Source: Chlamydiales bacterium (lineage in GTDB: Bacteria > Chlamydiota > Chlamydiia > Chlamydiales > JAAKFR01). Taken from it: a stretch of DNA of 64,000 nt. Numbering within the stretch: position 1 is the stretch's first letter; every line of letters starts with the position of its first letter. The DNA is taken from assembly GCA_022601635.1 (NCBI GenBank), contig JAJACG010000009.1, positions 6,081-70,080 of the forward strand. The letters are read 5' to 3'. This document shows, in pieces, positions 1-64,000 of the stretch. A program made the translations under genes and the position numbers. The notes under the pieces were generated by a model. That model had not been told where the DNA came from. It saw nothing but the letters and a program-made list of their open reading frames with translations, and did no database searches.

Positions 1-882
1 CAACTGTTTGCGCATGAACTCTCAATTTGCGCGATCTTCCAAAATGAAGCGCCTTTTTTGAGTGAATGGATTGACTACCATCGAGCAGTTGGGGTTGAAC
101 ACTTTTACCTCTACAATGATAGAAGCTCTGACGCTTTCTATACTCAGCTAAAACCCTATATAGAAGCGGATATTGTCGAGCTTTTTGATTGCGCCGCATC
201 AGGCCGCCACTTCTACAACCAAAGACGAGCTTACTGCCGCGGCCTCAAACAGGGAAAGGAGGACAAATGGATCGCCTTCATCGATATCGATGAATTTTTG
301 CTCCCAAAACAGCATGATTCACTACCGCAGATGTTGAAACAGTATGAGCACTGCTGGGGCGTCTCGATTCGCTGGCAAAAGTTTGGTACAAGCTATATTT
401 GGGAGCTGCCCAAGGACAAATTGATGACGCAGGTGCTCATTTGGAAGGCTGAAGCCGATTACGAAGATAACTTCATCCGCAAAAGTATTGTCCAACCCAA
501 AAAATTGCCCGCCGAGTTTTTTGACGAGGAGTATGTGCGCGAAAATACGATCGACCTTGTCCACTTTTGCCAGTGGGAAGAGTACCAGCCAGCCAAGATG
601 CGTAACCTCGGTCCACTTGCCCTCCCCTCTCCTCATGCCGCGCTAGAACTCGAGCAGGCGCAGATCAACCACTACAGGTGTCGCAACGAAAAATATTACC
701 GCGAACGCAAAACAGCACGAAAAGCGCGCCTACATGCAGAAGATTTTGGCACTCCACCCACCTGGAGTGACAGCCGTGTTGAAAAATACCTCCCCCTCTA
801 TAACCAGCAGATCGATATGGAAATCTATCGGTTCATTCCAAAACTACTCGCACTCAGAGAAAAACAGCCCTCTGGATCATAA
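1..882 (+). CDS. Glycosyltransferase family 92 / GT2-like protein, 5'-truncated by the window edge
   Basis: Frame is open from base 1 (QLFAHELSICAIFQNEAPFLSEWIDYH...). LSICAIF.NE, EWIDYH...VEHFYLYND and WIAFIDIDEF (DxD) motifs are typical of GT92/DUF23. Confidence 0.75.
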   Translation, partial: QLFAHELSICAIFQNEAPFLSEWIDYHRAVGVEHFYLYNDRSSDAFYTQLKPYIEADIVELFDCAASGRHFYNQRRAYCRGLKQGKEDKWIAFIDIDEFLLPKQHDSLPQMLKQYEHCWGVSIRWQKFGTSYIWELPKDKLMTQVLIWKAEADYEDNFIRKSIVQPKKLPAEFFDEEYVRENTIDLVHFCQWEEYQPAKMRNLGPLALPSPHAALELEQAQINHYRCRNEKYYRERKTARKARLHAEDFGTPPTWSDSRVEKYLPLYNQQIDMEIYRFIPKLLALREKQPSGS

Positions 883-2162
883 TCTTGGCACAGTTTTTCA
901 AATGCATCCCATTTAGGGAAGACACGCTGCAGCTGCTTTTTTGTGAAAAAATGCGCTTTACCGAAGTGAGGTCGGATTGAGTATTTATGAAGATAGTTCT
1001 CTAGCTCTTTGAACTCTACAGCATCTTCGTCCCACTGGAAAGAGCGTTCAAAATCGTGAAAGCAGATTGAAAAGGCGTCACGTTCATAGGCAGGGCTAAG
1101 CCAAACTGAGTCTGCCTTTACAGGACGCATCTCCAACACCATCCTATCTTTAGCAAGCGGCAGATTCGGTCTGCTCGCAAAGTAGTCTCTCATAGCAGCC
1201 AAGAAGGCGGCAAAATCCTCCTGGCAAATGGCGTAGTCACTTTGCAAAATAGCCCTTCCTGAGGCGTGCATCTCCCTCGCTTTTTTTGCCACTCGCTCAG
1301 AAGACCAGCGCAAAATCGAGATGATCTCCCAACTCCTTCCGATGCGCTGAATATGATCGGGAAAATTCTCTATCGAGTGCAGATGGGGATACTCCCCCAC
1401 CATCTCAAAGTGGCCTAGCTTGAAGGGGTAATCCACTCGATGGCCTGTCACTACTTTTATTTTGTCATGCGCTACATTCCAAAACATCTGCAACTTTTCG
1501 CAGCTAAGTAGTTCATCCATGTGAGTGATCACCTCCTCAATAGGCAGCAGCCTAATCACCTCCGCCATCATAAAAAGAGGGATGCATCTCACTGTTACCT
1601 TGGTGATCACACCACACAGCCCAAGGCTAGTCACAACGCCATGAAAAGCCTCATCCTCTTCTGATAGCTGGTGCAGCTCTCCCTTACCATCAACAAATTC
1701 AATAGCGCACACCTGCGAAGCGAGTGATCCCATGTGCGGCACCTGCCCACGCGTTCCAGTCGCAATCGCCCCAACAAAGTTCTGCTCACAGATCGATCCC
1801 ACAGTGGCAAGTGTCAGCTCACACTTCTGCAGCTCTTCACAGAGCTGCCGCACGGAGACTCCAGCTTCAAAGCTGCAGCGATTCCCCTTAATACTCAAAA
1901 TGCGATCCATCTTCTCAAGTGAGATGTAGACACCCTCACTCTTGCAGATGGGATTCAATGAATGAGTCGCTCCCAAAACGCGCACCCGTTCATGTTCTTG
2001 GATTACCTGTGCGACCTCTTCAGCTGTCTGCGGGAGATAAACCTGCATCACTTCATCAAAGAGGATACCTCCAGCTGTAAAATCTACAGGTCGCTCTTGC
2101 ATCAAAACCGATGCATACAAGTGACTGCTAACCAACAAAAAAAGTTGAATAATTCTTGACAT
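825..2162 (-). CDS. FAD-linked oxidase, sugar-lactone/alditol oxidase family (FAD_binding_4 + ALO), possible signal peptide
   Basis: RVLGATHSLN flavin-attachment His motif, GAIATGTRG, SLGLCGVITKVT, C-terminal RPHFGK; hydrophobic N-terminus. Confidence 0.75.
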   Translation of the reverse strand: MSRIIQLFLLVSSHLYASVLMQERPVDFTAGGILFDEVMQVYLPQTAEEVAQVIQEHERVRVLGATHSLNPICKSEGVYISLEKMDRILSIKGNRCSFEAGVSVRQLCEELQKCELTLATVGSICEQNFVGAIATGTRGQVPHMGSLASQVCAIEFVDGKGELHQLSEEDEAFHGVVTSLGLCGVITKVTVRCIPLFMMAEVIRLLPIEEVITHMDELLSCEKLQMFWNVAHDKIKVVTGHRVDYPFKLGHFEMVGEYPHLHSIENFPDHIQRIGRSWEIISILRWSSERVAKKAREMHASGRAILQSDYAICQEDFAAFLAAMRDYFASRPNLPLAKDRMVLEMRPVKADSVWLSPAYERDAFSICFHDFERSFQWDEDAVEFKELENYLHKYSIRPHFGKAHFFTKKQLQRVFPKWDAFEKLCQDYDPEGCFSLSASSFGMNR

Positions 2163-2195
2163 AACTCTTACAATTCTCTAACATCATCGCAATAT

Positions 2196-3083
2196 ATGAC
2201 AACCTATTTCGTAAATGGAGAGTTTTGTGAAGAGCCAAGAGTGAGCGCTCTTGACCTTGGAATTTTGCGTAGCTTCGGCGTCTTTGACTACATTCAAAGC
2301 TATGGAGGTCTGCTTTTCCATCCTCAAGATCATCTTGAACGGCTTGCCTGGTCAGCTAAGCAGATTGGTTTACAGATGCCCTACTCACGAAAAGCGCTTT
2401 TAGAGATCACTCAGGAGATCGTTGAACGCAATGAGAAGAGGGACGCCGGTATTCGCCTCGTCGTTACAGGTGGGCTTTCAAGCCATGACCATCTGCTTCC
2501 AACTGGACGCGCCTCATTGATGGTCTATTTTCATCCCAATGACCCACAGCCAGATGATGCCTACAGTGATGGGCTACGAGTTGTGACCAATCGTCATCAG
2601 CGCTTTTTGCCGACTGTCAAGACCACCAACTACCTGCCTGCTATTTTTGGCATGAGGAGTGCCAAGGAGCGCGGTTTTGATGATGCGATCTATCTCAACT
2701 CTGATGATGAGCTTTTGGAGTGCACAACGAGCAACGCCTTTTTCTTTAAAGATGGCCACTGGATCACCTCAAAAGAGGTAGTGCATGGTGTGACGCGTAA
2801 AATCTTCCTCTCACTTTTGGAGGAGCCTGTTGAGTTCCGCTCATTGAAGCTTAGTGAGTGGCCCGAGTGTGAAGAGGCCTTTTTGACTTCAAGCGTGAAG
2901 GATGCTGTTCCACTTGTACAGATTGATGATCAATCTATTGGGCAGCCAGGTGCACGCACGGCAGATCTGACTGAAAAATTTCGCAGCTATTTAGAGAGGT
3001 ATTTTGAGCATGCAGACCAAAATCGATTTGAACGACATCTTCTCCATCGATCAGGAGGGAGATTACACACTACTACGCCATAA
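2196..3083 (+). CDS. PLP-dependent aminotransferase class IV (branched-chain/D-amino-acid/ADC lyase fold)
   Basis: DLGILRSFGVFD, HLERL, KTTNY (PLP lysine), ECTTSNAFF, GVTR, EAFLTSS motifs. Confidence 0.85.
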   Translation: MTTYFVNGEFCEEPRVSALDLGILRSFGVFDYIQSYGGLLFHPQDHLERLAWSAKQIGLQMPYSRKALLEITQEIVERNEKRDAGIRLVVTGGLSSHDHLLPTGRASLMVYFHPNDPQPDDAYSDGLRVVTNRHQRFLPTVKTTNYLPAIFGMRSAKERGFDDAIYLNSDDELLECTTSNAFFFKDGHWITSKEVVHGVTRKIFLSLLEEPVEFRSLKLSEWPECEEAFLTSSVKDAVPLVQIDDQSIGQPGARTADLTEKFRSYLERYFEHADQNRFERHLLHRSGGRLHTTTP

Positions 3084-4194
3084 AAAGCCGGCACAAAAAC
3101 TTCTAGTCTATGACCCTGGTCTTTATCATACAGCTATTTGCGAAAGTCATCTCTGTCACATCGATACCTTTGATGGAAAGCTCTACTACAGAGGTGAGGC
3201 TGTTGAGACCAAGATTGAGCAGGATTATTTGGACGTCGCTTATGAGCTAATCTTTGGTGAAGTAGATGAGAAAAAAGAGCGCTTTTTAGCTGCTGCAAAG
3301 TTTGAGCTTCTTGATGAACAGAGAGCGCTTTTGGATGTCATTCCGAGGTCGACCCATCCAATGGATGTCCTTGCCATGGCGGTGACCAATTTGGGCGGTT
3401 TGGAGCACAAATATCTCGCTGATCCAGCAGATCTCGCCGAAAAAGCGGGCTTTTTGATTTCCCAGGTGGCCGTTACTGTTGCCTATAGATATGCGGGAGA
3501 ATATTGGGAAGTGGACAGCTCTTTGCCCTATGCGGAGCAGATCTTGCGCCACATGCATCGCGATAAAAAGCGTGTTGAGGAACTCGGGCGCATTTTAAAC
3601 ACCATCATGATTCTGCACGCTGAGCATGGACAAAACTGCTCAGCTGTCACCGTGCGCTGCGTGGCCAGTGCGCGAGGCAGTCTCTACACTGGTGTTGCCT
3701 CAGGTATGGCCTCCTTTAATGGAGTGATTCATGGTGGCGCTAGTCAATTTGTCTCTGCGATGTATGAGGAGCTGATTGAGAGCGGTCTTGATGTGGACAG
3801 CTATGTGAATCGGAAGTTAGAAAAGAGAGAGCTTTTGATGGGTTTTGGGCAGCGTACCTACAACCGTATTGAGGGCTGCTGGGATCCACGCGTCGAGACA
3901 ATGCACCGCATTTTGACAGATGACTCCTTCGATTTCCCTGAGGTGAAGGCGTATCGCGATGCTGCGATTGCTCTGATCGAGCGTGTCAAAGAGGAGCCCT
4001 TCTTCAAAGAGCGCAATTTGACACCCAACCCCGATCTTTTCAACTGCATCTTCTACAAGCTCTTTGAAGCACCACGTCAGATGAACACGACGATGCTCGC
4101 ATTGGGCCGCATTGCAGGCTGGATTGCCAACTTTGTGGAGCACACCGAGAAGCGCTACCCTCTCACAAGACCGGGAGACATCTCTGTCGAGTAG
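3010..4194 (+). CDS. Citrate synthase family protein (variant active site)
   Basis: GKLYYRG, HAEHGQNCS, HGGA, DPR, PNPDLF and RIAGW match the Si-citrate synthase fold; canonical GFGHR reads GFGQR. Start is TTG 3004 or ATG 3010. Confidence 0.8.
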   Translation: MQTKIDLNDIFSIDQEGDYTLLRHKKPAQKLLVYDPGLYHTAICESHLCHIDTFDGKLYYRGEAVETKIEQDYLDVAYELIFGEVDEKKERFLAAAKFELLDEQRALLDVIPRSTHPMDVLAMAVTNLGGLEHKYLADPADLAEKAGFLISQVAVTVAYRYAGEYWEVDSSLPYAEQILRHMHRDKKRVEELGRILNTIMILHAEHGQNCSAVTVRCVASARGSLYTGVASGMASFNGVIHGGASQFVSAMYEELIESGLDVDSYVNRKLEKRELLMGFGQRTYNRIEGCWDPRVETMHRILTDDSFDFPEVKAYRDAAIALIERVKEEPFFKERNLTPNPDLFNCIFYKLFEAPRQMNTTMLALGRIAGWIANFVEHTEKRYPLTRPGDISVE

Positions 4195-5264
4195 AGTCGA
4201 TCTAAAAATGCAACCGTATTGCGATGGCTGCTTAAAGGTGAGCGGCCATCGCCCCCTCTTAAAAAGTCCTCAAACTGCCATCTTCTCGCCGCCTTATTCA
4301 AGCTAGGCGAACCTCCAAAACTCTTCTCAATGACTCTTCCCCTCTCCAGGATCGTGACAGAAAATTTCTCCTCAAAGCGTCCATCAATTTTGTGGCAGGG
4401 CAAGCTCTCAATCTGCAGCGAGCTCTCCATCCCACAGTGAATCGTCACCCGTTCCTGCCGCACCTTGCCAGGCAGCTTATAGCCTCTTTTGCCTTCACGC
4501 AGTGAGAGCGAGGTGCCGCGCAGCTGCACAGAAAAAGAGGCCTCTTTACTCTTGCCCATCAAAAGACAATCTGTCTCTCGCATCAGCTCTAAATCTGGAT
4601 GCGGATTTTCCCCCAATATGCGCGTCTGCTCAGCAGGATTGATCGTCATCATCTGCACATGCACAGATGAGAGATCGATCCGCTGCGCCAATAGATCGAT
4701 GTAGTGATAGCCCGAGTGAAGCAAGATGCCGTAACCCATATGAAAGGGATGCGTCTTCAAATCGAGATATTCGTCAGGTAGATTCCAGACACCTCCACCA
4801 AAGTTGATATCAACAGAAGTGACCCGTTTATCTTGCAAGTAGCTGCGCACAAAATCATAGCCTTGATGCGCACGCCTTTCACAGGAAAGCACACACTCCG
4901 CTCCCTCCATCTTCTCAAAATCTGCCAAAAGATGTGAGCTAGCACTCACCGGCTTGTCCATAAATATAGGGATTCCCCTCTGCTTTGCCCACAAAACGTA
5001 GGGTAGATGGACAGAAGGGTCGGTAGAAATAAGACAGCAGTCAGCATCTACATCGACAATGGTTTCAATCTCCTCTGGCAGAAGATTGTAACGCATTGAC
5101 TCTGGCAAAAAACGCATAGGGACAGAGTCCCCAAAAAAAGCGCGGATCTCCTTTTCTCGGCTTTTGAGATCTACAATGAGACGGATGTCAAGCCCCTGGC
5201 GGAAGTAACGCGCCCTAAAATGGTCGCTACAGCCGAGGACAACAATAGAGTTTCTCTGCTTCAA
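4155..5264 (-). CDS. Gfo/Idh/MocA-family oxidoreductase
   Basis: ISTDPSVH...IFMDKPV (EKP-like) and GILLHSGYHYIDL motifs; overlaps pepM as last gene of the operon. Confidence 0.65.
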   Translation of the reverse strand: MKQRNSIVVLGCSDHFRARYFRQGLDIRLIVDLKSREKEIRAFFGDSVPMRFLPESMRYNLLPEEIETIVDVDADCCLISTDPSVHLPYVLWAKQRGIPIFMDKPVSASSHLLADFEKMEGAECVLSCERRAHQGYDFVRSYLQDKRVTSVDINFGGGVWNLPDEYLDLKTHPFHMGYGILLHSGYHYIDLLAQRIDLSSVHVQMMTINPAEQTRILGENPHPDLELMRETDCLLMGKSKEASFSVQLRGTSLSLREGKRGYKLPGKVRQERVTIHCGMESSLQIESLPCHKIDGRFEEKFSVTILERGRVIEKSFGGSPSLNKAARRWQFEDFLRGGDGRSPLSSHRNTVAFLDRLYSTEMSPGLVRG

Positions 5265-6060
5265 CTAGTTCCTTTTCATCGACAAGAGAAAATATCTCAT
5301 CAACCGAGGCAATGTCAAGCACGCCTCCATCTAATAGAGCTTGGCAGGTTTTTTCCATCGCGCGAATCGACGCGCGCAAAAGCTGATTGGCCCAGATTAC
5401 AACAGAGATTCCCATCTGCTCAAAATGGACACGCGGAGTGTCCATGTAGGTTGTCGGCACCACGATCAGCGGGCAGCTCCCCTCCCACCTCGAACAGAAA
5501 GCCTCTATTTCCACCGCTGTTTTTCTCTTTGAATGAACCAAGATCGCATCAGCACCAGCTGCCTCATAGGCATAAGCCCTATTGACTGCTTCTTCAAGTC
5601 CCAGGCCTGCAATAAAGGCCTCTGTTCTCGCAACAACAACAAGGCTGCTTACATCTTTTGCTGCTTTGATCTTTCCCGCAAACTCCTCAATAGGAGCAAG
5701 TTTTTGTCCATAGGGCAGAAAGGAGTTGGTTTTGGGAAAGATTTTGTCTTCCATACAGAGTCCAGCAATACCGTAGCGCTCCAACTTCTTTGCCAAAAGG
5801 CGTACCTGATTGAAGTTGCCGTAGCCTGTATCACCATCCATCAAGATGGGGAGATCTGTTGCTGCTGCCATATATTCCAGCTGATCACACACCTGCGACC
5901 AACTCAGTTCATTGCAATCTCGATGGCCACAAGAGGCTGAGAGAGTGAGCCCAGAGGCCCACAAAAGCTTAAAGCCAGCACGCTCAGCAATCTTGGCCGA
6001 GATGCCGTTATGCACCTCCATCGCGTAGCAAAGCTCATCACTCTCTAGAATCTCGCGCAT
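5227..6060 (-). CDS. pepM: Phosphoenolpyruvate mutase
   Basis: PepM signature EDKx5NS (EDKIFPKTNS), plus HNGISA, WASG, DGDTGYGN, VARTEA, GADAILVHS. Confidence 0.9.
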   Translation of the reverse strand: MREILESDELCYAMEVHNGISAKIAERAGFKLLWASGLTLSASCGHRDCNELSWSQVCDQLEYMAAATDLPILMDGDTGYGNFNQVRLLAKKLERYGIAGLCMEDKIFPKTNSFLPYGQKLAPIEEFAGKIKAAKDVSSLVVVARTEAFIAGLGLEEAVNRAYAYEAAGADAILVHSKRKTAVEIEAFCSRWEGSCPLIVVPTTYMDTPRVHFEQMGISVVIWANQLLRASIRAMEKTCQALLDGGVLDIASVDEIFSLVDEKELVEAEKLYCCPRL

Positions 6061-8159
6061 ATTTCCTCAAAGCTAGAGCTAAAAATGTCTGCACCAAGCG
6101 GCAAGAGCTTTCTTCTCACTACCTCTTTGGCCCTGGCATCAATGTGGTGCGAATCCGATTGCAAGACGCGATTGACAATGGAGAGCTCCATCCACTTTCT
6201 AAGATGGGGATGACCTGTCAAAAAGCTACGCCCATCAGGCTCTTCTGCCATACGAGGAGGAGGCGGAGTCTCTACCAACTGCTTCACACGCTCATACGCC
6301 TTGCTAAGATCAAGTGGATTGGCAAGAGAGATCTTATGCTCAAAGCGGTATTTTGCTGCTAGCTCTGCCAACCCTACAACAGCTTCTGGAGCGGCTGGGA
6401 AATTTTCTGGCCAATATTGCGCGGCCACCTGCTCAACTTCCTGTTGCATTTCGCTATCCAGCTCATGCAGATCTCTTTGGATCTCTGTATTACAGGCATC
6501 ATAGTAGTATTGAGGAACCTTAGCGCGGTTGGCTAACCGATCAGCCATATTCTCACAGTAGGCTCTAAAGCCGCCACCCAACCAGATATAGGCGCGCAAC
6601 AGTGCGTAGGCATCAAAGTAGCGAGTAAAACTCTCGCGATTCAGTTCCAACTCATTGGCCGCTGTTGAAAAGGCTTCCAGTGCCTCCCTATGCTTCTGAT
6701 TAAAGAGCTGCGCTCGCGAGCGATCAAAGTCAGAAAAGAGTCCCACATATTCAGAAAAAGGACGCAACTCAATGCAGAAAATATCATCCACCACGCGATA
6801 CGCCTGATCAAAACCTCTTCCCAAAATCTCCCCTATATAGTGCATGCGCTTCGCATTGATCTCCTGCTGAAAACCAACAATGGGATAGCTCGGAGTCTGC
6901 CGCCACGTCTTGTCATCCGCATCAAAGACAATCCCCTGAGATCTCCATGCAGGCAGAATCTGCTCCATATTGGGGAATGGACGAACTCTCGTTGGAGCAA
7001 AAAGCTCCTCCGGATGCGCATCGACAAGCTCTGGCCTGCCTTCGAAAACAGCGCGTTTTAAACCATCCACTGTCACCTCTTCGCCAGATGCCGCCCGAAG
7101 CTGCTCAAAATGCGCTGTGTCAATCCCAACAACACAAGGAATTCCCAACTCTCTAGAAAGGAGCATCGGGTGAGAAGAGGGCGCCCCCTCCTGTGTGATC
7201 AATGCACTCGCCTGACGCAGGTGCTGTGTCCAGCTATTAGTTGTCACATGTGCCAACACAATCTCTCCCGGCTGTACAGTCGCCGCCTCCTCTCTAGAAG
7301 CGATATAGCGCATCGCTCCAGATGCAACACCTGGAACTGAGAAGAGCCCACTCGCAATCGGCTCCCCTTCCGCGACGGTCTTCATGCCCACAATCTCTCT
7401 TTGAACAAGGACCCTTGCCTGCAAAATACGCAGTGTACTCTCTTGATCAATGGCAAACTCAATATCTACAGGAACTCGATAGAGCGCTTCGATCCTCTTT
7501 GCCAAGCACGCAATTTTTAAAGCCACGCCATCAAGGAAAAGTGCAGATTCACCATGGATCACCCTTTCAATAACTGTGTCATTGTGGACCACCCAACTAT
7601 CTGTAGGCACTTTGCCATCAACCACCTGCTCACCCATTCCCTCAGCACAAGCAATCTCCACAGCTGGCAGCCCATTGGAAAGAACCTGTGTGGTAATCAC
7701 GCCCGCCACCTTCGCAGCCACCGCCTCCTGAATAATCACAGCCATCTTTGGAATCGCATCGTGGCTCTCAAGTTCACCTTGCGCCCTATCAGTAAAAGCT
7801 GAGGCCCAAACAGATTTTACAGCGTCCACTACATTTTCAACATTGATATCAATTTTAGAGTCAAAGCGACCCGCATAGGAGGCCTTGGCGCTATCCTCCA
7901 CATCACAAGAGCTGCGCACAGCAAAAGAGCTGCCTCCTATTCGTCTCACAATCTCGTGGATCTTCGCAATTGTCGCCGCAGCAACCGGATTCTCCTGAAT
8001 GTAGGCGCGCTTTTCCGCAAGTGACAAACTTTGATCCATCCCATAGGTGTGCACCTCAAAGTGTGAGGCATCCAAGACATCCCAAGGAGGAATACTCGCT
8101 CCTTGAACCACTGCTATTTTTCGTAAATTCTCTGCTTTTCCACCAATACTCATACTCAA
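6045..8159 (-). CDS. PEP-synthase/PPDK-like dikinase: ATP-grasp domain, phospho-His swivel domain, unassigned C-terminal domain
   Basis: IGGKAENL, FAVRSS..ED...SYAG, GMGEQVVDG, DIEFA...ILQAR; swivel motif EGAPSSHPMLLSRELGIPCVVG. Confidence 0.75.
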   Translation of the reverse strand: MSMSIGGKAENLRKIAVVQGASIPPWDVLDASHFEVHTYGMDQSLSLAEKRAYIQENPVAAATIAKIHEIVRRIGGSSFAVRSSCDVEDSAKASYAGRFDSKIDINVENVVDAVKSVWASAFTDRAQGELESHDAIPKMAVIIQEAVAAKVAGVITTQVLSNGLPAVEIACAEGMGEQVVDGKVPTDSWVVHNDTVIERVIHGESALFLDGVALKIACLAKRIEALYRVPVDIEFAIDQESTLRILQARVLVQREIVGMKTVAEGEPIASGLFSVPGVASGAMRYIASREEAATVQPGEIVLAHVTTNSWTQHLRQASALITQEGAPSSHPMLLSRELGIPCVVGIDTAHFEQLRAASGEEVTVDGLKRAVFEGRPELVDAHPEELFAPTRVRPFPNMEQILPAWRSQGIVFDADDKTWRQTPSYPIVGFQQEINAKRMHYIGEILGRGFDQAYRVVDDIFCIELRPFSEYVGLFSDFDRSRAQLFNQKHREALEAFSTAANELELNRESFTRYFDAYALLRAYIWLGGGFRAYCENMADRLANRAKVPQYYYDACNTEIQRDLHELDSEMQQEVEQVAAQYWPENFPAAPEAVVGLAELAAKYRFEHKISLANPLDLSKAYERVKQLVETPPPPRMAEEPDGRSFLTGHPHLRKWMELSIVNRVLQSDSHHIDARAKEVVRRKLLPLGADIFSSSFEEICARF

Positions 8160-8923
8160 TACTTCTGTGATATCATGCTACTCGATTCATAACGGCCAAG
8201 CCCTTGATAGAAAAAGGCTATGGCAACCCCCAAAAAGATCAACACACCCAAATAGGAGATCCCCAAATAGTGCCACGCGTGCGTTCTCAAAAACTCAACA
8301 GGGAAAAAACTCAAATAGGCGGTCGGAAGCAGCGTCAAAGTCAACACCTTGAAAAAACCGCGATAGGCAGAGTTTGGATGCGTCGCCACAATATTGGCAT
8401 TGGAGTAGAGCTCACGCACAAAACTTTGCGAATTTTGTAAGAAAAATGCGATCGAACTGAGATAGAGATAGAGCGAAAAAATGCCAATGCTAACAAGTGG
8501 CAGCAGAAGCAAAATCCAGATCGGTGAACTCAAATAGCCGCTGATCAAGATCAAGATCATGCCATAGATCGCTTCAGCTGCAGCTGTCACATCCCCCTTT
8601 GCCAAGATCACATTGAGCAGAACATTTCGAGGCTGCGTCATGTAGTTGTCTAGCTGATGCGTCTCAATTAAAAGCGGCAGATCACGCACACCGTAAAAGA
8701 AGGTCTCAACAATACCAATGCTCATCGAGACCATGCCATACATCGATAGCATCTCAGCAAAACCCCAGCCATTAACCGATATGTAGCGGTCAAAGAAAAA
8801 GGCCCAGGTCACGACGTAGAGCCCCTGCTTCACAAAGATGAGCAGCACCTTCACCCAAAAAGAGAGACGCATGGCAAGCGAAAGCTTGATCTGCGTCGCA
8901 AAGAGAGTGCGCCAAAAGTTCAT
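8156..8923 (-). CDS. ABC-2-type exporter permease (ABC2_membrane_6-like)
   Basis: Multiple TM segments, GWGFAEM, LDNYMTQPRN, GLGRYESS. Start moved to MNFWRT (ATGA overlap with the upstream permease at 8920-8923). Confidence 0.75.
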   Translation of the reverse strand: MNFWRTLFATQIKLSLAMRLSFWVKVLLIFVKQGLYVVTWAFFFDRYISVNGWGFAEMLSMYGMVSMSIGIVETFFYGVRDLPLLIETHQLDNYMTQPRNVLLNVILAKGDVTAAAEAIYGMILILISGYLSSPIWILLLLPLVSIGIFSLYLYLSSIAFFLQNSQSFVRELYSNANIVATHPNSAYRGFFKVLTLTLLPTAYLSFFPVEFLRTHAWHYLGISYLGVLIFLGVAIAFFYQGLGRYESSSMISQKY

Positions 8924-9648
8924 CCGCCCTCCATTACCAAACGTTTTCGATAGGCGGCAAACAGTAGGCGCCCCAAGATCCAGAAAATTGCCATCCAGAG
9001 TAGCCAAAAAAGTGGCGCTACTGCTGTCACCCTTGATCCCGAAAAGAGCGCAGCTGGCCAGTAGAGAACCCAGGGATAGGGAGTGAAAAAGGCGATCTTT
9101 TGCATCCAAGCGGGATAGTCACTAAGCGGTACAATCAAACCACCAAAACAGAAGGTCGCCGTTAAATTGAAATAGAGCAGCGTCTTGATCTCACGCATCC
9201 AAAAAGAGAGCAGCCCAATCACCAAACTCATCTGCGTGTAAAGCACAAGTCCCAAGAATCCAACAAAAAAGGAGACAAAGTTGGGAGTGCCTCGCAACCA
9301 AAAAGAGAAGAGAGTGGCCGCTGCAAAGAGAATAATGTAGCGAAAAGAGGCGTTGCCCAGCGCTTCAATGGATCGAAAAGTGCAGTAATCGACGGGGCGG
9401 AGCAAAAAGTAGGCAGTCTGATTAGTGCGGATATCACTCAAGATAGTGAGAACAAGCGGCGCTGCCGAGATGATGACAGCCTCGGTCATCGCCAAGTAGC
9501 AGATGCGTGAGCTTGCTGCCTCAACGGCAACAAAGATCTGCTTGAAGAGAAGGACAACAATCACAAAGAGCAGCAGGCGGCCGCAAAGCTGCCCCTTCTC
9601 ACTAAGTTGCTGCAAAAAAGCAGCTCGTGCCGCCATCCAATATTTCAT
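8920..9648 (-). CDS. ABC-2-type exporter permease
   Basis: Hydrophobic; DIRTNQTAYFLLRPVDY and FGGLIVPL..YP motifs; ATGA-coupled to the ATPase. Confidence 0.75.
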   Translation of the reverse strand: MKYWMAARAAFLQQLSEKGQLCGRLLLFVIVVLLFKQIFVAVEAASSRICYLAMTEAVIISAAPLVLTILSDIRTNQTAYFLLRPVDYCTFRSIEALGNASFRYIILFAAATLFSFWLRGTPNFVSFFVGFLGLVLYTQMSLVIGLLSFWMREIKTLLYFNLTATFCFGGLIVPLSDYPAWMQKIAFFTPYPWVLYWPAALFSGSRVTAVAPLFWLLWMAIFWILGRLLFAAYRKRLVMEGG

Positions 9649-10565
9649 CGATAAAAGCCCTCGATCACACTCTCAAGAGAGGGCCCCTCTATCGTCAAAT
9701 CACAAATAGAAAAGCGTTTCATCAACTCCTCCACCACAACATTGACGCTGCTTCTGTCCAAATCGATTTCACAGACAAGGCGGTGATTCTCACTCTCGAT
9801 CATCTTCACACCCTCCAGCTCAATGCTGCCTTTTGCTTCTTGCAACACAGCAGTCACAATCCGAGTGCGTAGGTAGTTCTTCTTCATGCTGTCAACTGAG
9901 TCATCCACCACTAAGCTACCCTTGTTGATCAAGATAACGCGATCACAGAGCCGCTCAACATCGTCTGTGTCATGAGAGGTGAGTAGAAGCGTGCAGCCAA
10001 GCTCCTTGCACATGGTGCGCAAAAGGTCGCGAATCATTGCCTTGGCCGTGATATCTAAGCCAATCGTCGGCTCATCCAAAAAAACCATCTGAGGCGTATG
10101 TAAAAAGCTGGCCAAAAGTTCACAGCGCATTCTCTCTCCCAAAGAGAGCTGACGCACAGGTTTTGCTATCAGATGGCTCACACCAAAAAGCTCCACAAGC
10201 TCATCTTTGCGCTTCAAATAGGCCGCTTTTTCCAGCCCATAGATCGCAGCCAGTAGATCAAAGGACTCCTGAACTGGCAGATGAAACCAGAGTTTGGAGC
10301 AGTGACCAAAGAGCACACTCATCTGACTAGCTAGCTTTTTACGCTGCTTGTGTGGATCGAATCCTAGAATAGAGATGTCGCCCGTAGTGGGCTGCATCAC
10401 ACCTGTTAACATCTTGATAGTAGTTGATTTGCCGGCACCATTAGGACCAATAAAGGCAACACACTCCCCCTTTGGAATAGAGAAGGAAAGAGAGTCAACA
10501 GCGACAAAGTCGCCTTTTTTAGAACGGAATTTTTTTTGTAGGTTGGAAACTTTTACAGCACTCAT
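9645..10565 (-). CDS. ABC exporter ATP-binding subunit (DrrA-like)
   Basis: Walker A GPNGAGKST, signature LSLGERMR, Walker B VFLDEPT, LTSH. Confidence 0.92.
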   Translation of the reverse strand: MSAVKVSNLQKKFRSKKGDFVAVDSLSFSIPKGECVAFIGPNGAGKSTTIKMLTGVMQPTTGDISILGFDPHKQRKKLASQMSVLFGHCSKLWFHLPVQESFDLLAAIYGLEKAAYLKRKDELVELFGVSHLIAKPVRQLSLGERMRCELLASFLHTPQMVFLDEPTIGLDITAKAMIRDLLRTMCKELGCTLLLTSHDTDDVERLCDRVILINKGSLVVDDSVDSMKKNYLRTRIVTAVLQEAKGSIELEGVKMIESENHRLVCEIDLDRSSVNVVVEELMKRFSICDLTIEGPSLESVIEGFYR

Positions 10566-10590
10566 GCCTCAAGAGTTTACACCCCCTTAA

Positions 10591-12087
10591 TCAAAGCTGC
10601 AACTTATTAAATGCTGTTTGTAGATTTTGATCGCATTGCAATCCTGGGAAATCGTTCGGGTGGCCTAAAGGGTCTTTTGCAAGTAGCTCTTTTAGATCGC
10701 TTTCGAACGTTGCCTTTTTGATTGGACGTCCCCACCCTCGCTTTGTAGCAAGCTCACAGTTATACTCCTCCCAAAAGGAGGTACCTGGAACAAAAAAGAG
10801 CTGAGTACCAGTGGCAATTCCCTCACTTGTAGAACCACCTCCTGGCTTCGTGATATAGACATCAGCTCGTTTAATGTAAGCTCCCATACGCGCAGCACCA
10901 TCGACGTAGCCAATAGGATGGAAATTGTCCCCAAGAGCTCGAATATCGTCTTTCAACTTATCATACATCTTGGCACAAAGAGCAAATACATGAACCGTCT
11001 CATTAAATTGAATGCCTTTGATTTTTTCACAAATCGTCTTGATTCTCGGACTTCCAGCTCCTCCCATACAGATTGTGATCACCTTGCCATCTACCTGAGT
11101 GATTTGTCCCATCTCATTGTTGATCTCATGTTGATCTCCTTGAAATGGAGGAGGCAGAAGAGCTCCAATCTCTAAGATATTGGTGACACCTCTTTTTTCA
11201 AGTCGTGCACGCTCCTCCTCGTCACTAGGGAGCATCATCCCAACCGAAAGATGGGATCCAGCTTGACTGACACCGGTCAAAAAGTGCTCTGAATAGTAGT
11301 CGGTACCCAAGACCCAAAATGGAATATTCAGTTTGGCCGTCTCATCATGGATATAGGAGTTTCCAATCGGTTGAACGCTGATCACCAGCTGCGGCTTGTA
11401 GTGATAGAGAGTGCGCACCATCACCTCACCAACAGAGTGAAAGGCGCCGACCGCATCACCTATTCCCTGTCCCTTCACCAAGACTTTCTGTAACCCTATC
11501 CAATCTCTTTTCTGACAGCGATTATAGACACCTGTGGTCATAGCATCACTATCAACAGAAATGAGCGTAACTTGAGCCCTAGCATCCAAAGCGCGTGCAA
11601 CCGCTTTTGCAGCCGACTTATGCCCTCCTCCCCCATTCGAAAAAAAGACTACAACACGCGGCTTAGCTGTCTCCCAGCGAGTGCCCGGCATTGAGGGAGA
11701 GTCCCCCACCTTGAAAGCTGGAGTCTCATTTTCTGTTTGTTCAGCAATCCACAACCTCTTCTGCTTATCAAACTCTCGCTTCCGCAGCTTCTCCACTCCA
11801 AAGCGAATAGCAAGTCCCGTGACTAGTGTGACAGCAGCAAAAGAACCAACCACATAGAGCTGGTATTCTGTCAGTCCCCTGGCCCATACCACTGCCCTAG
11901 ATGTCATAGGAATCACTCTGCCAATCAAAAGGCCACCCGCAACAAGCTCCGCTGTAAGAGCAACTGTACCAATAACGATCAAAACTGTTGATGTCGTCTT
12001 CGCAGCACTACGAGCCATTCCATCCTTAGGAGCTCCCCAAGGACTGGCTGTCATACTTAATGTGACTTCATTTGCTAAACCACCCAT
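10591..12087 (-). CDS. MGDG-synthase/GT28-like glycosyltransferase with N-terminal bilobed hydrophobic domain
   Basis: SNGGGGHKSAA, MGGAG and ITKPGGGSTSE motifs; two N-terminal hydrophobic stretches. Confidence 0.7.
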   Translation of the reverse strand: MGGLANEVTLSMTASPWGAPKDGMARSAAKTTSTVLIVIGTVALTAELVAGGLLIGRVIPMTSRAVVWARGLTEYQLYVVGSFAAVTLVTGLAIRFGVEKLRKREFDKQKRLWIAEQTENETPAFKVGDSPSMPGTRWETAKPRVVVFFSNGGGGHKSAAKAVARALDARAQVTLISVDSDAMTTGVYNRCQKRDWIGLQKVLVKGQGIGDAVGAFHSVGEVMVRTLYHYKPQLVISVQPIGNSYIHDETAKLNIPFWVLGTDYYSEHFLTGVSQAGSHLSVGMMLPSDEEERARLEKRGVTNILEIGALLPPPFQGDQHEINNEMGQITQVDGKVITICMGGAGSPRIKTICEKIKGIQFNETVHVFALCAKMYDKLKDDIRALGDNFHPIGYVDGAARMGAYIKRADVYITKPGGGSTSEGIATGTQLFFVPGTSFWEEYNCELATKRGWGRPIKKATFESDLKELLAKDPLGHPNDFPGLQCDQNLQTAFNKLQL

Positions 12088-12132
12088 AGTGAGTATTTTA
12101 GCATATTTTTAAGAAAAAAACAGAGATTATAA

Positions 12133-12585
12133 TTATGATTTTACAAAAAGACCAATGAGCTCACACTTTGCGAGGATATGGCCCTCCATTTGAGCCTCCA
12201 CCTCTTTTTTGGTGGCACCTTTTGGTAAGTCAATTTTTGAATCCAGCGCATAGAGTTTGAAAAAGTAGCGATGCTCTTTGTCAGGGGGGCAGGGGCCGAT
12301 GTAGCCATCTTCGCCACCACTATTGCGTCCGAGGGTGCCAAAGGGGGGGGCATCTTCAGCGATGGAGGTTGTTTTGGGGTCGATATTGAAGACGACCCAG
12401 TGGTCATACATGCAGTCGGCGCGCACCTCAGGCGGAACATCGGGGTCATCCATGATCAGAGCTAGGCTGATTGCCCCTTCAGGGACAGCGGAGATTTCCA
12501 GCGGTGGATTGATATCACTCCCTTGGCAGCTGTAGAGTTTGGGGATGGATCCTTGATGTTCGAAAACAAAGCTTTTGAGTTGCAT
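12133..12585 (-). CDS. YbhB/YbcL family (PEBP) protein
   Basis: LALIMDDPD, HWVVFNI, YIGPCPP...HRYFFKLYALD. Confidence 0.9.
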   Translation of the reverse strand: MQLKSFVFEHQGSIPKLYSCQGSDINPPLEISAVPEGAISLALIMDDPDVPPEVRADCMYDHWVVFNIDPKTTSIAEDAPPFGTLGRNSGGEDGYIGPCPPDKEHRYFFKLYALDSKIDLPKGATKKEVEAQMEGHILAKCELIGLFVKS

Positions 12586-12594
12586 GGTTCGATG

Positions 12595-13917
12595 CTATGC
12601 AGCAGTTTCATTTTCTTCAAGAAAATAGCTATTACTCTCTTGGATCACCTCTTTAGAGAGACCAAAGATACCGACAAGGTTGACAAGAGTCATCAAAGCG
12701 AGCGCAACGTCAGCGAGTGCCCAGACAAAGCCCACTTCAAAGAGGGCGCTGATAGGGATGAGGCAGACAAAGAGTAGGCGGAAGATTTTGATAACACGGC
12801 AGCCAACTAAGAAGCCAACAGCGCGTTCATAGCAGCAGGCCCACGCCAAAATGGTTGTGTAGCCAAAGAGAAGAAGGGCGACATTGACAATGGCGCTTCC
12901 CCACGTCTTTGAGATACCCACCTGGAAGGCGTGCACCACCATCTGCGTGCTCAAAAGACCTACTTGATCTGCACCCGTCACAATCAAAACGAGCGCTGTA
13001 ATGGTGCAGACGATCATCACTAAAAGCGGAGCCACAAGAGCAACCGCGCCATCAATCACATGGTGCTTACTGCGCGCTCCCGCTTGTAAAATAGGCACAT
13101 AGCCTGTGCCCACATCAGTGGCAAAAAGTGCGCGGCCAATACCTGTTGAGACTACCTGCATGATGCCAAACCCAAGCGCTCCACCCGCTAAAGAATCGAA
13201 AGAGAAGGCGCTCTTGAACATCAAGCCAAAGGCTGGAAGTAACTCCGGCAGATGGCGTCCCAAGATGAATAGAGCACTACCTAAATAGAGAATCGCCATG
13301 AAGGGGATGACCAAAGAGGCCACTCTTGCCACCTTCTTGACACCGCCAACCAAAACAACTCCAACCAAAGCGGCTAAAACAGAACCTGTCACAATCGGCT
13401 TAACACCCCACATCGACATAGAGAGAGCGACGCTATTGATCTGGCAAAAAATACCGACAGAGATCGAGCCTAAAATTACAAAGAAGGCAAAGAGTATGGC
13501 GAGCCAATTTTGACCTAATCCCTTTTGAAGGTAATACATGGGACCTCCCACATATTCACCATTCTCATTCTCTTGCCGATATTTGACCCCGAGAAGGCAG
13601 CTTGCATATTGGATGATGGAGCCGAAAAAGGCCATGATCCACATCCAAACAAGAGCGCCAGGACCTCCCATCATCAGAGCGACAGCCATCCCTGAAATAT
13701 TTCCAGTACCAAAATTTCCAGCTAGGACACTCGAAACGGCCTGATAGTGAGAGATATCCCCCTCAGCTCCCCTGTTTCTCCTAAATAGATGAGAAAAGCC
13801 GAGCTTTAGCTTGCCAAACTGCAAAAAACGGAGGCGTACAGTGAGATATACACCCAGGAAAATGAGCGCTGGGAGTAGCAAGTAGCCGGTCAGGAGCTGA
13901 TTCAAAAAATGCAGCAT
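12595..13917 (-). CDS. Alanine/glycine:cation symporter (AGCS family)
   Basis: GTGNISG, GGPGALVWMW, GGPMYYL; about 10 TM segments. Confidence 0.88.
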   Translation of the reverse strand: MLHFLNQLLTGYLLLPALIFLGVYLTVRLRFLQFGKLKLGFSHLFRRNRGAEGDISHYQAVSSVLAGNFGTGNISGMAVALMMGGPGALVWMWIMAFFGSIIQYASCLLGVKYRQENENGEYVGGPMYYLQKGLGQNWLAILFAFFVILGSISVGIFCQINSVALSMSMWGVKPIVTGSVLAALVGVVLVGGVKKVARVASLVIPFMAILYLGSALFILGRHLPELLPAFGLMFKSAFSFDSLAGGALGFGIMQVVSTGIGRALFATDVGTGYVPILQAGARSKHHVIDGAVALVAPLLVMIVCTITALVLIVTGADQVGLLSTQMVVHAFQVGISKTWGSAIVNVALLLFGYTTILAWACCYERAVGFLVGCRVIKIFRLLFVCLIPISALFEVGFVWALADVALALMTLVNLVGIFGLSKEVIQESNSYFLEENETAA

Positions 13918-13970
13918 AGAGATCCATTATACCAGCTCTTTTGATAGATCACAACGCGTTAAAAATTTTA

Positions 13971-14528
13971 CTACATATCGTAACGTCCACTGTCATCCTT
14001 TCTTGGGACATAGCGGATCAGTTGGTCAATGAATAGATCCCAGTTCTTGCTTCTCACAGCTGGTAGAACAACGGGTACTGAAATCTCTAATTTAGAGGTA
14101 AAATCTTGCAAAAAGGGCATTACATTGTTGATCTGCGCCTCTGTTGACAAGGTCTGCTTAATGCCACCCACGAAGTTGGACCAAACCCAGCCTTTCCCAC
14201 GGATATTGCGCACTCCCACTTTGAGCTCTTCATTTGTAAAGACTGCCAGTAGGAAATTTAATGGATGTACATGGTCGATGCGATCGCCAGCAGACTCTAG
14301 AGCATAGCGCTCTTTTGCAATGGAAACCAGCGACTTGTCAGCCAGTGTGAGCACGATAAATTGAATATCGGCAAACTCCTCTTCACTAAATCCAATTGAG
14401 TAATCGCGTGGATAGCCAAGTGGCCCTCCCCTTTTAGTTTCAGCTCGGCCATTCCAAAATGAGGCTTGCTCAATATTGGTTGCACAAAGTGTGAATGGCA
14501 TGAGAATTAGGAGTGCTAGCTTATACAT
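13971..14528 (-). CDS. Conserved chlamydial hypothetical exported protein (paralog A)
   Basis: Signal-like N-terminus; RIDHVHPLNFL..VF motif shared with the neighbour. Confidence 0.6.
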   Translation of the reverse strand: MYKLALLILMPFTLCATNIEQASFWNGRAETKRGGPLGYPRDYSIGFSEEEFADIQFIVLTLADKSLVSIAKERYALESAGDRIDHVHPLNFLLAVFTNEELKVGVRNIRGKGWVWSNFVGGIKQTLSTEAQINNVMPFLQDFTSKLEISVPVVLPAVRSKNWDLFIDQLIRYVPRKDDSGRYDM

Positions 14529-14530
14529 GT

Positions 14531-15064
14531 TTATTCCTTATTTGCTGGAAAGGTTTCAAAAAGGTGGGCAAGAAGAGCATCCCAGTTGCTGTGAAAAATC
14601 CATTCCATGGTTGCCTCAAATTCAATCTGCAAAACATCACAAAAGTGTTGTACATACTCGGGACGCACATTGTCACGCTCTACCTCTTCATCGAGCGACC
14701 GTTTGACACGCACATAGAAGTGACGCCAGAGCCAATTCTTGCTATACATGCGATGGATACAATCAACAAGCTCCTGATCAATAAAGACGTGCATAATAAA
14801 ATTAAGAGGATGCACTTTGTCTACACGAAGCATAGCTGCTTGTAGGTTGACGCGATCTGCCAATATTTCGGAGAAGGAATTGTAGGCTAGTGAGCGCAAA
14901 GAGTAGCGCAGATCCTCGAGTTGCGTTTCAGAGATTCCTAGTTCGAAGCTGCGCTGATTTATCTCTGTAGTGCTATAGCTACCAGCATAGGGAAGATACT
15001 GCATAGCGGTTAGTTTTGTGGTCAATATAACGGCAATGAAAAGAGGTAGAAGATGTGGGCGCAT
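14531..15064 (-). CDS. Conserved chlamydial hypothetical exported protein (paralog B)
   Basis: Signal-like N-terminus; RVDKVHPLNFI..VF and NWD motifs shared with 13971..14528. Confidence 0.6.
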   Translation of the reverse strand: MRPHLLPLFIAVILTTKLTAMQYLPYAGSYSTTEINQRSFELGISETQLEDLRYSLRSLAYNSFSEILADRVNLQAAMLRVDKVHPLNFIMHVFIDQELVDCIHRMYSKNWLWRHFYVRVKRSLDEEVERDNVRPEYVQHFCDVLQIEFEATMEWIFHSNWDALLAHLFETFPANKE

Positions 15065-15182
15065 GATTGCACTCCTCGCGGTGAATGGTTTGAAAGCCTC
15101 TGTTTTAAGAAAATACTAAGGGTAGTCTAATTTTTTCTGCAAGCTTGTTGTTTGATTTTTACTATGGTAGGATGGATCGTTT

Positions 15183-15947
15183 ATGCGTTTTTCCTTTTTG
15201 CTTCTTCTTTTTTTAGAAGGCGTACTTCTTGCGAAAAGTCTACCTCCCAACATTTTGGATGTAGGTCCTGAGGTCTACTATTTGCGTCGCCAAAGAGCTG
15301 GTGGAACGAAGCAGACGGCGCGCATGGATGGGATTTTTGTTGATTATGACCGCCTGCATCGCTACAGCTGGTATTTTGGTGGTAGCTATAGTTATGCGCA
15401 GGGTCGTTTGAAGGGGCATTCGGGTTCACAATCAGACATATTGTCTACATTAACGGACAAGCTATGGGAATTGCGCTTTGGGTACAACTTTCAGAGGAGG
15501 GGTGAGAGTGGTTACTTTGTGGCGCCTTATGGTGGCTATGGTCGTTTTGATGAGGTGAATGACTTTCATCCTCCGACACCGCTGCTCTTTAAATTCCATA
15601 ACAGCTTCAATTTTGTGTCTGTGGGCTTTTTGTCTGGAGTGAATTTATCGCCTCTGTTTAGTATGTGGATAAATTTCAAAATGAAGTTCATGCTCAATGG
15701 CGAAACGAAGGTAACCGACGATCCTGTGATGGGCGATAGCACTCTTCTGATGAATAATGAGGTTCTGGCTCGCATTGAGGTGCCGCTGATTTTTTCTCCT
15801 CCATCTGTACGGATGGGGCTTGAGTTTGTGATGGAGCCATTTTATGAGTTTCGCCATTACGGAGGGCGAGAGGGATTTCCTTTTGATTACATAGATACGA
15901 AATATAACCTCTACGGGGCGAATTTTGCATTACGGAAGCGCTACTAG
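15183..15947 (+). CDS. Putative outer-membrane beta-barrel protein
   Basis: Signal peptide, alternating aromatic/Gly beta-strands, C-terminal aromatic residue (YGANFALRKRY). Confidence 0.6.
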   Translation: MRFSFLLLLFLEGVLLAKSLPPNILDVGPEVYYLRRQRAGGTKQTARMDGIFVDYDRLHRYSWYFGGSYSYAQGRLKGHSGSQSDILSTLTDKLWELRFGYNFQRRGESGYFVAPYGGYGRFDEVNDFHPPTPLLFKFHNSFNFVSVGFLSGVNLSPLFSMWINFKMKFMLNGETKVTDDPVMGDSTLLMNNEVLARIEVPLIFSPPSVRMGLEFVMEPFYEFRHYGGREGFPFDYIDTKYNLYGANFALRKRY

Positions 15948-15973
15948 AGATAGAGAAGAGATGGATTACCTAA

Positions 15974-17056
15974 ATGGAAGATTTCTACCACCGCCTAAGC
16001 TATAGCTTTGGCAATGAAGATTGGGAAACAGAGAAACGAGCGCTTAAAATTCAGAAGGGTGATCACGTATTATGTGTGACAGCGAGTGGTGATCGTCCTT
16101 TGAATTTGTTGACCCAGGAGTGTGGTCAGATTACCTCTGTGGACACCAATGGGATGCAAAATGCGCTGCTTGACTTGAAGCGAGTGGCTTTAGAGAGGCT
16201 TCCCTATGATGAATATTTACGTTTTTTGGGGATGAAAGATGCCTCTGATCGTATGCAGACCTACTCCGCATTTTCTGCGGATTTGGATCCTAAGTCTCAC
16301 GCTTTATGGATGCGTCATAAGCGCGCGATCAAGCGGGGGGTGATTTTTCAAGGTGCGATAGAAAGGCGCACGAAGATGGTGACATTTTTGGTCAATTTGA
16401 CGAGGAGGCGCAAAGTGAAGCGCCTCTTTTCTTTTGACAATGTTCAGGAGCAGCGCGACTTTGTGGACAAGAGTTTTGAGACTAAGTCGTGGCGGAATTT
16501 GATTGATCTTCTTCTAAAACCGCGTCTGACCCGGATATTTTTGAGTGATCCTGGGCTCTACGAATATGTGGATTCCAAGATCAATGCGGGGACCTACATT
16601 CATGACCGTCTTCACTCTGCATTGGGCCAATTTCCAGCAAAGCAGTCCCCTCTTTTATCGATGATTTTGCGAGGCTATGTTGACCCAGACCATCTACCTC
16701 CCTACCTGACCCAGGCGGGTGTAGAGCAGATCAGACCGCGCCTGGATCGCTTGAAGATTGAGACTGCAGATCTGATCTCTTTCTTAGAGAACTCTCCAGA
16801 AAACAGTTATGACTGCTTCTCGCTTTCTGATGTGGCTTCATACGTGCCATACGAGGCATTTGAGCGGATGGTAAAGGCGGTTCAGCGCTGTGCCAAGCCG
16901 GGAGCGCGTTTTTCTATTCGCCAATTCATGACGAATTATGAGATGCCGAGCAGTGTGGCGAACTTTTTTGAGCGAGATAGGGAGCTTGAGGAAAAGCTAT
17001 CGAAAGAGGATCGCTGTTTTGTCTACCGCTTCATGACAGGCACAATCAAGAAGTAG
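15974..17056 (+). CDS. DUF3419/BtaA-like SAM-dependent transferase
   Basis: YSFGNEDW..E, VLCVTASGD, VDTN..QNALL.LK, FSLSDVASY, EDRCFVY. Confidence 0.75.
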   Translation: MEDFYHRLSYSFGNEDWETEKRALKIQKGDHVLCVTASGDRPLNLLTQECGQITSVDTNGMQNALLDLKRVALERLPYDEYLRFLGMKDASDRMQTYSAFSADLDPKSHALWMRHKRAIKRGVIFQGAIERRTKMVTFLVNLTRRRKVKRLFSFDNVQEQRDFVDKSFETKSWRNLIDLLLKPRLTRIFLSDPGLYEYVDSKINAGTYIHDRLHSALGQFPAKQSPLLSMILRGYVDPDHLPPYLTQAGVEQIRPRLDRLKIETADLISFLENSPENSYDCFSLSDVASYVPYEAFERMVKAVQRCAKPGARFSIRQFMTNYEMPSSVANFFERDRELEEKLSKEDRCFVYRFMTGTIKK

Positions 17057-18065
17057 AAAATAGGCTAGCCACTTTCCAAAAGAGTCGGCGAGCCCATGGT
17101 AAATGATTGAAGTAGATGGCAGCATACTCTTTGTGTGCCTTCATTCCGCGAAAGAGTTTAGTGGTCTCTCCTCCTGAGCCTTCATTTAGTGAGACATTGA
17201 GATTTTCTGCCTCTTTTAGGATGGATGTTGTGAGAACGCGGTAGGTATCGCGATGATTTTGGGCTGCAATATCATATCCAACAAGTGGAACGGTCATTCT
17301 CTTCTCTTTGATTTGGTAGGCAAAAAAACCGACCAGTTCACTATTTTGGTAGATAGCGCGTAGAGTTAGAAATTGATTTTCTACAGCGTGCTTTAGAAAT
17401 TCGGCACTATAATGGGGACAGTAGCCGGTGTGTTTGTCTCTGTAGACGCGGTTATACAACCAGATAAGTTTTGCATAATCTTCGGAGTCACCAATGTAAT
17501 AGCTCTCCGCTTGCATCAACCTTTCATCACGTCTGCGATGGTAAGCTGGTTTTTTTTCTAACTTGTGCGGCTGATAGTAGAGGATCTCTCGTGAGTAGAA
17601 GGTGGCATAGCCGCTGCTGCGCAAGCGCTGCAATAGGGCGAGGCCATCTGCCTCATTAATATAGCGCATCATGATGAGATGTGTGGGAAAGTGCTGTTGC
17701 AAAAATCTGGTGACGGCTTGGACCTGCTCCGAGGATAGATTTGGATATAGAGTATTGGAGAGTAGTTGGTTATTGATGATAACTGTACGGTTGATCTGAA
17801 TTCCCTTGTATAGAAGAGCAATAACTGCGGTCAGGGGGCGTATCCACTTCGACAGAGATAGTCGTATCTGTTTGACGGAGTAGTAATTGGAGGTGATATA
17901 GGAGTTTTTGTACTCCTTCTCATTGATGGTAATGGGAAACAGATGTTGATCGACTCTGAGAAATAGTAGTTTGGTTTGGATATTGGAGATGTAGTGTTTG
18001 ACCCCTTTTTGGGCGAGGGGATACCAAAAGGGATCTTGCGCTTCACAGAACTCAACTATGCTCAT
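17046..18065 (-). CDS. GNAT/FemAB-like acyltransferase
   Basis: INNQLLSNTLYP, LYNRVYRDKH...PHY, VPLVGYD, GSGGETTKLFRG. Start set at MSIVEF; upstream extension to 18134 is possible. Confidence 0.55.
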   Translation of the reverse strand: MSIVEFCEAQDPFWYPLAQKGVKHYISNIQTKLLFLRVDQHLFPITINEKEYKNSYITSNYYSVKQIRLSLSKWIRPLTAVIALLYKGIQINRTVIINNQLLSNTLYPNLSSEQVQAVTRFLQQHFPTHLIMMRYINEADGLALLQRLRSSGYATFYSREILYYQPHKLEKKPAYHRRRDERLMQAESYYIGDSEDYAKLIWLYNRVYRDKHTGYCPHYSAEFLKHAVENQFLTLRAIYQNSELVGFFAYQIKEKRMTVPLVGYDIAAQNHRDTYRVLTTSILKEAENLNVSLNEGSGGETTKLFRGMKAHKEYAAIYFNHLPWARRLFWKVASLFSTS

Positions 18066-18366
18066 TGCTAAAACGTCCTGAGTTTTGACAGAGGTGGATG
18101 AGAGCAACGGTGCATAATGCTGTGAAGCAGCCACCTACTGCGACCACAAAGTAGCTATTGATTTCTCCTATTTCGCAAAATTTTTCCAAAAAAAGAGCTC
18201 CAGGCGGCAGTTTGCCTGCAAAGCCGCAGATGGCAAAGGCTCCAGCGAGTGTGATGAGAATACCGACAGCGAGTCCTGTGATAGTGATGAAATATTGGCA
18301 TGGGGAGGGTTTGTAATACCCTGGGAAAGATCCCAGTCCATTTCCACTAGCTACTTCGCTGCTCAA
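18052..18366 (-). CDS. Small membrane protein with bilobed hydrophobic domain (Inc-like)
   Basis: Ser/Gly-rich N-terminus followed by two hydrophobic segments. Confidence 0.45.
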   Translation of the reverse strand: MSSEVASGNGLGSFPGYYKPSPCQYFITITGLAVGILITLAGAFAICGFAGKLPPGALFLEKFCEIGEINSYFVVAVGGCFTALCTVALIHLCQNSGRFSNEHS

Positions 18367-18421
18367 TCCAACTCCAATTCATATTTTTAGAGATGAACTA
18401 TAGCAAAAAACTCTCTTCACA

Positions 18422-19411
18422 TCAACGTGTGAGTGCGGTCAGGATTTTTCTTTTCCCTGAGAAGGGAGCTCTTCCATGCATGGCGATGACATTGTCTAGG
18501 ATGACCATATCATTTTTCTGCCATGGGTAGGAGATGGTGCAGTCATCGAGTGTCCGCATCACTTTATAGAGGTCGGTTCGTTTGATTGCGCTCTTGTCGC
18601 CATAGGTGATTTCATGCATCACGGTGTGCGGCCTAGCGTAGATCACTTTGGTGCCGATGTAGTTCCAAAATCCAACTAATTTGGGATTGTAGTCGTACAG
18701 GTGTGCTTGGTTAAACCAGATGAGTTCGCCTGTGCTCTCATGTTTCATGAGAGCGGGTCTTTTTTGAACGATCTGCACCCACTGCTTGCGCCACTGGTAT
18801 TCAAAGTCTTGTTCTTGACACATCTTTTCAACAGCGCTTTTATCTTCAGTTTCGAATACTTCTGTCCATCGTTTGTGTGCTCGGGCAAATTTATTGATTA
18901 GATCGAGCAAAATATCATGCTTATAGTAGTTGGAAATGTAGCGCAGTCCTTTTTCTTCAAACTGTTTACGTATTGAGGGGTCCATTTTTTGAGCAATTTC
19001 TCTGGCGTCTCCTATGATCGTGGCGCCACCTGAGGCTGCTGCGGTATCGCAGTAGAAGTAGATATGTCTTGGGTAGTTTTTGATGAAGCTCATTTCGTTG
19101 TGGAGTGGAATTTTGAGTTTAGGTGGAGCTTCGGTTGAGGTGTAGACTTTGCCTTTGACTTTATCGCGTGGTGAGTCACCGCCGATGTAGTTGAGCTGTT
19201 TTCCGAGGTTGAGTGTTTCGATGACTTTATTGAATCCAGTGGCGCCCTCGATTGGAAAACCTCGCAATAGGATGCCACCGAACTTGGTGATTTTGCTACT
19301 TAGGCTCTCTCGATTGTCTTCGATATATGTGAGTAGCTCATCGAAGGTCATTTTTTTTGTGGGTTGGATGACAAGTGGGAGCTGCTGTTTATTGAGGAAG
19401 GATTCTTTCAT
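18422..19411 (-). CDS. TauD/TfdA-family Fe(II)/2-oxoglutarate dioxygenase
   Basis: GGILLRGF, PLHNEMSF (HxE), WFNQAH, DNVIAMHGRAPFSGKR. Confidence 0.85.
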   Translation of the reverse strand: MKESFLNKQQLPLVIQPTKKMTFDELLTYIEDNRESLSSKITKFGGILLRGFPIEGATGFNKVIETLNLGKQLNYIGGDSPRDKVKGKVYTSTEAPPKLKIPLHNEMSFIKNYPRHIYFYCDTAAASGGATIIGDAREIAQKMDPSIRKQFEEKGLRYISNYYKHDILLDLINKFARAHKRWTEVFETEDKSAVEKMCQEQDFEYQWRKQWVQIVQKRPALMKHESTGELIWFNQAHLYDYNPKLVGFWNYIGTKVIYARPHTVMHEITYGDKSAIKRTDLYKVMRTLDDCTISYPWQKNDMVILDNVIAMHGRAPFSGKRKILTALTR

Positions 19412-19458
19412 TGTGTCTCTCCTTTTGAGAAGAAGATACTGACCTGGAGAAGAAAAGT

Positions 19459-20646
19459 CTATTTTCTTTTGATGGCGAGCATTGCTAGAGCGACGAAGCC
19501 CATGATACCGAGGACAGCTATGGCGAGTTTGACGTAAGCGGCTGCGAGCAGTCCAACGATGAGTCCAGAGATGGCTTCGGTGAAGAAATTGAGAGATTGG
19601 TTGATCCCAAGTGTGCGTCCTTGCTCTTCATCACTGCTTTTCAATGATATGAGGGCAGAGCTGATGGGTAGTATGACGGCGACGGAGAAACCACCGATGA
19701 GTAGTAGTGGCCATAGGAAGTCTTCATGGTTGGGTAATATCATGAGGAGCATAGCGATTCCGAGCAGGGTTGCCATGAGCATGAGGATTTTGATGCTATG
19801 GAATCTTTTTGCTAGGTAGCCGATGAGGCATAGGTTGACGACTAAGAAGGGAATATCTGTCCATGCGATCATGAGTGAGAGTTTGCTGACGGCGACGCCG
19901 TAGTTGGCGACGATGTAGATGGGAAACCCTTGTAGGAAGCCGAAGGCTGCCAGATAGAGCACAAAATTAACCCCAAACCAAAAGCGCAGCTTTTTCATGG
20001 TGAAGAGGTTTTTAATATTTGTAAGACCCTCGAGATAGGAAACGTGCGGCTGTTTTATTGCGGTCTCTTTGAATGCGATGAGGATCCAGAAGAAAGAGGA
20101 TAGCAGCATTGCAGCGACGATGAAAAATGGGAGGTGATATGAGGGTCCATTTCCGAAGTTCATGGTGGAGAGCCATCCACCGAGTATGGGTCCGATGACG
20201 TAGGAGCATGAGGATGCGAAGTAGATGTATCCGAACATTCTGTGTCTAGATTCACGGTTGGAGACATCGGCGACAGCGCTTTGGGCGATGGTGATGTTAC
20301 CTTCGCTGAGTCCTGCGACGAAGAGGGAGATAATGAGTAGTACGATCCATTTGTAGATGAGGCAGAAGCCGATAAAGACGTAGACCAGAGTCGTGACGAG
20401 TAGAGAGTACATCATCAGAGGCTTGCGTCCAAATCGATCGGAGAGTGCGCCTAGAACTGGGGAGCTGAGGAATTGCCCGAAGGGGTACATGAAGATCAAA
20501 ATTCCTAAGATTAGGATACGTGTGCTTTGATCGGCATCGATGTAGTTATGGTGTAGTAGAGCTGGCGCGAATATGGTGAGAAATAGTGAGTATCCAATAT
20601 ACCCAAGAAAAACAACGAAATAGACTGGGAGGATGCGGTTGACCAT
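19459..20646 (-). CDS. MFS transporter (DHA1/TetA-like)
   Basis: Motif A GALSDRFGRK; about 12 TM segments. Confidence 0.85.
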   Translation of the reverse strand: MVNRILPVYFVVFLGYIGYSLFLTIFAPALLHHNYIDADQSTRILILGILIFMYPFGQFLSSPVLGALSDRFGRKPLMMYSLLVTTLVYVFIGFCLIYKWIVLLIISLFVAGLSEGNITIAQSAVADVSNRESRHRMFGYIYFASSCSYVIGPILGGWLSTMNFGNGPSYHLPFFIVAAMLLSSFFWILIAFKETAIKQPHVSYLEGLTNIKNLFTMKKLRFWFGVNFVLYLAAFGFLQGFPIYIVANYGVAVSKLSLMIAWTDIPFLVVNLCLIGYLAKRFHSIKILMLMATLLGIAMLLMILPNHEDFLWPLLLIGGFSVAVILPISSALISLKSSDEEQGRTLGINQSLNFFTEAISGLIVGLLAAAYVKLAIAVLGIMGFVALAMLAIKRK

Positions 20647-20658
20647 TCTTTCATTGTA

Positions 20659-21435
20659 TTACCATTGAATGGTTTTAGGGAAGAATTGGTTGATTAGTTC
20701 TTGATAGTAGGGTTTTAGTTTTTCAACATCAACTTCGTTTTCACTTTTTGAGTAGAGGTCATATTGATTAAAGAGTTTGACCCAGGGCATGAGTTCTTGA
20801 TCTTCTTCATTCATGAGATATCGGTAGTCATTTTCTTTATGTGCTGGGTAGAAGGAGTGGTATCGAATGATGTATGCGGCTTGTTTGGGTAGGTATGGTT
20901 TGACTACGTGGTAGAGGTATTCGTCATGTCCCCATGACATGTGGACCATATCCAGGCCGCATTTTTCCTGATAGATGCCTAGTTTCTGTGAATAGAGGGG
21001 GTGATTCCAGTCGGGATTGTGTGAGAAAAAGTTGTGAAAGATGATGCTTTTTTGGAAGGCGCATCCGACGGGAAAGGTATCTCCGACGACGGCCCATTGA
21101 GGTTCATTCCATGTTGTGAGGATTTTTCCGAGATCGTGTATGAATCCGGTGAGGATGAGCCATGGTGGGTGTCCATCGCGTCTGAGAGCTTCAGCAGTTT
21201 GGTAGGCGTGGTGAGATTGTGGAAGGTTTATATCGGGATCGCTGGAATCGATGATGCTATCGAGGGTTTCGATTGCATCCCAGATGCTCATTTGGGTTTT
21301 TCTGAGGGGTAGATAGTGATTCTTTTTTTCCAGGACAAACTGAAGGGTTTGGTTTTGGTGGTTTTCTAGGTAGAACTGAGTTGTGGGGTCATCATATTGT
21401 CGAAAGAGTGTGGCGAGTAGAATGAGTGCTATCAC
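20659..21435 (-). CDS. Inositol oxygenase (MIOX) family HD-domain diiron oxygenase
   Basis: DSSDPD, HAYQTAEA, HDLGK, QWAVVGDTFPVGC, SWGHDEYLY, IRYHSFYP, YDLYSK. Confidence 0.85.
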   Translation of the reverse strand: MIALILLATLFRQYDDPTTQFYLENHQNQTLQFVLEKKNHYLPLRKTQMSIWDAIETLDSIIDSSDPDINLPQSHHAYQTAEALRRDGHPPWLILTGFIHDLGKILTTWNEPQWAVVGDTFPVGCAFQKSIIFHNFFSHNPDWNHPLYSQKLGIYQEKCGLDMVHMSWGHDEYLYHVVKPYLPKQAAYIIRYHSFYPAHKENDYRYLMNEEDQELMPWVKLFNQYDLYSKSENEVDVEKLKPYYQELINQFFPKTIQW

Positions 21436-21455
21436 GCGCTCATATTAACAAATTC

Positions 21456-22910
21456 TTAATTTACCAAAACATTTTTTTCTACTGTTGCGCTGGCTTTTTG
21501 TAGGATTGTTCTGCAATTGGGGCTGAGGTTTTTGAGGTAAACCTGTTTTTGGAGTTTTTGATATTTAGCCATTGTGGATTGAATGGCTTCGATGGCTGAG
21601 TGATCACAGATTTGGGAATTTCGGAAGTCGAGGTGGACGACTGGGGGGTCATTTTTGATATCGAGCAGTTCTTGAAAAGTTTTGATTGAGCCGAAGAAGA
21701 GTGGTCCATTGAAGCTATAGAGTTTTTGATTATTTTGGGTGGAGATATCGGCTTTGATGTGTTGAGATTTTTTCCATGCGAAGACGAGTGCAGAGGTGAT
21801 GACACCGAGGGCTACGCCGGTTGCTAGGTCGGTAAAGACGGTTATGGTGGAGACGAGGATAAGGACGAAGGCGTCGGATTTGGGGATTTTACGGAGGATT
21901 CGGAGGCTAGACCATTCGAAGGTGCTGATGACGACCATCATCATGACGCCTGTGAGGGCGGCGATGGGGATTTGTTCGATGAGTTTAGAGCTTACTACGA
22001 TGAAGAATAGGAGGAAGAGAGCGGCTGCGATTGAGGAGAGTCTTTTTCTTCCGCCGGATTTGACGTTGATCATACTCTGTCCGATCATAGCGCATCCGCC
22101 CATGCCCCCGAAGAGGCCGGTTATGATATTGGCGAGTCCTTGGGCTGCGCATTCTTTATTCATTTTGCCGCGTGTTTCGGTTATTTCGTCGATTAATTGC
22201 AGTGTCATGAGTGATTCGATGAGTCCTACGGCGGCTAGTGTGAGTGAGTAGGGCAGGATAATTTTTAGGGTTTCTAGGTTGAGGGGAATGATTGGGAGGT
22301 GTGGTGTGGGGAGGCCGCCTTTGATGGAGGCGAGGTCTAGGACGGATTTTGTATCGATGTGGAGTAGTTTTACGATTAGTGTGACTGTGATGATGGCGGC
22401 GAGTGATGAGGGGATAGCTTTGGTGATTTTTGGGAGTATGTAGATGATGGCCATAGTGAGTATGACGAGTGTGAGCATGGTGATGAGCTCAGTGCCATGC
22501 ATCCACTGTCCGTCGACTTTGAAGTGTGCCATTTGAGCTAGGAAGATAACGATGGCGAGTCCATTTACGAATCCGAGCATGACGGGGTATGGAACGACTC
22601 TTGCGAATTTTCCGAGTTTTAGTAGTCCTGCAAGGATTTGGATGATGCCCATGAGTATGACGGCAGCGAAGAGGTATTCGACGCCGTGTGTGGCGACGAG
22701 GGAGACCATGACGACGGCGAGAGCGCCTGTTGCGCCGGAGATCATCCCTGGTCTTCCGCCGAATATGCCTGTGATGAGACATACGAAGAATGCGGCGTAG
22801 AGTCCGACGAGTGGAGAGACGCCTGCAATGAATGCGAAGGCAACAGCTTCAGGGACGAGGGCAAGCGCTACGGTGAGTCCGGAAAGTAAGTCATTCTTGG
22901 ATCTAAACAT
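21456..22910 (-). CDS. SulP-family anion transporter with STAS domain
   Basis: ALALVPEAVAF, GGRPGMISGATG, GGCAMIGQS, GPLFFGS, DHSAIEAI. Confidence 0.9.
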   Translation of the reverse strand: MFRSKNDLLSGLTVALALVPEAVAFAFIAGVSPLVGLYAAFFVCLITGIFGGRPGMISGATGALAVVMVSLVATHGVEYLFAAVILMGIIQILAGLLKLGKFARVVPYPVMLGFVNGLAIVIFLAQMAHFKVDGQWMHGTELITMLTLVILTMAIIYILPKITKAIPSSLAAIITVTLIVKLLHIDTKSVLDLASIKGGLPTPHLPIIPLNLETLKIILPYSLTLAAVGLIESLMTLQLIDEITETRGKMNKECAAQGLANIITGLFGGMGGCAMIGQSMINVKSGGRKRLSSIAAALFLLFFIVVSSKLIEQIPIAALTGVMMMVVISTFEWSSLRILRKIPKSDAFVLILVSTITVFTDLATGVALGVITSALVFAWKKSQHIKADISTQNNQKLYSFNGPLFFGSIKTFQELLDIKNDPPVVHLDFRNSQICDHSAIEAIQSTMAKYQKLQKQVYLKNLSPNCRTILQKASATVEKNVLVN

Positions 22911-22960
22911 AGGCAGAACATACTAGTAGATTTTAGATTAATTAACAAGTGGGAATTGGT

Positions 22961-23030
22961 GGCTCTCGTGATTGCTTTGCAATCAGTGGCACTGTGTGCC
23001 ACAAGGCGGCTGTGCCGCCTTACGAGAGCC
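22961..23030. repeat. Four-way-junction (cloverleaf) palindromic element, copy 1
   Basis: GGCTCTCGT [GATTGC-TTT-GCAATC] A [GTGGCAC-TGT-GTGCCAC] [AAGGCGGC-TGT-GCCGCCTT] ACGAGAGCC; all four stems are perfectly complementary. Confidence 0.9.
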
Positions 23031-23534
23031 CTGTAGAATCTCTACTGCTTCCTCATACGTCTCTTCATGCACTACTCCATCTCCATCGTCAGAATTTGAT
23101 AGATCTATCAAAAAGTAGCGAACTGTTCCGTGATAGAGTGAAACGGCAGTGATAAAATCTTGACCTTTGTGCTTCGGATCAGAGCCATGAATGGCAAGAT
23201 CGAACCTCATTTCAATTGGTTCACTTGAAGCAAAGCAATTTCTATAGACTGGGTTGGTATTAATCATTTCAACGAGCTGATCTGACATGCGAATAATTTG
23301 CTCTCTTCCCTTTTCTACAGTCAAGACTTCATAGGTTTCAAAGGAAGCCTTAAGCACTCGAATATTATCTTTTCCGGCTCCTCCGCCAGTAACCACCACC
23401 GAGAAGTGCTCAGCTTGTTGTTCATCGGTAAATTGAGAAAGGATATCGTCTAAATGATCAGAACAAGTCTTAGGTTGGTGCTTTGCACATCCTGCTAGTA
23501 AAATCAGAAATAATAGTGTTGCTCTTGCTATCAT
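22983..23534 (-). CDS. Lipoprotein, putative immunity protein (copy 2)
   Basis: Lipobox LLAGC; shares TGGGA, SF.TY.VLTV, QD.IT.VSL.HG..RY and ETYEEAVEIL with 23701..24342; ATGA-coupled to the orphan toxin tip. Confidence 0.65.
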   Translation of the reverse strand: MIARATLLFLILLAGCAKHQPKTCSDHLDDILSQFTDEQQAEHFSVVVTGGGAGKDNIRVLKASFETYEVLTVEKGREQIIRMSDQLVEMINTNPVYRNCFASSEPIEMRFDLAIHGSDPKHKGQDFITAVSLYHGTVRYFLIDLSNSDDGDGVVHEETYEEAVEILQGSRKAAQPPCGTQCH

Positions 23535-23692
23535 TTTAAACCATCGATCCTATAGTTATACATACTTGTAATCAATTCACTCTGGTACGTAGGGCTCGTA
23601 ATCGAGTGATCAAAACCTCGCACCGATGGATGGGAATCCAACACCGTTACCGAACCCCTATTCTCCCAAAGACCCGCTCCTCCTATCAACAT
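23531..23692 (-). CDS. Orphan Rhs C-terminal tip cassette (53 aa; below the ORF-track cutoff)
   Basis: MLIGGAGLWENRGSVTVLDSHPSVRGFDHSITSPT-YQSELITSMYNYRIDGLK; residues 3-35 are identical to the Rhs C-terminal segment and the last 18 differ. Confidence 0.7.
   Translation of the reverse strand: MLIGGAGLWENRGSVTVLDSHPSVRGFDHSITSPTYQSELITSMYNYRIDGLK
23592..23687. repeat. 96-bp direct repeat of 24400..24495 (Rhs 3' segment)
   Basis: Identical by eye except one base (GAGTGATCA vs GAGTGGTCA). Confidence 0.92.
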
Positions 23693-23700
23693 AGTGAATC

Positions 23701-24342
23701 TCAATTCACTCCATTGTTCAAATAGTCAAACATAGCATCTTCAAGCGCTGAATGAAGTGTTACAGGGCTCTCGAGCTCGCATTGCGAGCGGTGGCACTGT
23801 GTGCCACAAGGCGGCGTAGCCTCCTTACGAGAGCCCCGTAGAATCTCTACTGCTTCCTCATACGTCTCAAAATGTACATTTTCAGCTGGTTGCACTTCTT
23901 TAGATAGATCCAACCTTGAATACCGAATCCTTCCATGTGAGAGTGAGACCCCTGTAATGTAATCTTGATTCTTATCACAGGGATCAGGTCCGAATATCGA
24001 TAGGCGATATCTATCGACTAGAGCATGCGGATCTGTAAAGCACTCTAGAAATGCTTGATTTGATCGTATGATATCAGTCAAGCTTTCGACTAGCTTGACT
24101 ATCTTTGCTCTTGCGGTGTCGACGGTTAGTACATCATAGGTATCAAATGAGACTGTTACCAGGTATATTTCTTCTTCCGAAGCACCACCTCCTGTGCCAA
24201 CCGCAAACAGATCATTGTCTCGCTCTTTTTTTACAAGGAGATCAACTATCTGATCTAATCGAGTATAGGGATTATCAGGCTTTTCTTTTTGCTGACACGA
24301 TGCCATACAAAAAAGTATCAGTATTCCGATAATGAATCTCAT
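23701..24342 (-). CDS. Lipoprotein, putative cognate immunity protein (copy 1)
   Basis: Lipobox MASC; ATGA overlap with the Rhs stop at 24339-24342; paralog of 22983..23534. Confidence 0.7.
   Translation of the reverse strand: MRFIIGILILFCMASCQQKEKPDNPYTRLDQIVDLLVKKERDNDLFAVGTGGGASEEEIYLVTVSFDTYDVLTVDTARAKIVKLVESLTDIIRSNQAFLECFTDPHALVDRYRLSIFGPDPCDKNQDYITGVSLSHGRIRYSRLDLSKEVQPAENVHFETYEEAVEILRGSRKEATPPCGTQCHRSQCELESPVTLHSALEDAMFDYLNNGVN
23761..23840. repeat. Four-way-junction (cloverleaf) palindromic element, copy 2
   Basis: TACAGGGCTCTCG A [GCTCGC-ATT-GCGAGC] G [GTGGCAC-TGT-GTGCCAC] [AAGGCGGC-GTA-GCCTCCTT] A CGAGAGCCCCGTA. Confidence 0.88.
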
Positions 24343-27300
24343 TTTATGCCTCTGCTCAAGTAGTCAAACATATCATCTTCAAGTCGCTTTTCAAAAGTGG
24401 GGCTCGTAATCGAGTGGTCAAAACCTCGCACCGATGGATGGGAATCCAACACCGTTACCGAACCCCTATTCTCCCAAAGACCCGCTCCTCCTATCCAAGG
24501 TATCGGATCGCGATGCGGTTTGGCCACATAATTTGTTGCACTATGACACAAATTTCTCGTAATTGGCGTCGCAGGTGCAAAAGCCGCTGTTGTAATACGA
24601 TTGCGTAAATCATCAGGCAATCTCTGCAAGGCCGCCTTGCCCTGCATCGCACCCTCACTATGTGGAATATACATCAACGTCGATCCCGCACTGCTCAGCA
24701 AACCCTCCATCGCCCCCTTCGCAACTCCCACCTGACTAAACTCACGACCCCCAACCCTCTCCAATACTACCCGTGCAAAATCACGCAGCCCACTCGACTT
24801 GTTCTCAATCATATGCACATTGTAACCACCACTTAAACGCGATAAATGCAATGCATTCTGAGTGCGAACAGCATCACTATTCCTCATCCCATTATGATAG
24901 AGAAAACTACGACCCGGTGGCATCTCTTTCACTGGATAACCCATACTCCTCAAATCAGTCACTCCTCCCACTTGTGGATTCACCCAACTCTCAGGCACCC
25001 TCGACATCAACTGCTTAGTCATATACCCAGCCGGCGTATAACCCCACATGCGACTCAATAAGCTCTGGTCCGCTAAACCATACAGATCAATATGATGCGG
25101 ATTTCCATGCACATAACCATATCTGTTCGGGCCATCATGATACCCCTCAGGATCAGGCGTCAACCAACGACCCAACTCCGGAATATAATAACGCCTCCCA
25201 AAATAGATCAAACCCGTCTCAGGATCACTCCTCTTGGAACAAAAACGCCAAGATCCATCTGTATCCCCTACACCAAATGCATCATAATCAAAACTTTGTC
25301 TCTTTTTGGAGTTAAGAAGAGTACGCACAGAGCCGCGATGATCATGCAGCGGAACAAATACCTTGTCCCCCCTCTCTATCAGCACCGCTGCCCCAATCTC
25401 AGCACCCAATCCCTCACCCAAAATGCGCAATTCATTTATCACAAGCTCATTATGAATGCAGTAGTCATGTTTCTTCGGTGTAAACCGACCAATCTCATTC
25501 TGACCATCCCACAAGAAATAACTCTTAGCCCCCTTCACATTCTTCCACAAACGACGATGAAAATTGTCATAGCCATACTGCGCAGAGGGAACCCCCACTA
25601 ATCTATTCTGCGAATCATAAACAAATCCGTGAAGCAGCATGTTCCCATTTGCATCATACTCATAAGAAGAGAGCTGCCCCAACTCATCCACCTCATAATC
25701 CGCACTCAACCTGTTCGATAATGAATCATGACAGTAATGCTTTTTATCCTCCTCAATCAACTGATCCAAGCTATCATACCGATACCGACGACTATTCTCA
25801 GAAAGTACGTTGCCACTTGCATCATAACTATATCTCAAATCTAGCGAAGGGGCCGAAATATGGAGCGGCCTGCCCAATGCATCGCGCTCAATCTCTAAAC
25901 GGCCAAAACCATGCATCAGATGACAGCCCGTTATCAATCCATCCTCAGCACGCTCATATATATGCTTCTGACCATTGCGCGTTACCGACTTCAAATAAGC
26001 CCCCATATAAGTATAGGTAACCTCACTCTTGTCCGGTAAAATTAACTTTGTGCGCTGACCATCACTATTATATGACGATCTAAAACAGGCACCATTGCCC
26101 AAACACTCCTCAACCATCTCACCATGCACATTAAAGCTGCGCTTCGTCTTCATACCCAAGCAGCGATCCTCCACCAGAGTCATATTGTCCGCAGCATCAT
26201 AGCTGTAGTTATAGTCAAAATCAGCGCCGCGGTAACGTGATACCCGACCAAATTCATCATATTCATAGTGGTGAAGATCCCCTGAGGGTAACTCCACTCT
26301 TTGTAAACGGCCCATTTTGTCATATGACCTAGATGTTCTACGCCTGCCAGCCTCAAGCAACCACTCCACTCGATCGCCTGGACCATAGCCATACTCATGA
26401 CAGACAGCGCCGCGAGATCTACCATTCACATAGATCGAATCCTCACGCCTCACACAGTTACCCCTTCCATCATACGCCTTCTTTGTCATGGAACATTTGC
26501 GCCCAGATGGATCGGTCTTATAAATCAAAGAGACTCTATCGCAGCTGTCATACTCCATATGCGTCGTCACACCAGAGGGAAGCCTCTTTGCCACAAGCAA
26601 GCCATTGCGATAGCTACTCTCAGTGCACTGACCCAACTGGTCCACCTCCATAATCAACTGCCCCTGACCATTGTAAAAACGCTCAAAAATCCCCCTCGAA
26701 CTCTCCTCCCATATCAAACGCCCACACTCATCAAATCGATAGCTCACCTCATTCCAAGCTCGATCATGCGCCACCCTCTTCTTTCTCACGACTCGATCTA
26801 AATTGTCATACTCAAAAACATAGACAGAGTCCCCAGCAACCCTGTGCGAAAGACGACCACGCGCATCATAGTAGAAAAAGGCGCGCCTCCCCCCCTTAGT
26901 TTCCTCAACTTTCTGCCCCAAGATGTTATAAACATAACTGCTCTTTATACCACTAAACTCCTCCTCCTCAATCAAGAGAGGACCCTCATAAACAGCATGA
27001 TAGCGCCGATCACCCTGACTCTTGGAAATCAGCTGGTCACAAATATTGTAACTGTAAGTTGTCTCCATACCATGACGATCCGTTGAGGAAATCAAACGAC
27101 CATACTCATCATATACAAAGCTTTCACATCCACCATCTGGATGCTTTACCTCAACTGGTAATGAACGCTCATTATACTCTGTAGAAGTAACAAACCCATT
27201 GCGATCACGACGCTTCACTACATTGCCCAATGGATCATATTCTAAACTCTCAAACGTACCATCAGCGTAGTCAGTCCGAAATAGACGCCCCGAAGCGTCA

Positions 27301-29336
27301 TAGCTATACAACTCCTTATAACCACTTGGCTTCGTCATACTAATCAACTGACCAGCAGGATTATAGCTTTTATAGGTCACTAAATCTCCATCATGCACCT
27401 CAATCGGCCTATTCGCAGCATCATAAATTGTGATAATTTGCTGATTACCCAGCACCTTCTCAATTTGATTGCCTCGATCATCATAGCTGTAACGCGTCTC
27501 ATTACCCTCAGCATCAATAGTAAGAATCAGGTTTTCCTTCTCATCATACTCATTCGATATGGTGTAGCATAAAGAGCCATGGGCATCATAGTGCCGTTCA
27601 CTGGAAATTTTGCCGGCTGGTGTGTACAAGTAGACTCTTTTCTGGATCAGACTTTCCTCTTCATCAAACTCCTCAACAACCTCAGGTAAACCGTAATTTG
27701 GGAGTGTGCGCCGCGGCTGAATCTTTTTGATGCGTCTATGTTTCCCGTCAAAATGCTCCGTACGAATCAAACAAGCCGCATAATCATATCTGTTTTTGGT
27801 CCAACTCAACTCCTTTGCTCCATCAAACAGCGCCTCATAGGTAATGAGGTCACGGTTATCCTCATACTCATAGATAGTGCGCTTTGCTCCCTCACGCCTC
27901 TCAATGATGCGGTTGTTATCATCAAACTCGCGAAAAATCGTTGTCCCAGCAAAGCTCTCTTCAATACGGTTGTGATGCACATCATATTTATAGGTTGTCT
28001 TTGAAAGCTCACACCCACCTTTGTCACAAATACTCTTAGAAAGAAGATCTCCAAGCTCACTCCACTTACTCTTGTGAATGGCATCAGCTGTTTCGACCTC
28101 ATAGACGCGCTTGTTCTTGTCATAACGGTAGATCGTATGATTGCCAGCTCCATCTGTCACAACTGTATAGCCATGCCCATAAACATAGCTCGCTACAATC
28201 ATATCACCAGGACCATAGATTCTTTCAACACGACGCCCCGCTCCATATTCAATGCGAATAGGCATGCCATCTTCCGTCACAGAGCGCTCCAAAAGAGCAT
28301 ACTTCTTGTAATGAGCTAGCTTTTTCTGCGGCTTTAAGCCCTTTTTGTTCTTCCAGCCATATTGATAGCTCTGATCTGCACCATCTGGACGTTCAACAGA
28401 AGAGAGTAGAAGATCAAAGATATAGGGATGCTTTCTCTTGCTATTCTTCTCAATCACTGTGCGCAATTCCAGCTCATAGCTAGCTATTCTTCCATCGCTG
28501 CCAGAAATCACAACCTGCTTCGAAATGTGATTGTTCTTTGGTCCCATTCTTTTGGGATATTTGATGCTGATTTCACCAAGCTTAACTCGCATCGAACTAT
28601 CAACCGCTACAATGTGTGAAAGAACATAATAGGCTGGATCAGATGTATGGTTATGCGCATAGTCCAAGTATTGGTAGAAAAGGTAATTTCCATTAGGCAA
28701 TCTCTCCCTTTTTACCTTGGCCATAAATGGCGGCGGCAGTCTCGTCTGCATCGCACGTGCAATTGGATCCACTTCAATTGCAGGCCACGCTTTATACTCA
28801 CTCTCATAGCTAATTTTAGTGCCATCACCTCTTTTGATCTCGCCAGAAAAGATGAAATAGGGCTCTGGACTACTCCTGTCCCACTCCACAACAGTGTTGG
28901 CAGGATGCCTTCCCCCACTGATCTCTCTATGCACATAACTCTTTGCATCTAGGAGTTCTATCCGATCGTTTTTCTTCCAATGCTCGAAGCGGTAAAAGCC
29001 ACCATCAGCAGTTCCATGGCCTACGAAGGGTTCAATCTCTGAAGAACAGAGACTAAATAGTACAAGCGATTCAGGATTCACGCTCCAGTGGCCATTTGCT
29101 AAATCACCATCACAAAAATGGCCATAGAAGCGCCTATATGAAATTGGCTGTACACCCGAAACAACCAGGTCGGTCTGCACTTCGCAATACTCACCTGTAA
29201 TCGGATTCACATTGAAAGGAAGCGCTGTGCGAAAATCGGCATCCGTCCGCCTCATGTAAGTCTCATTGTTGGAATAGAGCGAAACATCATTTGCGGAGAA
29301 AAGCGGAAGAGAGAGTAGTAGGAAAAATATAAACAT
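24339..29336 (-). CDS. Rhs/YD-repeat polymorphic toxin with Sec-type signal peptide and alpha/beta-hydrolase-like C-terminal domain
   Basis: VNPITGEY (DUF6531-like), many YD repeats, Rhs core SDPETGLIYFGRRYYIPELGRWLTPDP...NRYGYVHGNP..IDLYGL; tip has PHSEGA, DPIP and DHS. Confidence 0.9.
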   Translation of the reverse strand: MFIFFLLLSLPLFSANDVSLYSNNETYMRRTDADFRTALPFNVNPITGEYCEVQTDLVVSGVQPISYRRFYGHFCDGDLANGHWSVNPESLVLFSLCSSEIEPFVGHGTADGGFYRFEHWKKNDRIELLDAKSYVHREISGGRHPANTVVEWDRSSPEPYFIFSGEIKRGDGTKISYESEYKAWPAIEVDPIARAMQTRLPPPFMAKVKRERLPNGNYLFYQYLDYAHNHTSDPAYYVLSHIVAVDSSMRVKLGEISIKYPKRMGPKNNHISKQVVISGSDGRIASYELELRTVIEKNSKRKHPYIFDLLLSSVERPDGADQSYQYGWKNKKGLKPQKKLAHYKKYALLERSVTEDGMPIRIEYGAGRRVERIYGPGDMIVASYVYGHGYTVVTDGAGNHTIYRYDKNKRVYEVETADAIHKSKWSELGDLLSKSICDKGGCELSKTTYKYDVHHNRIEESFAGTTIFREFDDNNRIIERREGAKRTIYEYEDNRDLITYEALFDGAKELSWTKNRYDYAACLIRTEHFDGKHRRIKKIQPRRTLPNYGLPEVVEEFDEEESLIQKRVYLYTPAGKISSERHYDAHGSLCYTISNEYDEKENLILTIDAEGNETRYSYDDRGNQIEKVLGNQQIITIYDAANRPIEVHDGDLVTYKSYNPAGQLISMTKPSGYKELYSYDASGRLFRTDYADGTFESLEYDPLGNVVKRRDRNGFVTSTEYNERSLPVEVKHPDGGCESFVYDEYGRLISSTDRHGMETTYSYNICDQLISKSQGDRRYHAVYEGPLLIEEEEFSGIKSSYVYNILGQKVEETKGGRRAFFYYDARGRLSHRVAGDSVYVFEYDNLDRVVRKKRVAHDRAWNEVSYRFDECGRLIWEESSRGIFERFYNGQGQLIMEVDQLGQCTESSYRNGLLVAKRLPSGVTTHMEYDSCDRVSLIYKTDPSGRKCSMTKKAYDGRGNCVRREDSIYVNGRSRGAVCHEYGYGPGDRVEWLLEAGRRRTSRSYDKMGRLQRVELPSGDLHHYEYDEFGRVSRYRGADFDYNYSYDAADNMTLVEDRCLGMKTKRSFNVHGEMVEECLGNGACFRSSYNSDGQRTKLILPDKSEVTYTYMGAYLKSVTRNGQKHIYERAEDGLITGCHLMHGFGRLEIERDALGRPLHISAPSLDLRYSYDASGNVLSENSRRYRYDSLDQLIEEDKKHYCHDSLSNRLSADYEVDELGQLSSYEYDANGNMLLHGFVYDSQNRLVGVPSAQYGYDNFHRRLWKNVKGAKSYFLWDGQNEIGRFTPKKHDYCIHNELVINELRILGEGLGAEIGAAVLIERGDKVFVPLHDHRGSVRTLLNSKKRQSFDYDAFGVGDTDGSWRFCSKRSDPETGLIYFGRRYYIPELGRWLTPDPEGYHDGPNRYGYVHGNPHHIDLYGLADQSLLSRMWGYTPAGYMTKQLMSRVPESWVNPQVGGVTDLRSMGYPVKEMPPGRSFLYHNGMRNSDAVRTQNALHLSRLSGGYNVHMIENKSSGLRDFARVVLERVGGREFSQVGVAKGAMEGLLSSAGSTLMYIPHSEGAMQGKAALQRLPDDLRNRITTAAFAPATPITRNLCHSATNYVAKPHRDPIPWIGGAGLWENRGSVTVLDSHPSVRGFDHSITSPTFEKRLEDDMFDYLSRGIK

Positions 29337-29391
29337 GTACCACTTATAAATTTGATATGAACTTTTTGTGAAGATAAAAGTGCGCTTTGTG

Positions 29392-29397
29392 TATACT
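29392..29397 (+). promoter_or_regulatory. Possible sigma70-type -10 element upstream of the hairpin array
   Basis: TATACT about 10 nt before the first CTTAGGAGA; no convincing -35 at 17 bp. Confidence 0.3.
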
Positions 29398-29407
29398 TTC
29401 TGCCAAA

Positions 29408-29839
29408 CTTAGGAGATACTGAACATCTACCGTTTGGCAGATTTTGCCAGAATTTTCGATTCGGCAAAAGATGCCGGACGGGAGTTAATCAGTGGCTTCC
29501 TTAGGAGACATTGAATAAGTACCTTGCCAGAGATTTTGGCAAGATTTCTATCGAGGGGAGGTTCGGAGCCGAACGTCTAACCCCTTGCGGGTTAGTCAAG
29601 GCGAGAACGATGCCTCGATAGAAAGATTGACGGAAGATCTGGGAAGGGAGTTGTTTAGTGGCTCCCTTAGGAGACACTGATTAACTCGGTTATTGGAGAT
29701 TCTGCCAAGATTTGAGACGCTGGGAAATTCGGAGCCTGAAGCTAACCCCTTGAGGGTTAGTGAAGGCGAGAATGATGCAGCGGCGCGAAGATTAGCGGAA
29801 GATTCAATGAGCGAGTTATTCAGTGTCTCCCTTAGGAGA
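29408..29839 (+). repeat. Tandem array of three rod-like hairpin units (88, 162 and 161 nt) separated by CTTA; candidate structured RNA
   Basis: CTTAGGAGA at 29408, 29500, 29666 and 29831. Units 29412-29499, 29504-29665 and 29670-29830 have 18-nt imperfect terminal inverted repeats and covarying internal stems. Confidence 0.85.
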
Positions 29840-29843
29840 TAAA

Positions 29844-30881
29844 ATGGCAGCAGCACAACCAAGCCCCTACTACCACGCAATTTTGTGGACGGGCGAACAT
29901 GTAACCGTCTACACCCCAGAAAAACCAAGAACAGTTGGCCATCTTGTCCTCAGAACAGGTGTGAAAACTTTTGCTGACCTTTCTAAAGAGGCTCATCTGG
30001 AAATTATGACCCTGGCTCAGAAGGTGAAATCGATAAAACCTCAGCTTGATTTTGTTATCTATTGGACAAAAAGAGATGGTGAGCTGCTTACCGAAATCTT
30101 GCCGCAAAGATCTGCTGGAAAAGCTCTCAACGCCATGGACAAGCTGAGCGTCAACAAGCATATCTTCTGCCCTGAGGGGATCACAGATGATATCAAGCCC
30201 TCTGTTAGATCCACCCAAGTTGCAAGAGATCGCCAATCTTGGCAAGGCGCACTCACCCTTGCTCCCAATCTACCCCAGATGGAAGATACCAAAGGTTCCT
30301 GGAAACTAGAGATCTCCCACCTCGATGATGCAGTGACAATGGCAAGATGGGGACTACGACAGATATTAGGAAGTGAGGAACCTGGTGTAAAGCCAACCCT
30401 TACAGCGGTTGATCAGCCATCTGATATCGTAGAAAAAGAGATGGGCCCTTGCCCCTTCTGCAAGCCTGAAGTTTTGGCAAAGCAAACCATTGTTTCTAGT
30501 GAAGGGGTTCGGCTTCTCTATAATATTCAGGGCAACGATCGCTTTTTACTGATTCCTGAGCGCCACTGCCCCAATATCTGCTATCTAAATCCGGGGGAGG
30601 TCACCGCAATGTACAATATTGAACAGAGACTGCGTCAGATCTTAGGAGAAGAGAATAGCTCTTGGCAAATCGTCACTCTTGAACAGGGGGGGCCCGCTGT
30701 CGGCCAATCTGTTCGACACGCACACCTTCAAATCGTCCCCTTTGATCCGGAGATGATCGAAATGCAGGGATTGACAGCTGCTGTCAATAATATGTCAAAG
30801 GCACCTAAAATTATTTCTGATCAGGAGATGGCTCAGACAACGCAATACTATCGCGAAAAGATGATGCCAGCTTCAAGTTAG
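29844..30881 (+). CDS. HIT-superfamily nucleotide hydrolase/transferase with degenerate N-terminal HIT-like domain
   Basis: CPFC, FLLIPERH, GPAVGQSVRHAHLQIVP (HxHxQ); N-terminal KPRTVGHLVL. AGGAGA RBS precedes ATG 29844. Confidence 0.65.
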   Translation: MAAAQPSPYYHAILWTGEHVTVYTPEKPRTVGHLVLRTGVKTFADLSKEAHLEIMTLAQKVKSIKPQLDFVIYWTKRDGELLTEILPQRSAGKALNAMDKLSVNKHIFCPEGITDDIKPSVRSTQVARDRQSWQGALTLAPNLPQMEDTKGSWKLEISHLDDAVTMARWGLRQILGSEEPGVKPTLTAVDQPSDIVEKEMGPCPFCKPEVLAKQTIVSSEGVRLLYNIQGNDRFLLIPERHCPNICYLNPGEVTAMYNIEQRLRQILGEENSSWQIVTLEQGGPAVGQSVRHAHLQIVPFDPEMIEMQGLTAAVNNMSKAPKIISDQEMAQTTQYYREKMMPASS

Positions 30882-31275
30882 CAAGAAGCCCTTCATGTTC
30901 TTCTAGCCCATGCTTTTGCAATGCCTCTATTCCCGCCCCTTTTGCAATATCGCGCGTGATGCGCATCCATAGAGGTGGAAAAATCAGCGGCTTTAGGGGC
31001 GAGATCATACAGAGAGATGTAAAACGGCAGCCCAAAAAGAATAGATTGATGATCAATAGTGTCATCAAAAGTGGATTTGTAATACGTAGGACTTGAATAG
31101 GACAAAATAGAGCAGTAATCAGTATCGCTAAAGCCCAGATCGTGATGTAAATGAGGTGGCTAAGCACCCTGTCAAGAAGTGGGAGCCCCTTTGGGTAAAG
31201 TGGCTCCCCTTTTTTATCGAGCAGCGTAAACATACCAGCATCCGTAAAGCCGTATGTATACTTACCATCATTCAT
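30811..31275 (-). CDS. Hypothetical membrane protein
   Basis: Two TM segments; start MNDGK overlaps the grgA stop. Confidence 0.5.
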   Translation of the reverse strand: MNDGKYTYGFTDAGMFTLLDKKGEPLYPKGLPLLDRVLSHLIYITIWALAILITALFCPIQVLRITNPLLMTLLIINLFFLGCRFTSLCMISPLKPLIFPPLWMRITRDIAKGAGIEALQKHGLEEHEGLLANLKLASSFRDSIALSEPSPDQK

Positions 31276-31798
31276 CAGCTGGTTTTTCTGGCTCATCTGC
31301 TTTTGCTGGCTTCGCCATAGTCTCAGAAATTAGAGTTGGAGGAGGTGGAATCAAGCTGCGCTTCACAGGCTCTTTTTCCTCTTTTTTAGCTTCCTCTTTC
31401 GTACCCTCTTTTTTTCTGGTCTCTTTTTTAGGAGTCTCTTTCTTAGGCTTCTCCTCTTTCGACTCTTCCTTCTTCTTGCGTGTGCGCTTGCGAGACTTCT
31501 TCTCAGAAGGCTCATCATCATCCTTCTTACCGCCCGCAATCTTCACCTTCTCAACAGAAGCGCTCTTAATCGCCATGCGCGCCTCTCTAACCTCAACAAC
31601 ATCATATTGCGAAGTAGGCACAACAAAACTCTTCGGCTTGTCTAGTGAACGATAAAAACTCAACGCATTAAAAGAAATCACCTCTACCATGTCGACAAAA
31701 AACTCTTCACCACTTCCATGCGATGGCCTCACTACTAGTCGATAGCCATCCTTTGGCGTAATGATTGTCTCAATAATTGGTTCACGTGTGAACTGCAC
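31268..31798 (-). CDS. grgA: Chlamydia-specific transcription factor GrgA homolog
   Basis: [27 protein letters not shown], basic middle region and C-terminal [11 protein letters not shown]; lies next to gapA as recalled for Chlamydia. GTG start inferred. Confidence 0.75.
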
Positions 31799-32819
31799 TA
31801 TTATTCTCCCGCTTTTCCCGGCTCGCCATGAACTCAATTAAATCAGCTATCCTTGTTGAATAGCCCATCTCATTATCATACCAAGCCACTAATTTGTAAA
31901 ACTGCTCATTTAGAGCAATACCCGCCCCTGCATCAAAAATCGAAGAGTAGGGCGAGCTAATGAAATCTGAGGAGACTACCGGCTCGTCGCAATAATGCAA
32001 GATTCCCTTCATTGCCCCCAAAGATGCCTCCTGCATCTTAGCACAAATCTCCTCATAACTTGTCTTCCTAGAAAGACGCACTGTCAAATCTACAACAGAT
32101 ACATCCGCAACAGGAATGCGAAAGGCCATGCCAGTCAATTTCCCCTGAACTTCAGGCAAGCAGAGAGCTACTGCCTTCGCCGCTCCCGTCGAGGCCGGAA
32201 TAATATTTTGCGAAGAGGCGCGGCCTCCACGTAAATCCTTCTTCGAAGGGCCATCCACAGAGGGCTGAGCCGCCGTCAATGCATGAACCGTTGTCATTAA
32301 CCCCTCATCAATCCCAAAGCTGTCCAAAAGTACCTTCGTGATCGGCGCTAAACAGTTGGTCGTACAAGATGCATTTGAAATCACCTGATGCTTCAGTGGG
32401 TCATACTGATCATGATTAACCCCCATCACAAATGTCGGCACATCACCCTTCGCTGGAGCAGAAATAATCACTCTCTTAGCACCAGCCACTAAATGCAAAG
32501 AAGCATCCTCTATCTTTGTAAAAAGCCCCGTAGCCTCTACAACATAATCAACAGCTAAACTCTTCCACGGTAACTTAGATGGATCACGCTCAGATAAGAC
32601 AGCAATCTCCTGACCTTCTATGCTCAAAGCACTCTTATTATGATCAACAGCACCATCAAAACGGCCATGTGTTGAATCATACTTGAAAAGATATGCTAGA
32701 TTTTCTGGAGGTACGACATCATTGACTGCAACGACCTCAATGTTTTTGTTTTTGATTGCCTTTCTAAGAAAAAGCCTGCCTATACGGCCAAAGCCATTGA
32801 TCGCCACCTTCACTGTCAT
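31782..32819 (-). CDS. gapA: Glyceraldehyde-3-phosphate dehydrogenase
   Basis: [22 protein letters not shown]. Confidence 0.97.
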
Positions 32820-32847
32820 GTCTCGCTCCTGTCATAGTCGGTATCGT

Positions 32848-32871
32848 AAAAAAGCCGGCCTAAGGCCGACT
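32848..32871 (-). terminator. Intrinsic terminator after rplQ
   Basis: Minus strand AGTCGGCC-TTA-GGCCGGCT followed by a T run. Confidence 0.65.
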
Positions 32872-32880
32872 CTCTATATA

Positions 32881-33306
32881 TCACTCAGATAGATATTCGA
32901 TGACGCAAAGATCTGCGTTGTCGCCAACACGCTTGCCCTTATGGATAATACGTGTGTAGCCACCAGGTCTGCTCGCAAAACGATCAGCAAGCTCATCTAA
33001 CTTACCCATGACCTTTCGATCAGTGTTGTAACTAGAAGTATCACCCTCTTTTGCAGCACGCTGCTCTTTGCTGTTCAACTTGTTGAAACGTACCATCAAA
33101 CGACCCATTGCCTCACGCTTGCTAGCCAATGTCTTCTTCTTAGCTAGTGTGATCATACGGTCCGCATGACGACGTAACTCCTTAGCCTTAGGCACAGATG
33201 TTACAATACGCTCACGGTAGATGAGATCTTTTAACATATTAGCAACCATGCAACGTCTATGTGAGCTGGTGCGTCCTAACTTAAATGTGTGCTTGCGATG
33301 TCTCAT
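32881..33306 (-). CDS. rplQ: 50S ribosomal protein L17
   Basis: MRHRK...[16 protein letters not shown]. Confidence 0.97.
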
Positions 33307-34409
33307 ACTGCCGGATTTCCTCCCTTAGGATGCTCTTCCAAATAGTCCTGGATCTTCTCCTTGACATTGTCCTGTGTTATGCCAAAGCGAGTAAGATCCA
33401 TTCCGAGGTTAAGCCCCATCTCTGTCAACTTATTCTTGATTTCAGTGAGCGACTTCTTACCAAAGTTTCTAAACTGTAGCAATTTCGGCTCTGGCATTAC
33501 AACCAACTCACCGATTGTCTCAATGCTTGCTCCATTTAGGCAGTTTGTGCTTCTAACTGATAGCTCAATCTCATTGATGCCAAGTACTAACTTTTGCATC
33601 AAATCATCAAGATCTGAGTCAGAGCTCTTCTCTACCTCTTCAAAGCGGATATCATGCTCTTCAATATTCTCAAATACGCCCAAATGCTTCACCAAAATCT
33701 TAGAAGCAAATGAGAGCGCCTCTTCAGGCTTGACTCTACCATCTGTAGTAACTTCCAAGATCAAACGATCAAAGTCAGTATCTTGACCTACACGTGTTGC
33801 CTCTACAAAGTAGTTGACTAGACGTACAGGAGAGAATGCTGAATCCAGTACAATCTCATCAACAATCTTGCTGTTGATTGAATGGCGCTCAGAAGGCACA
33901 TAGCCTCTTCCAACTGCAACCTTTAGCTCAACTCGACGAGTCATCGGCTTAGTTACAGTAAAGATCTCAAGCTCAGGATTAACAATCTCGTATTCAGAGC
34001 TCTCAATAAGATCTCCAAGAGTGATAACTTTGTATCCCTCTTTTCCAAGATCTGCCTCTGATACCTCAAGCATCTTAGTAAGTACACGCTGATCACGTAC
34101 ATTTGGTGTATCTTCGAAAGATAGGCGTCTAAGTAGAGCGCCCTTAAGGTTTAGAATGATGTTTGTAACATCTTCCTTAATTCCCTCAACAGCCATGTAT
34201 TCATGCTGTACCCCTTCCATAAAGAAGGAAATAACAGCTGGAGCTTCAATCGCGGTTAGCATCAATCTGCGTAGTGCATTTCCAACTGTGTGGCCAAAGC
34301 CGCGCTCAAAAGGTTCAGCTACAAAACGGGCATAAGTGTCGCTAGACTCTTCACCTTCGTTTTTGATCGCCTCAGGCATCTCAAATTTATCATATAGTAG
34401 TGCTGGCAT
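33303..34409 (-). CDS. rpoA: RNA polymerase alpha subunit
   Basis: [33 protein letters not shown]; start MPALL follows AGGAGG. Confidence 0.97.
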
Positions 34410-34422
34410 CTGCTGATCCTCC

Positions 34423-34836
34423 TTAAACTCTTCGGCGCTTTCTTGGTCGGCAACCATTGTGCGGAACCGGTGTCTTGTCTCGAATAACTGTTACTGAAAG
34501 CCCTGTGCTGATCACTCCGCGCACAGCTGACTCTCTTCCTGCTCCTGGTCCCTTTAGGTTAACTTCGACCTCTTTCATGCCCATTGCTTGCGCCTGCTTA
34601 GCAGCATCTTGAGCTGCCATTGTTGCAGCAAATGCTGATGACTTTCTAGATCCAGTCTGTCCAACCTTACCAGCCGTGGCCCATGAAATCACGTTGCCAA
34701 CTGGGTCTGTGATTGTCACATTTGTGTTATTGAATGTGGCATTCACATGGACGATGCCAATCGGTACATTGCGCTGCTGACGCTTTTTGGTCTTTGTCTT
34801 AGTACCCTTCTTTACTTGTGCTTGCTGCTTTGCCAA
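34423..34836 (-). CDS. rpsK: 30S ribosomal protein S11
   Basis: [19 protein letters not shown]. Confidence 0.97.
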
Positions 34837-34856
34837 GAAAGTGTCTCCCTTTCAAA

Positions 34857-35225
34857 TTATTTCTTCTTACCCGCTACGGTCTTCTTTTTACCCTTACGCG
34901 TACGGGCATTCGTACCAGTACGCTGTCCACGCACAGGTAGGCCTTGACGATGTCTCATCCCTCTGTATGTGTGCACACTGATCAGGCGCTTGATATTGCC
35001 CTGTACTTCTCGTCTAAGATCACCCTCTACAGTGTAGTTAGATTGTAGAAGTGAGTTGATGCGGCTGATATCCTCTTCTTTAAGCGCGTGCGCTCTCATA
35101 TCTGGATCTAAGCTTAGCTTCTCAACAATTTCCTTTGCGACACTTGGTCCTACACCGAATATGTAGGTTAGACTGATAATCAATCTTTTTTTTCCTGGAA
35201 TGTCGACTCCAATAACTCTGGGCAT
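34857..35225 (-). CDS. rpsM: 30S ribosomal protein S13
   Basis: [26 protein letters not shown]. Confidence 0.97.
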
Positions 35226-35286
35226 ATCTATTTCTTCTCTCGTTAAATATAATGATGGAAGATGATAACAGCTCTTGGCTATATGA

Positions 35287-36660
35287 TCAAGCTCTGCCTT
35301 TCACTTTTCCACGCTTCATGAAGCCTTCGTAGCGCTTCATCATCAAATGTGAGTCAATCTGCTTCATTGTATCAAGCACAACACCCACTAAAATTAAAAG
35401 TGCAGTTCCTCCAAAAAAGTAACTAATGGCAGGATCCACATGTAAAAACTTACCTATCATGTTTGGTAAAATCGCAATGATTGCCAAAAAGATAGCACCA
35501 ATTAAGGTGATACGATTCATGGTTTTCTCAAGATAATCTTGAGTCGGTTTTCCTTGGCGGATACCGGGAATAAAGGCGCCATTCTTCTTCATATCAGATG
35601 CTATCTGCTCAGGGTGAAACTGAGTTGCAGTCCAAAAGTAGGTGAAAAAGAGGATAAGCGTCACATAGATGGTTAAATGTACCCAGCTCCCTGGTGATAG
35701 CGCTGCAGCAAAGGAACCCAAGAAGGAGTTTTGCCCAATAAACTGAGCAATTGTTGCTGGAAACATCAAGAGCGAGCTAGCAAAAATGACTGGTATTACT
35801 CCAGCGTAGTTGATCTTTAGTGGAACAAACGAGTTACCACCTTGCGCCTCTCTTCTTCCAACCATGCGCCTTGCATATTGAACAGGGATCTTACGCACTC
35901 CTTGTAGGATCATAATCGTTGCAATAATCACCAGCACAAAGACAGTGAATAGAACTAACAATGATGAAAAAGTAAGCTGTCCGGGCTCCTGAGAACTCAA
36001 ATTAAGCTGTTTAATCACTGCACCAATCGTACTTGGTAAGGTCGAAATAATACCGATTGTAATAATCAAGCTAACGCCGTTGCCAATACCCCGTTCTGTA
36101 ATCTGCTCTCCAATCCACATTAAGAAGATAGTGCCTGTTGTCATCGTTACAACTGTCATCATAAAGAATAGAATCGGCATTCCAAATAGATTGAATTTCA
36201 ACATCTCAGGGAGAATGATCCCTGGATTTTGTAGATTCATTCCAAGAGCAAATCTTGCAAAGAAAGTTGATTGAATAAAGGCAAGCAGCACTGTCAATAG
36301 GCGAGTATTCTTATTGATTTTACGCCTTCCAACAGCTGGGTTCTCACGAACCTCTCTCTGTAAGCCTGGAAGAATTGCCATCAAGAGCTGCATAATAATC
36401 GAAGCAGAGATGTAGGGGACAACTCCAAGCGCAATGACTGTCATTTGCGCAAAAGCTCCACCTGAGAATATGTCTACTAGCTGAAAGAGGTTTTGTCCTC
36501 CACCGGTGGCTTGCTGAAAGTAAGCTAAAGCTTGATCACCATTAATACCAGGTACTGGGATGAAAACACCAATTCTACATACGATCAGCATCAAAATCGT
36601 AAATAAGATTTTACCTCTCAGTTCAGGGATGCTGCCTATTCGCTTGGCTGTCTCAAACAT
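35287..36660 (-). CDS. secY: Preprotein translocase subunit SecY
   Basis: [34 protein letters not shown]. Confidence 0.97.
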
Positions 36661-36663
36661 CGG

Positions 36664-58317: not shown

Positions 58318-61300
58318 CTCTAGCTTCTTGCTAAAATCGACTTGAAGACCGTTGAGATCCAAGGTCGCTTCACGATTCTCACCAACATAAAACGCAAGCT
58401 TCACCGGCTGCTTGCCTTCATGAGCTTTCAATAGCTTCTTGATTTTCAAAATGTAACTCAAGCGCGCCTTTGTCGCATCCATCTTAAGCGTTACCGTTTC
58501 TACTGCTTTTGCCACCTCTTGCTCCACCTTCTTTTTCTGCATCATTTCACTGCGTTGCACACGCAACTTCGCCGCATCAAACGCCTGATCACACGCCTCC
58601 ATCATCTGCTCATTCACCTGCGTCAAATCATCCAACCAGCGACATTGAATGCGCAGCGACTCTTCTCGTCGATCAACCTGTAATACCGCATAAAGCAGAC
58701 GGTTTTCATCTAAAAGATCACTCTTCTGCTCATACAGATCGGGCCAGACAGGCAGCTCATATGAAACCATCCCATCCCCAATACGCAATATTGCAAACTT
58801 CTGCTGCTTCTTCTGCGAGATCCTCACCTGCACAGAATCCACTATAAATGCCGCTCGGAAAATCGCGTTGTGCTCCAACTCTTCTACTCGACCAAGCGGA
58901 ATACAGGAGAGCCGCTGCAGAACCTTGGCGTAATTCTCCATAGGATGACCAGTCAAGAAAAAGCCCAAAAGCTCCTTTTCCTTAATCAAAATCTGCCCCT
59001 TCGGCGTCGCTGTCGCTACCTTCGGCTCCTTCTCAAAACGCTTCTCAGTTCCCTCACCAATCAGATTGAAGAGCGTCATCACACCTGATGCCTTCTCCTT
59101 CTGTTCCTTAGCTGCCACATCATACATCTGCTCAACACTCTGACGCATCGCATCACGCGACCAACCTGTAAAATCAAACGAACCCGCATCAACCAGGCAC
59201 TCAATCGGCTTTTTCCCAACACGCTTCAGATCAATACGCTCAAAGAAGTTGTAGAAATTCTTGAAGGGGCCACCTTTTTCCCGCTCCTCAATAATCGCCT
59301 CCACAACACCCTCACCAACACCCTTAATGCCCGACATTGCAAAGCGAATACCGCTCTTGGTCGCCACAAACTCCTTGCCAGCCTCATTCACATCAGGTGG
59401 CAAGATCTCAATCTGCATCGACTTCCCTTCTCGAATGAACTTAGCCACCTTCGAAATATCATCGCGGTCGCAAGTCATCAGTGCCGCCATCCATTCACTT
59501 GGATAGTTGGCCTTCAAATAGGCCGTCACATAGGTGATGAAGCCATACGCCGCTGCGTGCGATTTGTTAAAACCATAGGCAGCAAATTTCTCCATCTTAT
59601 CAAAGATTGCCGTTGCCACCGACTCCTCAATGCCATTGTCAATACAGCCAGTGCGAAACTTCTCTCGCTCTTTAGCCATCTGATCCGCATCCTTCTTACC
59701 CATCGCTTTGCGAAGCACATCACCCTCACCCAAGCTGTAGCCAGCAAGTTTTTGTGCAATCTGCATCACCTGCTCCTGATAGACCATAATACCATAGGTC
59801 TCTGCCAAAATTGGCTCCATCAACGGATGATCAGAATCAATTGGCTCCTTGCCATGCTTGCGCGCAATAAATGATGGAATCATATCCATCGGGCCAGGTC
59901 TGTAAAGCGCACCAATCGCCATGATCTCCTCAAAACGATCCGGCCCCAGCTGCTTCGCCAACTCCTGCATACCACCCGATTCCATCTGGAAGACACCCAA
60001 CGTTCTCCCCTCTTTGAGAAGCTGAAACGTTTTGGGATCCTCCAAAGGCAGATTGACAGGATCAATCTTCTTGCCCGTCTTCTTCTCAATCGCCTCACAG
60101 CAAATCTTGATGCTGGTCAACGTCTTGAGACCCAAGAAGTCGATCTTCAGCATGCCAACCGCTTCCACCGGCTTCATCGAGTATTGCGTCGCCGCCAGCT
60201 GCGAATCTTTTGCCAAACAGACAGGAATGTGATCGGTCAGCGGCTGCCCACAAACAATCAGACCAGCCGCATGAATACCCGTATTTCGAATCGACCCCTC
60301 AAGACGGCGCGCCAAATCAATCACTCGCTTTGCATCGGGATCCTTGTCATAGATGTTGTAGAGATCAACATCAATCTCAAGAGCGCGATCAATCGTCATC
60401 CCCAGATCATCAGGCACAAATTTTGCAATCTGATTCACCTTGGCAAGCGGCACACTCAAAACGCGTCCCACATCTTTGATCGCCATCTTCGCCTTCATCG
60501 TACCAAAGGTGATGATCTGCGCCACATTGTCACTGCCATAGGTGCGCACCGTGTAGTCAATTACATCGCTGCGACCCCACATGCAGATATCAACATCAAT
60601 ATCAGGATAGGAGATCCGTTCAGGATTGATGAAGCGCTCAAAGAAAAGACCAAAGCGCAGCGGCTCAATATCGGTAATACCGATCAAATAGAGAACAATC
60701 GAACCAGCACCCGACCCCCTTCCTGGCCCCACTGGAATCCCCTGACTCTTCGCCCAGTTGATGAAATCCCACACGATCAAAAGATAATCACACATTCCCA
60801 TGCGCGAGATCAGTCCAAACTCATGCTCCAAACGGCTCTTGACCGCTTCCAAGCCACCCGCCTTTTCCAGCCGCTCCTCGTTATAGCGCTTCTCTATTCC
60901 CTCCTCACACAGCTTCAGCAAAAAGTCAGCAGAGGCCTTCGCCCTCTCTTCATCTGCACACTCTTTGTCACGAAGATCAGGCGGTACATAGACAGGATAG
61001 TGCTTCGTTTTGAAGTCGAGCTCCACCTCACATTTCTTCGCAACCTCAACCGTATTAGAAATCGCCTCAGGAACATCGGCAAAGATCTTGGCCATCTGCT
61101 CAGATGTTTTGAAGTAAAGCTCGCGACTCGCATAGACGCGCCTTTTAGGGTTGGGCACGCGCATCGTCGGATTGCCCTGACTATCTCTTTCCCAAATCTC
61201 AACAGGCTCCCCCGTCTGAATATTGAGCAAAATCTCATGCGCCTGCCAATCTTCTGGCTCCAAGTAGTGCGTGTCATTTGTCGCTACAAGCGGGATGCCC

Positions 61301-61938
61301 TTTTTCTTTGACATCGCAATCAGCTGCTCATTGACCCTCTCCTGCTTCTGGATGAAATCTTCGTAATCATGCTGCAACCAACTCTCATCAAAAGTGGGCT
61401 GATCCATTTTATGTCTTTGCAGCTCTAGGTAGTAGTCTTCACCAAAAAGATCATGGTGCCAATTGATCTCTTCCTCAAGCGCCTCCTCACCCTTCAAGGC
61501 AGCAGCTGCAACTTGAGAGGAGAGACAGGCAGAGAGACAGATCAAGCCGCCGCTATGCTGCTTCAGCAGCTCCTTGTCAATACGTGGAAAGTAGTAAAAC
61601 CCCTCTAAATAGCCAATCGATGTGAGTTTGCAAAGGTTGTGATACCCCTCATCATTTTTGGCCAAAAGAACCAAATGATAGGCATTTCGAATACCTGGGG
61701 CAGCGCGCTTTTTCTCTAACCTGCTGCCAGGCGCCACATAGACCTCGCAACCCAAAATTGGTTTCACACCCTCAGAGATGCACGCCTTGTAAAAGTCGAC
61801 AGCGCCATGCATGTTGCCATGGTCCGTTAAAGCGCACGCCTCCATGCCAGCTGCTTTTGCCTTCTTTGCTATGCCCTTGACAGGACAGGCTGCATCTAAG
61901 ATTGAATATTGGGAGTGAAGATGAAGCGGAATCCACAT
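58282..61938 (-). CDS. dnaE: DNA polymerase III alpha subunit
   Basis: HLHSQYS.LD (PHP), GPGRGSGAGS, PDIDVD, YGFNKSHAAAY. Confidence 0.98.
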   Translation of the reverse strand: MWIPLHLHSQYSILDAACPVKGIAKKAKAAGMEACALTDHGNMHGAVDFYKACISEGVKPILGCEVYVAPGSRLEKKRAAPGIRNAYHLVLLAKNDEGYHNLCKLTSIGYLEGFYYFPRIDKELLKQHSGGLICLSACLSSQVAAAALKGEEALEEEINWHHDLFGEDYYLELQRHKMDQPTFDESWLQHDYEDFIQKQERVNEQLIAMSKKKGIPLVATNDTHYLEPEDWQAHEILLNIQTGEPVEIWERDSQGNPTMRVPNPKRRVYASRELYFKTSEQMAKIFADVPEAISNTVEVAKKCEVELDFKTKHYPVYVPPDLRDKECADEERAKASADFLLKLCEEGIEKRYNEERLEKAGGLEAVKSRLEHEFGLISRMGMCDYLLIVWDFINWAKSQGIPVGPGRGSGAGSIVLYLIGITDIEPLRFGLFFERFINPERISYPDIDVDICMWGRSDVIDYTVRTYGSDNVAQIITFGTMKAKMAIKDVGRVLSVPLAKVNQIAKFVPDDLGMTIDRALEIDVDLYNIYDKDPDAKRVIDLARRLEGSIRNTGIHAAGLIVCGQPLTDHIPVCLAKDSQLAATQYSMKPVEAVGMLKIDFLGLKTLTSIKICCEAIEKKTGKKIDPVNLPLEDPKTFQLLKEGRTLGVFQMESGGMQELAKQLGPDRFEEIMAIGALYRPGPMDMIPSFIARKHGKEPIDSDHPLMEPILAETYGIMVYQEQVMQIAQKLAGYSLGEGDVLRKAMGKKDADQMAKEREKFRTGCIDNGIEESVATAIFDKMEKFAAYGFNKSHAAAYGFITYVTAYLKANYPSEWMAALMTCDRDDISKVAKFIREGKSMQIEILPPDVNEAGKEFVATKSGIRFAMSGIKGVGEGVVEAIIEEREKGGPFKNFYNFFERIDLKRVGKKPIECLVDAGSFDFTGWSRDAMRQSVEQMYDVAAKEQKEKASGVMTLFNLIGEGTEKRFEKEPKVATATPKGQILIKEKELLGFFLTGHPMENYAKVLQRLSCIPLGRVEELEHNAIFRAAFIVDSVQVRISQKKQQKFAILRIGDGMVSYELPVWPDLYEQKSDLLDENRLLYAVLQVDRREESLRIQCRWLDDLTQVNEQMMEACDQAFDAAKLRVQRSEMMQKKKVEQEVAKAVETVTLKMDATKARLSYILKIKKLLKAHEGKQPVKLAFYVGENREATLDLNGLQVDFSKKLESALKPLGVERG

Positions 61939-61956
61939 GGCGTCAGTATAGCGTGA

Positions 61957-63324
61957 CTACGCAGTAGAAGCAACAGCTTCGTCATCTGCTTGCTTACCGC
62001 CCGCTCTTGCATTCCACATCGGTAAAAAGAGAAGCGTTGTCAAAGCGCCACACGCTGCCAAGATGGTGAAAAAGCCGCTCCATCCAAAGCCTTGCGCAAC
62101 AGCACCCAAAGGATAGCCGGCAGAGGCCGCCCCAAAGTAGGCAAACCAACCTGCAAAACCACTCGCTGTTCCAGCAGCTTTCTTGTGCGAAAGCTCCGCT
62201 GCTGCCAAACCAATCAACATTTGAGGACCAAATAAAAAGAAACCTGTTGAAAAAAGAAGTGCTGAATCAATCCATACAGTTGCGTTGGGTAGCATCCAAA
62301 GTGCTATAACCGATGCCAACATACCAAGAGAAAAGAGCACATTCATCGGACCGCGTCTGCCTTGATGCACCTTGTCTGAAAGCCAGCCGGCAACCAGCAT
62401 GCCAGCTAGACCTCCAACATCAAAGAGGGAGACGCAGCCATTAGCCTTGATCATCGAGTAGCCCTTTGTCTCAATCAAATAGAGCGCACTCCAATCACTG
62501 ATCGCCATCCGCACAACATAGACAAAGAAGCTGGCGATCGCCAACATCCAGAGCCACTTGTTGTTCAATACATGCTCAAAAAGAATCTGCCGAGTGGTCA
62601 ACTCCTTCTCTTTGCCCTCTTCTTGCTTCTTGCCCTGGTAGTCCTTACGGAACTTCTCAATCGGGGGAAGACCAAGCGACTGTGGTGTATCGCGTAAACG
62701 GTTGATTAGCAAGAAACCGACCAGAATACAGAGAACACCCGGCACAAACATAGCGACACGCCAACCCCAATATTGAGCGCAAAAACCGATCACAATCGGG
62801 ATCAAGAAGCCACCCACATTGTGCGAAGTGCTCCAAAAACTCCACCACTTGCCCCTCTCAGACTGCGAATACCAGTGAGTCAAAAGACGAGCACAGGGCG
62901 GCCATCCCCACCCCTGGAACCAGCCATTTAACCCCCAAAAGATCGCAAATAGCATCAAGGAGGAGGAGAGTCCAAAGCAGATATTGACCGCTCCCGTAAT
63001 GATCAAACCAATCGCCATAAAAAAGCGCGGATTGGATTGATCCGACATCACACCACTAAAAAATTTACTCAACCCATAGGTAATATAGAGCATACTACCC
63101 AAAATACCGAGCTGCGCCTTACTATACCCAAGGTCAGCCATCAGAGCTGGCATCGCGAAAGTAAAACTTTTCCGCGTGAAGTAGTAGAAGACATAGCCGA
63201 TGAACATCGTATAAAAAATACGAATACGCCAGTAGCGGTACTTCTTACGAACAACCGCTTGGTCTTGTATTTCTTCTGCGTGCTCTGCAGGTTTCAAAAA
63301 ATTTAGTGAGATGTTCAAAGGCAC
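61957..63324 (-). CDS. uhpC: Hexose-phosphate transporter (OPA family)
   Basis: YYFTRKSF, QGWGWPPC, SHNVGG, GPQMLIG...AE...K.AAG. Confidence 0.9.
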   Translation of the reverse strand: MPLNISLNFLKPAEHAEEIQDQAVVRKKYRYWRIRIFYTMFIGYVFYYFTRKSFTFAMPALMADLGYSKAQLGILGSMLYITYGLSKFFSGVMSDQSNPRFFMAIGLIITGAVNICFGLSSSLMLFAIFWGLNGWFQGWGWPPCARLLTHWYSQSERGKWWSFWSTSHNVGGFLIPIVIGFCAQYWGWRVAMFVPGVLCILVGFLLINRLRDTPQSLGLPPIEKFRKDYQGKKQEEGKEKELTTRQILFEHVLNNKWLWMLAIASFFVYVVRMAISDWSALYLIETKGYSMIKANGCVSLFDVGGLAGMLVAGWLSDKVHQGRRGPMNVLFSLGMLASVIALWMLPNATVWIDSALLFSTGFFLFGPQMLIGLAAAELSHKKAAGTASGFAGWFAYFGAASAGYPLGAVAQGFGWSGFFTILAACGALTTLLFLPMWNARAGGKQADDEAVASTA

Positions 63325-63420
63325 GTCTCCTCAAAATTTAGGCCGATGAGTAGTATATCAGAAAGACGATAAAAAATCACTTTTGTTTTTTTAGCAAGAT
63401 GATTTATCTCTAAGTATAAT

Positions 63421-63711
63421 ATGCCTTTGACAGAGCAAGAGATTGACCAGTTTTTAGAAGATGTGGGCGCTCTTTCCGATCCTAAGAGGGAAAAACCCGC
63501 TCTACCGACACTCCCTCAGAAGAGCAAAACATCTAAAAAAATTTCTTATATATTGCTTGTAACTCTCTTTACTTTGGGGTTGAGTGTAGGCCTTTTGATC
63601 AATCAAGTTTCAATTGGTCGACAGTTCACCTACATTGCGCAAAAACTGAGCGAACTTAAGCCAATTGAAGATCGCTCCATCGATATAGATCTAAATTCTA
63701 CAGTTCGCTAA
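63421..63711 (+). CDS. Small hypothetical membrane protein
   Basis: 96 aa with one TM segment, upstream of hisS. Confidence 0.5.
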   Translation: MPLTEQEIDQFLEDVGALSDPKREKPALPTLPQKSKTSKKISYILLVTLFTLGLSVGLLINQVSIGRQFTYIAQKLSELKPIEDRSIDIDLNSTVR

Positions 63712-63720
63712 CATGGTCGG

Positions 63721-64000
63721 ATGACATATCGAATCCCTAAAGGTGTATTTGACATTCTCCCTGAAGATGAGGAGTTGTGGCGGCAATCTCACCTCTGGAA
63801 CTGGGTAGAATCCACCTTCCGCGAAACCACCAAGCACTTTGGGTACAACGAAATCCGCACTCCCCTTTTTGAATCAACCGATCTCTTCACCCGCAGTATT
63901 GGCAGCACAACTGATATTGTGACCAAGGAGATGTACAGTTTCAAAGATCAAGGGGGCCGCTCAATGACGCTGCGCCCAGAGGGAACTGCTCCTGTTATGC
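63721..64000 (+). CDS. hisS: Histidyl-tRNA synthetase (3'-truncated by the window edge)
   Basis: Manual translation MTYRIPKGVFDILP...GYNEIRTPLFE...TDIVTKEMYSFKD.GGR...LRPEGTA; absent from the ORF track because it has no stop. Confidence 0.95.
   Translation, partial: MTYRIPKGVFDILPEDEELWRQSHLWNWVESTFRETTKHFGYNEIRTPLFESTDLFTRSIGSTTDIVTKEMYSFKDQGGRSMTLRPEGTAPVM

What the first reader, a model, noticed from the sequence alone, without database searches (positions are those of the whole stretch)
825..10565. Phosphonate (C-P bond) biosynthesis and export locus in a chlamydia, without a visible phosphonopyruvate decarboxylase
Seen: six overlapping minus-strand genes (ABC ATPase, two permeases, dikinase-like protein, pepM with EDKIFPKTNS, Gfo/Idh/MocA oxidoreductase), with ATGA junctions at 9645, 8920 and 8156. 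They converge on a class IV aminotransferase and citrate-synthase-like pair, with an FAD oxidase beyond. Established: PepM makes phosphonopyruvate, and its unfavourable equilibrium needs a coupled step (decarboxylation by Ppd, acetyl-CoA condensation, transamination or reduction). No Ppd or phosphonate nucleotidyltransferase is seen in the window. Inference: one of the neighbours supplies the pulling step, using a family not usually tied to it, and the product is an exported small molecule. That would be unusual for an obligate intracellular lineage.
Basis: partly seen in the sequence, partly recalled or inferred. Interest (0 to 1): 0.82.

Follow-up and report, generated by a model that had tools for sequence, protein, structure and literature searches.

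The report
Chlamydial phosphonate island without decarboxylase
An environmental chlamydia carries a 12-kb gene island that very probably makes and exports a carbon-phosphorus compound, apparently trapping the unstable first intermediate with an altered citrate-synthase-like enzyme instead of the usual decarboxylase.

Summary
No phosphonopyruvate decarboxylase was found over the family cut-off in this 97.7%-complete genome or in any of the 11 PepM-positive genomes among 400 scored Chlamydiota.

The unit is larger than reported: about 12.1 kb and 11 genes, from the GT92-like gene to the GT28-like gene. This whole segment is missing at the syntenic site of a same-genus genome.

The same core recurs, rearranged, in 6 other chlamydial genomes from 4 other families and on metagenome contigs. 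The core is PepM, a citrate-synthase-like gene, a Gfo/Idh/MocA-fold gene, an aminating enzyme, a dikinase-like gene and an ABC-2 exporter.

The invariant PepM partners are the citrate-synthase paralogue and the adjacent Gfo-like gene. The paralogue has Gln in place of a catalytic His, plus a 4-residue insertion. Sister proteins that keep the His lie in loci without PepM.

My best reading, which is inferred, is a decarboxylase-independent pathway in which this paralogue condenses phosphonopyruvate with an acyl-CoA. The product is unknown.

Phosphonate clusters in sponge chlamydiae were already reported in 2022, so the novelty lies in the pathway logic, not in the host lineage.

The parts
1..882 (+). 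GT92/GT2_4-like glycosyltransferase. It starts about 45 nt before the window, at G000:C33:6036. Leftmost gene of the island.
   Evidence: PF01697 E 4e-19 and PF13704. Orthologues (52-54% identity) sit inside the cluster in G064 and G111. Absent at the syntenic site of same-genus G001.
825..2162 (-). FAD-linked oxidase of the VAO/ALO type (accessory tailoring enzyme).
   Evidence: PF04030 plus PF01565; TIGR01679 187 bits, below the 292 cut-off. It follows the CS-like gene in G064, G111, L053 and L054. Not seen in the G035, G320 or G169 loci.
2196..3083 (+). Class IV (fold type IV) aminotransferase, closest to D-amino-acid transaminases.
   Evidence: PF01063 E 3.5e-46. Best solved relatives are 7p8o, 7p7x and 8raf, E about 4e-36; the Lys of 'VKTTNY' aligns to 'VKTINY'. 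7P7X is the strictly D-specific Haliscomenobacter enzyme (PMC8401098, passages). Orthologue present in 5 of the 6 other chlamydial clusters. It is replaced by a class I/II aminotransferase in G169 and by an ELFV dehydrogenase in L058.
3004..4194 (+). Citrate-synthase-family paralogue, 'Q-variant'. A catalytic His is replaced by Gln, followed by a 4-residue insertion. Candidate enzyme for trapping phosphonopyruvate.
   Evidence: PF00285 E 4e-69, but all citrate-synthase equivalogs fall far below cut-off (211 against 505). 'GFGQRTYN' aligns to 'GFGHRVYK' of solved citrate synthases 7e8n and 6zu0. Gln is present in all 7 chlamydial cluster copies, while the genome's housekeeping CS keeps His. 52 of the 54 best database hits have Gln.
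4155..5264 (-). Divergent Gfo/Idh/MocA-fold oxidoreductase, probably NAD-dependent. Obligate partner of the CS-like gene.
   Evidence: AF2 model pLDDT 85.7. Foldseek PDB hits E 7e-15 to 1e-12, TM 0.6-0.7, to glucuronide-3-dehydrogenase, GFOR, DgpA and WlbA. Atlas: 27 of 30 hits are GFO_IDH_MocA. It lies immediately next to the CS-like gene in L056-L066 and L068.
5227..6060 (-). PEP phosphomutase (PepM).
   Evidence: TIGR02320 323.7 bits, over the 319.55 cut-off. Phosphonopyruvate hydrolase scores 200.8 against 374, and methylisocitrate lyase 135 against 354. 1m1b E 6e-88 with identity across 'EDK.FPKTNS', 'D.DTGYG', 'ARTEAF/ARVEAF' and 'HSK'.
6045..8159 (-). Dikinase-like phosphotransferase. 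Three parts: an ATP-grasp domain (PPDK_N), a swivelling His domain, and a rare helical C-terminal domain that resembles the substrate-binding domain of rifampin phosphotransferase.
   Evidence: PF01326 plus PF00391; no PEP-utilizers_C TIM barrel. PigC, RedH and RPH families match at E 1e-42 to 4e-31, all far below cut-off. C-domain model pLDDT 87. VIA Z 9.1-11.2 over 249-274 residues to RPH-Lm residues about 316-715; the next row is Z 6.4. The Foldseek match alone is weak, E 0.2. The C-domain profile finds only 102 representatives in 1.84 billion.
8156..8923 (-). ABC-2 permease 2. The likely start is the ATG at 8923, in an ATGA overlap.
   Evidence: PF06182 E 1.5e-18. Junction read. Homologue alignments begin at query residues 52-63.
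8920..9648 (-). ABC-2 permease 1 (no Pfam match).
   Evidence: ORF and hydrophobic sequence. Orthologues are conserved beside the ATPase in 8 chlamydial PepM loci.
9645..10565 (-). ABC transporter ATPase, DrrA-like.
   Evidence: PF00005; TIGR01188 drrA 221.6 bits, below the 312 cut-off.
10591..12087 (-). Membrane-anchored GT28-like (MurG/MGDG-synthase-like) glycosyltransferase. It lies within the island in this genome only.
   Evidence: PF04101 E 1.5e-4, 22.3 bits against a cut-off of 22. No homologue at E<=1e-20 in G001-G004, and none in other cluster loci. It lies inside the segment missing from G001.

Best explanation
The locus is a self-contained phosphonate biosynthesis and export island that works without phosphonopyruvate decarboxylase (Ppd). 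It is about 12.1 kb and 11 genes long.

**Well supported.** PepM converts PEP to phosphonopyruvate (PnPy).

**Inferred.**
1. The unfavourable equilibrium is pulled by the citrate-synthase-family paralogue (Q-variant). PnPy is the phosphonate analogue of oxaloacetate. The paralogue condenses PnPy with acetyl-CoA, or another acyl-CoA, to give a phosphonomethylmalate-type product.
2. This is the same reaction logic as FrbC/Psf2, but carried out by a non-homologous fold.
3. The always-adjacent NAD-type Gfo/Idh/MocA-fold enzyme performs the next redox step.
4. A class IV, D-amino-acid-transaminase-like enzyme introduces an amino group.
5. The dikinase-like enzyme passes phosphate from ATP through its swivelling His to a small-molecule acceptor bound in its rifampin-phosphotransferase-like C-domain. 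That could be activation for ligation, or phosphorylation for self-protection.
6. The DrrA-like ABC-2 system exports the product.
7. The FAD oxidase and the glycosyltransferase-like genes are lineage-specific tailoring functions.

The final compound is unknown.
For: **PepM identity.**

**Known routes are missing.**
- Own genome: no Ppd, no HMGL-like FrbC homologue, no PhnW over cut-off.
- 0 of the 10 other PepM-positive chlamydial genomes has Ppd over cut-off.

**The gene set is conserved despite rearrangement.** AT4, CS, Gfo, PepM, Dik and the ABC-2 system recur in G035, G064, G111 and G320. In G124 the contig is cut before the exporter. In G169 a class I/II aminotransferase replaces AT4.

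**Phylum sample.**
- The CS paralogue at E<=1e-80 is in 7 of 401 genomes. All 7 are among the 11 of 400 that are PepM-positive.
- The Gfo-like gene is in those same 7, plus G108 and a weak hit in G334.

**Database hits.**
- The CS paralogue forms a discrete subfamily: 61 proteins at 276 bits or more, then a gap to 154 bits.
- 52 of the top 54 have Gln; the next 14 have His.
- At least 21 CS-subfamily proteins share their longest-contig length with a top-120 PepM hit. This link is indirect.

**Fetched loci.**
- 11 Q-variant loci with enough flank all hold PepM: the window, L009, L036, L038, L039, L043, L046, L057, L058, L063 and L067.
- The His-variant loci L059, L060, L064, L065 and L068 hold none at E<=1e-5. 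They carry an ALS-like ThDP enzyme instead.

**The paralogue is not the housekeeping enzyme.** A separate housekeeping CS that keeps His exists in the same genome.

**Functional replacement in non-chlamydial-looking versions.** An AMP-binding enzyme replaces Dik, and an ELFV dehydrogenase replaces the aminotransferase, in L057 and L058. This supports conserved roles: ATP-dependent activation and amination.

**Island boundaries.** In same-genus G001 the SET-domain gene is followed directly by the PEBP gene.
Against: - No enzymology was done. The substrate of the CS-like enzyme is inferred only from co-occurrence and from the oxaloacetate/PnPy analogy.
- The residue changed to Gln is, from my recall of the citrate-synthase literature, the His that polarises the oxaloacetate carbonyl. 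Its loss could mean different chemistry rather than adaptation to PnPy.
- A citrate-synthase product has only a tertiary alcohol. Neither the Gfo-like enzyme nor a transaminase has an obvious substrate without a further step.
- The FR-900098-style route through housekeeping aconitase is not generally available. Aconitase was not found in 2 of 5 other cluster-bearing genomes tested (G111 and G169, both about 96% complete).
- 2 of the 54 subfamily members (P0027, P0044) keep His yet have an insertion.
- The window's Dik (704 aa) and Gfo-like protein (369 aa) are shorter than their orthologues (800-863 and 420-477 aa). The conserved motifs remain.
- A Gfo-like gene stands alone in G108.
- Counts across related genomes are not independent.
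Confidence: 0.5

Rival explanations
1. Transamination is the pulling step. The class IV aminotransferase converts PnPy directly to phosphonoalanine, possibly the D-isomer, as PalB-type enzymes are thought to do. The CS-like/Gfo pair would then act later or on a second substrate.
For: - An aminating enzyme is present in every complete cluster: AT4 in 6 chlamydial genomes, a class I/II aminotransferase in G169, and an ELFV dehydrogenase in L058.
- AT4 and the CS-like gene are adjacent or overlapping, in the order AT4 then CS, in the window, G035, G064, G111, G320, G124 and L052-L055.
- PnAla formation is the second commonest predicted fate of PnPy, at 9.2% of neighbourhoods (PMC8942020, passages).
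- The closest characterised relative accepts small 2-oxo acids such as pyruvate and 2-oxoglutarate (PMC8401098).
Against: - The aminating enzyme is interchangeable between three unrelated families, whereas the Q-variant CS and the Gfo-like gene are constant.
- L057 (CS, Gfo, AMP-binding, PepM) and L063 show no aminotransferase on the stretch held, although both contigs are short.
- This reading leaves the PepM-specific Gln signature of the CS paralogue unexplained, and leaves that enzyme without a 2-oxo-acid substrate.
Confidence: 0.2
2. Reduction is the pulling step. The Gfo/Idh/MocA-fold enzyme reduces PnPy to phosphonolactate (a VlpB-like function), and the other enzymes elaborate phosphonolactate.
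For: - The Gfo-like gene is adjacent to PepM in all 7 chlamydial clusters and in L058, L063 and L067.
- Its fold is that of an NAD(P)-dependent oxidoreductase.
- Reduction by other families is the apparent solution in a second type of chlamydial PepM locus, where Ldh_2 sits next to PepM in G013, G136 and G364.
Against: - The Gfo-like gene is just as tightly paired with His-variant CS genes in loci that have no PepM (L059, L064, L068). Its substrate is therefore more likely the CS product than PnPy.
- As far as I recall, Gfo/Idh/MocA enzymes typically act on sugar or cyclitol hydroxyls, not on 2-oxo acids.
Confidence: 0.12
3. The locus runs in the catabolic or salvage direction. An imported host phosphonate is converted to PnPy, and PepM, whose equilibrium favours PEP, yields PEP for an energy-parasitic cell. 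The CS-like protein would act as a lyase.
For: - The PepM equilibrium lies strongly toward PEP (established knowledge).
- The stretch is held by three runs labelled sponge metagenome. Marine invertebrates are rich in phosphonates (recalled).
- An aminotransferase next to a PepM-superfamily enzyme is the layout of the PalB/PalA degradative pair (PMC8942020).
Against: - The transporter is a DrrA-like ABC-2 system. None of the 11 island genes matches a substrate-binding-protein family in Pfam, and ABC-2 systems are generally exporters (recalled).
- The protein scores as PepM, not as phosphonopyruvate hydrolase: 323.7 bits over cut-off against 200.8 bits with a cut-off of 374.
- No natural catabolic use of PepM is known to me.
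Confidence: 0.06
4. The product is not a free small molecule. It is a phosphonate decoration on a glycan or lipid, built with the two glycosyltransferase-like genes and flipped out by the ABC-2 system.
For: - GT92-like and GT28-like genes lie inside the island.
- A GT92-like orthologue sits inside the cluster in G064 and G111.
- Most bacterial phosphonate capacity decorates cell surfaces (PMC6697681, abstract seen in the listing).
- ABC-2 systems also export polysaccharides (recalled).
Against: - No nucleotidyltransferase (PntC-type) is among the island genes.
- The GT28-like gene is unique to this genome.
- The GT92-like gene is missing from the G035, G320 and G169 loci and the held G124 contig.
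- The conserved core consists of small-molecule enzymes.
Confidence: 0.08

Closest known systems
FrbC / Psf2 phosphonomethylmalate synthases (FR-900098 and Pseudomonas fosfomycin pathways)
   Same: The proposed logic is the same. PnPy, an oxaloacetate analogue, is trapped without Ppd by an acetyl-CoA aldol-type condensation (PMC8942020, passages).
   Different: - FrbC and Psf2 are homocitrate-synthase homologues (HMGL-like, PF00682). This genome has no PF00682 match.
- The candidate here is a PF00285 citrate-synthase-fold protein with a His-to-Gln change.
- No aconitase or isocitrate-dehydrogenase homologues are in the cluster, and no Pfam match among the island genes points to an HppE-type epoxidase.
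Phosphonate gene clusters reported in sponge-associated chlamydial MAGs (PMC9666466)
   Same: A PepM-containing cluster in environmental Chlamydiae. The paper places chlamydial PepM with known PepMs in a tree and notes an unknown donor (passages read).
   Different: - The paper labels the cluster fosfomycin-like by overall similarity (0.61 score, 50% PepM identity), and itself says this is unconfirmed.
- The passages I read do not mention Ppd, the CS-like/Gfo pair or the dikinase-like gene.
- Its supplementary data (S5, S10) could not be opened.
- I did not try to establish whether this window belongs to one of its genomes.
Canonical citrate synthase (GltA; solved structures such as 7e8n, 6zu0, 4g6b)
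   Same: - Same fold and about 30% identity over the whole length.
- 'HGGA', 'PN.D' and the 'DPR', 'GR..GW' and 'RP' arginine positions are retained.
   Different: - The His of 'GFGHRVY' is Gln, followed by a 4-residue insertion, and the C-terminal 'RPRQ' is 'RPCD/RPGD'.
- It scores far below every citrate-synthase equivalog cut-off.
- It coexists with a housekeeping CS.
Rifampin phosphotransferase (RPH-Lm) and the PigC/RedH family of ATP-grasp plus swivel-His enzymes
   Same: - ATP-grasp and mobile His domains.
- The C-terminal domain superposes on RPH residues about 316-715 with Z 9.1-11.2.
   Different: - The domain order is ATP-grasp, His, substrate domain. As I recall, RPH has ATP-grasp, substrate domain, His.
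- Sequence identity in the C-domain is 7-9%.
- Family scores are far below cut-off.
- For helical domains a Z under about 13 is not conclusive, as the tool's own note says.
PalB / phosphonoalamide aminotransferases and the VlpB reductase (other Ppd-independent branch points)
   Same: They consume PnPy directly, without Ppd (PMC8942020).
   Different: Those are PF00155 and PF02826 proteins. Here the aminotransferase is class IV (PF01063) and the oxidoreductase has the Gfo/Idh/MocA fold.

Membership tests
PEP phosphomutase (TIGR02320 equivalog) | Whole-protein score over the curated equivalog cut-off, and higher than for sister families. | tested here: met
   323.7 bits against 319.55, a narrow margin. 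Phosphonopyruvate hydrolase 200.8/374.4, methylisocitrate lyase 135/354, CPEP mutase 90/420.
PEP phosphomutase (TIGR02320 equivalog) | EDK(X)5NS motif and metal/substrate residues as in the mussel enzyme. The motif definition and residue roles are recalled. | tested here: met
   'EDKIFPKTNS' is present. The alignment to 1m1b is identical at 'RD.NE', 'D.DTGYG', 'EDK.FPKTNS', 'AR.EAF' and 'HSK'.
PEP phosphomutase (TIGR02320 equivalog) | Catalyses PEP to phosphonopyruvate. | not testable with these tools
   Needs an enzyme assay.
Citrate synthase (PF00285; NCBIfam equivalogs) | Citrate_synt domain over its full length. | tested here: met
   PF00285 233.9 bits, profile positions 1-356 of 357.
Citrate synthase (PF00285; NCBIfam equivalogs) | His/His/Asp catalytic triad intact. 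The residue roles are recalled. | tested here: not met
   The His of 'GFGHRVY' in 7e8n and 6zu0 aligns to Gln. Gln is in 7 of 7 chlamydial cluster copies and 52 of 54 subfamily hits. The 'HGGA' His and the 'PN.D' Asp are kept.
Citrate synthase (PF00285; NCBIfam equivalogs) | Score over an equivalog cut-off. | tested here: not met
   The best is NF004126 at 211.5 bits against 505.
FrbC/Psf2 phosphonomethylmalate synthase (HMGL-like) | HMGL-like (PF00682) catalytic domain. | tested here: not met
   No PF00682 match in the genome at E<=0.001, while the control rings in 14 of 14 genomes. The claim is 'works like', not 'is a member'.
Canonical Ppm-Ppd(-AEPT) phosphonate pathway | Phosphonopyruvate decarboxylase present. 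| tested here: not met
   TIGR03297: 0 candidates in the own genome. 0 of 10 other PepM-positive chlamydial genomes is over cut-off; the only hit is 25.9 bits in G064.
Gfo/Idh/MocA oxidoreductases | Pfam N-terminal domain PF01408. | tested here: not met
   No Pfam family at E<=0.001. Only a faint TIGR04380 iolG hit at 18.5 bits.
Gfo/Idh/MocA oxidoreductases | Two-domain fold: a Rossmann domain plus an alpha/beta C-terminal domain. | tested here: met
   Foldseek PDB E 6.6e-15, TM 0.61-0.70, to 8tdi, 8qc6, 1ofg, 7xre and 3q2k. Atlas: 27 of 30 hits. 'DKP' and 'HSGYHYIDLL' are invariant in 14 sequences. Equating these with the family's EKP and D/H motifs is from recall.
Class IV aminotransferase (PF01063) | Domain present and the Schiff-base lysine retained. 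| tested here: met
   PF01063 158 bits. The Lys in 'VKTTNY' aligns to 'VKTINY' of 7p8o and 7p7x. K143 is the PLP lysine in Halhy (PMC8401098).
Class IV aminotransferase (PF01063) | D- versus L- or amine specificity. | tested here: inconclusive
   The best solved relatives are D-amino-acid transaminases, but branched-chain enzymes follow closely (E 4e-36 against 6e-31). All NCBIfam equivalogs are below cut-off.
PEP synthase / pyruvate phosphate dikinase | C-terminal PEP/pyruvate-binding TIM barrel (PEP-utilizers_C). | tested here: not met
   Only PPDK_N and the mobile domain match. The C-terminal 328 residues model as a helical domain. PEP-synthase equivalogs score 162-176 bits against 598-740.
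Rifampin phosphotransferase-like enzymes | Substrate-binding helical domain homologous to that of RPH. | tested here: inconclusive
   VIA Z 9.1-11.2, rmsd 4.7-5.4 Å, 249-274 residues aligned, next row Z 6.4. Foldseek gives E 0.2, probability 0.72-0.77. Identity is 7-9%.
ABC-2 type exporter | DrrA-like ATPase, ABC-2 membrane proteins, and no substrate-binding protein. | tested here: met
   PF00005 plus PF13732 and TIGR01188 at 221.6 bits (below the 312 cut-off). PF06182 on permease 2. No binding-protein family among the island genes. Direction of transport was not tested.
Fosfomycin biosynthetic cluster | HppE-type epoxidase and the remaining fom/psf genes. | tested here: inconclusive
   No island gene gave a Pfam match other than those listed in 'parts'. 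I ran no dedicated HppE family search.

The most novel reading that the evidence does not exclude
The Gln-variant citrate-synthase paralogue and its inseparable Gfo/Idh/MocA-fold partner form a previously unrecognised, non-homologous way of committing phosphonopyruvate. This would be a further early branch point of phosphonate biosynthesis.

Together with a D-type transaminase and a rifampin-phosphotransferase-like activating enzyme, it would yield a new amino-phosphonate antimetabolite. That compound could be, for example, a D-configured acidic amino-acid analogue. Intracellular chlamydiae would export it into their host or against competitors.

The island appears to have moved between chlamydial families.
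Probability: 0.35. Interest if true: 0.8.

Novelty: new variant of a known kind. Interest (0 to 1): 0.64.

Why it matters
About 83% of catalogued phosphonate pathways pass through Ppd. The 2022 inventory (PMC8942020) recognises only three enzyme families that take PnPy directly. A citrate-synthase-fold enzyme would add a new one, and would give genome miners a sharp sequence marker: 'GFGQRTYN' plus the adjacent Gfo-like gene.

The finding also shows that every PepM-positive chlamydial genome sampled here lacks a Ppd over the family cut-off, and that these genomes use at least three different solutions. That makes an uncultured, obligately intracellular phylum a source of unusual C-P chemistry.

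The cluster is small, with 8 core genes, so it can be tested directly by heterologous expression. If the product is a D-amino-acid or TCA-intermediate mimic, it could bear on how these symbionts interact with hosts or rival bacteria.

Tried and rejected
**FR-900098-like route through housekeeping aconitase and isocitrate dehydrogenase to 2-oxo-4-phosphonobutyrate.** This was attractive because the closest characterised transaminase prefers 2-oxoglutarate and D-glutamate, and the own genome has aconitase. However, aconitase was not found in 2 of 5 other cluster-bearing genomes (G111 and G169). I do not adopt it as the general route.

**Recent transfer judged by composition.** Island GC is 48.6% against a genome mean of 47.1% (SD 1.25% for 12-kb windows). 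7% of windows are as high or higher, so there is no signal.

**Neighbours of the closest non-chlamydial PepMs.** These are Verrucomicrobiales at 55-58% identity, and Polyangiaceae/Labilithrix at 51-54%. 0 of 17 loci held CS, Gfo, Dik or AT4 homologues at E<=1e-6.

**PepM tree of 32 rows.**
- The 7 chlamydial cluster-type PepMs plus L067 group together, with support 92/92 (not starred).
- Q-type metagenome PepMs L057, L058 and L063 are unresolved.
- No donor can be named.
- G379 is a long branch, and I trimmed its fused N-terminal 145 residues before alignment.

**CS-like/Gfo-like complex prediction.** No verdict: score 0.00 against a mark of 0.32, controls not run. I do not use it either way.

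**Sequencing runs.** Three DNA runs of one study, labelled sponge metagenome, hold the stretch. No RNA holder is listed.

**Word-based search with the Dik C-domain.** It found only 4 proteins. The profile search was more informative.

**Large proteins carrying the Dik module.** P0247, P0248 and P0251 showed fusions to DUF218, PHP and ADP-forming acyl-CoA-synthetase domains. This is a lead only.

**Literature.** Searches for a PF00285-type enzyme acting on phosphonopyruvate, and for chlamydial phosphonates, found no description of this enzyme pair. This covers only the open-access library. Supplementary files were not opened, notably Data S5/S10 of PMC9666466 and Figs S4-S6 of PMC8942020, and they may bear on the claim.

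Full report
**What is there**

The window is G000:C33:6081-70080 of a 1.64-Mb, 33-contig genome rated 97.74% complete.

| Gene | Coordinates (strand) | Family evidence |
|---|---|---|
| DrrA-like ABC ATPase | 9645-10565 (-) | PF00005 |
| Permease 1 | 8920-9648 (-) | no Pfam match |
| Permease 2 | 8156-8923 (-) | PF06182 |
| Dikinase-like protein | 6045-8159 (-) | PPDK_N plus the mobile His domain only |
| PepM | 5227-6060 (-) | TIGR02320 |
| Unassigned protein (Gfo-like) | 4155-5264 (-) | no Pfam family |
| Class IV aminotransferase | 2196-3083 (+) | PF01063 |
| Citrate-synthase-like protein | 3004-4194 (+) | PF00285 |
| FAD/ALO oxidase | 825-2162 (-) | PF04030 plus PF01565 |

- The last three face the minus-strand genes.
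- The ATGA overlaps at 9648-9645 and 8923-8920 are real.
- The third junction is TTGA, with an ATG two codons on.
- Dik/PepM overlap by 16 nt and PepM/Gfo by 38 nt.

**PepM is genuine**

- It passes the PEP-mutase equivalog cut-off narrowly: 323.7 against 319.55 bits.
- It scores far below cut-off for phosphonopyruvate hydrolase, methylisocitrate lyase and isocitrate lyase.
- It aligns end to end with the mussel enzyme 1m1b (E 6e-88). The alignment is identical across the motif blocks, including 'EDK.FPKTNS'.

**The usual downstream enzymes are missing**

- In this genome I found no Ppd (0 candidates, while the control rings in 14 of 14 genomes).
- I found no HMGL-like FrbC homologue and no PhnW over cut-off (best 19.2 bits).
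- PepM over cut-off occurs in 11 of 400 scored Chlamydiota genomes (one further genome could not be scored). All 11 are in the window's order. Neither of the two same-genus genomes, G001 and G002, has it.
- None of the 10 other PepM-positive genomes has Ppd over cut-off.
I take the chlamydial assignment from that.

**The unit is an island of 11 genes**

- Upstream of the window lie FtsK, a metallo-beta-lactamase-fold gene and a SET-domain gene.
- In same-genus G001 these three are followed, after about 470 bp, by the homologue of the PEBP gene at window 12133-12585. Synteny then continues.
- So the whole segment from the GT92-like gene (start G000:C33:6036) to the GT28-like gene (end window 12087), 12,132 bp, is absent there.
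- Its GC content (48.6%) is not an outlier.

**The gene set is conserved**

- tblastn of the window proteins against the PepM neighbourhoods of the other chlamydial genomes gave these results:
  - AT4, CS-like, Gfo-like, PepM, Dik, ABC and both permeases are present in G035, G064, G111 and G320.
  - G124 has Dik, PepM, Gfo, CS and AT4 on a 7.4-kb contig that ends there.
  - G169 has all but AT4. A class I/II aminotransferase sits there between the ABC gene and the CS-like gene.
- Gene order and strand differ between genomes. In G064 and G111 the FAD oxidase and the GT92-like gene lie in the middle of the cluster.
- The flanks in G035 are housekeeping genes: alaS on one side and pyruvate dehydrogenase on the other.
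- The four remaining PepM-positive genomes carry other kinds of locus:
  - G013, G136 and G364 have PepM with an Ldh_2 dehydrogenase and a SAM_HAT-like protein.
  - G379 has a cytidylyltransferase-PepM fusion with a radical-SAM enzyme and PhyH.
- The G013 and G379 loci also have the homologous ABC-2 exporter.

**The citrate-synthase paralogue**

- It has the full Citrate_synt domain but reaches no equivalog cut-off.
- Aligned to solved citrate synthases, 'GFGQRTYN' stands where they have 'GFGHRVYK'. From recall, that His is one of the catalytic triad. The 'HGGA' His, the 'PN.D' Asp and the arginine positions are kept.
- All 7 chlamydial cluster copies have Gln plus a 4-residue insertion and 'RPCD'-type ends. 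The same genome has a separate housekeeping citrate synthase that keeps His.
- In the 5.8-billion-protein collection the paralogue belongs to a discrete group. There are 61 proteins at 276 bits or more, then a gap to 154 bits.
- Of the top 54, 52 have Gln and 2 have His with an insertion. The next 14 have His and no insertion, including Chitinophaga proteins and ordinary citrate synthases.
- In the phylum sample the paralogue (E<=1e-80) is in 7 of 401 genomes, exactly the seven with this cluster.

**The CS-like/Gfo-like pair and its link to PepM**

- A metagenome scan seeded on the paralogue returned 17 loci.
- Wherever sequence continues past the CS-like gene, the Gfo-like gene follows or abuts it (L056-L066, L068).
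- Eleven Q-variant loci with enough flank all contain PepM: the window, L009, L036, L038, L039, L043, L046, L057, L058, L063 and L067.
- Five further Q-variant contigs (L052-L056) end before PepM could appear.
- His-variant loci with long flanks (L059, L060, L064, L065, L068) have no PepM at E<=1e-5. They encode instead an acetolactate-synthase-like ThDP enzyme, an NTP_transf_2 protein, an MFS exporter and, in L059, AMP-binding, class I/II aminotransferase and TauD genes.
- In L057 and L058 an AMP-binding enzyme stands where chlamydiae have Dik. In L058 an ELFV amino-acid dehydrogenase stands in for the aminotransferase.
- At least 21 subfamily proteins share their longest-contig length with one of the 120 best PepM hits. 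This is an indirect sign of co-location.
- The closest PepMs outside this group lack all these neighbours (0 of 17 loci).

**The other enzymes**

- *Gfo-like protein.* It models confidently (pLDDT 85.7) and matches Gfo/Idh/MocA structures (atlas).
- *Aminotransferase.* It keeps the Schiff-base lysine. It is closest to non-canonical D-amino-acid transaminases (7p7x and 7p8o). The paper on that enzyme describes strict D-specificity and a preference for D-glutamate/2-oxoglutarate and pyruvate (PMC8401098, passages).
- *Dikinase-like protein.* It is not a PEP synthase. After the ATP-grasp and His domains comes a helical domain (pLDDT 87).
  - That domain's only outstanding structural match is the substrate-binding domain of rifampin phosphotransferase: Z 9.1-11.2 against 6.4 for the next row. 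Foldseek alone gives E 0.2.
  - A profile of the domain finds just 102 representatives among 1.84 billion proteins, mostly with the same architecture.

**How it most likely works**

- *Shown:* a genuine PepM, no Ppd, and a conserved mobile gene set with an exporter.
- *Inferred:*
  - The Q-variant citrate-synthase paralogue traps phosphonopyruvate by condensing it with an acyl-CoA.
  - The Gfo-like enzyme acts on that product.
  - An amino group is then added.
  - The dikinase-like enzyme spends ATP to activate or phosphorylate an intermediate or the product.
  - The ABC-2 system exports it.
- *Unresolved:* how a carbonyl for amination arises after a citrate-synthase-type condensation.
  - The aconitase-dependent route of FR-900098 is unlikely to be general, because G111 and G169 show no aconitase.
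  - One possibility, which is speculation, is that the thioester is retained and reduced. Another is that a hydroxyacyl-CoA is the donor.
- The rivals (transamination first, reduction first, salvage direction, surface decoration) are set out with their evidence in the fields above.

**Comparison with what is known, and novelty**

- The 2022 inventory of branch points lists FrbC (HMGL-like), PalB (class I/II aminotransferase) and VlpB (2-hydroxyacid dehydrogenase) as the enzymes acting directly on PnPy. It finds Ppd in about 83% of neighbourhoods (PMC8942020; passages and section 18 read).
- None of those three families is the candidate here.
- Phosphonate clusters in sponge-associated chlamydial MAGs were reported in 2022 and provisionally likened to fosfomycin clusters (PMC9666466, passages). 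PepM in Chlamydiae is therefore not new.
- My literature searches found no description of the citrate-synthase-fold/Gfo-like pair, its Gln signature, the general lack of Ppd in chlamydial PepM genomes, or the dikinase-like enzyme.
- I rate this a new variant of a known kind, interest 0.64.

Noticed in passing
L008 (G013:C113), L042 (G136:C4), L045 (G364:C73): A second kind of chlamydial PepM locus. PepM sits with an Ldh_2-family dehydrogenase and a SAM_HAT_N (SAM hydroxide adenosyltransferase-like) protein. G013 adds PhyH, HAD and HIT genes; G364 adds a B12-binding radical-SAM enzyme. No Ppd in these genomes.
   Followed up: partly
L040 (G379:C1:10103-13904): A third kind of locus. A 441-aa cytidylyltransferase-PepM fusion is preceded by PhyH and radical-SAM genes. 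It is followed by an ABC-2 exporter 42-53% identical to the window's.
   Followed up: partly
L059/L060, L064/L065/L068 (metagenome contigs): His-keeping relatives of the CS-like gene, again paired with the Gfo-like gene, lie in PepM-less clusters. These clusters have an ALS-like ThDP enzyme, an NTP_transf_2 protein and an MFS exporter. L059 also has AMP-binding, class I/II aminotransferase, acyltransferase_3 and TauD genes next to a phage-type integrase. This looks like an uncharacterised natural-product cluster family.
   Followed up: partly
P0247, P0248, P0251: The ATP-grasp/His/C-domain module of the dikinase-like protein also occurs inside 2,300-3,200-aa proteins. There it is fused to DUF218, PHP, or ADP-forming acyl-CoA-synthetase domains (ATP-grasp_5 plus Succ_CoA_lig).
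   Followed up: partly
L070 (G108:C41:1222-2562): A Gfo-like homologue (36% identity by tblastn; E 7.5e-65) stands without a CS-like or PepM gene beside it, 1.2 kb from a contig start.
   Followed up: partly
L047:5452-6060 (G000:C33, just upstream of the window): A 202-aa SET-domain protein (PF00856), conserved in same-genus G001, directly abuts the island's left edge.
   Followed up: no
window 15974-17056, 18422-19411 and 19459-20646: A DUF3419 protein, and a TauD-family dioxygenase next to an MFS transporter. All three are conserved and syntenic in G001, so they are not part of the island.
   Followed up: no
window 24339-29336 (-): A 1,665-aa ORF of unknown nature. Only its N-terminal part finds a 32%-identical match at the edge of the G001 stretch.
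   Followed up: no
one search hit list (P0121, P0123): Among the PepM hits at 57-58% identity, one record is from a Trimastix (eukaryote) transcriptome and one is labelled UNVERIFIED_CONTAM from an isopod assembly.
   Followed up: no
P0027 and P0044: Two members of the CS-like subfamily keep the catalytic His but already carry a 3-4-residue insertion ('GFGHRIYNRI..CWDSR'). They may be intermediates between the His form and the Gln form.
   Followed up: no

Follow-up and report, generated by a model that had tools for sequence, protein, structure and literature searches.

A duplicated, nested palindrome at the end of putative immunity genes in the Rhs locus of a chlamydial sponge bacterium

Rhs and cdi loci carry orphan modules, in which homology blocks allow displacement of the C-terminal part of the main protein. 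Structured palindromes in or beside genes are known from several other systems. REP/BIME elements occur as many dispersed extragenic copies accompanied by RAYT (Y1/HUH) transposases, and REP can block 3' exonucleases, whereas the palindromic RPE of Rickettsia lie in frame in coding genes and form a multi-copy dispersed family. Integron attC sites are single imperfect hairpins with extrahelical bases and RYYYAAC/GTTRRRY (R'/R'') core boxes, served by an integrase, and the inverted terminal repeats of parvoviruses form T-shaped hairpins with 3-nt loops.

The window analyzed here (the whole stretch of DNA, 64,000 nucleotides) comes from one sponge bacterium with a 1.64-Mb genome, 97.7% complete and of 47% GC. 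Its Rhs locus is laid out like an Rhs/CdiA orphan array, with a main Rhs gene, an immunity-like gene, a toxin-tip fragment and a second immunity-like gene, and with short near-identical blocks, open to homologous exchange, around the variable parts. What sets it apart from such arrays is a perfect nested palindrome, within the immunity-like gene, at the end of its downstream block.

Architecture of the Rhs locus

The features of the locus, listed in the direction of reading, are as follows.

24339 to 29336, minus strand: Rhs/YD-repeat protein, 1665 aa, core at residues 1351-1416, then a ~249-aa C-terminal toxin domain
24397 to 24499, minus strand: block X, in the main Rhs toxin domain, coding for ...IGGAGLWENRG...DHSITSPT (repeat D2, 99 nt, 98%)
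23701 to 24342, minus strand: imm1, 213 aa, 43% identical to imm2
23766 to 23868, minus strand: block Y copy 2 (repeat D1, partner of 22961 to 23063)
23691 to 23745, minus strand: remnant of a toxin-end/immunity-start junction (repeat D7 of 24329-24383, 82% identity)
23531 to 23704, minus strand: chimeric orphan ORF, 57 aa, joining an MRF immunity-gene start, block X' and an alternative toxin tail
23589 to 23691, minus strand: block X', the orphan copy of X (repeat D2)
22983 to 23534, minus strand: imm2, a 183-aa lipoprotein whose residues 168-183 are the palindrome-encoded tail
22961 to 23063, minus strand: block Y copy 1, 33 nt coding for ETYEEAVEILQ and then the palindrome (repeat D1, 112 nt, 86%)

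The Rhs protein matches the NCBIfam models TIGR01643 (3.8e-44), NF041261 and TIGR03696 (residues 1351-1416), and its toxin domain has no PDB sequence match (E up to 1) and no Pfam family (E up to 0.1). As in other Rhs orphan arrays, YD repeats and an Rhs-associated core precede the variable C-terminal domain, a toxin-tip fragment recurs downstream (block X, 98% over 99 nt), and a small gene follows each. From gene order and family distribution, imm1 and imm2 are putative immunity proteins; their family has 535 representatives, nine matches in this genome, and members behind a related Rhs C-terminal domain in another genome (G005). A Foldseek search with the imm fold returned no PDB match at E 0.001 or better.

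The repeated unit is a cassette of ~806 nt, present twice in tandem behind the single Rhs gene and composed, in order, of block X, a variable toxin tail, a variable immunity body (~50% nucleotide identity) and block Y. Block X is the upstream homology arm, and the palindrome forms the distal 70 nt of the ~103-nt block Y, at the cassette 3' end. The remaining 33-nt flank contains 31 consecutive identical bases, although the imm1 and imm2 proteins are 43% identical, and in each copy the homology to the other goes no further than the base of the closing stem. The four genomic occurrences of the motif TTACGAG(N0-2)CCC all fall within the conserved blocks of the Rhs locus, two of them at the distal ends of blocks X and X' and two in the closing stems of the palindromes, in the half next to the flank. 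Each palindrome also bears CGAG(AG)CC, a shorter form, at its distal end; the microhomology was noticed after the fact. Other arrays of the immunity family, in this genome and within the genus, likewise have a mosaic structure, but such a palindrome is absent from those examined. The element had been proposed to mark a boundary between toxin-tip and immunity modules, and it does sit where the repeated toxin-tail/immunity module has its distal edge. Since both palindromes sit inside a ~103-nt block of a mosaic cassette repeat, they arose by segmental duplication or gene conversion; judged from this repeat context, the copies derive from each other and not from transposition or site-specific capture.

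The open reading frames bear out the first-pass annotation of the coding overlap. Both copies overlap the 3' ends of minus-strand lipoprotein genes and encode GSRK.A.PPCGTQCH; copy 1 contains the stop codon of imm2 (22983-22985), and copy 2 consists entirely of coding sequence, imm1 reading through it into an in-frame remnant of the toxin C-terminal tail (...LEDAMFDYLNNGVN) that parallels the Rhs tail from common Ser-Pro codons on. In the AF2 model of imm2 (pLDDT 92.6), helix 160-167 closes the fold, and the tail that follows is a coil whose pLDDT falls from 74 to 52. Family members elsewhere end right after the last helix, and among the best 150 of the 535 representatives the tail motifs occur in imm1 and imm2 only. 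On this predicted structure, the palindrome is an in-frame add-on past the last helix, contributing a low-confidence coil tail and, in copy 1, the stop codon. Its description as closing each immunity-like gene holds for imm1 and imm2, but only two of the nine family matches in the genome carry it.

Fold and divergence of the two copies

The helices have the following positions.

22961 to 23030, both strands fold: palindrome copy 1, with a 9-bp closing stem, arms of 6, 7 and 8 bp, and three 3-nt loops
22961-22969 with 23022-23030: closing stem of copy 1, 9 bp
22970-22975 with 22979-22984: 6-bp arm of copy 1
22986-22992 with 22996-23002: 7-bp arm of copy 1
23003-23010 with 23014-23021: 8-bp arm of copy 1
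23765 to 23836: palindrome copy 2, of the same topology and wholly within the imm1 reading frame
23765-23773 with 23828-23836: closing stem of copy 2, extended by three pairs to 23761-23840

Every stem of copy 1 is perfect, and every loop is 3 nt long and C..G-closed. Copy 2 has a single mismatch in the 8-bp arm and has also lost the innermost closing pair of copy 1. Minimum free energy folds of both copies and both strands reproduce the four-way layout and thereby agree with the arrangement first read from the letters, namely a 9-bp closing stem around perfect 6-, 7- and 8-bp triloop hairpins in copy 1 and the same topology in copy 2. Fold energies range from -29 to -31.6 kcal/mol as DNA (z -6.2 to -10.0) and from -47 to -52 kcal/mol as RNA (z -5.6 to -9.3), and none of 200 shuffles folds as well for any copy or strand, as DNA or RNA. 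Folding shows no strand asymmetry, the DNA and RNA of both strands folding alike, and the palindrome is GC-rich relative to the genome. The four-armed structure is real and far beyond chance.

Across the copy alignment, 58 of 60 paired cells pair, all 58 of them Watson-Crick with no G-T or G-U pair, and two pairs of the 6-bp arm are doubly compensated. The copies differ at 11 of 70 palindrome positions compared with 1 of 33 in the flank, and the changes fall in 5 of 10 unpaired columns compared with 6 of 60 stem columns (Fisher p=0.006). Given 11 random substitutions, the probability of at most two broken pairs is 0.002 and that of at least two compensated pairs is 0.029; the shuffle control of the covariation tool, in which 111 of 500 shuffles reach the observed values, is uninformative with two sequences. 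As aligned, the stems were kept paired while the loops changed. The two copies are not independent instances, because the block they have in common also takes in 33 bases outside the palindrome, of which 32 are identical, and at n=2 template switching accounts for the kept pairing as well as selection does. The claim that the fold rather than the sequence is conserved thus stands in part: pairing is kept and the 6-bp arm is compensated, but the case is weak in that it draws on two recent copies.

Replication template switching is reported to make perfect stems and can produce multibase compensatory changes without selection (Monttinen and Loytynoja 2022, PMC8794818). As portrayed there, template-switch quasipalindromes resemble the present element in their perfect Watson-Crick, short-loop stems on both strands, in multibase compensatory differences between copies, and in a palindrome that changes faster than its flank. 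Unlike them, the element nests four stems in a four-way junction within 70 nt, and its events are beyond reconstruction from two copies. Loop (spacer) inversion as a template-switch footprint was considered and rejected, the loops of the copies not being reverse complements.

Rarity of the element

Both BLAST and a covariance model built from the two copies find only these two in the genome, both at the Rhs locus, rather than copies scattered genome-wide. The same model gives no match in 60 relatives and 149 other genomes of the phylum. DNA pattern searches of metagenome and genome contigs likewise return no further element: among 75 matches to the closing-stem pattern none folds alike and none passes the covariance model, the best score being 22.5 bits. 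No copy was found by blastn in phages or plasmids. At the protein level, 67 pattern matches in genome contigs yielded no confirmed case, and a word-based protein search returned the query itself only.

The architecture is equally rare as a structure. Among the 701 perfect triloop hairpins in the genome (stems of at least 6 bp), adjacent ones make up only three clusters; copy 1 is the sole triple cluster in the 1.64 Mb, and copy 2 counts among the doubles. Five block-shuffled genomes contained 0, 0, 0, 2 and 0 double clusters and no triple. The genome's own ~165-nt hairpin repeats (29468-29839) were considered as kin and dismissed, the similarity amounting to chance matches of just 7-10 nt. Among the papers listed on Rhs and orphan immunity, no title or abstract opening mentions a palindrome of this kind. 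As far as these sequence searches reach, the element is a single-locus nested palindrome outside any findable repeat family, and it looks like a local duplicated oddity rather than a general recombination signal. The earlier suggestion of a REP-like family finds no support in two copies confined to one genome and absent from the relatives and collections searched.

Origin and possible roles of the palindrome

Tentatively, at a rough probability of 0.42, the element would be a nested quasipalindrome of local, DNA-level origin at a cassette junction. It would have formed on the spot, or come in a single time, through fold-back or template-switch copying of DNA, a process expected to give perfect stems with minimal loops on both strands. 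Repair templated by the hairpins may then, whether or not selection took part, have kept the stems paired as the loops drifted, and the origin of the palindrome would require no dedicated enzyme. Signs of a DNA-level process are the triloops in all three arms, compared with 20 of 139 gene-end hairpins in the genome, the Watson-Crick-only pairs, the equal folding of both strands, translation through the element, and the greater divergence of the palindrome than of its flank. The main consequence would be mechanical, a cassette end prone to hairpins, breaks and slippage, which would explain why copy homology stops at the closing-stem base; the joint after copy 2 would lie in the short CGAG(AG)CC microhomology common to the end of block X.

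Against a local origin as a quasipalindrome, four nested perfect stems imply several fold-back events within 70 nt, which is improbable without selection or a ready-made imported element, and selection on a functional RNA or DNA structure fits the kept pairing equally. Nor does a near-orthologous empty site show that the palindrome arose in place, the nearest relatives being at most 42% identical; the Rhs locus of the same genus has other flanks and no SulP neighbor, and the tail of the closest paralogue (C8/C30) aligns ambiguously to the element region. If the palindrome is a mere mark of duplication, it is a natural case of fold-back copying building and maintaining perfect multi-arm hairpins in a gene. 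‘Compensatory’ changes between two copies then need not mean a selected fold, a caution for structure-based scans that start from such changes.

A role in the minus-strand mRNA is rather unlikely. The hairpin cluster would there serve as a terminator without U-tract or as a barrier to 3' exonucleases, insulating and stabilizing each immunity cistron. Consistent with this, the element lies at the 3' end of both immunity-like genes on the sense strand, its RNA fold of -47 to -52 kcal/mol compares with values of -44 or lower at only 3 of 867 long-ORF ends of the genome, and its stems are conserved and its loops variable. It is also the only strong hairpin from imm2 to the next gene, and downstream of imm2 the minus strand offers no other terminator-like site before the SulP gene is reached. 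The missing U-tract is not unusual in this organism, since 37 of 67 GC-rich gene-end hairpins have at most two T in the 9 nt after the stem, and GC-rich hairpins lacking a T-tract are common enough at gene ends to leave room for a transcript-level role. However, ribosomes must melt the element, the stop lying inside copy 1 and copy 2 being all coding; the 58 paired cells hold no G-U pair, and folding shows no strand asymmetry. Furthermore, the uniform triloops depart from the gene-end hairpins at large (3-nt loops in 20 of 139), the design is used nowhere else in the genome or its relatives, and arrays of same-family genes in related genomes do without it.

The scan for intrinsic terminators on the minus strand of 22400-24700 is empty, with no T-run after the stem, and Rfam gives no match to a described RNA family at E up to 1. 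These results, together with zero ARAGORN hits and the sequence itself, confirm the initial reading that tRNA loops, attC boxes and a U-tract are absent. A tRNA-like substrate was rejected, ACCA following copy 1 but not copy 2. The sigma-54 consensus places 12 nt between GG and GC; a candidate sigma-54 promoter in the 7-bp arm (TGGCAC...GC) was set aside for its spacing of 10 nt.

Distinctly unlikely is an origin from a MITE- or RPE-like family of miniature mobile palindromes, with the element as its relic or as a member of very low copy number that landed in frame and was then duplicated with the gene. Its in-frame position as an addition to the protein family, its GC-richness against a genome of 47% GC and its 9-bp terminal inverted repeat, which resembles a TIR, would suit such an arrival. 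Of the MITE traits, though, only the terminal inverted repeats are present: no target-site duplication (direct repeat) adjoins either copy, and further copies occur nowhere in the genomes and collections searched. The resident ~165-nt repeats show no similarity, and block duplication explains the second copy. As for an in-frame insertion of the Rickettsia RPE kind, raised in the first-pass annotation, the likeness lies in a palindromic segment tolerated in frame, with its peptide outside the confidently predicted fold and missing from 148 of the best 150 representatives, but the present element is shorter, belongs to no dispersed family, and sits at the very C-terminus, where it supplies a stop codon. 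With REP/BIME it shares a GC-rich hairpin palindrome at a gene 3' end that could protect the upstream mRNA; it differs in having two copies rather than hundreds, in being coding, with both copies within ORFs, rather than extragenic, in having four helices rather than one, and in residing in a genome without the Y1/HUH gene that RAYT-served elements would call for.

More improbable still is a folded strand or four-way junction recognized by a Xer-type recombinase or junction resolvase and setting the points of cassette capture or exchange. The exact end of copy homology at the closing-stem base, the visible rearrangement of the locus (a chimeric orphan ORF and nested repeats) and perfect minimal-loop hairpins on both strands, which suit single-stranded DNA, would fit such a signal, yet the 97.7%-complete genome holds no dedicated recombinase, HUH nuclease or reverse transcriptase. 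PF01797 has no match (the HUH search covered the Y1_Tnp family), and the only two tyrosine recombinases (PF00589) lie on contigs C1 and C28, the locus being on C33. The 10 neighboring ORFs scanned contain no recombinase or transposase, seven belonging to housekeeping or metabolic families and three having no match. The conserved block, moreover, runs 33 nt past the structure on the other side, and the palindrome is restricted to two of nine immunity-family genes, other arrays in the genome and its relatives lacking it. Contigs from three DNA runs of one study show no rearranged form or joint and no differences, which is weak evidence, as contigs break at repeats. The proposed folded single-stranded capture or recombination site, with a tyrosine recombinase or HUH nuclease beside it, is therefore not supported, given the two-copy distribution and the missing enzymes.

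Very improbable, finally, is a structure-specific boundary signal of Rhs cassettes that a general host enzyme (Xer, junction resolvase) would cut or exchange and that, with block X, would delimit a swappable or deletable unit, making the locus an integron-like cassette system that lacks its own integrase. A recognized signal would amount to a new way to delimit or exchange polymorphic toxin-immunity cassettes in obligate symbionts, but the evidence does not favor this reading. What the element has in common with attC is a structured site behind each cassette ORF, for which action as folded single-stranded DNA has been proposed. Neither an RYYYAAC nor a GTTRRRY box occurs in either copy, the genome has no integron integrase (its PF00589 proteins being the two named above), and the four-way junction has perfect stems, without bulges or extrahelical bases, and accompanies only two of the nine family genes. 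Parvovirus inverted terminal repeats are a structural look-alike only, with small 3-nt-loop palindromes enclosed by an outer palindrome; the present element, in a genome in which no Rep-type HUH protein was found by the Y1_Tnp search, is chromosomal and internal rather than at a replicon end, and encloses three inner arms rather than two.

Anatomy and distribution of the nested palindrome

The element is a nested hairpin cluster in which a 9-bp closing stem encloses three arms, each with a triloop. This layout, reported by the first-pass annotation for both copies, was confirmed by sequence reading and minimum free energy (MFE) folding. All relevant genes of the locus lie on the minus strand, in the order Rhs gene, imm1, orphan ORF, imm2 and a gene for a SulP-family transporter.

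Features of the locus
24339-29336, minus strand: Rhs protein (1665 aa) with YD repeats, the Rhs-associated core (residues 1351-1416) and, after it, a ~249-aa toxin domain
23701-24342, minus strand: imm1, immunity-like lipoprotein gene next after the Rhs gene
23765-23836 (23761-23840 with three extra pairs): palindrome copy 2, layout as copy 1, from sequence reading
23531-23704, minus strand: chimeric orphan ORF (57 aa) between imm1 and imm2
22983-23534, minus strand: imm2, immunity-like lipoprotein gene after the orphan ORF
22961-23030: palindrome copy 1, 9-bp closing stem around perfect arms of 6, 7 and 8 bp, from sequence reading

In copy 1, every loop is 3 nt long and closed by C..G, and helices are separated by at most 1 unpaired base; the long arm of copy 2 carries one mismatch. 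The four-way junction is the MFE fold on both strands of both copies, with energies of -29 to -31.6 kcal/mol as DNA (z -6.2 to -10.0) and -47 to -52 kcal/mol as RNA (z -5.6 to -9.3), and 0 of 200 shuffles equalled the native fold in each case (DNA, RNA, both strands). The genome contains 701 perfect triloop hairpins with stems of at least 6 bp, yet two or more are adjacent at only three places; copy 1 is the sole triple cluster and copy 2 is among the doubles. Block-shuffled genomes (n=5) gave 0-2 doubles and zero triples. The element is not an assembly artefact, since both copies recur with 0 differences in the contigs of three DNA runs, all from the same study. These runs may overlap with the data behind the genome assembly; the runs containing the locus are labelled sponge metagenome.

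BLAST of the genome (1.64 Mb, 97.7% complete) recovered the two copies and no others, and a covariance model built from them, the scan proposed by the first-pass annotation, returned the same two alone. The model found no element in 60 relatives or in 149 scored other genomes sampled from the phylum, nor was it found in phage and plasmid collections, and an Rfam search gave no match. Used as a pattern with free loops, the two best-conserved arms had zero matches in metagenome or genome contigs. The closing-stem pattern matched 75 metagenome stretches (37 distinct sequences, best model score 22.5 bits), and the three-arm fold is absent from all 75. The element falls into no described family; it is a bacterial palindromic sequence of an unusual type, located at a polymorphic-toxin locus and known to date from a single genome. 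Two hairpin-bearing tandem units of ~165 nt (29468-29839), immediately upstream of where the Rhs gene begins, are unrelated to it.

Cassette duplication and the maintenance of pairing

Alignment of the two ~806-nt units reveals a mosaic structure, in which the conserved blocks X/X' and Y flank ~520 nt at roughly 50% identity, corresponding to an alternative toxin tail and the immunity-gene body.

Conserved blocks of the duplicated unit
24499-24397 and 23691-23589, minus strand: block X and block X', ~98% identity
23063-22961 and 23868-23766, minus strand: block Y, last in the unit, containing the palindrome

The first 33 bases of block Y are non-palindromic and encode ETYEEAVEIL; 31 of them in a row are identical, every synonymous position included. 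In the same stretch, the nearest other paralogue has 5 differences in 28 positions. Because the identity between the copies of block Y sits inside genes otherwise saturated with change (imm1 and imm2 are lipoprotein paralogues of 43% identity), it points to a cassette end that was recently duplicated or gene-converted, taking the palindrome with it. The copies do not count as independent instances. Other arrays of the immunity family are mosaic repeats too, without the palindrome, as on contig C12 (1-3600), where five immunity-family genes are interspersed with an orphan toxin tip in blocks of 70-95% identity.

The copies end their genes differently. Copy 1 contains the stop codon of imm2 (22983-22985). 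The imm1 frame stays open across copy 2 and continues into an in-frame remnant of a toxin C-terminal tail, and the chimeric orphan ORF joins the start of an immunity gene (MRF) to toxin block X'. The read-through and the chimera (23531-23760) are the traces of two or more deletions or recombinations within the array. The motif TTACGAG(N0-2)CCC has four occurrences genome-wide, each within a conserved block of this locus: X and X' both carry one at the distal end, and each palindrome carries one in the half of its closing stem that faces the 33-nt flank; a shorter CGAG(AG)CC recurs at each palindrome's distal end. Past copy 2, the reading frame runs parallel to the Rhs tail, beginning at shared Ser-Pro codons. 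Together with the shared motif, noticed after the fact, this offers a hint that the joint after copy 2 may have formed via microhomology.

Pairing has been kept between the copies. Of the 60 paired cells, 58 hold standard pairs, all Watson-Crick, and two are broken; in two pairs both partners have changed. Changes affect 5 of 10 unpaired columns versus 6 of 60 stem columns (Fisher p=0.006). After 11 random substitutions, the probability of at most two broken pairs is 0.002, and that of at least two compensated pairs by chance is 0.029; a shuffle control (111/500) is non-discriminating with two rows. Template switching at hairpins, as outlined in PMC8794818, yields the same pattern without selection.

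DNA-level and RNA-level readings

Our leading, still tentative reading (probability roughly 0.4) is a nested quasipalindrome that would have been born locally or acquired once, at the DNA level, within the block that forms the 3' junction of a duplicated toxin-tail/immunity cassette. It would have been copied along with the block, its stems kept paired through template switching and/or selection, and would mark the fragile end of the cassette unit. Several features lean towards the DNA level: zero G-U pairs and folding without strand asymmetry, a triloop in every arm (versus 20 of 139 gene-end hairpins of the genome), a structure that is translated through, confinement to one locus, and faster change in the palindrome (11/70) than in its flank (1/33).

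Others lean towards the RNA level, where the element would act as a 3'-end barrier, an alternative we consider unlikely: no other strong hairpin lies between imm2 and the next gene, the fold strength is matched by only 3 of 867 long-ORF ends, and GC-rich gene-end hairpins here mostly lack a T-tract. In a crude count of 67 GC-rich perfect hairpins near long-ORF stops, 13 have at least five T in the 9 nt past the stem and 37 have at most two; most terminators of this organism seem not to be of the canonical U-tract type.

In both copies, inter-copy homology ends within 1-2 bases of the closing stem. No reverse transcriptase was found in the genome, and the ten neighbouring ORFs scanned gave no recombinase or transposase family match (seven fall in housekeeping or metabolic families, three match no family). 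The search for a co-occurring recombinase or HUH nuclease yielded two tyrosine recombinase matches, on other contigs (C1 and C28), and no Y1/HUH transposase in the genome. The earlier proposal of a general cassette-boundary or single-stranded DNA recombination element is not supported. Among the rival readings, a mobile-element relic is improbable and a structure-specific recombination signal the least probable of all.

The immunity family and the toxin domain

Searched with a profile of imm1 and imm2, 20 of 29 genomes from the bacterial family have members of the immunity family (nine matches in this genome), and the profile retrieves 535 representatives (E <=0.001) among 1.84 billion proteins. 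Most of the representatives listed are lipoproteins ~160-190 aa long, ending a few to ~15 residues past a conserved HEET(F/Y)EEA..I helix. Among the best 150 of the 535, only the window's own two proteins carry the tail motifs; the covariance model had no hit at the seven other matches in the genome, and four tandem family genes in a same-genus genome have ordinary ends. The AlphaFold model of imm2 (pLDDT 92.6, 51-row alignment) stops its fold at helix 160-167, and the palindrome-encoded residues 168-183 are coil, with pLDDT dropping to 52. Since the other family members compared lack the tail and the tail is coil beyond the fold, the palindrome is a lineage-specific addition at the gene end, tolerated by the protein.

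No Pfam or NCBIfam model covers the family, and Foldseek returned no PDB match for its confident AlphaFold model at E <=0.001; it looks to be an immunity family not yet described. The copy number in this genome may be an underestimate, because the assembly breaks at these genes: contigs C8 (1-245) and C30 (2-246) end within copies of another immunity paralogue (88.6% identity over 245 nt). The Rhs C-terminal toxin domain (within 24339-25160) likewise has no Pfam or PDB sequence match. It contains an HSEGA motif, aligned with TSGGA of a related tip in another genome (G005) and HSQGA of the C12 tip, which suggests a putative serine hydrolase or lipase-type toxin; such a toxin would fit periplasmic lipoprotein immunity.

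Follow-up and report, generated by a model that had tools for sequence, protein, structure and literature searches.

Gene content of the locus

The locus lies in a 64,000-nucleotide stretch of DNA, hereafter the window, from a sponge-associated environmental chlamydia whose metagenome-derived genome comprises 33 contigs and 1.64 Mb. A long Rhs gene, two lipoprotein genes (lipo1 and lipo2) and a short toxin-gene stub between them are all encoded on the minus strand, with the following features in reading direction:

24339..29336, minus strand: main Rhs polymorphic toxin gene, 1665 aa, with a signal-like hydrophobic N-terminal leader and RHS repeats
24342..25073, minus strand: C-terminal toxin domain, 244 aa, with a predicted DUF687-related alpha/beta-hydrolase fold and putative triad S139/D189/H220 (domain numbering)
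24397..24495, minus strand: direct repeat, copy a, within the main toxin gene, encoding IGGAGLWENRGSVTVLDSHPSVRGFDHSITSP(T)
24342..24395, minus strand: tip 1, the final 18 codons of Rhs, FEKRLEDDMFDYLSRGIK, most of the terminal helix (helix 225-240 of the model)
23701..24342, minus strand: lipo1, candidate cognate immunity lipoprotein, 213 aa
23766..23877, minus strand: conserved 3' block, copy a, a lipoprotein coding end (ETYEEAVEIL...PPCGTQCH) that extends beyond the position of the lipo2 stop
23775..23789, minus strand: 6-bp hairpin, copy a, GCTCGC-AAT-GCGAGC, just past the end of the lipoprotein core
23691..23745, minus strand: putative scar, a diverged second junction of tip 1 end and lipoprotein start (..ALEDAMFDYLNNGVN-stop / MRFTM), abutting repeat copy b
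23531..23704, minus strand: orphan stub ORF, 57 codons, with a TTG start overlapping the lipo1 stop and without the triad Ser and Asp
23589..23687, minus strand: direct repeat, copy b, within the stub
23534..23587, minus strand: tip 2, 18 codons, YQSELITSMYNYRIDGLK, the end of the stub
22983..23534, minus strand: lipo2, orphan lipoprotein paralogue, 183 aa, 43% identical to lipo1
22961..23072, minus strand: conserved 3' block, copy b, the end of lipo2 plus 22 nt past its stop
22970..22984, minus strand: hairpin after lipo2, GATTGC-AAA-GCAATC

Consecutive genes overlap by four nucleotides: the Rhs stop and the lipo1 start share ATGA (24342-24339), the lipo1 stop and the TTG of the stub share TTGA, and the stub stop and the lipo2 start again share ATGA (23534-23531). 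The initial annotation had coupled a different lipoprotein paralogue to each tip through ATGA, as is borne out by the overlaps at both stops and the limited identity of the two proteins. No terminator-like site was found on the minus strand between 22700 and 24700. Relative to copy a, the hairpin after lipo2 has two base pairs altered, with changes on both sides.

The Rhs toxin domain and its lipoproteins

The Rhs protein matches RHS_repeat (PF05593) over six stretches (Pfam, E 4.9e-56), the repeats being also recovered by the genome search, and its leader, judged by eye, is of the Sec type. In Rhs proteins, a core-end motif of the PxxxxDPxGL type delimits the variable C-terminal toxin domain. 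The main protein has this arrangement, its core ending in ...HIDLYGL at residue 1421 (...DPEGYHDGPNRYGYVHGNPHHIDLYGL), followed by a variable domain of 244 residues that closes with ...GFDHSITSPT and then tip 1.

This domain had been annotated as hydrolase-type with a catalytic-type His, a description supported by conserved alignment columns, a structural model and structure comparison. G62, S139 and D189 are invariant in the homologue alignment, and the His of the FDHS motif, domain residue 220, is kept in 50 of 51 aligned homologues; S139 lies in the context H-S-E-G, against a family consensus of CHSQG, and by sequence alignment the Ser-Asp-His order is canonical with the Ser in the nucleophile elbow. 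The AF2 model (pLDDT 88.9) yielded 461 Foldseek matches at E<=0.001, those at the top of the list being esterases, cutinases and other serine hydrolases, and aligned with carboxylesterase 1auo_A at Z 13.5 and rmsd 3.4 over 180 aligned positions (VIA). Judged by sequence and model, the toxin domain belongs with the alpha/beta hydrolases, is related to DUF687, carries a predicted Ser-Asp-His triad and probably functions as an esterase or lipase.

DUF687 (PF05095) is a chlamydial family described in putative inclusion-membrane proteins (PMC3048545, PMC11878206); the latter paper classifies PF05095 as alpha/beta-hydrolase-like. Its profile matches 29 of the 51 toxin-domain homologues (best 4.7e-18), and one Rhs relative is annotated with DUF687. 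Unlike DUF687 proper, however, the domain at this locus has no match to the PF05095 model at E<=0.1, and the Rhs-linked form retains Ser-Asp-His. The toxin also differs from T6SS-delivered Tle/Tli lipase effectors: the Rhs protein has a Sec-type leader, and a search with TssC/VipB (PF05943), the sole T6SS marker used, found no sheath gene in the 97.7%-complete genome.

The toxin domain has a basic pI of 9.5 and the mature lipoproteins acidic values of 4.9-5.0; lipoprotein-type signals are visible by eye at the N-termini of lipo1 and lipo2 (..FCMASC and ..LLAGC). Lipo1 has a 29-aa read-through tail past the position matching the lipo2 stop, modelled with low confidence in an otherwise confident structure (AF2 pLDDT 86.2). 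The lipoprotein fold had no clear structural match (best Z 7.6; no Foldseek match at E<=0.001), and searches found no close relative of lipo2 (best identity 27-30%). From its gene context, lipo1 is most likely the immunity protein, as a candidate.

A miniature orphan bounded by two conserved blocks

The stub repeats Rhs 1610-1647 (IGGAG...SPT) without a change over 38 residues and then continues into tip 2, which is identical to tip 1 at 5 of 18 positions. Of the 269 positions in the domain profile it covers only 213-257, Ser139 and Asp189 being absent. It is thus a downstream fragment that shares main-gene sequence without a 5' region of its own, and with neither the Rhs core nor a complete toxin domain it falls, as initially annotated, far below the usual size of an orphan.

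The sequence shared with the main gene forms a direct repeat of 99 nt, 3 nt longer than the 96 bp first described, with 97/99 identical positions (blastn 97.98% over 99 nt), a perfectly identical run of 78 nt and a start-to-start distance of 808 nt. Both copies are read in the same frame, and blastn of the locus against the 1.64-Mb assembly found these two copies only. Several positions encoded by the repeat (207, 208, 210, 216 and 217) are highly variable in the family, with an entropy of about 3 bits, so that recent common descent or gene conversion, and not purifying selection, accounts for the identity of the copies. In 30-nt windows, identity runs at 100, 100 and 96%, drops to 33-66% over the tip and lipoprotein body, and then returns to 96, 86 and 80%. 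A second conserved block, absent from the initial annotation, lies at the lipoprotein 3' ends (repeat D1, 112 nt, 86%; blastn 103 nt, 88%), and comparison of the copies shows a unit bounded on both sides.

On the other side of copy b, the scar resembles 24329-24383 (repeat D7, 55 nt, 82%; blastn 60 nt, 81.7%). The 5' edge of the stub reads as an illegitimate-deletion scar in which a lipoprotein start-codon remnant is joined to toxin sequence; a designed cassette edge was considered for this boundary and rejected in its favour. The scar itself fits decay as well as design.

The initial annotation had allowed for an assembly artefact, and a 99-nt duplication mis-joined from the alleles of two strains would suit a 33-contig metagenomic assembly in which Rhs loci elsewhere in the genome coincide with contig breaks. 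This reading is nevertheless highly improbable. Four distinct repeat flanks are all present as contigs, at 99-100% identity, in three Logan runs (sponge metagenomes of one study, possibly the source sample); in X1 and X2, the two runs listing it, coverage of the shared 78-nt unitig is about 2-3 times that of its neighbours; the scar 5' of copy b ties that copy physically to the 3' end of lipo1 (Logan pieces 23658-23867); and other genomes, independently assembled, have the same layout. The micro-cassette is real. No 808-bp deletion form was seen among the Logan contigs, which collapse the repeat and are unable to reveal one.

Recurrence of cassettes and hypervariability of the tip

The C-terminal model matches 22 of the 29 genomes of the family, with stubs of an open frame of at most 75 aa in five (G000, G001, G019, G023 and G041). 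A jackhmmer search over the fetched loci recovered 57 distinct lipoprotein-family ORFs shorter than 260 aa, and 32 distinct toxin or stub ends are followed, at most 60 nt from the toxin stop, by the start of an ORF of 120-259 aa. The stub-plus-lipoprotein arrangement is found again in G001, G019, G023 and G025, so the cassette first annotated here is not a one-off.

In G001, the main unit and three cassettes stand in tandem with an exact period of 691 bp. Across units, the His-motif block is conserved (90-96%), the tips are variable, the lipoprotein segments are mosaic and the 3' block is again conserved; the four units form a block-wise mosaic, and the studied locus, with its two blocks, likewise has the layout of a homology-block tandem array. 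Residues before the tip are identical in G023 and G025 (16/16 in each), with tips at 8/18 and 11/17, respectively. In G019, an array includes a fragment of 102 aa and a stub of 75 aa, and a G019 stub has a tip identical at 16/18 positions; the G041 stub is joined to Rhs N-terminal fragments and is not preceded by a lipoprotein. In the four short stubs (one in G000, three in G001), the frame is open through the tip, and the stop overlaps or abuts the lipoprotein start.

Hypervariability of the tip, which is real, extends to full-length genes. Two intact paralogous Rhs toxins of G016 differ at 10/18 tip residues as against 16/227 elsewhere in the domain (Fisher p 7.8e-7), and their lipoproteins are identical at 126/175 positions, with differences mostly in the C-terminal half and not beside the tip. 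Identity is 90% in the core and 8/17 in the tip between G020 and G002, and 83% and 3/18 for the C12 fragments; in the clade L053/L065/L067, tip conservation equals core conservation. Tips 1 and 2 both keep a conserved helix face at positions 227 (aromatic), 231, 235 and 238; position 239 is L in the first and R in the second, and further differences fall on variable, presumably exposed helix positions. A 31-mer from tip 2 had 0 matches in metagenome contigs, and no full-length toxin ending in tip 2 was found, the protein-search matches reaching 33-38% at best.

Proposed exchange of the last helix with the immunity gene

Together, these data favour, with a probability a little above even, a polymorphic-toxin locus with a miniature orphan cassette, in which the last helix and the immunity gene are exchanged via two blocks. 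A Sec-signal Rhs protein carries a DUF687-related alpha/beta-hydrolase toxin translationally coupled to a lipoprotein gene, and the downstream cassette consists of a toxin gene's final 57 codons and a second, diverged lipoprotein gene. Block 1 is the roughly 100 nt encoding the catalytic-His motif right before the last helix, and block 2 the roughly 100 nt at the lipoprotein gene 3' end. Recombination at the two blocks, by incoming-allele displacement, unequal crossing-over or gene conversion, would build, shuffle and delete cassettes, so that the last helix plus immunity gene could be swapped as a unit of their own and the remainder of the toxin left unchanged.

The genome encodes RecA, and a RecA crossover in the 99-nt repeat would delete 808 bp; because the copies are in the same frame, it would leave a full-length Rhs with tip 2 and with lipo2 only. 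The crossover initially proposed, keeping the hydrolase and swapping tip and immunity gene, therefore agrees with the anatomy. In the existing arrangement, orphan lipo2 probably provides extra immunity, and its translation would be possible via the overlap chain Rhs > lipo1 > stub > lipo2.

The initial annotation went further in suggesting that the terminal helix sets immunity specificity. In a strong version of this reading, its exposed face would be the determinant, and the stub and lipoprotein a silent cassette, one crossover switching the type, much as silent pilS cassettes feed pilE. Since the crossover would change only the tip in the toxin and lose lipo1, a recombinant would survive only if lipo2 handled the core with tip 2. 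In line with this, four of the five conserved helix positions are kept in tips 1 and 2, with changes at 239 and at variable positions, the tip is the divergence hot spot between intact paralogues whose lipoproteins also diverge, and the short stubs of G000 and G001 all remain open to a lipoprotein-coupled stop. However, tip and lipoprotein identities do not track in G001 (39% and 98% between units A and C, 89% and 69% between C and D), and G023 combines a 44% tip with an 84% lipoprotein. Structural alignments moreover run through residue 240, the canonical last helix of the alpha/beta-hydrolase fold, so the tip helix is partly a core element. The hydrolase, the tiny orphan, the in-frame crossover, the recurrence and the tip hot spot of the initial interpretation thus stand, but specificity set by the helix alone is unsupported, and we consider a determinant on its exposed face unlikely. 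It is just as doubtful that the last helix is a self-contained exchangeable specificity module and that environmental chlamydiae switch type from silent arrays of helix-plus-immunity micro-cassettes by a single crossover in the ~100-nt His-motif block; if true, polymorphic toxins would diversify at one secondary-structure element and not by whole domains.

The stub might instead be a passive remnant: after displacement, the old pair would have eroded to a useful orphan immunity gene plus the few codons needed for ribosome hand-over, with no switching, and the divergent tip would be passenger DNA flanked by the last conserved block and the immunity gene. The scar shows that one or more illegitimate deletions have occurred, and directly upstream of the stub lies the trace of an intermediate cassette since lost, with a tip-1-like end and a lipoprotein start; stub lengths differ between genomes (49, 57, 75 and 102-140 aa); the direct fusion of the G041 Rhs N-terminus to its stub marks a large internal deletion; with its 4-nt overlaps, the stub could plausibly serve as a translational bridge; and displacement with retention of the immunity gene is a published array model (PMC5361080). 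Decay does not explain, however, why 97/99 identity is limited to the pre-tip block and drops to about 50% immediately after, nor the exact periodicity and block-wise mosaic of G001, nor why two intact full-length genes should have a divergence hot spot at the tip, and we hold passive decay to be distinctly unlikely.

Discussion

The locus represents, in miniature, a variant of Rhs C-terminal displacement and orphan arrays, with two conserved recombination blocks as its bounds, and published array models lend support to the two-block exchange (PMC3967940, PMC5361080, PMC3482391, PMC9484751). The rhs-CT orphan of Salmonella LT2, as described in PMC3967940, shares 522 bp (95%) of the Rhs core with the main gene and encodes a whole alternative toxin domain. 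Like it, the stub lacks export signals of its own and is linked to its own candidate immunity gene, and recombination in the shared stretch would join the orphan to the main gene, with loss of the main gene's own immunity gene. The repeat here is short by comparison, 99 nt, and, unlike the Salmonella stretch, falls within the toxin domain, past the last of its catalytic residues, so that only the last 18 residues differ.

Orphan immunity arrays of the Vibrio cholerae T6SS are thought to arise from incoming modules that displace the effector while the old immunity gene is kept (PMC5361080). This locus similarly has a candidate orphan immunity gene downstream of one effector; unlike those arrays, each orphan keeps a defined in-frame toxin 3' piece and a conserved pre-tip block, and the G001 cassettes follow an exact tandem period. 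In the T7SS, according to PMC9484751, end blocks of the tandem immunity paralogues esaG and tipC recombine to give loss, expansion and mosaics. The lipoproteins resemble those strings as non-identical paralogues with conserved end blocks, but the 5' block here sits in the end of the toxin gene and not in the immunity gene, and recombination would therefore also swap part of the toxin.

For polymorphic toxins in general, Zhang et al. 2012 (PMC3482391) describe cassettes of toxin-immunity pairs, both brought in by one recombination, alpha/beta-hydrolase toxin domains that target lipids, and several toxin/immunity families in chlamydiae. The constant 5' body and variable 3' end found here conform to that scheme; whereas the cassettes described there are whole toxin domains, the variable unit at this locus is one helix of a domain.

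The exchangeable unit starts past the last catalytic residue. Orphan toxin cassettes are usually pictured as complete domains attached to a conserved scaffold for delivery. At this locus, either one helix suffices to change the working immunity protein, which would make it a very small, testable specificity determinant, or immunity genes exchange under an unchanged toxin, which would bear on the breadth of immunity proteins. The relationship of the domains also ties the uncharacterised chlamydial DUF687 to toxin domains that appear catalytically intact, and suggests that bacteria of the obligate-intracellular type, with genomes of about 1.6 Mb, retain several Rhs loci whose cassette arrays are actively shuffled.

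Organization of the Rhs locus

Four genes lie on the minus strand in the order Rhs, lipo1, stub, lipo2:

29336..24339, minus strand, Rhs gene (1665 aa)
24342..23701, minus strand, lipoprotein gene lipo1
23704..23531, minus strand, stub ORF (57 codons)
23534..22983, minus strand, second lipoprotein gene lipo2

Each gene overlaps the next by 4 nt (ATGA at the Rhs stop and lipo1 start, TTGA at the lipo1 stop and the TTG start of the stub, ATGA at the stub stop and lipo2 start). A direct repeat (23589-23687 and 24397-24495; 97/99 identical, spacing 808 nt) joins the 3' end of the Rhs gene to the stub, and a blastn search of the entire 1.64-Mb assembly with the locus found no further copies. The layout reported in the initial annotation holds, the length of the repeat being corrected from 96 to 99 nt. 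Both copies encode IGGAGLWENRGSVTVLDSHPSVRGFDHSITSPT, after which the Rhs gene continues with FEKRLEDDMFDYLSRGIK and the stub with YQSELITSMYNYRIDGLK; the last 18 residues of each product are referred to as tip 1 and tip 2. A promoter and terminator scan of the locus gave no signal above chance and no minus-strand terminator.

Two further elements, a second conserved block and a scar, were absent from the initial annotation. The block comprises the last ~100 nt of both lipoprotein genes and the DNA just past the lipo2 stop (86-88% identical; 112 nt by repeat search, 103 nt by blastn), and between it and the repeat the identity of 30-nt windows drops to 33-66%. Because a conserved block lies at each end, the variable part, i.e., the tip and the lipoprotein body, is framed on both sides. 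The scar, which separates the stub from the lipo1 body, is a 55-60-nt copy (82%) of the junction between the end of tip 1 and the start of lipo1, and reads ..ALEDAMFDYLNNGVN*, then MRFTM. From this diverged copy it follows that what appears to be the start codon of the stub derives by mutation from that of a lost lipoprotein gene, and therefore that the 5' edge of the stub is an illegitimate-deletion scar, which shows that decay shapes the array as well.

The original lipo1 stop is gone (TGA in lipo2 vs CGC in lipo1), and lipo1 extends by 29 in-frame codons into the remnant (window 23701-23790, minus strand), whose product resembles tip 1 (ALEDAMFDYLNNGVN vs RLEDDMFDYLSRGIK) and is modelled with low confidence as a helix. 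The read-through is probably accidental; its outcome is a candidate immunity protein to which a copy of the last toxin helix is attached. Directly after the end of each lipoprotein core lies a 6-bp hairpin:

23775-23789, copy a, GCTCGC-AAT-GCGAGC
22970-22984, copy b, GATTGC-AAA-GCAATC

The copies differ at two base pairs, altered on both sides, and neither is followed by a T-run. A general attC-like cassette-end element was rejected, as no matching hairpin was seen in the arrays of four related genomes (G001, G019, G023 and G025).

The repeat in metagenome contigs

Read-derived evidence comes from Logan contigs of three sponge-metagenome runs (X1, X2 and X3) of one study, possibly representing the source sample. 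All distinct flanks of both repeat copies are present in contigs of the three runs, and the depth of the common 78-nt core is ~2-3 times that of its neighbours in X1 and X2. The duplication is therefore not an assembly artefact, an explanation that the initial annotation had raised against its own reading and that we now consider extremely improbable. Aligned to 22400-25400, the contigs contain no junction of the 808-bp-deleted form, but such a form is not resolvable in them, since assembly from 31-mers merges the two copies of the 78-nt identical core. An exact tip-2 31-mer, used to seek a full-length toxin with tip 2, had 0 matches in the metagenome contigs. Depths vary between the tip 1-lipo1, tip 2-lipo2 and Rhs pieces (134.8, 250.7 and 177.9 in X3), in a manner that disagrees from run to run, and are uninterpretable. 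In X3, no listed contig covers 24310-24465 (tip 1 and the start of lipo1), which may be due to filtering or strain variation, between which the contigs cannot decide, and a single unitig spans lipo2 through all of repeat copy b.

The toxin domain is predicted to be an alpha/beta hydrolase

The Rhs protein has a hydrophobic leader and RHS repeats (Pfam E 4.9e-56), and its core ends with ...HIDLYGL at aa 1421, leaving a C-terminal domain of 244 aa. By sequence, this domain has no Pfam or NCBIfam match of its own and 0 matches in the PDB at E<=10. An exhaustive representative search returned 710 homologues at E<=1e-3 (best 38% identical), many of which form the C-terminal part of ~1700-1900-aa proteins, and a word-based search within Rhs-length proteins gave 3 matches (32-35%). 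Many other database homologues are short stand-alone proteins; one such homologue is encoded in the same genome (L003, contig C4:60521-61276; 252 aa, with its own signal-like leader and without an Rhs part).

The AlphaFold model of the domain (pLDDT 88.9) is an alpha/beta hydrolase, with esterases and cutinases as top Foldseek matches and an alignment over 180 residues with carboxylesterase 1auo_A (Z 13.5, rmsd 3.4). In an alignment of 51 homologues (A1), G62, S139 and D189 are invariant and H220 is present in 50/51 sequences. The tip accounts for most of the terminal helix (residues 225-240, pLDDT ~98), which in structural alignments corresponds to the final helix of solved structures with this fold.

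Recurrence of tip cassettes in related genomes

The main new evidence is recurrence. A search with the entire toxin domain gave matches in 28/41 related genomes, and a 56-position model of its C-terminal end matched in 22/29 genomes of the family, five of which carry short-frame stubs (<=75 aa). The layouts are as follows:

G001 (same genus): three cassettes follow the main Rhs gene at an exact 691-bp period; in each, a 49-codon stub (..VLLKSKT..DHSFQSPTY, with a 19-residue tip that differs between cassettes) overlaps a lipoprotein gene
G023: Rhs-lipoprotein-stub (49 aa)-lipoprotein; identical residues 16/16 before the tip, 8/18 in the tip
G025 (another family of the order): toxin fragment and lipoprotein gene 5' of a 450-aa toxin; 16/16 before the tip, 11/17 in the tip
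G019: array containing a 102-aa fragment as well as a 75-aa stub, whose tip is identical to that of the main gene at 16/18 positions
G041: fragments of the Rhs N-terminus leading straight into a stub

In the window's own genome (G000), G001, G023 and G025, near-identity gives way to divergence at the same structural point, directly after the DH..SPTY-type motif. The units of G001 are 90-96% identical in the block containing the His motif and 80-100% identical at the 3' ends of the lipoprotein genes in 5/6 unit pairs, and form a block-wise mosaic between these two conserved regions. We regard it as quite improbable that the stub and lipo2 are a purely passive remnant.

At the G041 locus (L070, C24, 4123-5472), where the stub has 71 aa and precedes a lipoprotein-like gene, an Rhs gene seems to have lost a large internal part. 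In G001 (L037, C3), a 383-aa ORF that by eye looks like a transposase lies ~570 bp past the last cassette and is followed by more paralogues of the lipoprotein family.

Rhs repeats occur on four contigs of the window's own genome, which carries more toxin/lipoprotein pairs beyond the window locus. A second orphan array lies at a contig start (C12:1-3600; L004, L006, L012, L013), where lipoprotein genes and gene fragments alternate with toxin fragments of 105 aa and 140 aa that start near the nucleophile Ser. The SecY relatives belong to MAGs labelled Chlamydiales (best 91-92% identical), and the window DNA is present in sponge metagenomes. No T6SS sheath gene was found in the genome, which is 97.7% complete.

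Candidate immunity lipoproteins

From the fetched loci, 57 distinct ORFs <260 aa of the lipoprotein family were recovered, and 32 distinct ends of toxins or stubs are followed, <=60 nt from the stop, by the start of an ORF of 120-259 aa. This gene context suggests that the lipoproteins are immunity proteins. The pI is 4.9-5.0 for the mature lipoproteins (acidic) vs 9.5 for the toxin domain (basic). Their model (pLDDT 86.2) has no clear solved match (best Z 7.6, no Foldseek match at E<=0.001), and NCBIfam returned nothing for them. A scan with the lipo2 protein found 5 loci (27-30% identity) and a search with lipo1 found the window's own protein alone. The collections used for these scans and for the tip-2 and toxin-domain searches may leave out records of the window's own genome.

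A probable recombination cassette for the last helix

On balance, we consider it more likely than not that the locus is a recombination cassette, a reading that carries no claim on specificity. It would represent a miniature form of the Rhs C-terminal displacement and orphan arrays described in PMC3967940, PMC5361080 and PMC3482391, with the two short conserved blocks as recombination anchors, much as in the tandem immunity arrays of PMC9484751. The genome encodes RecA; if RecA recombined the two repeat copies, 808 bp would be lost, leaving Rhs-tip2 with lipo2. Because the upstream anchor sits past the catalytic His, the last helix would travel with the immunity gene. In the literature searched, which was incomplete and aimed at neighbouring questions, there is no description of orphan cassettes in which a toxin domain is represented by its last helix alone.

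Across the family the terminal helix shows a periodic pattern, with positions 227, 231, 235, 238 and 239 conserved and the remaining ones highly variable. Tips 1 and 2 share the conserved 227 (aromatic), 231, 235 and 238, and have L vs R at 239, so that the fold would be expected to accommodate an exchanged tip.

Tips vary beyond their surroundings: two intact full-length Rhs paralogues of G016 (DNA ~94% identical) differ at 10/18 tip residues vs 16/227 across the remaining toxin domain (Fisher p 7.8e-7), and their lipoproteins (126/175 identical) differ mainly in the C-terminal half, away from the tip. The two toxin fragments of C12 share 83% of their residues up to the tip and 3/18 within it, and two loci of different genera (L043 of G020, L044 of G002) have toxin domains 90% identical over 200 residues and tips identical at 8/17, a likeness that, from sequence comparison, suggests horizontal transfer of the toxin module. 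One clade (L053/L065/L067) is an exception, its tips being as conserved as the core. The stronger reading of the initial annotation, that exchange of the tip switches immunity specificity, appears unlikely. Some data from G001 speak against a strict link between tip and immunity gene: the main gene and cassette C have tips 39% and lipoproteins 98% identical, and cassettes C and D have tips 89% and lipoproteins 69% identical. These mismatches are not decisive either way, because recombination within silent cassettes could yield them cost-free.

Relationship to DUF687

The chlamydial family DUF687 (Pfam PF05095) is matched by 29/51 of the aligned homologues. In PMC11878206, DUF687 is said to be without catalytic residues, whereas the Rhs-fused homologues retain the invariant Ser and Asp, and the His in 50/51. 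Judged from these sequences, active toxin domains may be the ancestors of the inclusion-membrane DUF687 proteins found in pathogenic chlamydiae.

What the first reader, a model, noticed from the sequence alone, without database searches (positions are those of the whole stretch)
29408..29839. Array of three covarying rod-shaped hairpins: candidate new structured RNA or repeat family
Seen: the unit pattern is CTTA-[GGAGAYAYTGA...AGTGKCTYC] three times, then CTTA-GGAGA. Stems differ in sequence between units but stay paired: CCGTTTGGC/GCCGGACGG (unit 1), CCTTGCCAG/CTGGGAAGG (unit 2), TTATTGG/TCAATGA (unit 3); also TTTCTATCGAGG/CCTCGATAGAAA (unit 2) versus CGCTG/CAGCG (unit 3). Purine-rich motifs (AGATT, GGAAGAT, TTCGGAGCC, AAGGCGAGAA) and the apical CTAACCC-CTTGM-GGGTTAG hairpin are conserved in units 2 and 3; unit 1 lacks the apical half. 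Many mismatches are G-U on the plus strand, and a TATACT lies just upstream. Inference: selection on a plus-strand RNA fold. Options are a processed multi-unit ncRNA, a protein-sponge or antitoxin-like array for the downstream HIT enzyme, or a domesticated MITE with CTTA target sites. It matches no RNA family I recognise.
Basis: partly seen in the sequence, partly recalled or inferred. Interest (0 to 1): 0.85.

Follow-up and report, generated by a model that had tools for sequence, protein, structure and literature searches.

The report
Three tandem copies of a MITE
The three hairpins are side-by-side copies of a small non-coding mobile element present about 200 times in this sponge-associated chlamydial genome; it is ordinary in kind, but its copies are unusually well aligned with the direction of DNA replication.

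Summary
Window 29408-29834 holds three head-to-tail rod hairpins (88, 162 and 161 nt), each bounded by CTTA. The + strand folds far better than shuffles (z -14).

It is not a locus-specific RNA. The unit is a dispersed repeat with 196 copies (118 full-length) in this 1.64 Mb genome. It has 15-16 nt inverted ends and 4-bp target duplications that are YTAR-like. Its ends match, 16 of 16 nt, a decayed IS5-family transposase remnant in the same genome. Intact IS5 relatives with related ends occur in other chlamydial genomes. So it is a fold-back MITE of the IS5 family, inserted three times in tandem at one CTTA site upstream of the HIT gene. That gene has no detectable homolog in two other genomes that carry the element.

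Some features go beyond an ordinary MITE:
- Stems covary across subfamilies and two genera (38 of 58 pairs).
- G.U outnumbers A.C about 5:1 on one sense.
- A 48-nt apical core is nearly invariant.
- 133 of 156 loci here, and 23 of 29 copies in a second genus, point the same way relative to GC skew, independent of gene direction.

Single copies decay nearly neutrally, so the fold seems to be kept among master copies. Transcription is untested.

The parts
29408..29411 (.). CTTA, first copy of the 4-bp target-site duplication
   Evidence: Family-wide, the 4-nt flanks are identical in 53 of 118 full copies against 0 of 118 in the control. The fourth base covaries, Fisher p 9e-7.
29412..29499 (+). 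Unit 1: an 88-nt internally deleted MITE copy. It keeps both inverted ends and the outer arms but lacks the apical half.
   Evidence: nhmmer matches model positions 1-58 only.
29500..29503 (.). CTTA, shared duplication between units 1 and 2
   Evidence: Loose ends of contigs from other copies begin at 29503 (table 7).
29504..29665 (+). Unit 2: a full-length 162-nt MITE copy. Left inverted end 29504-29518, right inverted end 29651-29665, apical hairpin 29577-29595.
   Evidence: nhmmer 143 bits.
29666..29669 (.). CTTA, shared duplication between units 2 and 3
   Evidence: loose ends at 29669/29670.
29670..29830 (+). Unit 3: a full-length 161-nt MITE copy of another subfamily, 72% identical to unit 2. 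Left end 29670-29684, right end 29816-29830, apical hairpin 29742-29760.
   Evidence: nhmmer 145 bits; the two units are 72% identical; DNA fold -42.8 kcal/mol on + against -30.7 on -.
29831..29834 (.). CTTA, last copy of the duplication
   Evidence: loose ends lie behind 29830/29832.
29835..29839 (+). GGAGA: the likely native Shine-Dalgarno sequence of the downstream gene. It resembles the start of the element's left end.
   Evidence: Read from the sequence. Solo insertion sites prefer C-TTA-R-G-G. The function as a ribosome-binding site is inferred.
29844..30881 (+). Downstream gene, 345 aa from the ATG, with a weak HIT domain. It is a bystander.
   Evidence: PF01230, E 1.3e-6. No homolog at E<=1e-10 in 5 relatives.
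24339..29336 (-). Divergent upstream gene: a 1665-aa RHS-repeat protein. It is a bystander.
   Evidence: PF05593, E 4.9e-56.

Best explanation
The array is three independent insertions, in tandem and in the same orientation, of a non-autonomous fold-back MITE derived from an IS5-family insertion sequence.

The element is about 162 bp and non-coding. It has 15-16 nt terminal inverted repeats (GGAGAYACTGAATAA type) and the whole unit folds as a rod. An IS5-type DDE transposase supplied in trans would move it, making a 4-bp YTAR-like target duplication (inferred from anatomy).

New copies prefer a target resembling C-TTA-R-GG. That sequence is recreated at the junction beside a resident copy. So copies pile up head-to-tail and share one duplication, which here is CTTA. 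This site happened to lie just upstream of the HIT gene's ribosome-binding site. The element has no dedicated relation to that gene.

The covarying stems, the G.U excess and the near-invariant apical core reflect selection among the few master copies that still propagate. Individual inserted copies decay almost neutrally.

Orientation is set with respect to replication, not transcription. It is probably set at or soon after insertion. The better-folding, purine-rich sense lies on the C-rich strand, which by convention is the lagging-strand sequence.

Shown: copy number, ends, duplications, the IS5 remnant, covariation and the orientation bias. Inferred: mobilisation in trans, how arrays form, and the cause of the orientation bias.
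For: Copy number:
- blastn finds 165 merged loci totalling 24.9 kb.
- Two rounds of nhmmer find 196 non-overlapping copies, 118 of them full-length.
- Summed contig depth over the repeat in three public DNA runs is about 100 times that of the flanks.

Target duplications:
- The 3-nt flanks are identical in 68 of 118 copies, against 1 of 118 in the control.
- The 4-nt flanks are identical in 53 of 118, against 0 of 118. The fourth base covaries, p 9e-7.
- 27 of those 53 are YTAR, the IS5 target motif (passages of PMC5009759).

Partner element:
- G000:C1 carries an exact 16-nt end. About 140 nt further lies a 71-aa C-terminal transposase remnant.
- The remnant matches NF033581 (IS5 family) positions 228-285.
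- Intact homologs (52-58% identity) occur in other chlamydial families. They are about 1.17 kb, encode 314 and 322 aa, and score 329 and 320 bits to NF033581.
- One has ends matching the second genus's MITE ends 15 of 15. Another is flanked by TTAA.

Genomic context:
- Copies are intergenic and enriched between convergent genes. Among the 127 of 196 copies that lie between two called genes (30 at contig edges and 39 inside crude ORFs are set aside), 60 are convergent, 29 + 19 tandem and 19 divergent.
- There are 37 arrays. Abutting pairs are 33 in the same orientation and 3 opposite, and the members often belong to different subfamilies.

Covariation.

Neutral decay of single copies:
- 280 stem-disrupting private changes against 10 compensated ones.
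- Paired sites carry 5.3% substitutions and unpaired sites 6.2%.

Orientation:
- 133 of 156 loci lie on the C-rich strand (p 5e-20), and 98 of 103 copies where |skew| is at least 0.04. The rate is the same in all score classes.
- Gene strands are balanced on every contig.
- The second genus shows 23 of 29, with the orientation switching at both skew inversions of a 1.8 Mb contig.
- The target motif itself is not strand-skewed.

Precedent: replication-linked orientation has been reported for IS families, including a subset of IS5, together with beta-clamp binding (PMC3971601, abstract and sections 12, 13, 16).
Against: - No intact IS5 partner was found in this assembly (97.7% complete, but repeats break it). 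The only DDE_Tnp_1 match is the remnant.
- No orthologous empty site was examined, and transposition has not been demonstrated.
- Only about half of the full copies still have perfect duplications.
- The interior of the element shows no similarity to the IS beyond the 16-nt end.
- A plain selfish-MITE model does not by itself predict three features: the 5:1 G.U:A.C asymmetry in two genera, the near-invariant apical core, and the 85-95% replication-linked orientation.
- The assignment of leading and lagging strands rests on the GC-skew convention. The two dnaA paralogs of the second genome lie at neither skew inversion.
Confidence: 0.85

Rival explanations
1. The elements are host-retained RNA elements in the manner of REP, ERIC or bcr1. 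On this view each copy, once transcribed within neighbouring mRNAs or from its own promoter, folds as the + sense rod and modulates mRNA stability, processing or termination. The array would then tune HIT or RHS expression.
For: - The + sense RNA fold is strong (z -14).
- Stems covary.
- G.U:A.C is 124:25 and 72:13 in the two genera.
- Purine-rich loops and the apical core are conserved across genera.
- bcr1 is a precedent: a mobile repeat with compensatory changes that is transcribed (passages of PMC3184786).
Against: - Orientation ignores flanking genes. In tandem-gene contexts 29 copies are antisense and 19 sense.
- The + sense would be transcribed head-on to replication.
- No sigma-70-like promoter is predicted in the array (0 found).
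- Single copies accumulate uncompensated stem changes, 280 against 10, and paired and unpaired sites evolve at like rates.
- The C>T excess on the + sense is also seen at unpaired sites, so part of the G.U excess may be mutational.
Confidence: 0.1
2. The array is a dedicated, locus-specific structured ncRNA (processed multi-unit RNA, protein sponge or antitoxin) serving the downstream HIT enzyme.
For: The array sits directly upstream of the HIT gene, on the same strand, and ends at its ribosome-binding site.
Against: - There are 196 copies in all kinds of intergenic context.
- The element occurs in two other genomes where no HIT homolog was found with this query.
- Units 2 and 3 belong to different subfamilies, so they are independent insertions.
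Confidence: 0.02
3. The element moves as single-stranded DNA, like IS200/IS605-derived palindromic elements or REP/REPIN with RAYT. On this view a Y1 (HUH) transposase recognises the folded strand at the replication fork, which would explain both the strand-specific fold and the orientation bias.
For: - The fold is strand-asymmetric: DNA fold -42.8 against -30.7 kcal/mol.
- Orientation is replication-linked.
- IS200/IS605 is the classic case of such a bias (PMC3971601, section 16; PMC5027513, abstract seen in the listing).
Against: - Variable 4-bp direct duplications flank the copies. IS200/IS605 and REPs make none (recalled).
- No Y1_Tnp match was found in any of the three genomes that carry the element, while the same search hit 6 of 14 control genomes.
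- The ends match an IS5-family DDE element.
Confidence: 0.03

Closest known systems
IS5 (IS5 family, DDE_Tnp_1) and MITEs derived from such insertion sequences
   Same: - The partner transposases match NF033581 'IS5 family transposase' at 329 and 320 bits (cut-off 140), and also PF01609 and DUF772.
- The 4-bp duplication is enriched for YTAR, as reported for E. coli IS5 (PMC5009759, passages).
- The terminal inverted repeats are 15-16 nt.
- From recall only: E. coli IS5 ends also carry a GAATAAG motif.
   Different: - This element is 162 bp and non-coding.
- Apart from the 16-nt ends, its interior is unrelated to the IS sequences seen here.
- The whole element is a fold-back rod.
- Only 27 of 53 intact duplications are strict YTAR. 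ATAA, TAAA and CTTA also occur.
bcr1 repeats of the Bacillus cereus group
   Same: They are dispersed units of about 155 bp, flanked by short direct repeats, with base-pair compensatory changes that maintain a structure (passages of the review PMC3184786).
   Different: bcr1 has 5-bp direct repeats and a two-stem cruciform-like fold, and it is known to be transcribed. Here the duplication is 4 bp, the fold is a single rod, an IS5 partner is identifiable, and there are no RNA data.
Correia/NEMIS, ERIC, Nezha and Chunjie bacterial MITEs
   Same: They are 100-235 bp TIR elements with flanking direct repeats and very stable predicted hairpins, found mostly in intergenic regions (PMC3184786, passages).
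   Different: - Those families have other ends and other duplication lengths. Chunjie's is 9 bp per the review. TA for Correia is recalled.
- The passages I read mention no replication-linked orientation for them.
- This family is restricted to 3 of 400 sampled Chlamydiota genomes.
Replication-linked orientation bias of insertion sequences (Gomez et al. 2014, PMC3971601)
   Same: Orientation correlates with GC skew, independently of gene orientation. A subset of the IS5 family ('IS5a') is among the biased families, and its transposase peptide binds the beta clamp. The authors argue that the bias is set by the transposition mechanism, not by selection.
   Different: That survey concerned full-length ISs, found the bias mainly in Firmicutes, and saw no consistent direction for IS5a. 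Here a non-autonomous MITE in Chlamydiota shows 85-95% bias in the same direction in two genera.
REP/REPIN-RAYT and IS200/IS605 palindromic derivatives
   Same: Both are hairpin-forming dispersed repeats with a strand-specific fold and replication-linked orientation.
   Different: Those are moved by Y1 HUH transposases and lack target duplications. Here duplications are present, and no Y1_Tnp gene was found in the three carrier genomes.

Membership tests
MITE (non-autonomous derivative of a DDE insertion sequence) | Small (<300 bp) with no coding capacity | tested here: met
   Full copies are 160-165 nt. The only ORFs across copies are short - sense frames created by the repeat itself.
MITE (non-autonomous derivative of a DDE insertion sequence) | Terminal inverted repeats | tested here: met
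   The first and last 15-16 nt are complementary in nearly all 118 full copies. The left end is mostly GGAGAT..., and the right end read inward is mostly GGAGAC....
MITE (non-autonomous derivative of a DDE insertion sequence) | Target-site duplication of fixed length and variable sequence | tested here: met
   3-nt flanks identical in 68 of 118 (control 1 of 118). 4-nt flanks identical in 53 of 118 (control 0 of 118). The fourth base covaries. No orthologous empty site was examined.
MITE (non-autonomous derivative of a DDE insertion sequence) | Many dispersed copies | tested here: met
   196 copies at 156 loci on 32 of 33 contigs; about 29 in a second genus.
MITE (non-autonomous derivative of a DDE insertion sequence) | Ends shared with an autonomous element that encodes the transposase | tested here: met
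   An exact 16-nt end lies beside an IS5-type transposase remnant in the same genome. An intact IS in another chlamydial genome has ends that match the second genus's MITE ends 15 of 15. No intact partner was found in the window's own genome.
MITE (non-autonomous derivative of a DDE insertion sequence) | Mobilisation in trans by that transposase | not testable with these tools
   This needs a transposition assay.
IS5 family (partner element) | DDE_Tnp_1-type transposase matching the curated IS5 model | tested here: met
   NF033581 scores 329 and 320 bits (cut-off 140) for the intact homologs. The G000 remnant scores 58.5 bits over model positions 228-285.
IS5 family (partner element) | 4-bp duplication at YTAR | tested here: inconclusive
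   A length of 4 bp is supported. 27 of 53 intact duplications are YTAR and the rest are near variants (motif from PMC5009759).
REP/REPIN-RAYT or IS200/IS605-derived palindromic element | Y1 (HUH) transposase in the genome, and no target duplication | tested here: not met
   PF01797 was found in 0 of 3 carrier genomes, while the same search hit 6 of 14 control genomes. Duplications are present.
Any curated structured RNA family (Rfam 15) | A match at the family's gathering score | tested here: not met
   0 matches over the 64 kb window. Only E 0.47 and 2.7 microRNA-model hits appear in the permissive scan.
Transcribed structured repeats (bcr1- or ERIC-like) | Transcription of the repeat and an RNA-level effect | not testable with these tools
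   No RNA run is listed for this organism.

The most novel reading that the evidence does not exclude
The family may be more than a selfish MITE. It may be a strand-polar structured element whose + sense single strand must fold, either as DNA at the replication fork or as an intermediate of transposition.

On this reading, an IS5-type DDE element would propagate through, or be filtered by, a single-stranded hairpin stage coupled to replication. That would account for four observations together:
- the 5:1 G.U(T):A.C asymmetry in two genera;
- 38 of 58 covarying pairs;
- four same-sense AGAT-type loops plus a near-invariant apical core;
- 85-95% co-orientation with replication.

Alternatively, the host may have kept the copies as polar chromosome-organising sites.
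Probability: 0.12. Interest if true: 0.7.

Novelty: new member of a known kind. Interest (0 to 1): 0.35.

Why it matters
- For the scan: it shows that a striking 'covarying RNA' signal can come from a MITE family, and that copy number in the same genome settles the matter.
- For mobile-DNA biology: it is a clean natural data set of 196 copies in a 1.6 Mb obligate-symbiont-type genome, plus a second genus. In it, a TIR/TSD element has a very strong replication-linked orientation, abundant compensatory change and frequent junction-targeted tandem insertion. This could be used to test whether IS5-type transposition is coupled to the replisome.
- For genomics of environmental chlamydiae: the family makes up 1.5% of the genome, breaks the assembly at many contig ends, and expanded in one species. 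Its sister species has about two degenerate copies.
- My four paper searches on MITEs and repeat elements (three of them chlamydia-specific) found no description of a chlamydial MITE.

Tried and rejected
- **Rfam:** no family fits.
- **Promoters and terminators:** no sigma-70-like promoter is predicted in 29250-29900. The two terminator-like hits are simply inner arms of units 1 and 2.
- **RNA evidence:** no RNA holder is listed. The three runs that hold the stretch are DNA.
- **Laying Logan contigs of those runs:** no contig spans the array, and the joints are repeat cross-matches, so no presence/absence polymorphism could be read. The only use was the depth ratio and the places where other copies' flanks begin.
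- **Other transposases as partners:** rve was found in 0 of the two same-genus genomes and Y1_Tnp in 0 of 3. The second genus's own 287-aa DDE_Tnp_1 IS (4 copies) has unrelated ends.
- **Linkage to the HIT gene:** not found.
- **Orientation explained by transcription:** rejected.
- **Orientation explained by a strand-skewed target motif:** rejected. CTTARG occurs 368 times on one strand and 389 on the other.
- **Orientation explained by slow purging of old copies:** not supported. The bias is 27/31, 47/52, 41/50, 30/34 and 26/29 across score classes.
- **G.U excess as proof of selection on pairing:** left open. Private changes give WC>GU 103 against WC>AC 64. However, C>T also exceeds G>A at unpaired sites, 12/152 against 24/986.
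- **Anchoring the origin by dnaA in the second genome:** failed. The paralogs lie at 0.117 and 0.624 Mb, while the skew inversions are at about 0.51 and 1.36 Mb.
- **Not attempted:** an empty-site comparison with the sister species, because the intergenic DNA was expected to be too diverged.
- **Crude gene calls:** my gene calls (longest ORFs) are crude. The 39 copies 'inside' ORFs mostly lie in short frames created by the repeat.
- **Rows dropped:** copies with model ends beyond positions 3 or 160 were left out of the 118 'full' set (78 of 196). Clusters with fewer than 4 members were left out of the private-mutation counts (48 of 118). A1 used 30 of the 50 distinct full copies then held as loci.

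Full report
**What is at the locus**

Between the divergent RHS-repeat gene (24339-29336, - strand) and a HIT-domain gene (ATG at 29844, + strand), the sequence reads CTTA-unit1-CTTA-unit2-CTTA-unit3-CTTA-GGAGATAAA-ATG.
- Unit 1 (29412-29499) is 88 nt and lacks the apical half.
- Units 2 (29504-29665) and 3 (29670-29830) are 162 and 161 nt and only 72% identical to each other.
The repeat finder recovers the direct and inverted relations.
- As RNA, the + strand of 29400-29850 folds to -223.7 kcal/mol (z -14.1). The - strand folds to -165.3.
- As DNA, unit 3 folds to -42.8 (+) against -30.7 (-) kcal/mol.
- Rfam has nothing.

**It is a dispersed family**

- A BLAST of units 2-3 against the window's own genome (1,638,235 bp, 33 contigs, 97.7% complete) gave 108 matches.
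- blastn with all three units gave 165 merged loci totalling 24.9 kb.
- Two rounds of nhmmer gave 196 non-overlapping copies, 118 of them full-length.
- Many contigs end inside a copy.
- In three public DNA runs that hold this stretch, summed contig depth over the repeat is about 100 times that of the flanks.
- Mean pairwise identity of full copies is 73%, and there are three main subfamilies.

**Anatomy of a MITE**

- Full copies begin with GGAGAYACTGAATAA and end with its complement.
- The three bases outside each end are identical in 68 of 118 copies, against 1 of 118 for the next three bases outward.
- Four bases are identical in 53 of 118, against 0 of 118, and the fourth base covaries (45 A-A, 6 G-G; Fisher p 9e-7).
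- The duplicated 4-mers are TTAA 14, CTAA 10, ATAA 6, TAAA 4, TTAG 3, CTTA 2 and others. 27 of the 53 fit YTAR, the motif reported for E. coli IS5 (passages of PMC5009759).

**The partner**

Outside the copies, one exact end lies at G000:C1:17075. About 140 nt inside it is a 71-aa open piece ending in ...RAKVEFPFRVIKQLWGHTKMRYRGLYKN.... This is the only DDE_Tnp_1 match in the genome, and it aligns to positions 228-285 of NCBIfam NF033581, IS5 family transposase.

With this piece as the query, 4 of 301 sampled Chlamydiota genomes matched, counting G000 itself.
- Two of the three other matching genomes hold intact genes of 314 and 322 aa, scoring 329 and 320 bits to NF033581.
- These genes lie in elements of about 1.17 kb.
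- One element has ends AGGAACCTCTGAAAAA / TTATTCAGAGGTTCCT. These match the MITE ends of the second carrier genus 15 of 15.
- The other is flanked by TTAA on both sides.

No Y1_Tnp gene was found in any of the three carrier genomes (G000, G001, G014). No rve gene was found in the two same-genus genomes (G000, G001), while G014 has five rve matches.

The interior of the MITE shows no similarity to these ISs beyond the ends.

**Where the copies sit**

I made crude gene calls (1540 longest ORFs, 90% of the genome). Of the 196 copies:
- 60 lie between convergent genes;
- 48 lie between tandem genes (29 antisense, 19 sense to them);
- 19 lie between divergent genes;
- 30 lie at contig edges;
- 39 fall 'inside' ORFs, most of which are short frames created by the repeat.

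Convergent spacers are over-represented. They hold 47% of classifiable copies, against roughly 18% of gene junctions. This is what a tolerated selfish element looks like.

The HIT gene has no homolog at E<=1e-10 in five relatives, including both other carriers.

**Tandem arrays**

- There are 34 pairs and 3 triples.
- Abutting copies are 33 in the same orientation and 3 opposite. The most common gap (20 of the 33) equals one duplication.
- Members are often from different subfamilies, so they are separate insertions, not duplications.
- Solo sites show C at -1 (25 of 38), then TTA, then R-G-G.
- The junction beside a resident copy (..CTCC|TTAA) recreates that preference. This gives a simple, though inferred, route to arrays.

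**Structure and covariation**

On 30 copies (18 from this genome, 12 from the second genus; alignment A1), RNAalifold predicts one rod of 58 pairs, and 38 pairs have changes on both sides.

The count of structure pairs gives:
- 93.7% of cells paired, against 79.9% in shuffles (0 of 500 as high);
- 38-46% paired when partners are slid;
- a covariation score of 0.491 against 0.232.

G.U:A.C is 124:25 and 72:13 in the two genera, and 453:97 on all 118 copies.

Conserved unpaired parts are four same-sense AGAT-type purine loops and an apical core. The core (..AAATTCGGAGCC..CTAACCCCTTGNGGGTTAG..GGCGAGAATGA) is nearly identical between subfamily 1 here and the second genus, although arms and ends differ.

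Inside subfamilies (70 copies), however, private changes at pairs are:
- 113 to mismatches, 103 to G.U and 64 to A.C;
- only 10 compensated.

Paired and unpaired sites differ by 5.3% and 6.2% from their consensus. The core differs by 4.3%, the arms by 5.4% and the ends by 7.5%. C>T on the + sense also exceeds G>A at unpaired sites.

My reading is that inserted copies decay almost neutrally. The fold and motifs are maintained among the master copies that still give rise to new ones. Part of the G.U excess may be mutational.

**Orientation**

- Gene strands are balanced on every large contig, yet copies are nearly uniform per contig (12:0, 0:13, 13:0, 9:0, 11:1 and so on).
- Contig GC skew (repeats masked) and net orientation correlate at Spearman -0.66, p 3e-5.
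- Neighbouring loci agree 102 to 22.
- The + sense lies on the locally C-rich strand in 171 of 196 copies within +-40 kb.
- With arrays collapsed this is 133 of 156 loci (p 5e-20), and 98 of 103 copies where |skew| >= 0.04. The rate is alike in all score classes.
- The preferred target motif is not strand-skewed.

In the second genus, 40 sampled 20-kb windows of a 1.8 Mb contig show skew that is positive to 0.51 Mb, negative to 1.36 Mb, then positive again. Copies switch orientation with it, and 23 of 29 follow the same rule.

Calling the C-rich strand the lagging-strand sequence rests on the usual convention. The dnaA paralogs do not mark either inversion.

Replication-linked orientation is known for several IS families, including a subset of IS5. 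It has been ascribed to the transposition mechanism and to beta-clamp binding rather than to selection (PMC3971601: abstract and sections 12, 13 and 16 read). I found no such report for a MITE in the papers I read, but I did not search exhaustively.

Two causes remain open. One is coupling of insertion to the replisome. The other is loss of copies whose more stable hairpin strand is the exposed lagging-strand template. The observed polarity fits the second cause. The lack of any age trend fits the first.

**Distribution**

- By BLAST, the element was found in 3 of 41 close relatives (counting G000) and in 3 of 400 sampled genomes of the phylum.
- The three carriers are this genome, its sister species (about 2 degenerate copies) and one other genus of the same family (about 29 copies). 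One genome could not be scored.
- Record titles returned by the pattern scan name uncultured Chlamydiaceae/Chlamydiales MAGs. The runs that hold the window are labelled sponge metagenome.

**Verdict**

- The finding is a real and well-described structure, but it is a tandem triple insertion of an IS5-family fold-back MITE. It is not a new RNA gene tied to the HIT enzyme.
- It is a new family of a known kind.
- Its replication-linked orientation, covarying rod and conserved core are worth a specialist's second look, which keeps the score above that of a routine repeat.
- Not tested: transcription, mobilisation and empty sites.

Noticed in passing
G000:C1:17075-17425 (locus L088:1333-1683): A decayed IS5-family element. 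It has an exact 16-nt end, then about 140 nt, then a 71-aa C-terminal transposase fragment. The rest has been replaced by a membrane-protein gene. It is the only DDE_Tnp_1 match in the genome.
   Followed up: yes
G000:C6:81537-81571; C26:23222-23256; C26:66629-66699: Minimal derivatives made of two inverted ends separated by about 5 nt (35-bp palindromes), plus one compound fragment. They are either extreme internal deletions or footprints.
   Followed up: partly
window 24339-29336 (-): A 1665-aa RHS-repeat protein (PF05593, E 4.9e-56) in a 1.6 Mb chlamydial genome. Its C-terminal end was not examined.
   Followed up: no
window 29844-30881 (+): A 345-aa protein with only a weak HIT/DUF4931_N match in residues ~192-303 of the 348-aa translation from 29835 that was scanned. 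No homolog at E<=1e-10 in five genomes of the same family, so it may be a lineage-specific gene.
   Followed up: partly
window 29501-29677 (-), 29596-29928 (-), and similar frames at other copies: The - sense of the element is open for 58-110 codons. Gene callers are therefore likely to annotate spurious small proteins across copies. 39 of 196 copies fell in such crude ORFs.
   Followed up: partly
G000 contig ends (C5, C13, C14, C17, C20, C21, C22, C24, C25, C27, C31 starts; C4, C14, C17, C29 ends): Many contigs stop inside a copy, so the family is a main cause of assembly fragmentation.
   Followed up: no
G014:C17, four places (688362, 1378589, 1512656, 1738330; loci L086, L089): The second genus carries four copies of a different IS, encoding a 287-aa DDE_Tnp_1 transposase. 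Its ends are unrelated to the MITE.
   Followed up: partly
G001 (sister species), C8:51916-52060 and C4:211728-211783: There are only about two degenerate copies, against 196 in the window's genome. The family therefore either expanded after the two species split or was purged in the sister.
   Followed up: no
G000, all 70 copies of the three main subfamilies: Private C>T changes on the element's + sense exceed G>A per site, even at unpaired positions (12/152 against 24/986). This is the opposite of what the local GC skew predicts for that strand.
   Followed up: partly
G014:C17:116890-117369 and 623720-624202: Two dnaA paralogs lie at neither GC-skew inversion (about 0.51 and 1.36 Mb).
   Followed up: no
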